A program made the translations under genes and the position numbers. The notes beneath the pieces are model-generated. The model made no database searches. It saw only the letters and a list, made by a program, of their open reading frames with translations, and was not told the DNA's origin. Shown here piece after piece: positions 1 to 37,409 of a stretch of DNA of 37,409 bases. The DNA comes from Catajapyx aquilonaris (lineage: Eukaryota). Numbering within the stretch: the first letter of the stretch is position 1; each line of letters opens with the position of its first letter. The stretch spans positions 1-37,409 of the forward strand of contig KZ538989.1 in the NCBI GenBank assembly GCA_000934665.2, written 5' to 3'.

Positions 1-570
1 CGTTTCCGGACACGGTTTCCTATGTCAAAAATACTTGTCTTTGTCCCCTCTATTACCCCTGCAAGTCTTTGCAGAGTTACAATAGACACCCTGTATATTA
101 CTTCCATGGAGCTGTGCCTACCAACACCAGTTTGCGCTGGAATATGTGCGTAATTGATATACGCCATTCCTTGTGAAGTTGCTCAAGCGAGTAATATACA
201 TGTCATGCTGCAAGAGACGGCAGCCTACGTTATGTCTCAAATCTTCTTACTGTTTTTATATCACAGAGGATAACGAATATTAATGGGTCAAATTACCACA
301 TGCCTATGACAGGCAGTTGTTACATAACAGTCAAGTGATCGGTCCAAATGAATGCAACAGGTTCATTATCAAGAAAATGCTGCAGTCTCTGTCACATATT
401 CGCAAACTGATGTCTGTGTATAACACATACACATTCTTACACAAGTCACTTGTAAATGATGATGAGATGAAATGTTTTGCGTACACAATACGCAATGAGA
501 GCCAGAAACCCAGAAAGCAAAGCATGCAAGCAAGCAGAGAGATATCTACGGTGCTACTTCTACCACTTAC

Positions 571-705
571 TCTTCGGTGACGGCAACGAGTATAAGGTTA
601 GAGCCGGTACCAGTGAGGGTGCCGGTGCCACCCAAGTTGGCAGAAATGGCGGCTCCCATCAGCAGCATGTTTCTATACGCTTTGGCTCGCTCCATGCAAG
701 CGTGC
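571..705 (-). CDS. Indy: SLC13 TM5 exon, variant B ([45 protein letters not shown]); duplicated, candidate mutually exclusive exon
   Basis: Pyrimidine-rich acceptor TCTGTTCCCACAG ending at 706, perfect GA|GTAAGT donor at 570, 135 nt, phase 2-2, no stop, clear paralogy to variant A. Confidence 0.85.
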
Positions 706-3700
706 CTGTGGGAACAGACATGAAGAAGGACGCGCCTTTCTCAGGTGGCCTATTGCTCCTAAAGCATGCGTATGACTACTTATGATCTACCGGTGCGTGG
801 TATGGGCAGTTGTCTATGTACACAGTGCTAAGGAACACGACCAGGTTCTGTTTCTGCTCCCTCATTACGACACCTTCACCACCTTCACCTTAGCACTACC
901 ACCACCGACAAAAGTGAAAAGTGCGACACACGTCTTGCAAGTGCTGTCATGTCATAGTGGCATGTATTAGTTTCATACTAGGTGGATGGCTGCGGGTCTG
1001 CCGATGTGTTATACGTGGGGTGAATATATGTAGTGAAGCACGCTTAAAATACAAGTGCAAGTTTTGCCCAAGGTTACCATGAGTATAGCTGCCTTATCTG
1101 TAGCAGACAGCTAGTCGCGTTACCGGTATTTTAAACATGACCAGGTTGTAAATAGTTGAAGAGTACAGTACATTTGCATACGGCGGTAGGCTACTGGGTA
1201 TAATTGCTACTGCACTATGCAAAAAATAAGCGACCTCAAGGACATCTCCTGCATACGTGCATAATTTAAATGTACCGGTACGGGAGATTTTATATCGTTC
1301 TTTTCAGTTTTGTTACAGTTTCATGCCCTAGCTTTTTATGTCACATAAATCAGGATTTGCGTGCAGTAATATCAATCTGTAAAGCTGGGTTTAACATAAT
1401 TCTGAACAAAACAAAATGGTCTAATTAAGAATAAGTGTACTTAACGAATCTTATTGCATAATGCACATACATAACTCCTGTGCGGCAACATCCTGACATA
1501 TATATTCTTTTGATTACAGTGATTAATCACATTAATTACAGGTTTTCCCAGCCAAGTTGGAGGCAAGAACACTTAGAACGCGGCCATTTATTTTATCACC
1601 GAGGAACATTGCCCACTGGGCACATATACGACGCAAATAGCTTTCTGTTGCGAATAAGGGCAACTAACTCACACCATCCTTGCACACTACAAGGGGTCTG
1701 TAAATACCAGTAACCATTTGGGGGTACTTTAAGGCAAAACCAGGTGACCAGAGATATTGTCAATTCATTCCACATTGACAGCGAGACACCAACATGGCAA
1801 TAAATCGACGCAATCTCAGTGAGGCAGGGCAGAAGAACCAAAGGCCTTTGAAAAGCAGACGTGAACAGCAGTGTCCAGCAAGTGGTATATGTCTGTTGAC
1901 CGGCGTAGCTGTCCAAAGCAACTTACTCCTCGATGAATCCGGCCAGGATGATGTTCGGCACCGTACCGGTGAGGATCCCCGTGCCTCCGATGTTAGCAGA
2001 GTAGCAGACGCCCAACAGGATCATGGTCCGCACCACGTGCCACGAAGGGTTGCTGCTAGTCAAAGAGGAGAGTGGAGAGGTTGTCGAAGGTGTGGAAGGA
2101 CAAGAAGAAGGCGACGAAGATGTGATTGTAGGTAAGGGGCTATGGGCTGCAGGGAGGGAGGATGGGGGGTCCTCCCATCTCCTGCCGATCACGGTGATGA
2201 CTCCCTTGGTGTGTCCTCCTAATATGCTGTTGCTGCTCCGCCTCCTACACAAGCACTGTCTGCGAGAAGCCTACCATCAGGTGGCTCCACACACAGCACA
2301 CCACATATCGGCATTTGTGCAACCATCACCCGCTCATATATATGTGCAGTTTGGCCCCAGAAAGCGAGAAAGAGAGACGACTCAATGCACCCCCAGCAGA
2401 TACGTTGCCAATGTACAGCAAATTGAGGGGCGTTCGACATTTGCGCGAATGACCACCATCAGGTCGTGATTATATGGTGGAATATACTGGATACATGACA
2501 ACTGCTTACGGTGATTATTCTCGACCGATATTACTGGTCTTTACAATGATTTAGCTTATTTTTCAAGGCTGTTAGGGACAGTTGAGAAGCACATTACATC
2601 TAGACTGTCCCTATATAATTACCTGATTCTTAAAAAAGAGTTACGCTTGAAAAATTGTCGATTCGGTCATCGTCTCGATTTGTACCATATCTCTTATAGA
2701 TATAATCATTTAGAACAAAAAAGAGATTAAGTAGGAGTAAAAAATGCCCTTGTAAGTAATCCCATGACGCAAAATCTCTTTCTGAATCCAGAGCAAAAAA
2801 AATAAGCCGCATTTCTTTGCATGCGTATGATTAATTGCCGCGAATGAAAATTCTAAACGTAATCCGAATTTATCATTACAAATCGTGCACAGTCATTGAA
2901 ACAAGTTTTTTTTTCCATAAATAAAAATATACGCCGCAAAGAAAGACGGTGTGTTAACATATAGTGGATTCCAACAGGATTCTGCAGTCGCTCACCTGTC
3001 ATGATTCGCGGGATCAGAGGATGAGTTGAGACCAGACGTAGGCGAGTTTCCCCCATCGCCATTGACGATGACCGTCGTGGCAATGCGACCGTCAACTGCA
3101 TCCTCCTTACCCTTGATGGCCTGCAAACTCACATGGTTGGCCACATGGTGTAAGTCGGTCAAGGGTACGTGACCCCGCGTCGCAGCCGCCGCCTCTTCTT
3201 CATCCGCCGCGTCCATCTGCAATGTCAAAAAAGCAACAATACAGTCTCCCTCTGTATGTACCAACAGAAAATGTTTCCGCACTTTGCTAAGCTCATCCAA
3301 TATGGCGTTGGCAATGGGCAGCATCATGGCCACCGCCGCAGTGTTAGAGATCCACATGGACAGAAACATGGTGGTCAACATGATGCCAATCAGCAAGCTG
3401 CAACGAGGGGGTTAAAGATCTGGGTTAATTATTATCCGCAGATGACGAAACAATAGGATTTCAAGTGTCCATCAGGAGGAGCAACGCAGTTTGTGGCCGT
3501 GCCCCCGCAAAACCTGCTATGTTCCGGCTAGTTTGATGCCAACCCATTTGTCTATGGCAAGGTCACTCCCTTATGGACTTGCATATGAAGCCAAAGACAG
3601 GTATGAGGAATGAATGACGGACGTCAGAAAGGGGCCTCCCAGGAGAGCGAATTAGATGGCGCCAGCACACTTTTTTATATATTATATGCAACTGACCACT

Positions 3701-6700
3701 CCTCCAGCCCCTATCATCCAGACCTATTCCAAGAAGTGGGGCTGGAGGCCAAGATGGAATGGAGGGCAAGGAGAGCATAATCTGCAAGTGCACTTGAAAG
3801 AGGAGGAGATTAATTACAATCTTGGGCTGGTTCCGACGGTTAGGAGGACCAAGAGGGCGATGCGTTTGTGCAAGTTGCAGTGTTCCACGGCAATGGCCAC
3901 GATTAGGCCACCGACGAACATCATGTTGGTGTCCTTCATGTACTGGATGCTCACGTCCTTGCTGCTCATCACGCCCAGAAGGGGGAAGAGGACCATGGGT
4001 AGTAGGGCAGTCACAGCCAGAGGAAGGGCCTCTGTCATCCAGAAGACGGCCATCAGGATCACCACATAGCCGCAGTTGGCCTCCTGAAACATGACATTCT
4101 TCGTCAGGAACATCGAATATGTCATCGAAATATTTTTAAAATCTGATACATATATTTCACAACGTATGTCTGTACGTTCCCGATGCAAATCAATACGAAG
4201 GCTTCGACATATGCCCCAGGGGGATCATTAGGGGTAGTTTTTAACGGGGAAGGTTTTTAGTGCATTGGATTTGACCTCCGAGGTCATCCTTGGCCGCAGG
4301 AGGCGATAAGGACTTCATGCACATGCAATATGCTGCTCCATGTGCTAATATTAGCCATAATTATTGCAAAGCTAACTACCAAATCAATGAGTTACTCCTA
4401 TGGAAAAGTATTTCATAACCCGAGCAACGCCGGGTATCCTGCTAGTTTCAGATACTCGAGATACCGGTTCTACGGTGTGTTTTGATTGGCATGCCAATGT
4501 ATCGTCAGAGAAGGACTAATAAATGCAGAGGCTCGCGTGCTCCGTCGTCACTCAGTCGCTAATTATTACGGCGAGGGATTACATTACGTAAAGAGTCATC
4601 CCCGTGGGTTACATATACTACATTGCTAATAAGTATCCATTGTCGACTTGTAGAAAGGTTCAGTTTTGTGCCTTGACCTCAGCAAGGAATATACGACAAA
4701 AAAATGGCACGAGGAAGTGCGATAGAATGATGAAGGACACAATAAGGAGAAATTCGGAAATTACTGAACAAGAAAAAAATACCGAGGAGCACAGGCAGCG
4801 GTATCACAAAAAGATACACTGTCGGTGCACTTATTATAGTGCACTCTAGGAATAGGATACCATAATTGACGGGACATGCCATGGCATGTCCTGCAATTAC
4901 GGTATCCTATTCCAAATTATCCATCATTATCCTGTGGTGGTCGCCCACAACCATAATTTATTTTGTCAAAAATATAAAATTGATTAGAAAGCATGCAAAG
5001 TGCACATCGGTGCAAGTGACCTTCACTTTTTATCTGGGAGATCTACGTGTACGGTATGCCTGTTTCCGCCGAAAACCATATCTGCCATCCAGGCAATTTG
5101 CCGTCACTCCCACACCCCAGATATGCAAAGTAGCCATAACTCACCCTCATTGCAACAAAACAAATGCATAAATGACTATATTAAGCATATATCGAAGTGC
5201 ATATTACGTCTGTGAAATTAACATCTAAACATCACCGTTTCTCAACATGTCTTCTAAAAACACATGTTGAGAAACGGTGATGTTTCACAGACGTATCTTC
5301 TAAAAACACATGTACTAGGAATAGACCATGCACCTGTGGAAATGTTGACAATTGACGCCATAATGGGGTGGGTATGTGATGCAATGAATTTGTCAAGCAC
5401 AACGCACCTGATGGCAACCCAAGAGGGATGGGAGCGTGTCCTTTCAACCCCCTTTCCTATTGAATGAAGCTGGGCTCTATGGGCACGCGATGTAGTATAT
5501 GCTAGGGCAAATAGGCGGAAACAGAGATGGTCAGAAGCTGGTCACCATTTCCGGCGACGGCAGGCACATGCCACATGAGTGAAGGGTTGAATTGCTAAGC
5601 TATGGGCACATAACTCGTCAGCATAACTGATAAAAAAAAAAATGCGGACGACATATCGTCGAAAAATTTTGAGATCACTAAAATATTGGTTGTCCGGAAC
5701 TTTTTACTCATTGTTGTACGAGAAATTATAGCACTAACAATCTTCATCCATGGCATGAATGTTGACCCTCATTATCGTTCAGGAGGGTATACCACACGTG
5801 CCATACGTGATGAACTGCATGTTGCAAGCCGTGGCAGAAGACAAACAAGCAATTAAAAAGCAACTGACAATAGTAACAATTACAATAACATTTACGACTA
5901 ACGTTAATAATGTACGTGTGACATTAATACATCGTTAATTACTGTCAATATAGGCCAACGACCACTTGCGTATTGCTAAAGGTATGGTCCACGTGCTCAT
6001 TTCGCATCGAGTAGCTGGTGCAGACAAAGGTGTTAGTGCGGAGAATATAATAGTCATTATACGATGGCCGATTGGTTTCTATACTCCGTGATGACATGAC
6101 GCATTTCATTTTTACCTTCAATAACTATACACAGAAATAGCTGCATATTTGAATATGAATATAACTCATTATTGGTAATGAGAACGTGTGTGCTTTGCGG
6201 CTTCTGCACGTTAATTATATTACGTATGACAAGAGTGAAAATATCGTTCTAGATTGTGACTTTCCAGTGCGAAATCAACCCTAAGTGGCAAATAAAATTC
6301 GATCAAATTTCAACTGTTACTTTCTTTTGTGAAGGGTATGCATCACACGTAGTAGAGCATATAGAGTGGGATGGGAGGTAAGATATGAAGCAGCACATGG
6401 ATCCTCCCCTGCTCTATTGCCCAAGATCCGGGAGGGGGTGGGGGGTGGGGCAGTCGTAGACCATTACTTCTGCGACAAAAAAATGAGATATATTAGCATG
6501 GAAAATAATATTCCCTTTCATCACGCCTCACAAACTTCGCTTTCATGAACTAAACTAGCAGAAAGTTGTTAAAAGCCAGAAATGTTGTTGTGCAAACTTG
6601 GAATTTGAGCGTCTTCTTCAGGAGCGTAATTTTTTAAAATTATTTACATAAGTGTACTGTATACAAATGAAAAATTTGAATATTAAAAATTCCATTTAGG

Positions 6701-8217
6701 CAGCATTTGGTTAGAAGAATGTCCTGTAAAATATGTTGTGGAGTTTCTCGGAAGAGGCATGTTCAAAATATTTCGGGCATGGCGTGTTGTACAAAATTCG
6801 AAGGTCTAAGATTGTGGGTAGACCGGAATTTGAAGCGTAGGGGTATTATTCACTGAACCTCCCATCTTCCTCCCTACCCCTCCCGCCAAAAAAAAAAACA
6901 CACATCTAAAACACTGCAATTACTCACATAGCTACACCTGTGCATAATCTTATCCATGTAGTGATAAAACAGGTGTGTAAACTCTTCCTAAGATTCAAAT
7001 GTGTATTCGCAAAAAAACAAAAAAAACAAATTGACGTATTTTCTTTATTCTGGCATAATTTTCTATCATTGAAAACGGACTTGTTATCTGTTTAACTTTC
7101 CAAGCGTCACACCGTCGCGACGGTGCGCGTCGCGTCGTGTTACATTATATTATACACCTAGATTTTTTCAAAAATTCAGTAAGGTTTAAGTTTCCGCTTG
7201 TTCTGTAGTCTCGTGCTGCGTATATAGCCCCCCCCCCCCTGTCGCTGCATACCGATACAGTTGACTTGCAGCCTGTATTGTTTGACCATTGCCCAGAGCT
7301 ACTGAACCGTTGGAGGTGTATAATGGTGGGCAATTACTAGAAACCGCTCACACCCTGGAAGCCAAGGCCCAAAAGAGCCTCGGGGTACGCCGAATGGGGT
7401 ACGCCGAATGGCACCCCTCCGTATAGGTCGAAAGGTTTTGGTCATAGCCCGCCATACTTCCTACGTGTCCCACACCTGCTGAAGTCAAGGTGCGGCCTCC
7501 ATATGCGATAGAGGTCCAGATATTTGGATCGGGGTATCAGTTAGCATCAGGTGGAGAAGAGCCTGAAGGCACACATGTCCCTGACCACGCTCCCACATAA
7601 CATACTTGATTATTAGCATAATATCAACAGGTGGCGGAGGTGTGCGGGACAATGAGTTATGTGAGAGACTCGTTTAGCGGGCTATTGAAGGGTAACATTG
7701 TAGAGGGATGATACGATGTGTCTTGGCCTTGGATATGTTAGAAGATGGTTCATGTGAGGAGTGGGTGGGGGAGTCCGCCAGACTCATTTGGGTGATTGGA
7801 GGCGCGCGTCATTGATCGTGGTGCCAGGAGTTGGTTCGATGGATGGATGGACGGACCTCTGTGGTCACGAGGAGGTTATGAGGGGGGGCTTCTTATACCC
7901 CCTCCATCTCAATTAATTGCTTGAGTGTGCCCGCTGCGTCATTCATGGATTTGCCGTGGGACGAAGAGGTGGTTGATTGATCCCGGTACAAACCGGGTTG
8001 GATGCGTCATTGGCCCCACGAAAGTGGAGGAACAATGAAAAATGTGAAATTTGATCCCTTTCGCAAAACCCTGCCTGACATTGTGAAATTCAAGTAGTAT
8101 TAAATTGAAATATCATACCTTGGTTCCTATGGCAAGAGGCAGCGGCAGGAAGGCCAAAGGTACCAAATAGATCACCAGCCATTTCCAGTAGAGTAGAAGA
8201 GGGTGCTTGACGGCCAT
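571..8217 (-). CDS. Indy: SLC13/Indy-like sodium-dependent carboxylate/sulfate cotransporter, 5' part (gene continues left of the window); exons 8217-8119, 4083-3818, 3397-3283, 3216-2996, then 2259-1927 or 705-571
   Basis: Spliced translation gives SLC13 hallmarks: '[24 protein letters not shown]', '[12 protein letters not shown]', '[19 protein letters not shown]' (SNT motif) and '[16 protein letters not shown]'. All junctions are GT-AG with compatible phases (0,2,0,2,2). Family assignment is firm; exact orthology to Indy is not established. Confidence 0.9.
1927..2259 (-). CDS. Indy: SLC13 TM5 exon, variant A (…[34 protein letters not shown])
   Basis: TTCTCGCAG acceptor (exact 5' end less certain), GA|GTAAGT donor, phase 2-2; conserved GGxGxLTGTxPN motif. 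Confidence 0.85.
2996..3216 (-). CDS. Indy: SLC13 exon encoding the variable cytoplasmic loop (MDAADEEE...ANHD)
   Basis: TTTTTTGACATTGCAG acceptor, AG|GTGAGC donor (phase 2), open frame. Confidence 0.8.
3283..3397 (-). CDS. Indy: SLC13 exon with SNT (HPin) motif
   Basis: TTGCAG acceptor at 3398-3403; [44 protein letters not shown] donor. Confidence 0.9.
3818..4083 (-). CDS. Indy: SLC13 exon ([21 protein letters not shown]...VGTSPR)
   Basis: TTTCAG acceptor at 4084-4089, GTAATT donor ending at 3817; conserved SLC13 N-terminal transmembrane sequence. Confidence 0.93.
4418..4445 (+). mobile_element. Helitron 3' terminus (hairpin + CTAG)
   Basis: ACCCGAGCAACGCCGGGT hairpin followed by ATCCTG-CTAG|T; 5' end not identified. 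Confidence 0.7.
4849..4913. repeat. 65-bp near-perfect palindrome centred on CCATGG
   Basis: GGAATAGGATACCATAATTGACGGGACATGCCA / TGGCATGTCCTGCAATTACGGTATCCTATTCC. Confidence 0.9.
5205..5313. repeat. Inverted repeat (24-bp perfect arms 5227-5250 and 5262-5285) plus 18-bp direct repeat (5250-5267 and 5296-5313)
   Basis: AAACATCACCGTTTCTCAACATGT / ACATGTTGAGAAACGGTGATGTTT; TCTTCTAAAAACACATGT occurs twice. Confidence 0.9.
8119..8217 (-). CDS. Indy: SLC13 first coding exon ([33 protein letters not shown])
   Basis: 33-codon hydrophobic exon, too short for the ORF track, matching the SLC13 N-terminal 'P-L-x-x-L-P-L' helix. It ends AAG|GTATGA in phase 0 and joins EANCGY. A TTTCAG acceptor lies 12 nt upstream of the ATG, so an upstream exon probably exists. 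Confidence 0.85.
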
Positions 8218-9437
8218 GGAAAAATATCCCTGAAACACCCCAATTGAATGGGCTCAAATGGGCGCTTTACTTGCTGTCCCTTTTCCTTTTCGAAGCCCTT
8301 CCCTCCCCCCTCTCCCTACTTTTTTTTTTTGTTGTTATTGTCCAACAGAGAAAGGGAAAGTTGATCAGTTTGCACGGCACTCTCCCCTTCCAATCAGTCG
8401 TGCATGTTGCACTGTCACCACCACTTTAAAAAAACGACACAACACTAGTCAAATGTCACTAGGCGCCTAGTTCGAATCTGGCGCCGCACAATCCAGTGAG
8501 GTGTGCTACGGTGTTGTGGTATGTCCGCTGTGGTTGTACGCAGTTAGTTGGTCAGCTGCCCAGCCAGATGTGTGCCGGACGAGCCCTCCGAGCCTGGCTT
8601 TCTAAGTGGTTGGCCCGAGAGAGGCACTGCTCATTGGCGTAGTGCTTCTGGCATCCTTGCTCGCGCCCTCCTTCCTCCCCGATTCCCCCAACTCCCCTAG
8701 GGTGGAGGAGGGGGGATCTCCCCACCGCAGTCGCTCAATGCAAATCTATCCCTTTTTCCAGTGAATTCCTTTCGATGGGGGGGTTTTTCTTCGACTCTGC
8801 TCCTTGGCCGTAACCTTTGACCCTAACCTGAATTCAAATTCAGCGGCGGTTGCGGATTTTCATATGTAATCTGACTTCGTAGACGCCAGGGCAATTGTAT
8901 GCCGGTACAGTGATAAGAGTGGTTGTTGTAAGCGGCGGGGGTGAAGAAAAGTGGGGTAGGGTTGAGGGGTCATGATAAGGACGCATGGCGGTGTTTCAAA
9001 GTAAATGTGCGTCGGGGGGGCACATGAGTGGAAAATAAGCACACTGGAGATCTTTGTTAATGACGATGGTGTAACGGAAGCATGACGTGTGCCGGCAGCA
9101 CAAGAATAAGGCCCAATTGGTTTTGCCCAATTGGTCGTCGACGTAGCCCTACGTTGTTTTGATTCCCGGAGGGCCTGTCCACAATAAGGATGTGGGGCAA
9201 TTGCCTATGACGTGGAGCCAGTCTTCGGTGACGCAACACCGTTACTAGCAACCACGTTAATTAGGCTTGCTAGCTGTGGCTAGATAGCAGCCCTCAAGGG
9301 CGGGCCCACCCCACCCAATCCCACCCTCTCGCCACCTCCTGTCTCTTTCTACAATGCCACTGATTGACCCGAAGATTGGAGATGTGCGCGATGGAGGGGG
9401 ACATGATCTAATACCTTCTGCTCACTTGTCAGTTATC

Positions 9438-9504
<67 letters not shown>

Positions 9505-9517
9505 TTATTATTATTAT
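9438..9517. repeat. (AAT)n microsatellite, about 21 units, followed by about 5 inverted (TAT) units
   Basis: Read directly from the sequence. Confidence 0.95.
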
Positions 9518-11314
9518 CGTCGGTTCCAAAGGGCAGTGGATTCAGCGAGACTGATGACTTTCTTTGGGTTCATATTTATGTACGATATTTTTTTATGTCT
9601 GGAGTATGTTGTGAAGTTGTGAAGCAATGGAGATATCGAAGCAACAGATTAAACTAGTGTGCCAACAACATTCAATCCGTGAACCACAAGAAACCGTATA
9701 TATCTCCCTGAAACCCAATGACAAACCGACAAGTCTAAGGATCAAATCAAGAGCGGCAAGGACTTCAGATAATTGGTCATGGTGATTAGCATAATTATAG
9801 GCCTGCGTTACAAAATTCATCTCGACACGTGATACTCAATGCGAGGCAACTATGCAGTGGAGAAACTATTCCGTTTTCCGAATGTGACACATGGAAGGTT
9901 CCGAAATATTATGCAGGCCCATGAACAACATGATTTTCATGGCTGTGAATAATGGGAAGTATTCCTCTGGTATTCACATATCTAGTAATGGTAAAATATT
10001 TAACATGGCTGATGCTGCGAGGCTGGCTGGTACTGGCATGTTAACTAAAAAAAATTGTTTTGCTACACATATTATTATCACATGTCCACCTACTTCAAAT
10101 ACCACATTACTTGATATCGGGCAGAGAGATTGTGCTATATTTCGCCGTCTGCTTACGTCCCAAGAGGGAAAGGTGTACCACGCGTTTTCCTTCTTGTTAG
10201 CACCGCCTACTGACCAAGAAATGGACCACCTGAGAACGCCCAAGGGTGTTCTCAACTTTACGGCTCAGGGAGTACGTAACGGATGCTTAAAAACAAACAA
10301 TAACAATCTTATATGGATGAGCTCAGCCAAGCATAATACGTAACAATCGAATGGACATTAATCGGTGGTCATTACCAAGGGCTGCTGGTGTGCGTATAAG
10401 GGACATCGGTGTACCCAATCACGTACCCGACCCGGGTTTAGATTGAGAGGAAGGGCAGCACGTGGCCAGCAAGTGTTGTGAGCACGCATGGGTAAAGGCC
10501 AGAAGATGTCCTGGACCAGAGTGCCCATCGGCCCTCACGTAATCAACGTCGATCAAATCTCGTCGACGCAGAAAGCAGCGGATGTTGAGGGGAGTACTGC
10601 CCTCTCGGTCCATCCTTCCACTCGCCCATCACATGCACACAACTAGTCCTAACTGGAGGAACAGGGGATGTTGCCATACCCGGAGGCAACTAAAAGTGGT
10701 CGTAAAAGCGCGTCTTAACTTGGGTGCTTTGTGGCTGTCGAAATGAAGCTTTTGCGTCGAATTGTTGGTGTGTTTCTACATCCGTTGCTTGCTGACTAGT
10801 TATACCACATCACGCAAGCAAGCAGGACCAGCTGTGGGGTTGGTTGGCTGTCATTTTGTTGCAGCACCGCTTCTGAAGGTTGCTCATCATTAGCATCCGA
10901 AAAGCGCCACGCCCGGGCAGAATACCTTCCTTTGCTCAGGACTGACGCAGCAGGACAGGCAACAGGAGGACAGAAACACGCAGTCCGATGATCCCACATA
11001 AATTATCGGGTAGAACATACATTGCTGGTATGCCAATAAGCGTTCCTGGAAACAAAACATGCGGAGAATGTTTTCCTGCAACTGCGCGACTACCTTTCGA
11101 ATTTTGATGGTGGGGGAATACCCAGGGATCACAATTGCTTATTAGTTGGGTAATTCCCTGCACGCTTAAAATTTGTGTCACAAAGTTTTGCTTCCTTGTT
11201 CCTGGCGCACGGTTCACTGAAGGTTAGAATTCCGATGTGGTGTTTAAACACATTCAATTGTGCAAGAGTTTACAAATATGCCTATCACGATCGCGATAAG
11301 AGGTTTGACAGGTC

Positions 11315-11331
11315 NNNNNNNNNNNNNNNNN
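11315..11331. other. Assembly gap (17 N) adjoining a poly-C run
   Basis: N characters in the sequence. Confidence 1.
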
Positions 11332-11527
11332 CCCCCCCCCCCCCCCGGAGCTCTGTTGGCGATTAAGTTAGTCTAGGCGCTGAGATAAGTCAGTTTACAA
11401 TGTGTAAAGCTGGTAAAGTCTATATGATTCATATAATGTTCCTCATTAGTCATGAATGTTGTTGAAATTGTTGATTATTATACAGTCGACACAAAAACAC
11501 TATTATCTGCTTATTATTTTCTCCGCC

Positions 11528-11670
11528 GAAGCAGCGGGAGGTCCTGGGTTCGACTCTCGGGACCGGAGATCCTGACCGTGCTTTTCTGTGGTTTTCCACA
11601 GTCCCCCCAGGATAATTCCGGGATCGCTTCAGTAAATAGGCCACAGCCGCTTCCTTCCCTATCCTTGGCC
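11528..11670 (+). mobile_element. tRNA-derived SINE, copy with internal deletion of the A box
   Basis: CGGGAGGTCCTGGGTTCGA...TTTTCTGTGGTTT.CCAC.GTCCCCCCAGGA.AATTCC.GGAT.GCTTC...CCACAGCCGCTTCCTTCC matches the reverse complement of 25330-25514. Confidence 0.8.
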
Positions 11671-13467
11671 CCATCCAATGGTGGTATTCCACCTCCCTCG
11701 GGGTAAAATAAAAAAAAAAATATTTTATCCATTTAAACCCACTACACCTGTTGATATTGCGACCCTGTATGCTATTGTACATTTCGATCCAGTTGTATGT
11801 GCAAGCAGCTTGTTTATGAAAGAATCAGTGCCCTCCCGGGCAGCAGGCGGTGTCGGAGGCTGGGGAGTACGCGAAAGCAAATGATAATAATTATTATTCC
11901 GGATGCTGGAGCCAAACTGCAGATGATGATTGACCCGCGCGTGACCTTCCTCCTGGCCCCTGCCACCCCCTGCCTCTCCGTCCCATTTCTCATCCCATCA
12001 CTTCACATTATCAGCCTCTGGGGACCAGAGTCGGCCGCAAAGGGCACGTGATCGCCATCACTCCAATGGACATTCTATAATTAGCTTCCTTCGATATATA
12101 TGACGGGGGTTCTTCAGATCATACATGATGACGTGCATATCCTGAGGGGTCCTACTGCATTGTTCAGGTGCCTTAAAGTCGCGCGGGACACCCACGCACC
12201 GACGCCATACTTGCGGTAATTATCACCTTAATGATGGTTTCCTAGAACGGAACACAAGACCGGGTGACCATCAAGGCCCATCATACTCTCTTCTTGCTGC
12301 GCAGGGTGGCTTGCTACATATACATTAGCACTTGCCTAATGTTCCTCCAACAGGGCTCGCGTGTTTCGCGGACAATACTTCCTGCCATACAACCTCATCT
12401 CTTGCTCTCCCGGGCAATGTCTCTTGTTTTGATAGAAAGGGCTCATAGGCCTATCATGGATCGGTGAACGACAAAGACGGAGTGTAACACTTGGTGTCAA
12501 GGTTTTCGAGAAAGTAGGCTGTTGGGTCTTCATGATGCAACCACGCCTGCAAATAAATAACAAGAGTGCTTTTAAATTAATTCCAGGCCAGGCGCTAAAC
12601 TGGAGTGTCCAGTAAGCGCTAGTAATTATGTAGCCCATTTACTTTCCAGTAAAACCTGTTTAGATTGGACTTCGTACGGGTTTTATGAGTGTTTGACGTA
12701 AAGCAGGTGTCTTAACTTTTCCAACGCCTAGTTCTACATTGTTTCTTTCGATTCCTCAAAGTGTGACCTTCTCGTTGGTTTCGTTCTAAATGCGCATTTG
12801 GAATGGACATGAGCATTACTTAAGGCGATGCATGCCGACCTCGTCTCATCAACTACTCTCGATCTAACCTTCAGAGCATTTCTCATATGATTATAATTTT
12901 TCAATACTGTAGGAGTGCACTCTTCAAGTACGAACACGTTGCAAGTTCATTTGAAGACGCAGCAAGCGGGAAATTACGCCATACAACTTGTGCGAACTCA
13001 TATGAAGACTTACCACAGGTTAACGTACTGTGTTGTACATACTGCTTTCACGAATCCTCGGAACTGCTGTAGGAAGTTTAGAAAATAAGGGGGGAAAAAG
13101 TAAGGGGCTGACAGCAATTTTTTTTCCATGATCCAAAGTTATATTTATGGCCTATACTGTATAATACAAGTACTTTTTGAACAGATACACAACTTGTCCA
13201 GAGATCAGTTCTGGCCCACTTGTTTCTTTGATTCAATACATGACACAATCACGTACATCCACTGCTGTTGATACAGTTTTATCTTCAACATTTAGACTCT
13301 TGTCCGGCGAATTTCTTTCACCATCTACCTGCAAACTGACAGGTACTTTTAAAGAGCCAAACTGAATAAATATGCCACCAACTCTGCCAAAATGAGATTA
13401 CAGCTTGTCACAAATTAGGTGCGGACGAAAGTGACTATGAAGAAAAAAAGGTCTTAAGAATCAATGT

Positions 13468-13782
13468 TCATGATGGGGACGAGCGCACGAGGAGCTTGTC
13501 TTCAGGCATGGTCCATGGAGCCTGCTTAGGAACTGAAGCAGAAGATGAGTTGCTGGTTGGTGGGTGAGAGTGTGAAGGTGTAGCTGCCATGAATCGTGCC
13601 ACTGCTGCTTGTGAGATCTGTGAAGTGTGCCTGAGGTCCAGGAGCTCCAGTTTGATGCACCTGCGCAGGTGGTCCAGGCTGGAATCTGTCAGCATTCGGC
13701 AGCCGGACATATCCAGTTGACGCAGGTTTTGCACAGAAGCAGCTGGAGATGTGCACAGTTGTGCTATCCCAGCGTCGGTCAC
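13468..13782 (-). CDS. Kdm2: Kdm2 terminal exon, C-terminal LRRs
   Basis: CTAATTCTCAG acceptor; [10 protein letters not shown]...[17 protein letters not shown] stop at 13468-13470. Confidence 0.92.
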   Translation of the reverse strand: MTDAGIAQLCTSPAASVQNLRQLDMSGCRMLTDSSLDHLRRCIKLELLDLRHTSQISQAAVARFMAATPSHSHPPTSNSSSASVPKQAPWTMPEDKLLVRSSPS

Positions 13783-16700
13783 CTGAGAATTAGACAAACC
13801 ATGTTATGTTAGTTCAATACAGCAACATCTGACAATGGTCTTGCAAGAGGAACAGACCTTGTAGCAGGAGCTGAGATCAAGATGTGTGATGAATCGGAGG
13901 TGCTGAGTGACGTATCTCAGGGCAACGTCTGAGATGTCAGTTGCAGCAAGTCGAAGCCGTTGCAGAGAGCGAAGGCGGGAATGAGCACCAACCAGCCCTG
14001 GCCTGGAGTCTGGAGGTGGGCTGAGAAGAGCTCGAAGGTTGGCATCACCTAGACCGGAGACGCAGCTCAAGTCAAGAGCCACCAATGGAGGCACGCAGCA
14101 GGAACGCATTGCCGAAGCTGCAACCCAACTGCACCCACGCAGGCTGAGGGAACGCGTCTGGGGCAGTCGTGCCAGAAGCCAGGCCAACTGACGCTGACCC
14201 AACCCGGACACCCACTCCAGAGCCAAGCTCTGTGGCTGCCGACGAGCCACCCCGGCCAACTGAGCAGCACTCACAGTTCGAAGTCCGGACAAAGACACAC
14301 GACGCCACAGGCTAGGGTCAGCACAGGCGGTGTTCCACGCTCGACACACGCGCATACACACGCTTAGTTCCGAAGCCGTCAACCATGAGAACACGCGCAC
14401 CAGCACTCGCTTGTCCAGCATTATCCCACTCTGACCATCTGGGTCATCCGCCTTCACATCGTCCGCAGGTGCTTCCCTGCCCCTGCCGCTTCGGGACTGC
14501 ACACGTCTCCTGCTCTTGCTTCGTCTTTTCCGATGGTCCTCTTCGTCCTCGTCATCATCCTCATCGTCTTCATCGTCATCGTCGTCATCCTCGTAATCCT
14601 CATCGTCATCGTCACTTCCCTTCGAGTTTTTCGAGTTCTTCGTCAGGGGGACCGCAGCGGCGGGTCTCACCACCTGCGTCGGCTTCCTCAGGGCCTTGGT
14701 GGACCCTGCCGTCAGCTGCATGACAAGCTGCGACCTGACCCCCACTTTGTTGTTGCCCTCGGGCTTCTTTGGCACCATCGTCGGAATTTGTGGGGCACCG
14801 ACGGCGCACGTGGCACCCGTGGCACCACTGCTAGTCACCATCTGTCCCCTCTCTTCTAGTTTACGCACTTGAACCACGCAATGGTTCAGTTGCTGTTGCT
14901 GCTGGGGTTCCATGGTTCGCGGGGGTGAGGCCTCCGCGTCACTCTTGCTACCCGAGTGATACTGCTGCGAGTGGTGATGCCGATGGTGGTGCGGGTGATG
15001 ATTGTGGTGATGGTGACGGTGATGCGATACCGGCGCCTGCTCCGAGTTCCGGCGGTTGGCTCCCAAAAGCCCTTCCGGCATATCCCCCACACTCTTCCGC
15101 CGTTTCTTCCTACCGTCGTCCTCCAACTCCGACGGGTCGTGGGTCAGCTGTAATGACCAGGTCACCTTCGTTATTTGGACTTCCCCCTCTGATAGTCAAA
15201 GAAATGGACATTCATGGATACCAAGCGCTGCTCTACCACAATCTACATAATTTCGTAATTTCATATTCAATTTAATTCCAACTATTCGAATATTCACTTA
15301 CGGTACAATGATCAATTGTTTTGCATTTACATCGCACCATATGTAATTACTGGCGTAAAAACGCATTTGCTACGTCTTAAGGGCGGTTTATGGGCCTTGG
15401 CGAATTACTGGAAAATAGTTAACGTTCTTAGTTGTAGCGACATTAGCTAAATCAACCATAACTCACGCTTGGGAAATCAGCCGTTCGCCAGCAAATAAAA
15501 CACGGAAATATGTCGCACATACAACTATACGTTTAAGTAGTACAGCAGTACAATATTGCTTACACCACACCAGTTGCGCCCAAGCCCAAAACCAGATGGG
15601 AATAATATTCCGTCGGTTGTACAGTCGGTACATTTGCATATTGACGCCAGTAAAGAAAAGAAACACACACCACCCTCCTCCGTTTTCCCTTTCCCTCTTC
15701 CCATCACGTGTTTTATTATGTGTAGGAAGTGCTGCGTATCTAGGAAAACGAGTTTCGATCATGCAGGCCTGGAAGGGTTCAACCCCGTCGAAACATTTGG
15801 CCAAGCACGAAGCCGTTGTGCAGTACTGGGCAGTCCGAAGATTGCCTAAGATGACCCACATTATCGCAACTTCATCCCAGGTGTATCATACGGGACATGT
15901 AATTAAGACCAACGCGAGGGCCACCATCGATAAAAATCTTCAAGGTTACCATTATGACGCACGTGGATGTTGGGTGGACACTATATGGGACAGGGTCAAA
16001 AGTCTGATGACATGGTCCGTTTTGGAGAAGTTACATTTTTTTTTCTACTCACATGTCTTCAACTTTCATATGAGAGAGCCTCATGCCAATGAATTCTGCG
16101 TATTACGATATTAGTAGGTCATGGCAGTAACACTACATTGCAATTTTTTGTATGACATGTGGAATAAAATAATTATGGCCTGGGATTGAGTGATCTAACT
16201 CGAACAGTCCATTTGTTATGACCTCTGGTATAGGGAAGTAGGAAATGTATACACACTGAGGCTATAAACTGAATGAAAGCACCTTGGAGTTCGCGCGGCT
16301 GTACTTACCACGATTAGTAATAAATTAGTAATTACCACTTTCGGCGTAATTCTAGATTACGTCGCTCAGCATTCATGCGGACCATTTACAATTTCCGAAT
16401 AACTAAGGAGGTAACTATGCGGAAAAATATGAGTTTAATTTCCATTCCACCTACTGGAGCAATCTATATTATTAATGCCCTACTGTGATGGCGATTCCTC
16501 CCGCCGTGTACGGCCTACAGCACTGGAAGTGATGTCAAAATTTAGCCCGCGTGTCCTATATTTGCAATAATGTTTTTGTGTGTTTGTTTTTTTGGAAATT
16601 GTGTCCAGGGAATTTATAAAACGCAAAACACGCCGATCGCCTAAAAAACCAACCACCACGGAGTTCCCATAAACGCCGTGTCGACCGCGGGCGCTACCTC

Positions 16701-19700
16701 CACACCGTCTTACTTCGGTACTTCGCCGTCGGATGTCGCTGCCTGGTCCGCGTATCTCTCTCCCTCTCCACTTTCGCAATTTTGTCTAATTTGCCTAATC
16801 TTGGCAAGTTGGTGTCTAGTTTTTCCTTATTTTTTATAAGAAATTCGCTACATGCATAAGTAGCCACAGGGTGTGGAGTAAATCATACCTTTATTCATCT
16901 CTTCAGGGTTGATGAATTGTGGCATACCAGATATGCGACAGAACCCACCTCAAGAAAAGGCAGAAACCCATCGTGTAACTCCCTCCTTTGTGGTCAAATT
17001 GGAATCCCCAAGAGTTGAAAAGCAGTTTATCTCACTGCTTACGTTTAGATTACAGTGTGCATTTACAAGGTGTCTATTCAGTACCAAACCCCCAATGTGG
17101 ACTCTTGTGACTTTGGGTAGAATGGAGTTATGTTCGGTGCAGAGTAATGCAATGTTTTCTGTGGTAACTTCAGTACCTTTGTTAGCTCAAGTTACTTGAG
17201 GGGAATATTAGCATCTTGTTGTGTTCCTGGAAGTATGGTCGGCCGCCACAAAACACTAGCACAGTGTAACTTTTCCTACTGATCCTACTTCAGTTAAGCC
17301 TTAATGAAAGTCCTTCTAATGCATGTCAAAAATGGCAGACGGATGAGTTGAAGAAGATTCAAGAGTATGAATACTGGATACCAAAAAGACACAGGTGATT
17401 GGCAGTGTTCTCAGAACAGTCTGAATTATTCGAACCAATACGAGGAAGTACGGGCACTCAAGGTGAACACCCAAAATACGCAAGTCGATTCTCAGAATGC
17501 AAGTAAATACTTTAAAATATCTCAATTTTGTACCACTCGTCCTGTCAAACATTACAGGCTGCATTCTCTACATCCTGGATATGACAGTTCCATTGTGTGC
17601 ATTACATAATCAGTAACCAAGAAGTGCACAGTCACTGACCACACCTTTTCAAAGAAATGCCCTGACCTTGCTGCTATTGCATGAGCATATCCTGAGATAA
17701 TGACCTTTGTCAACAACACAGGTTTCGATTTTCTGTATGTTTTGTCAATAAGAATTATCACTGTGCTACTCTACAAAATAATGAAATCATTCCCAATTCT
17801 TAATGGGAAACCCAGATGTGGAACTTGCAAATTTCTTCGCTGCCTTTTGAGAAGAATGGGAAGAAAGGAGAAGCAGGCACTTTGAAGGTCGCATTTAAAA
17901 GTTAGCTTTGGTAAGTTAATATTCTTTTTGGGGTAAGTATTTCCCCTTTCTTGTTATCAAAATACCATTGACCTCCCATATATTTCACCTTTCATTTTAT
18001 ATCAGACAGCTAAGCAAAGCTCAACTCCTCTGCGAAGAATATGCCTGGCATGTGTATCACATTAAGCTCATAGTATTATACGCACTCCCCACCCCAGCAA
18101 ACAATGCAGGTTTCCTATGATTACCAGATGAAGTCCTCTACTTGTGCTTACCCTATGCTGAGGCCTGAGGGTATTAGTAACGTCACACAAGTATGTACAC
18201 CGGTTACAGACAGTTTAGATGAGTTGGGGCAGTTACAAGCAGTTTAAAAAAATGAAATGTGCACAACACAAATCCAGGACAGAGCAAAAAGCAAATGCAT
18301 GTATGCAACAACCGAAATGAAAGGGATAAAGGGAAGAGAGAGAAAAGTATCTTGTGGAACCCAGACAACCATGCCGTCAATAGGACTTGAACCTTTGCTG
18401 ACACCGCATGAGATGATGGTCCTTTTGCTTGAACCTATGTCCAAAGACTAGCAATCTCATCTGTGTTTATGTATTCACTAAAATATCCTACTGGATCACA
18501 CTAGAAAAACCCTCCAGGTCCTGCACAACGTCCTCTTTGGTTACTAGTGGCTACTTCCTGTAGTAGTAATTCCTCAGTTACAGGCAGTCATGCCATGTAT
18601 GGACAATTCTTGATTATGCTGTATCCCACAACGTGGATGATGATGATGCCCAATTCACACTTCACAAACTTTTGTGCAGCTTTGAAATTTCACTGATACG
18701 TATGTCATGCATCTTCATTTTAGAGCTGACTAGACCAATCATGTCTGTATCCTGCCAACCTGTCTCAATAGATGGAACTGGAGTCTCTACCCAACAACAG
18801 CCCATTTAACAGCGTTCATAGTCCACTACAAAATAATCACCATTGTCTTGTTATTTGTCACAAAATGTCAGATGTTGCAAATCATCCTGCACTTGAATTA
18901 GGAACAACTGTGCAAGGAAGGAGCAGTCCTAGGAAGTATCATAAAACTATTCCAGGACTTACAGGCAGTCTACTACTAAGTAGGCAGAGCAGTGAAATAC
19001 TGTCATACTGTATAGTGCGCTGCATGTGCAAGCAAGGTGGTGGTATGGTCACAAAGTTTGCACAATCAATCAGTACAATTTAAACTGGATACAATCAAGT
19101 TACAACTGGTAAATTGCCAAACAGCATTCATAAAAATCAACTACATGATTTCACAACTGTGTAATTCAAGGGTGATAATAGAGAGCATTAGTGCAAAATG
19201 CCTTCAAGACACAAGCTAAAGTACCATACAGTCATGAAGCTTTACATTTCTGTAATTCAATGCATCTATATGGTCATGTTCTCACAAACATACACATCTA
19301 AATCTGCACACTGTACAAGAACAGGGATGAAAAGTAATTATGGGAAATTAAAACAAAATGGTTACACTACAACTAAGTAAAGCTCTTTATTTCCAATAGA
19401 AAACATAATCCAAATAAGTAATCAGCAGCTTTATCCAAATAAGTAAACAGCCACCTCATACACCACAGCCTGATCCAAATAAATTCACAGCACCCAAAGC
19501 AAAGCAATCCCAATCATATGGTAGAATGAAGGATGCCATTGATTCCAACAAATTTAAGATAAAAAGTACAGCAAAAATTAGGTGTAGCACAATCAAGGGG
19601 TGGGTGTAAGCTGTGCAGTAACATGTGCAAACAATTCCTCCAGAGATTATCCAAATACACTTTCACAGTACATCCAATTACAGCCTCAAAAATCCAGTTA

Positions 19701-22700
19701 AAGCATACACTAACAACCATCTAAGCCATTCCAGAAGCATGTCCCCAATCAAGTGTGGCAGTGGGGAAAGGTAATGCAAGAATATCCATTAATTCACGGC
19801 TTACCTTGTTGCTGTGGGAATGTCGTGGCTTATGCTGATTCAGCTTTGGCTTCTCTTCTTTCCCGCTTGCATCCTCTCTGGCCTCTTCTTTAGGCTTTTT
19901 CACTCCAACCATAGCAGCACCAAGAGGAATGCTTCCAACTCCCACCCTAATACCATTACCTTCATCCTCTGACTTCCTCTTCAACCCAGCACCAGTTCCT
20001 CCCATCATCATCATCTTCTCACCATCATCCACCTGGAAAATTGACCAATATTCTACAGGGTGTTCCGATGATCACATCTTTCTCTTCATCCATAGTACAC
20101 ATGGCATTCATATACTCATTGGCACCAGGTAAAATCATGGCCAAATGGTACTAACGACAGTATTCAAACTATCTGGGCCAAAGTTAGAACAAATCACATG
20201 TTAAATAGTAAAATATCTAGTCAGGGACCTTACTCTTATCAAGGTCATTCCATGCCAAGTGAGGCACATGGATTGTTTAACCCTCAGGGTTTTAAAAATT
20301 GCAACTGCTTATCTCTCTGCCAAAAAATTAGAAATTAATATTCTCAAATGTTAAACCCTTTTTGTAGCTTTTTTTGAAAACATTGTAACACCATGACCCC
20401 CAAAATTGTCAAACTGTTGTAGAATCTCCTGATGAGTTAATCAGCCAAGCATGCAAGCAAGCCAATAACATCCTGACAAGTGTATAAAGTCAAGTCACTT
20501 CCACAATGGAGTATAACTGACCTCAGGTGGCTCCACCTTTAAAGCTGCACCCAACACAGAGTTATTCTTGTAATGCTTCTGCTGTGCCATCCCTAGCAGA
20601 CCATCCATCTCCAGGGCTCCTGGAGTCATCAGGAATCCTGCATTGCTGCCTGGAGTGGGTGGCATAAGTGGCGCCGGTTGTTGGATTGCTTGAGGAGTCC
20701 CATTATTGTTAGTTGCTTCTCCTGCAGCTGGTGCCCTGCCCTGCCTGGCCTTGAAGTGTCTTGGCTTGTGTTCTGAATTTTTGCCCGCTTTGCAACACTT
20801 GGGGCACTCCCAGGAGTTGGGCAGATCCTCGTTGACCACACCTTGCTGCACAGGAGCGCCTTCAGGAGGTACCCCAAACTTTTGTTGTGCACATGAGGCA
20901 TGGATGATTTCGTAGCACACGCTACATTCCATCAGCGATGAAGGAGTTGCTCTTGGTGCCTTTTGGACTGGAAGCACCAACTGCCTTCCCCATCCATCAA
21001 GTCCGCAAGTGCTGCATGTAGCCGTAACAGGCAGCATAGGCTGAAGACATTGCCGGTTCATGCATGTCTGTTTCATGCGACCAGGCCCTCCAAACTTGAC
21101 CATGTCATGGCAGAAGGTGCATGTGCCACAATCGTCTCGAATGCAGGCCTCACACTTCTTGCATCTAGTGCGCCGGCGCCTGGGTGGGCCACCCTGAGAA
21201 TGTCCTGACCCTGGAGGTCGTGGACCAGGTGGACGACCAACGGAACCCTTCTTAACATGCTTGTGGTTAGGGGCTGAGCGTACAGCCAATTGCTGGTTGT
21301 TTGGTGTTGAATGGTGCTTTGTTGGTGGGTCAATGTGCCAGAAGTCCTGATCAGTTTCATGTGCCCACCGCAAAACAGGAAGCCCTGTAATGGCCTTTGC
21401 TGGTTCATCATGACGATGGTGTTCAACCAGGTCACGTACATCACGAACCAAGGCTACAGGGTCACGAATTAACTCGGGCACATTCTTCTTGGAAGTTGGC
21501 AGACCATGGAGATACATGACTATGGCTTTCAGGCCATGCAACTCCTGGGGACAGATGTGAATATGCTTTGGCAGCTCAGGATGGGGAGGTGGGGCAGGGG
21601 GAGGTTGGGGAGGCTGGGGAGGCTGGGGAGGCTGTGCAGGGTCTTCCTGTGATGGTGGCGGATTAGTCGTGGGTATGTCCAGATGGGAACGGCCCAGCAA
21701 ACAGTGGACATAGCGCTCCAGGACATACCACAGCATCTCTGTGAAGAACGGGTAGCGGAACTTCTGGGGAACCTAAAAATTGAAAACATTTGAATTTAAC
21801 GGTATGCTATAACTGCATATCTAAAGATAACGCTTGACCTTAATTTTTCATAACATAGGAAAGTTAATGTACTCGTGAATAATGTACAATCCCTGGCCTA
21901 AAAATATATGAATTTCAATGCTTGGGGATATGAATCAGGTAAGATAATACACGTATGACACACAAGATCAGATCCTGTGACAAGCAAAAGGGCTAGTGTG
22001 ACACATGGTAGAATTATTCCACATAACTAACTCATGATTCACAAAATCTGCTGAAAAAAGCAGATTTCTTTGAAAAATAAACTTGGGAAGAAAGGTCTTG
22101 ATTCACTTCTATATACAAGTTAATGTCACCACTGCATCTCCTATTATGTAAATACATTTCGCAATATTTTGATCCCACAGCTAGTATCTGACTTACATAA
22201 GTGGAACGTTCCACAACATTACACGTAAGTAAAATTTTACAAAACTCGGTAACTGTTTAACAAAATTTTTACTGTATATTGTACAGTACTGTACTTATAC
22301 GTTGATACTGGAATATGTTGTATTCAGCTGAGACTGTTGTGATAAGGAAGGTATTCCTCGCAAGACCCAAGTGGGTTGCAAATATCTATCACATGTGTAA
22401 ACTGACAGTGAGTGGAGGAAAGTCTAGGCTGGCAGGTCCGAGATGCCATGTTCAGAAATCTAATACACTCTCACAATTGGAGGTATTTTATGTCACCAGT
22501 TGGTTCTCAAGTTTTGTGCCCATTAGAATTTTAGAGTCGGAATCTACATGTTTCAGAGCTAGGAAAGTCAGGGACTTAAGATGAATTCTGAAAGAGGCCT
22601 TTCTTGCAATGAACAATGGTTAACATTTTTCATGCAAAGACTATTTTATTGGGCAGTATTTTCTGACTTCACATGCACACCATGCCGGCATCAACTTCCC

Positions 22701-25700
22701 CCTACTCGAACAATTGTAACGTACTGTATGGGTGACCCCTCACATTGGAGGAAAATTGTTAAGGCAAAATATTTTGCTATTATGAAGTGGGTAATTTTAG
22801 GTCCTTGCAAGTTAACATTAACTAAGATTTCCTGTAATAAGCACTCCTCCAAGTTTTATAAACCAGTGTACTTTTACTATGCTTACTTCCAAATTACCAG
22901 TCCTTCAAAAGAGTACCAAAACTCACATGAGTCACATCCTCCACGTGGGCAATCTTGAGCTGCTTCTCAATCCCAAAACTGTGCAGGAAATTTCCTCCAA
23001 AGACAAGGGAGTCTTTTGGGGTGTACACAGCATGAATCCAACCAGTCGGGATGAAGAAGGTGTTCCCTTCGGTCAGAGTCACTCGCCCACACTTCTCCAC
23101 TGAGTCTCCAAAGAACACGTCACCCTGCTTCCCAGAGAGTACCCAGTTTTCATACAGCTGCAGGTTGCGCTCGGTAGGTGGAATAAGCCAGAAAACCTTG
23201 GACCCTTTGAGTATGTGGTACCACACTGAGGTTCCCCCAAAGTCAATGTGGAAGTCGGTGTAACATCCTTTCACCGACATGAGGCAATACTTCTGAACCT
23301 TGGGGTACATCATGTCTTCCAGAAGATTGGTGGATTCAGTCTGTTGCTCCTTGAGATGTCGGGGCCACACTCTCTCCACCCAGTCGATGTGGCGGACTAT
23401 GGCAGGAGCAATCACATGATGCTCAAGCCGAGTGTGGCTGAACTCAAGGGATATCACGTTTAGTAACCGTTCCTTGTGTGGGTCCTCATAGTACTTCTGC
23501 CACTCCCGCATTGTCATCTCCATGTTCTTCTGGGTGTTCACATCCATAACATCCAACTGGCGACGGGACCCTGTCAGCCACAATTAACAATTAGCCATAC
23601 ATTTAAAATGAACCCGACAATTACAGCATGTGGACCAATCTGTGATGAATGTATGTCCAACAAGAATGGTACTAACCCACACACATGCGTACGTCATTGA
23701 CAGAGAACTTGGCACTGGGCACCCTGAGGCCCAGTCCTGCTCTATCCTGGAACAGCACAGGAGTGGAGAACCCACACTGCTGCAAGAAGGCCAGGTTGAA
23801 TTCTGCTCCATGCATCTCCTTTACAAAGCACTGAGGGAATCGATCTGTCTCTATCTTCTCCTCCAAGTTGAAGCTCTGCTGACCCTCAATCTCTTCATCA
23901 CCAATTGTCCAGTCATCAGTGTAGCGCTTCCGTTCCTTCCTGTCCCTCTGCAAATATTTAAAGATCAACGTTAGGGTTTTTCTGCATTGAGTCAGCGTGT
24001 ATGAGTCAGGTCAGAATTGCCATTGCTCTACTGGACAAGTACACATAAATGTTGTCACAGAGATGGTTCATAATAATGTGGAATAATAATGACAGTCAAA
24101 ATTAAACACTATCAATTATCGAGAACAAACTGCACTGCTCCAAAGAAGGTGCCAAGAACAAAGAAGAAAGTTTGAGGAAGTGCTGTAATGGGCCTCACTG
24201 TCTCTACTCTGGCAAGACGCTACTTTCTGAAGAACAGTCAATGGTTTCACATCACCCCTCCATGGCGCCATTCCAATGCGGCCGGGTCTAAGAAAGCACA
24301 TGACAAGTGGTCGAAAATTGCCACTTAAAATTCGTGTGGTATTGAAGCAAAGGGAAGGGTCCCAAGTTTGATCCCAAACCCATACTTTCCCTCCTTTCAT
24401 CGTATGTGATGCTGGGTATTCTCTGTCTCCCTGTCAGGTGGAATCTCCACTAGATTGACTACCTGGGGGAACTCACAAAATGGCTGTTTCAGACAATGCC
24501 CTTGCATGGTGTATACCTCTCCTCCCAATCACCCCCACCTGCAGATCTGTGTGCGTTGCTCAAAGGGCCATTGTACAGTGGGGGTTGTATTATGAGTGTA
24601 CTGGCTAAAGAGCTTTAATGGCTAGGAAAGTCAAATAAACTCGTTGTAGTACAGTGGGGTCAGAATCGAAAAGAGACAGACAAAATGCATTTTTTGACCT
24701 TGTTTCGGTCTCTTGACATATGTGATGTACTGTAGATCGTTACATGGCCAGCACTTTGTAATCCGAATTATTATTTTTTGGTCTGCGATCATCCCTAACC
24801 CATGCAGAGGTCATGAAAGTACACTTAATTTGCTTGGGCACAATGCTTGAGATATGTGTGCCCTGTGGCTTAACATTCTCCCAGTCATAACAATGAGCAG
24901 GCTGGTGGTACATTGGTTTTGTGACTTTCTATTTTTAGATCAACACCAGTGCTTCTCAATGAAATGTATGGATTGTTATTTTTTCTAACAACAGAAGGCA
25001 GACGTACGTAGACACTGGCTTGACCTCTACAACAGTGGGCTACCCTAAATTTTGTCAAAATGCTTTCAAAACAATGTTTTTATTTTGGTAAAAACAGATG
25101 GCAGCATTCGGCAGGCTCTGGATTTCTGGCTTGCCATACCGTTTTATATTTCTTGATTGCATTTGTAAATTAGGGCTCTAGAGTCTAGACATCACTCAGA
25201 AAATTTTGGCTGAGTTTTGATGATTAATTTGAAATATGAGTTAATATTCATAATTCATACCCCATTATCAGCCGGCGGCTCTTTAGGGGTTTTGACTGGA
25301 ACTATTTACTTTCATTTTTACTTTGCTTTTTGGGATAGGATAGGGACGGAAGGAAGCGGCTGTGGTGTATTATTTAGGAAGCAATCCTGGAATTCTCCTG
25401 GGGGGACCGTGGGAAACCACAGAAAACCATAGTTAGGATTGCCGGCCCCGGGGCTCGAACCCAGGACCTCCCGATTAGCAGTCGAACACCTTATCCACTT
25501 CACCAAACTGCTTCAGTGAAATGAGTTAATATTGACAACCACCTGTTAACACAACATCTATAATATTAAAATCCTTGCGGGAGTTGGTCGAGCCCTCTGA
25601 TTGGTCCGCCGCATATTGTTACCGCCACCTCCCCATTGGCCCTCGTTCTAAACATGCGCAATGGGGTGTAAACAACTCCTCTGTTGGGTTGCCGGGGAAA

Positions 25701-27466
25701 CTGTACATTACTTTTCCGTATTGTTGCCCAATTGGCACTACTGTGAAGTTGTTTGCAGAGTCAGTTCCCTTTTACGGAACGACAGACACAAGACAGACAT
25801 GTTCTCACTTCTCACTAATCGGACCGGGGCTAACGTTACACCCTCCCCCGGCGATATGGTGCGCCGAATAGGTACCCCAGGCTGCAGGGCTAGAAAAGAG
25901 CGAGCGAAGCGAGTGGTTCTCGTAGTTATACATTCAAAATGGCCAACATGGTCATGTGACCACCAAATTAGCATAACTTTTATTTTTATGAAGAGGCCCA
26001 AGTCTAAGCAAATCCTATATAATCTTTTATTGTAACACAATTTTGAGGTCACACATAATTTCCTAAAAAGCGGCCGGGGGGGATTCAAATATCCTGTCAG
26101 GCCCTGAGGGTTAAAATTCATTACTGAAGTGTCGGAAAGTACTGAAAATTGGGGTTGATAAAAGGCTTGCAAGCACAAGAATATGAGCATAATGCCAAGA
26201 TTAATATTGGCACCACAAAAAGTCCTACATATTCTCAGAAGAAATTTGTGCAAATTGGGTAGAGCGTAGAGGAAAATATAGTGAATAAGACCAACTGGAA
26301 TTGGTTTGCGCATACTGTACGTCCTAATTTCTCACAGGTTGATTTATTTTGTCCAGAACCTCTCTGGAGCCCACTTCATGAAACAGGAAGGAAGTGACTT
26401 GATCTGTGCCAGTCCAAAATGGAATGAATGCCTAAGGGGGCAATGTAATTCCTGCATCAAACTTCCTCAACCACAAAATAAACAAATATCTGGGTGACTC
26501 ATGGTGCCAATAACTGGCACTCTGCCCTTTAACCCAGGCTTGCTGCTAGTTTAGTCACCTGGTTTTGAATGGGCAACTCTTCCTCTCTGGCAATCCATTG
26601 GAACACTTCCTGTTGGAACAGGCTTCAACACCTGTTGTCACTCGCAAGAAGTAGTATGACTTTTCTCAGAGCTTTCTTGATTCTGTCCCACATGCGTAAG
26701 CAAAGAAAGGTCTGTGCTGCATACGTTGCAATGAGATCACAAACCGAATGGATTATTATAATTATTATAAATATTGGCTTTGTACCGGCACATCCGCCTT
26801 ATACCAGCATGCTGGATATTATTCAAAATCTAAAAACCAGCATGAATATGTCACGTTCAATTGCAATATTAAGTATTTGCAATAATGTTGCAAGCCATGC
26901 CTACTCCTGGTATCTCACCTGGCAGGTACAAGAAATAAGTAGGTCCCTAGTAAAACATGCAGCTAGTGGGCCATTTACCATCCAGCACCGTGGAGCACCC
27001 AAGAACAAAGGAGGAGCCCCGAAATGGAGGCCTGGCCGTACAGAGAGGCACCCGAAATCTGGCCCGAAAATGATCCAACAGTGGCGGGCATGACGGGCGA
27101 TGGCCTCCGCATTGTGCGCGAGGGGATCGGAAGGTGGAGGGTGGGAGGGAGAGAGAGAGAGAGAGAGCCATATATACTGACAGTGCGAATGATGTATCGA
27201 TCCTGCTCCATGTCGGCGCCACCTTGGTTGCGGGCCTCCTTCTTGTTGCCTCCCGCGGTCTTGGACGGTCCTGAAGAAGGACCACCACTGCCCGTCGCTC
27301 CTCCTCCTCCTTCCTCCGGCTGATGCGGGAGGGGTGGGTGTCCTCCCCCTCCTCCTTTATTGTTTTGGTGCGTGGACGCCCTGGCGTCGTCGCCGTCGTT
27401 GGCATCGGGAGGAGTGGCGGATGGGCCGACGCTGCCAGCCACGGGCAAGGCGGACGACGACGCCAT
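13468..27466 (-). CDS. Kdm2: Lysine demethylase 2 (KDM2/JHDM1/FBXL10-11 family): JmjC, CXXC, PHD, F-box, LRR; exons 27466-27182, 23947-23677, 23570-22927, 21772-20522, 20032-19805, 15147-13858, 13782-13468 (about 1427 aa)
   Basis: JmjC with intact Fe ligands ([10 protein letters not shown] ... GWIHAVYTP); CXXC finger (CKKCEAC...[24 protein letters not shown]); PHD (MECSVC..IIHASC..WECPKC); F-box ([13 protein letters not shown]); LRRs. All introns GT-AG with matching phases. Confidence 0.95.
13858..15147 (-). CDS. Kdm2: Kdm2 exon 6, His-rich and acidic linker, F-box and LRRs
   Basis: TTACAG acceptor at 15148, AAG|GTCTGT donor; F-box and conserved '[11 protein letters not shown]' LRR region. 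Confidence 0.93.
15467..15520 (-). CDS. Kdm2: Candidate alternative first exon of a short Kdm2 isoform ([18 protein letters not shown])
   Basis: ATG preceded by an in-frame TAA, 18 codons, GTGAGT donor in phase 0, compatible with the exon starting at 15147. Confidence 0.4.
19805..20032 (-). CDS. Kdm2: Kdm2 exon 5, basic low-complexity linker
   Basis: TTTTCCAG acceptor, AAG|GTAAGC donor, phase 0-0, open frame with NLS-like LKRK/KKPK. Confidence 0.8.
20522..21772 (-). CDS. Kdm2: Kdm2 exon 4, JHD helical region, CXXC and PHD fingers
   Basis: TTTTTAG acceptor, [16 protein letters not shown]..., GAG|GTCAGT donor. Confidence 0.95.
22927..23570 (-). CDS. Kdm2: Kdm2 exon 3, JmjC domain
   Basis: [11 protein letters not shown]...FHIDFGG...WIHAVYTP...VEDVTH; GTGAGT donor. 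Confidence 0.97.
23677..23947 (-). CDS. Kdm2: Kdm2 exon 2 ([13 protein letters not shown]...VNDVRMCV)
   Basis: TTTGCAG acceptor, G|GTTAGT donor; conserved KDM2 N-terminal region. Confidence 0.93.
25330..25514 (-). mobile_element. tRNA-derived SINE, near full-length copy
   Basis: Minus strand has a Pol III A box (TGGTGAAGTGG), an anticodon-like arm (TTCGA-CTGCTAA-TCGGG) and a B box (GGTTCGAGCCC), followed by a body shared with the copy at 11528-11670. Confidence 0.85.
27149..27167. repeat. (GA)n tract just inside Kdm2 intron 1
   Basis: Read directly from the sequence. Confidence 0.85.
27182..27466 (-). CDS. Kdm2: Kdm2 putative first coding exon (MASSSALPV...[11 protein letters not shown])
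   Basis: ATG in GC-rich context, 95 codons, ACT|GTCAGT phase-0 donor joining RDRKERKRY. Low-complexity sequence, so support is structural rather than from homology. Confidence 0.65.
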
Positions 27467-29829
27467 CCCTCCTCTCTTCTTCCTCCTCCTGACCTACCGC
27501 ACGTACGGGGGGTATGGATGGAGGGAGGCGCACCTCCCGAGGCCTTTTCTTTCCCTCTCCCCCCGGGTTTCGGGTCTTCTTCCTTTGTCCCTCACCCCCC
27601 CGCACTACCTGGACCCTTTGTGCCAATCTCTGCCGCACCGCACTCCCTCCCTCCCTAATTCCCTTCACTAGCTCACTTCCTCGGGGGCAGCCTACCTGCT
27701 CCGCGCCAGCCCCGAGCCCTTGTCCGAGCCTCCGACCAACTTGGCGATCCCTCCGCCCTGCCCACACCGGCGCTGTCTTCCCCTCTCCCCACTCCCACTC
27801 CCTCCTCCGCAGCCACACACTGCGCAAGCTCCCTCCCTGCATCCTCCCGCCATCTATCCGACAATCACCAGCAACCATCCTCCCCTTGCAGTATCCCGCG
27901 GCGACCTTCAACACCACTTTTCGATAGTCCAGGTCTGAGCTCTGAGGTGGTGTATGTATGGGGACAGCTTCATATATGCTGCAGCCACGTGGACAGTCCG
28001 CATGCTGCCAGCGATCACCGGAAACAAGCATGATACTGGGCATCGATGATAGCAGCAGTGAAATACCCATGTAACGATGTGGAAGCTTCATCGAAATACC
28101 CATGTTATTATTTACAGACGTGATATAAGTGGCAATATATCAAATGTATTGATAGTCGATGGCAACAAAAACCACAATCTACCATTGTGGCGCACAGCCG
28201 CATCATAATTCAACTGAAATAGGACTGCAGTTCTATATGACAGGACTTCCAACCAGGCTTCCAACTGCAGCATATAGTCGTCATTTATTATATTGCGATT
28301 GCGCGGTTATGAGGAAATTGGAGGAACGGAGTGCTTCCTAGTGAGTCTTGCATTGTGTACAGCACAATCTTCCTTGCAAGGCATTAGAAAACTATAGTAC
28401 GTCGTATCTGCTAATTGGACCTCCCATCATTTGGCATTTTCATTGCGGGCAAAAGGATGTAAATTGAAATGGCAGTAGTATGAGTTGTCCTTGACTGCGT
28501 TTACACCACTGTACACTATTGAAATGCTTCAGAGGACATTTCCATTGAATTATTCCCTCACGCCACACTTCCGAAGGATTAAGAACTTACATTCACTTTA
28601 CGAAGGATAATAAAGTAATTTTCAGCATTGAATGAAACAATTTCAGGTGACTTTATGACCTACTGTCGTAGAACCTTCACTCCAGAGATCATACCGGTAC
28701 TTTGAATATAATTACGAGAAAAGCACAAAACATGATTCATATATACACTTTGCTGCATCTGACGCTCCAGAAGTACACTTGCGCACATACTTCACATTCA
28801 TGAAAGTATATAACTGAAAGTGATACGAGATGAATCATGTTCAAGTTTATTGTTCACCCTGCATCTATAACAATGCTATCGCAACGACCACAAGACATAA
28901 AACTGAATCTAGTTGACTTTTCATGAATATATGTAACTGAAACACATAAGCAAAAATATTATTGTAATTAAGATAAGCAATTCCACGAGTCCGTGACATA
29001 ATGATCACAGAACAAAATGGCACAATTCGGAATGTGCCATGCGTTGGAAGCTTTTGCGAAAAGTACACACAGACACAGACACAGACACACAAACGTGCGC
29101 ACAACCGCGATCACGAACCATGCCATCCCACATCCTCCGCATGCCAACTTCCACCCTGTCCATTCATATAGTTTTCACCTGTTTGGCTCATTGATGACAT
29201 ACACCCATGGTCAGTTCTTTGAGTCTCTCCCCAAGGTTACATCATGGGTGTTAACCGACGATGGAGGGCCAGATTATGCCTATTTCACATGTGTACACTT
29301 GCAGGGTATTTACCTGTCATTGCCAGTTTTTTTGGTTACCAAACAGCTAGGTAGAAACTAAAGTTTTACACCCAATTAGGAAACGCACGAACTAATGATA
29401 AGAGCTATTCAACCATAAACTGGCGCAAACCTGCTGAACATTTCCGGGCCAATTAGTAGGCTGTCAGTATTGTGCCAGCCCCAGTTTTATGAGGACGTTT
29501 GTGATGAAGTGCCTGGCTGACCAGTGTGCAATATTCCAGGAGAGGACCACCGGACCCCCTGCACAACTTCTGTCCTTGGAGCCTGCCAAGTGTTGAATCC
29601 GCAAGTTTATCACATGTACAGGTAGGTTCTCACCCTCCCCACAGCCTGCCTGCTACCCCCAATCCCATCTTCTTCTTTTCCTCCAACAGCTGGCGAGCCT
29701 GCTGCCCATTCAGTTCACCTCATAGAGGCGCCTAGCCGAGTTCACAATAGAGCGGCTGGGCTGGGAGGCTAGATCGCCACCAGTCTAGCTAGATACCTCA
29801 CTCCGGGAGCCTGCATCACGGGTCTCGGC

Positions 29830-29841
29830 ATGGCAGAGGCG
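29830..29841 (+). CDS. Orai: Candidate Orai start micro-CDS (MAEA)
   Basis: GGC ATG G Kozak-like context followed by GCG|GTAAGT, a perfect donor in phase 0. Confidence 0.5.
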
Positions 29842-32800
29842 GTAAGTTCCTGTCGATATGTTGTGCTAACTAATGTGGAAAGAAGTAGTATGAAACGCAT
29901 GTTCACTAACCGTACCATGTGGGAAATTCACGTACGCGCGCTTCATGGGAAAATACACCACGCTTAATTAGTGTTTAGTAGGGGGCTCTATCGCCGCGGG
30001 TTGCACCACTTCGGGTGTCAGTGTTGCCTTGACCGCTATCTTTAGAGTAGAACGGTACGCCGTACGAGTGAGTTCGTCGTTCAGGTCACAAGCAAGGCGC
30101 CAGGTAGTGATAGGCTAATTAGGTGTGTACAAATATACGCTAATGGAGCCAATCGCCCGATCATGTCTCGGTGGGTGCGGGGTCATGCTTGCTGCTTTGG
30201 ACGCATATTCGGAGTCGGGATCTGCACACAATCACCACGGACCTGCTGGCTTATGGACGACCGATATGTGCTTAATATGCAGCATATATTATCAGCGGGT
30301 GCGTTGCCTTCCACTAAATGGTTGCTGCTCCTTTTTGGGGGAGCGTTCATTATCATCAGCGTTAACTAATGTTATTGGAAAAAGGTTACCCGCCTTCGGG
30401 TGACTTGAGGCATTGTCTGGCCTGGTGCCAGCAACATCCTGTGGGCCGTGATAAGGGCATTCTTTCAAGCATTCCCATTTCGGTATGCACAGTGCACAGT
30501 GATTGGAAACACCCGCTCTGTATCCACCTGATCCCCCTCACCCCCGCACCCAGTTATGATCGCTCTTGTGTTGATGCATGAAGTACGGTGGATGTACAAA
30601 TCTAATGTTGAGGAGTTGGCCTCAGGTGGATCACCGCTCGGATGATCACCACCGCTTAGGGACCATCGGAGAAAGGGAAGCTCGGTCGGGAAGGAGGGCG
30701 CTCCAGCTCCTCCCGTGTGGGCACAACCACCAGGAGCACCACCAGCGTCGACAGAGGCAGCAGATCAGGAGGGAGGCCAGTGTTCCGGCCTATCTGAACG
30801 GGCTGCTGTGGAGCAGCGTGACGACGGCGTGCGACCCCTGCTCCCCGGGGCCGCCCCTGGATCCGCCCTCGTCCTCCTCCACCGGCTCCACCGCCTCCTC
30901 CTCGTCCCCTCAGAACCGCTTCTCCTGGAGGGGTTCCTCCTCGTCCATGTTCCCAACGGCGTCGACGACCTCGGTAGCGTCTTCGTCCACCCTCACACCT
31001 TACCACCACCATCCAGGCTCTTTCTCGTCCTCCACCCGCTCCTTGATCCCCTCCCGGCCCAGCTCCTCCAGGCGGATGCAGCAGCTGCAGAGGATGGCAT
31101 CGGCAGCCTCCCTCAACAACCACAGCGTCTACATGGGTGGCGCCTCCTCCACTGGGTCCTCGACGCCCTACACGCCGCCGCCACCGCCAGCAGAGAACGT
31201 GAGCCATCACCCAGTGTCCCTATTTCTGCATGCTTCTTCTTCCTTCTCCCTGCCGCATCTTGCACTGCGTGGGTACCGCCCTGCCTCGTATGTACACCGT
31301 GCATGGTTTGTCTGAAACTCCTTGCTTGGGATGGACCACTATCACCATTCCCGCCATGTCCCTCCCTCGTCCTGCTTCTGCACTTCTGCCGGGAGACGTC
31401 GCCTGCGTCGCCTCCCCCTCCCTCATTCCCTCCCTGGTGTGCTATTCCCCCCCATCCGCCTTCCCCCTCCTCCTCCAGCCTCCTCCGACTAATGGCGGAC
31501 GGTCCGTCCTGTTAGGCGACTGTTGCTGTCCCCTTGGAGCCTGACCGCCTCTGCTGCTGTACTCACCCCGACCAGCCCGACTCATATTAGAAACACTAGA
31601 TCAGAGCGGTGCGGGGTCAGGTCTAGGGCCTAGTAGGGTCAGCCAGTCAGCAGGGGAGGAAGGAGAGAGAGGGAGAGAGAGAGAGAGAGGCCTGTGTTGA
31701 TATTATAGGTAGGGTGAGTAGTGTGAAGGAGAGGGCAGAGGGGCAGGGGACGGGCCGACGGCGGGCAGGCAGGCAGTTGGAGGATGCTGTGTGGCCCCGG
31801 GGTGGCTGGTTCACGACGGACTCGGCTGGACATCGACATCGACCTGGATGACCTGGACGGCAACGAGGTGCAGAGCGGGAGACCCACTCTCATCATTGCA
31901 CACACATGCACATTACTCACACAAGGGAAAGGGAGGGGGGCAGGGGATATACACATGGTGGTGGGGGCACTTCTCTGTACTTGTTTGATTGCCATGCTGG
32001 ACCTTTCAGGCTGTGATGCAGCGAAATTTTCAGTCCTTCACTAGCTTAATTAGTACTTAACCGCACTTGCATCCACTTGATGCAGGTAGAAAGTTGCATC
32101 TTCAAACTTACCTTCATGTGATCTGACATTCACAGCTCCATTCATCAAGGGTGATTTGAATAATTTCAGTTCCTGAGGGATAAATTGCATTGGTAACTTG
32201 AGTACCCATTTGCTGCCGTTTCATCCATGTGTTACTTTTAAATGCATTATGTTACAAAGTGTTCTGACTGCAACGCAAATGCTCACAATTTTAATTACGG
32301 GAGGTAGTGACTCGTGGGAACACCTACTCCCACGACAGTAAGCTAGTAAATATTCCAAATAGCACTACAACCCAAAGCAGAGGTACTAGGCCTGCTATTC
32401 CCAGCTGTTGCCTACTGTCCAGCGCCTGTGTTGTGAAGCTAGTATGTACCACAGCCAGGGGAAAAAACCAATGTTAAGAACAAAGTAGGATTCAGGCTAT
32501 GATGTGGGTGGCAGATTTATGATGAAATGTCTGATGAAACACTGCTCATCACAATGTAAATAAACTAAAAATATACACAGTACTCCCGATTATCTGGGTG
32601 CGGATTATCCGTGTTTCTGATTACGAAAACAAATAAAGGGCCGAAAAATGTCAATTAATTTTTGCAAACAAAGGCATATGACACATTTTCCAGAAGACAA
32701 ACTAAAAATCTATGGAAAATTGTCTAATCTTGATTAAATCTTATTTATAGCATAATACAGTATGTACAGTTGTTAATTTAAAACATGGGAATAGCTCATT

Positions 32801-35800
32801 TTATGGTGTGTAGGACCATTTTCCGATTATCCTGCGACATCCATGCAGCCATTAGCCCGGATAATCAGGAGTACAGTGTACAACCTTCATGTTGCATTTC
32901 CTTTGATGAATCTATTGACAATGACCTTAGTAAGTTAATATGCATTGGCACACGTGCCCCTCTGGGGGGCTACATGGACTGTATAATTATGGAAAATAAA
33001 TTCCAGCCGCTGTATCTGTTGAATGATTACAGCAAATGGGTACTTAGGGCCGTTTTCTCGAACAGTGGTTCAAATGTAAACCGGGTTCAAAGCCAGTTTA
33101 ATCCCTGATTTGATTGTTGTTAGGCTGTTGTCAAGGGTTTAAACTGGCTTTGAACTGGGTTTACATTTGAACCACTGTTCGAGAAAACGGCCCTTAGCAA
33201 TTTTTCAACAAGAAAATGCCCCAAATGTTATCTGGAGTCATCCAGATTTTATCAGTGTATTGGATATGAATATTGATCACCAAAATTCATTTGTCAACAA
33301 TAGCACGAATCACATTGTGAAACATCAAGCAGATAGCAGATCACCCTACTATGATGTCAGGAGTTGTCATTGTCACCAACTTCTTCATATAACTGCATTA
33401 CCTTGAGAAGTGTTTGTCGAACAGCATGTACAGACATCATCTGGGCCTATTTGTAAGACCATCTTTTACTCTTTACTCTGACATTTTGCCATGGTTGCAT
33501 AATTCCACATTTTAAAAGAAATTCACAGGAGGAGGAACAAGTGCTAAGCATGGCGCTAGTATAGTGTATATTTGCATGCAACAGCAGAGGTGAATCAATC
33601 AGGTCATTAATTTATTGGGGGTGTTCATACGTATGAACAGCAGGTACAGTCCCTCTCATAAAGAATGGTACGACTCTATGGACGACATGTTTATTCTGAC
33701 TATCCAGCATTATTCCCAACCGGATTTCGTGGCAGCACTATGGACAACTTGACCTAGATCTCTGGCGACCCATGTGACCCCCTCCCAACTTTTTCCAAAA
33801 AATTTTGTTACCAAAATGTTCAACCTGGTACAATGCTTGCATAGATTTGAGATGAATTTCCCCCCTTAAATTTTCTTACTTTGCCTTGTTTTTTTCTTCT
33901 CTTTATTATTATTATTTGAATTGCCTTTTCCCAGCCTTCCTCATGACCCCTAAAAACATGCTGGTGACCCAGGGTTTGGGAACAGAATAAACATTTTGTC
34001 CATAGAGTCATACCATTCTTTATGAGCAGTACTATAAGTTAAAAACGGTGGTGCACTTTTGTGCCACATGGACAGGCTGTGAGGAGATATTTAATATTTA
34101 AACTCTGGTACATGGGCAGTATCTTGTACAGTGTTGGACATTAATTGCGTCATACTGCTAGCGACATTTTCTGAAGCAGCAGAAGAACTAATTGAAGCCA
34201 TGGATAGTGCAAGCCGTGCAAGCAAGATTCGTTCTTCTGCCGCTTCGGAAAATGTCGCTAGCAATATGACACGATTAATGTGCAACACTGTACCGTTAGA
34301 CGTAGGGGAATATTCAGGCAAATGCAATCTCGTCATGAGCAAATGACACACTGGATAGAATAGAGTCTGTACTGATCCAATTAGGTGGATTTGTGATGTA
34401 CTGCTGCTTGTCCCTTCCTATGTAGCAGGGATGCATCATTGGAATGGGCTGTCCAAAAGGATCTATTAATGTAATCAGCTAATCTCGTTCATAGTCTATA
34501 AAAGTACAGTCAGTCCCAAAATGCTTAAAAATAAGCAAAGTAGTGCCAAAAAATTGCTAGCCCCTATGGACATTTAAATAGGAACAGTTGCTTGGTTGCT
34601 AATTTACTGTAAACTGCAGGTTTGGGGTGAGATATTTACTTATTAAGCAAGTAATAGATGCATTAATCAATGGAGAGTAAACATTTCAGTTCTGAAAGGG
34701 TCCACCAGCAGGCCAGGGACCATAGAAATCAGTGTCCTGTAACAGAGATCTTTTATATCCAAATACACAGGCCATATATGGAAGTATGTCGGGACCAGCC
34801 TTTTGAGTTGACTGTAAGCGAGGGTTGCTTACATCTGAGGCGCTTATATCTGGCGTGAACTCCTGCTTGCATCTCTCGACATAATTATATCGTAGCATTC
34901 TGGACTCATGGAAGGCGCTTGACATTTTTCATCTCCTGATTTCAATTTGGCAGGTAGTATACTTCAGGATGACAAAAAAAGTGCCCTTAGCTTGGAATTT
35001 TATGTGCTGTCATAATGTAGAAACTATCAAATGTGGGTTTATCAGAGAAAGTGGCAGTTTCATTTTTTTGAGATTGTTAAGGTACTAAAATGAGTTCATG
35101 GTCACATAAGAACATTTTCAGACGTAAATGGGGTGCTTATTGTACAGCTTTTGTCAGTGAGTCTGCTGCATGCAAATATGGTAAAGTGGAAAATACATAC
35201 GATTTTCTGCACATTGTGAACTTTACCCATTCTGAAACTTATGCAGCCTTGGCACAAGATGTAAATGTATCGAGGGTTATGAATATTGCATAATGCCTTT
35301 CGAATAATCCATTTCCTTCTATCCTTTCTTCCCTTCTATCACATTTCATCTGTTACTGAATTCCTATTTTCTTGTCAGCGGGCAAATTTGTTCTTGGATG
35401 CAAACAAACAGGAACTGGCTGGGATGCTTTTATTTCGACTGTTTAGAGTTTGGACTCATCTGGCCACAATCTATTTGTTCGAGTGGTTAAGCTACCAAAT
35501 TTATAGTTTTTGGGCGGGCGGCACAAATTGATCATGTTATTCTGTTTCTGTTTGTTTGTGCCCATTGTCTTGATTTCAGCAGTGTTTTAGCAATGGCATT
35601 AATTGCAAAGGGGGAGGGGACTGGACTAATCTTCCATTTCTTTCACATGCAGTCTGTCCTTTTCTTCTCTGTTCTGTTGAGTTGTAGTGTAGGGTGTGAC
35701 TGGGCAGGTGGTGGGTTGCTGTTCTTTCAAACCAAAACACCTAGTCTTGTTCCTCCAGAACTCAGCTCTGTGAAGTCGCCGCCAATAAGTCTCCATCTTT

Positions 35801-36723
35801 TTTTGCTTGCTGTGGGGCCAAACCCTGTGCCAACAACACACAAAGTAGCCCACCCCTTCTGCCACGCTCCCTGCCCTGCCACAAAAATTATAAAGTTGTG
35901 ACAAACAAGTCATAAAGAGGGGGAGATGGACCTGAGGAGCGGATGCATGTGTGGGATGCAGGTAAATTCAAGTTAGGGTCCTTTGAGAGATGCACGAGAA
36001 TGATAGACACTCCTATGCCCCATAGGAATGAAGTTTGGGTAGAGATTGCAATCCATCCATCCATCCCTCTTCCCAATCGCAGCACACCAACTCCATTGCT
36101 GAGTGGCAACTAACTTTTAACTCTCTCTCTCTTTCTCATGTTCTCTCTGCGTCAAAAAAATTCATTCAGGAGCAGAGCAATGTTCCCCTATTATGCGGTG
36201 AGTACGAGTGTGTTGTGTTGCGCCATTATCCTTCTTACACATAATTATTGGTTGTAACAATGCACATTGTGTGTCTCCTCCTTGACCTACGTGCATGTGC
36301 TCTGCATGTGCTCTTGTGCAAGCTAGTACGTCACAAGTTGGGAGGTTATTGCTTGGCTTGGGACCATTTTGCATACAAAGGGGTTTCTTAACCCTAGACC
36401 ACACCATACCATCACCCAAATTTCTCCTCAGAAGTCAGCTTGATTTTTGTCCGTCAAGTATGGTCCACGTCTCTGTGCCTCAACTCATCCTAATATCCCA
36501 TCGTCATCCTAGACATCCTCTTCCAATCTCACCTCACGTTGCATCCCCCCCAAAACCTGCTGTAAGTGACGACTTGTCTTCACACTCCAATTGCTCATCC
36601 CAACAACAGGCCCACGACAACCCGGGCAGCCCATCTTTTCTGGCATGGCGGAAACTACACCTAAGCCGTGCCAAGCTAAAGGCCATCAACAAGACATCCG
36701 CACTGATGTCTGGATTTGCAATG
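29830..36723 (+). CDS. Orai: Orai (CRAC calcium channel pore subunit), 5' part; probable exons 29830-29841, 30626-31198, 36610-36723; gene continues right of the window
   Basis: The exon at 36610-36723 encodes the Orai ETON/TM1 signature [26 protein letters not shown]. Upstream Ser/Pro/His-rich exons are phase-compatible, but their linkage is inferred. Confidence 0.75.
30626..31198 (+). CDS. Orai: Probable Orai N-terminal low-complexity exon (VDHRSDDHH...[10 protein letters not shown])
   Basis: GC3-rich open frame, CTAAT...CCTCAG acceptor, AAC|GTGAGC phase-0 donor followed by pyrimidine-rich intronic sequence. A Ser/Pro-rich tail is typical of Orai N-termini. Confidence 0.6.
31663..31689. 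repeat. Interrupted (GA)n tract upstream of the candidate alternative Orai first exon
   Basis: Read directly from the sequence. Confidence 0.85.
31784..31867 (+). CDS. Orai: Candidate alternative Orai first exon ([28 protein letters not shown])
   Basis: Coding-like GC3 codon usage, GAG|GTGCAG phase-0 donor, GA-repeat tract just upstream. Confidence 0.4.
32576..32878. mobile_element. pogo/Tigger-like MITE
   Basis: Imperfect TIRs CACAGTACTCCCGATTATCTGGG / CCCGGATAATCAGGAGTACAGTG, TA flanks, repeated subterminal GATTATCC motifs, AT-rich interior. Confidence 0.7.
33047..33193. mobile_element. PIF/Harbinger (Tourist-like) MITE
   Basis: Long terminal inverted repeats GGGCCGTTTTCTCGAACAGTGGTTCAAATGTAAACC.../...GGTTTACATTTGAACCACTGTTCGAGAAAACGGCCC, flanked on both sides by TTA (3-bp TSD). 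Confidence 0.85.
34129..34290. mobile_element. Tc1/mariner-type MITE
   Basis: About 60-bp imperfect inverted arms starting CAGTGTTG and ending CAACACTG, flanked by TA on both sides. Confidence 0.8.
36610..36723 (+). CDS. Orai: Orai exon, ETON region and first part of TM1 ([38 protein letters not shown])
   Basis: Unmistakable Orai motif; ATG|GTCAGT donor. The CAACAG acceptor at 36609 is the best candidate, but the frame is open further upstream. Confidence 0.92.
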
Positions 36724-36899
36724 GTCAGTATTTTACAAGTGAAAGGGTCAAGTTGCGATAACCTCTTTCTTAGTCCAGATCACATTCAGGCCTAACAGTA
36801 ATTAGGTTAATGTGGGCCCTGCCAACAAAAGCGGTTGAGCATTTTGGATTTTGGAACAAGTATTGCCAAACTTCCCCATTACACTGACTTTATTTACCA

Positions 36900-36927
36900 C
36901 TAGCAGGTTACCCGGCGTTGCCCGGGT
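36900..36927 (-). mobile_element. Helitron 3' terminus (hairpin + CTAG)
   Basis: Reverse complement ACCCGGGCAACGCCGGGT-AACCTG-CTAG|T, almost identical to 4418-4445. Confidence 0.7.
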
Positions 36928-37409
36928 ATGTTGGGATGCTGTTAAAGGTACGGGTATATTTTTGGAAGTTTGTTTGTTTGTAAAATTTGCGTTCCGTACA
37001 CTGGAACTCGATACACCTTAAAATAAGGCCAAGTTACAATAAGCCAAAGTTTGTCACTATCTGTGATAGATTGCCTGCTTTGGTTATAGCGTAGTCAATT
37101 CTGATTGGATGTGTAAAAAGAGGAATGGGGATGGAGTTGGTCCAGGAAAAGACTGCACAGCCATCATGTTTTTCCCCAGAATATTTGACCCCATGACCCC
37201 TCACCCCTACCTCACACCCCCACCTCGTTCCAACTGTTTGCCCTGAAGAACTTGAGAAATGTACATACAGATGCCTGGTGGGAAATTTTGTTTTCAACAC
37301 TGCGTAATTTAAAAAAAAATCATTTTTCTTGTAGGCTATACTATTTGTGTCGGGAAGTCTAATTTCAAATCTACAAAATCCCAGAATGACCATACCATAT
37401 GAACTCACG

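Follow-up and report, generated by a model that had tools for sequence, protein, structure and literature searches.

A tandemly duplicated exon for the TM5 binding loop, and its putative alternative use, in an SLC13/Indy-type transporter gene of Catajapyx aquilonaris

Results

Layout of the transporter gene

The DNA analysed here (hereafter the window) comprises 37,409 nucleotides of contig KZ538989.1 of the Catajapyx aquilonaris assembly GCA_000934665.2. On the minus strand of positions 1-8217 lies the 5' half of a transporter gene of the SLC13/Indy type, as established by tblastn with five arthropod homologues together with direct reading of the sequence. The features of this gene are, in the order of transcription (a slash marks a border between exon and intron, here and below):

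8119..8217, minus strand: coding part of exon 1, with its ATG at 8217-8215, 33 codons and donor AAG/gtatga; supported by tblastn to SLC13 N-termini and by an RNA contig joint from 8118/8119 to 4082/4083.
3818..4083, minus strand: exon 2, 266 nt, phase 0 to 2, in which the transporter core begins; Pfam PF00939 match, contig joints on both sides.
3283..3397, minus strand: exon 3, 115 nt, tip of the first hairpin with S-N-T; tblastn, PF00939 positions 122-157, contig joints 3397-3818 and 3216-3283.
2996..3216, minus strand: exon 4, 221 nt, ending in phase 2, variable cytoplasmic loop; a spliced contig spans all of it.
1927..2259, minus strand: long form of exon A, 333 nt, phase 2-2, in which a Ser/Pro/Thr-rich extension of 68 residues precedes the TM5a-loop-TM5b core; open frame, joint from 2996 to 2259 at depth 3, contig over 2028-2262.
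1927..2055, minus strand: exon A, short form, 129 nt, phase 2-2, inner acceptor ...ctttgactag/C at 2055, close to exon B in size; joint from 2996 to 2055, GT..AG, depth 3.2, frame read by hand.
706..1926, minus strand: intron between exons A and B, 1221 nt, no SLC13 homology by tblastn; an unspliced contig at depth 5 over 992-1258.
571..705, minus strand: exon B, 135 nt, phase 2-2, paralogue of the exon A core; open frame, tblastn.
1..570, minus strand: start of the intron downstream of exon B, no SLC13 homology by tblastn; the next exon lies beyond the first base of the window.

Homology places the gene within the SLC13/DASS family, as the original prediction had it. Exon 2 alone matches PF00939 (Na_sulph_symp) with 63.4 bits, against a curated cut-off of 27; among the 120 matches listed it is 71-80% identical to single-gene SLC13 proteins of arthropods and fishes and 53-61% identical to two multi-copy models, and its closest relative in a collection of 5.8 billion proteins is a mayfly protein at 80%, with none closer. 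All 120 homologues listed have PF00939 and PF03600 in common. Exon 3 contributes the S-N-T motif of the first hairpin tip, which tblastn aligns with the motif of the homologues, and whose role in the family we take from PMC5413979. Exon 4 gave neither a Pfam match nor a family match. The adjoining gene is KDM2/Jhd1-like, with a JmjC exon at most 86% identical to named insect proteins.

Exons A and B as tandem duplicates

Direct reading bears out the two minus-strand exons of the original prediction, A at 2259-1927 and B at 705-571, both phase 2-2 and paralogous. Exon A is open only in the frame starting at 2258 and exon B only in the frame starting at 704, with stops in the other two frames of each. 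Both have AG acceptors with pyrimidine tracts, and both end in an identical donor, GA/gtaagt, at the same codon: A lies between ...cttctcgcag/ACAGTG and CATCGAGGA/gtaagt, B between ...ctgttcccacag/GCACGC and CACCGAAGA/gtaagt, and the acceptor tract and donor of B are on a par with those of exons known to be used. Because exon 4 ends in phase 2 (...GACAG/gtgagc), A or B alike continues its frame; the possible lengths (129 or 333 nt for A, 135 nt for B) are all multiples of three. Exon B is missing from the list of open reading frames, as had been remarked, because the open frame around it has only 57 codons and the list had a minimum of 70 aa.

In their aligned cores, the two exons agree at 19 of 42 residues and 71 of 126 bases. 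When five arthropod SLC13 proteins were compared with the 37-kb window by tblastn, A and B matched the same protein segment, with E-values down to 5.6e-08 (A) and 1.7e-07 (B), and both also match the Pfam CitMHS profile at positions 118-150. Used alone as a query, exon B finds SLC13 proteins among 1.84 billion representatives (22 with E <= 0.001); the same query against 5.8 billion proteins gave 157 candidates, none with E <= 10. Judged by these alignments, the homology shared by A and B lies far above chance, and we regard the two as tandem duplicates of a single exon encoding TM5a, the loop and TM5b. They have the arrangement that defines tandem exons, being adjacent homologues on the same strand and in the same phase, with the frame kept when one is swapped for the other.

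Position of the duplicated segment in the transporter fold

To place the duplicated segment, we compared it with solved DASS/SLC13 structures, namely those of VcINDY (4f35, 5ul7), NaCT (7jsk), NaDC3 (8uvc), NaDC1 (8w6c) and Drosophila INDY (8zkw). Gap-free alignments match exons A and B to VcINDY 179-208 (numbered from the full-length chain 9n5n), human NaCT 208-235, NaDC3 234-262 and Drosophila INDY 225-255, which in each case is the discontinuous helix TM5. The TM5 loop, G-G-x-x-x-L-x-G-[ST]-x-x-N, thus occurs twice, once per exon, and the longer motif ...S-A-N-[IL]-G-G-T-G-x-L-T-G-T-x-x-N is kept in both. Its last five residues, G-T-V-P-N in A and G-T-G-S-N in B, fall on VcINDY positions 199-203; the exons agree at 199, 200 and 203 and differ at 201-202, where A has V-P and B has G-S. 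The counterparts of NaCT G226/T227 and VcINDY G199/S200 lie within the segment, so that the earlier assignment of A and B to the TM5 loop of the Na1 and substrate site stands, and its NaCT numbering is right by alignment to the solved structures.

In VcINDY, according to PMC5413979, Na+ at site Na1 is coordinated by the G199 carbonyl, S200 and P201 rest against the substrate, and a humanised variant with S200T and P201G can form a hydrogen bond with the third carboxylate of citrate. The counterparts of V-P in A and G-S in B are P201-P202 in VcINDY and G228-P229 in NaCT; NaDC1 and NaDC3 have A-P at these positions, and Drosophila INDY has A-T. The valine that exon A has at 201 is bulkier than any residue found there in these five proteins. 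At 201 Drosophila INDY carries Ala and not Gly, which means that a rule for this position is not simple.

Exon B had been singled out for lacking a conserved proline in the loop. It does lack it, but this is not a defect, since insect homologues, Drosophila INDY among them, also do without this proline. Two further departures in B are an Ile in place of a near-invariant Tyr (AISAN) and V-A in place of the usual K-G after the motif; the same Ile occurs in one other fragment (P0165), and M-A stands at the K-G site in two more sequences (P0167 and P0168).

Transcripts across the locus

A single public sequencing run was found (X1; 32 million letters, kind and tissue not on record), in the form of contigs, from which rare variants are dropped. 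We treat it as RNA because, in window positions 1-8400, its contigs carry GT..AG joints at introns 4082-8118, 3397-3818 and 3216-3283. Exon 4 is joined in this run both to the outer acceptor of exon A at 2259 and to its inner acceptor at 2055, and the product of the second joint is in frame, contributes 129 nt and leaves out the 68-residue Ser/Pro/Thr-rich stretch. Since both acceptors of A are seen in RNA, the difference between a long and a short loop is made inside exon A and not through choice of B, which runs counter to the original prediction that a swap of A for B would exchange a long Ser/Pro/Thr-rich loop for a short one.

A contig of 1983 nt, at depth 36, covers 2057-1927 and then continues with sequence from outside the window (0 matches within it, allowing up to 3 mismatches). 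After ...IEE this contig reads, by hand, DYFGMDTDLS, in agreement with how the next exon begins in homologues (ELYGSAPGLNF in Daphnia, SLYPEQTDMNF in Artemia). The mRNA therefore goes on past exon A and beyond the window, and because the contig leaves the donor at 1927 for sequence outside the window, mRNA containing exon A splices past exon B. Two findings named beforehand as fatal to an alternative pair, constitutive inclusion of both exons and membership of B in a separate paralogue, are not what we see: B lies inside an intron that is removed from A-bearing transcripts.

No joint into or out of exon B is reported in run X1. Of the junctions proposed as a check, that from 2996 to 2259 is seen and none is reported from 1927 to 705, but none is reported from 2996 to 705 either; the transcripts of this one run carry A only, with no joint containing both copies and none containing B only. 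Over exon B itself, run X1 has nothing at 577-705 and a 238-nt unspliced contig of low depth at 339-576. As the contigs drop rare variants and X1 is a single small run, we do not hold this gap against B; the missing cover weighs neither for nor against its use.

Preservation of exon B

Exon B does not look decayed by its sequence. Compared one by one with 25 other hairpin segments, A and B show balanced numbers of unique changes, and the mean identity to these 25 segments is 17.2/38 for A and for B. At the 14 columns that are conserved in at least 80% of the 25 segments, B matches 12 and A matches 10. Between the two exons, dN is 0.32-0.50 and dS 1.2-1.45, the latter near saturation. We also simulated neutral drift from an A-like ancestor, counting a run as surviving if it kept the frame, the AG/GT dinucleotides and no fewer than 10 of the 11 motif residues. 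With 20,000 runs, survival was 1.9% at 0.2 substitutions per site and 0.02% at 0.4, and no run out of 20,000 survived at 0.6; half of the silent distance between A and B amounts to 0.6-0.7. These comparisons, made within the gene and across the family and not among orthologues, indicate that both copies have been kept under purifying selection.

The same exon in other species

The closest parallel comes from Daphnia magna, for which two protein records of 608 aa (P0112, XP_045030623) and 602 aa (P0106, KAK4016193) are the same at 580 of 608 aligned positions, with all differences across the TM5 exon. The first version is also found on 14 spliced Logan contigs, and the second recurs in another record of the species (P0107, A0A0P6DMV8) and in D. 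sinensis (P0109). A Daphnia UniParc model (P0121) has both copies in tandem, and an exhaustive search with exon B turned up a model from the ostracod Cyprideis torosa (P0147) with three copies in a row, each ending at the position of the A/B motif; such models stem from gene prediction or from an unnamed UniParc record, and not from observed transcripts. The Daphnia magna pair resembles A and B in that one version has Pro before the last motif residue (GSSPQ; GTVPN in A) and the other does not (GSGTN; GTGSN in B), and in P0121 the Pro version comes first, as exon A does here. It differs in that both Daphnia magna versions are on record as full-length proteins, whereas only A is seen in RNA from the Catajapyx gene.

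The hairpins are 15-17/38 identical across species, as against 20/38 within each pair (A/B and Daphnia). Neither the identity matrix nor a tree of the hairpin (38 columns, 13 of 24 forks open) establishes orthology of A or B to particular Daphnia or Cyprideis copies; in the 38-column hairpin tree, A and B both lie outside a well-supported insect clade (99/99). The Daphnia and ostracod duplications thus lend support to reading A and B as alternative exons by analogy only.

Predicted isoforms from Artemia franciscana (X4, P0007) and Schistocerca serialis cubense (X4, P0013) show the same discrete exon of about 45 codons, in the same phase, being alternatively spliced. In both isoforms, the TM5 exon is skipped instead of swapped, and no duplicate copy is visible in those proteins. 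Taken with the Daphnia and Cyprideis records, they mark the TM5 exon as a recurrent site of duplication and alternative splicing in pancrustacean SLC13 genes.

Several other candidates for an exon swap were set aside. Schistocerca isoforms X1 to X3 differ by single residues only, and a group of Logan proteins (P0041, P0144-P0146) only at the N-terminus and by single residues. A metagenome scan for tandem hairpin exons in relatives gave 67 loci, only one of which (L003) has two same-strand copies, and it yielded no further case at the level of exons: L003 consists of two whole, nearly intronless genes in tandem, whose hairpins differ at the positions variable between A and B (GTGAN as against GTPPN).

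Discussion

We lean, with moderate confidence, towards the view that A and B are a real pair of alternative exons, with A the default and B conditional. Of the competing explanations, the one that deserves the most attention, though we think it less likely, is that B is a silent relic: a former alternative exon, or a plain duplicate, that is no longer spliced and has not yet decayed. A relic would sit well with the A-bearing contig that passes over B and with the lack of any reported joint at B in run X1, as well as with the Ile that B has for a near-invariant Tyr and its departure from the usual K-G; a 57-codon open frame is, moreover, not rare by itself. It is harder to square with equal rates of amino-acid change in A and B, with 12 of 14 conserved columns kept in B, with a dN well below dS, and with splice sites in B that match the quality of those in used exons. 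In the simulation, even at 0.2 substitutions per site no more than 1.9% of runs retained frame, splice sites and motif all at once, and only a very recent death of the exon would fit.

Two further explanations seem to us far less probable. Exon B might belong to a separate neighbouring paralogue, or be an artefact of assembly (a collapsed or duplicated haplotype), which we consider very unlikely. Tandem SLC13 genes are indeed common, as fused models from Darwinula (P0003) and Rhipicephalus (P0149) and the two adjacent genes of metagenome locus L003 attest. Yet tblastn finds no other SLC13 exon in the intron that separates the two or further downstream in the window, B lies on the same strand and in the same phase as A, and B sits wholly within a stretch that is spliced out of the A-bearing transcript; as to haplotypes, A and B share 56% of bases, far too few for alleles. 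Least likely of all is constitutive or frequent inclusion of both A and B, which would leave the protein with two TM5 segments. The reading frame would allow it, both lengths being multiples of three, and gene models of this kind exist (P0121 in Daphnia, P0147 in Cyprideis), but they are products of gene prediction or an unnamed record, not of observed transcripts. The 1983-nt contig, at its depth of 36, runs from 1927 directly out of the window, with no joint from 1927 to 705 reported, and a second TM5 would break the inverted-repeat topology established for DASS transporters (see PMC5413979).

If A and B are indeed alternative exons, the following picture would fit the locus. A single TM5 exon, in the gene for an SLC13/Indy Na+-coupled anion transporter, has been duplicated in tandem, the segment it encodes being the one predicted to give a backbone carbonyl to the Na1 site and to line the substrate pocket. 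Exon A, used through its two acceptors in the RNA sampled, provides a long or a short cytoplasmic loop. Exon B, 1.2 kb downstream, is a second version of the TM5 segment maintained by purifying selection, and would be chosen over A in some tissue, stage or condition. Such a choice would yield a transporter differing at 23 of 42 residues, including the two after the Na1 glycine, and from work on VcINDY and the solved homologues we infer that the swap may tune substrate choice or Na+ coupling through positions 201-202. More tentatively, and with distinctly less assurance than for the pair itself, we raise the possibility that pancrustacean SLC13/Indy genes have repeatedly duplicated the TM5-loop exon (two copies here, two in Daphnia, three in the ostracod) and switch, by choice of splicing, the residue pair that follows the Na1 glycine (V-P/G-S here, S-P/G-T in Daphnia).

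SLC13/Indy transporters set the cytosolic supply of citrate and dicarboxylates, and are studied for their part in lifespan, metabolic disease and epilepsy; which residues decide between citrate and succinate, and how Na+ coupling works, is still debated. A natural exon pair that swaps exactly the TM5 loop and leaves the rest constant would amount to a ready-made experiment on citrate/succinate preference and Na+ coupling, and the two Daphnia magna versions, both on record in full length and directly comparable, would allow an immediate test. Were the splice switch real, one gene would give rise to transporters that differ in Na+ coupling or in their preference for di- or tricarboxylate substrates, an outcome that other lineages reach through separate paralogous genes (vertebrate NaDC and NaCT; the tandem genes of L003). 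There is also a lesson for annotation, in that crustacean SLC13 gene models either leave out the second copy or run the copies into one another.

The original prediction knew of no description of such a swap for Indy-family genes. Our search of the full-text literature likewise found no SLC13, Indy or citrate-transporter case of mutually exclusive splicing or tandem exon duplication, nor any account of the Daphnia case, and SLC13 was not found in the main text of papers on known mutually exclusive exons; the Daphnia magna protein records, however, already carry an exon swap of this kind. The type of event is well known, and the pair in this gene would add an instance of it in a binding-site segment of a much-studied transporter family.

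In contrast to the known mutually exclusive exons, the exclusivity of A and B and the use of B are putative, and we found no mechanism that would enforce exclusivity: the frame is kept with both exons present, the intron has 1221 nt, and all sites are GT-AG. A candidate for competing RNA pairing, an inverted repeat that joins the donor of exon B at 556-571 with 1877-1892, was rejected, since its -21.8 kcal/mol was reached by 198 of 300 shuffles and in 18 of 40 other intronic windows. In architecture A and B resemble the known mutually exclusive tandem exons, which likewise are adjacent homologues of similar size and phase, each of which replaces a homologous segment of the protein.

Possible origin of the long form of exon A

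The window holds a direct repeat of 22 nt at 77% identity (708-729 versus 2090-2111), through which the pyrimidine tract lying 5' of exon B, one of the two tandem TM5 exons of the SLC13/Indy-like gene, is similar to a segment some 35 nt before the inner acceptor of exon A. This likeness hints that the long form of exon A is a former intron that has been exonised. Such an origin would also explain the Ser/Pro/Thr-rich translation of the long form.

Contig pile-up at the window start

At window positions 5-68, contigs of X1, a public run that behaves as RNA, are stacked about 114 deep; their ends are loose on either side, and position 64 shows an A>G variant. A tblastn search of the window with five arthropod SLC13 proteins gave no SLC13 homology over this interval, which is probably a short element that is either repeated or separately expressed.

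Other features of the window

13468-24010, minus strand: KDM2/Jhd1-like histone demethylase gene
20495-21772, minus strand: Cys-rich ORF
13804-15195, minus strand: acidic, Leu-rich long ORF
about 9450-9520: trinucleotide microsatellite, translating as long Ile and Asn homopolymers in two frames
about 11300: run of N (assembly gap), from seven X in the translated ORF 11154-11366
26000-28100 and 30000-32000: GC-rich stretches (GC 0.52 and 0.59 versus about 0.44 elsewhere)

The JmjC exon ORF of the demethylase gene (22894-23583) reaches up to 86% identity to insect "jmjC domain-containing histone demethylation protein 1". The Cys-rich ORF appears to be the CXXC/PHD part of this gene and the Leu-rich ORF its F-box/LRR part, and these domains are present in the Pfam lists of the proteins that the gene matches. 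In the ORF listing, numerous long open frames overlap one another on both strands of the GC-rich stretches, which may represent either Pro/Gly/Ser-rich exons belonging to another gene or low-complexity DNA.

Comparison with other SLC13 genes

In two predicted isoforms, P0007 (Artemia franciscana X4) and P0013 (Schistocerca serialis cubense X4), the skipped segment is precisely the TM5 exon and the reading frame is kept; these isoforms would be without part of the Na1 site. L003, a eukaryotic metagenome contig, carries a tandem pair of nearly intronless SLC13 genes (alongside portions of further ones encoded on the other strand):

L003 1831-3534: first SLC13 gene of the pair
L003 4526-6674: second SLC13 gene of the pair

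Their TM5 loops, GTGAN and GTPPN, differ at the same two positions as exons A and B.
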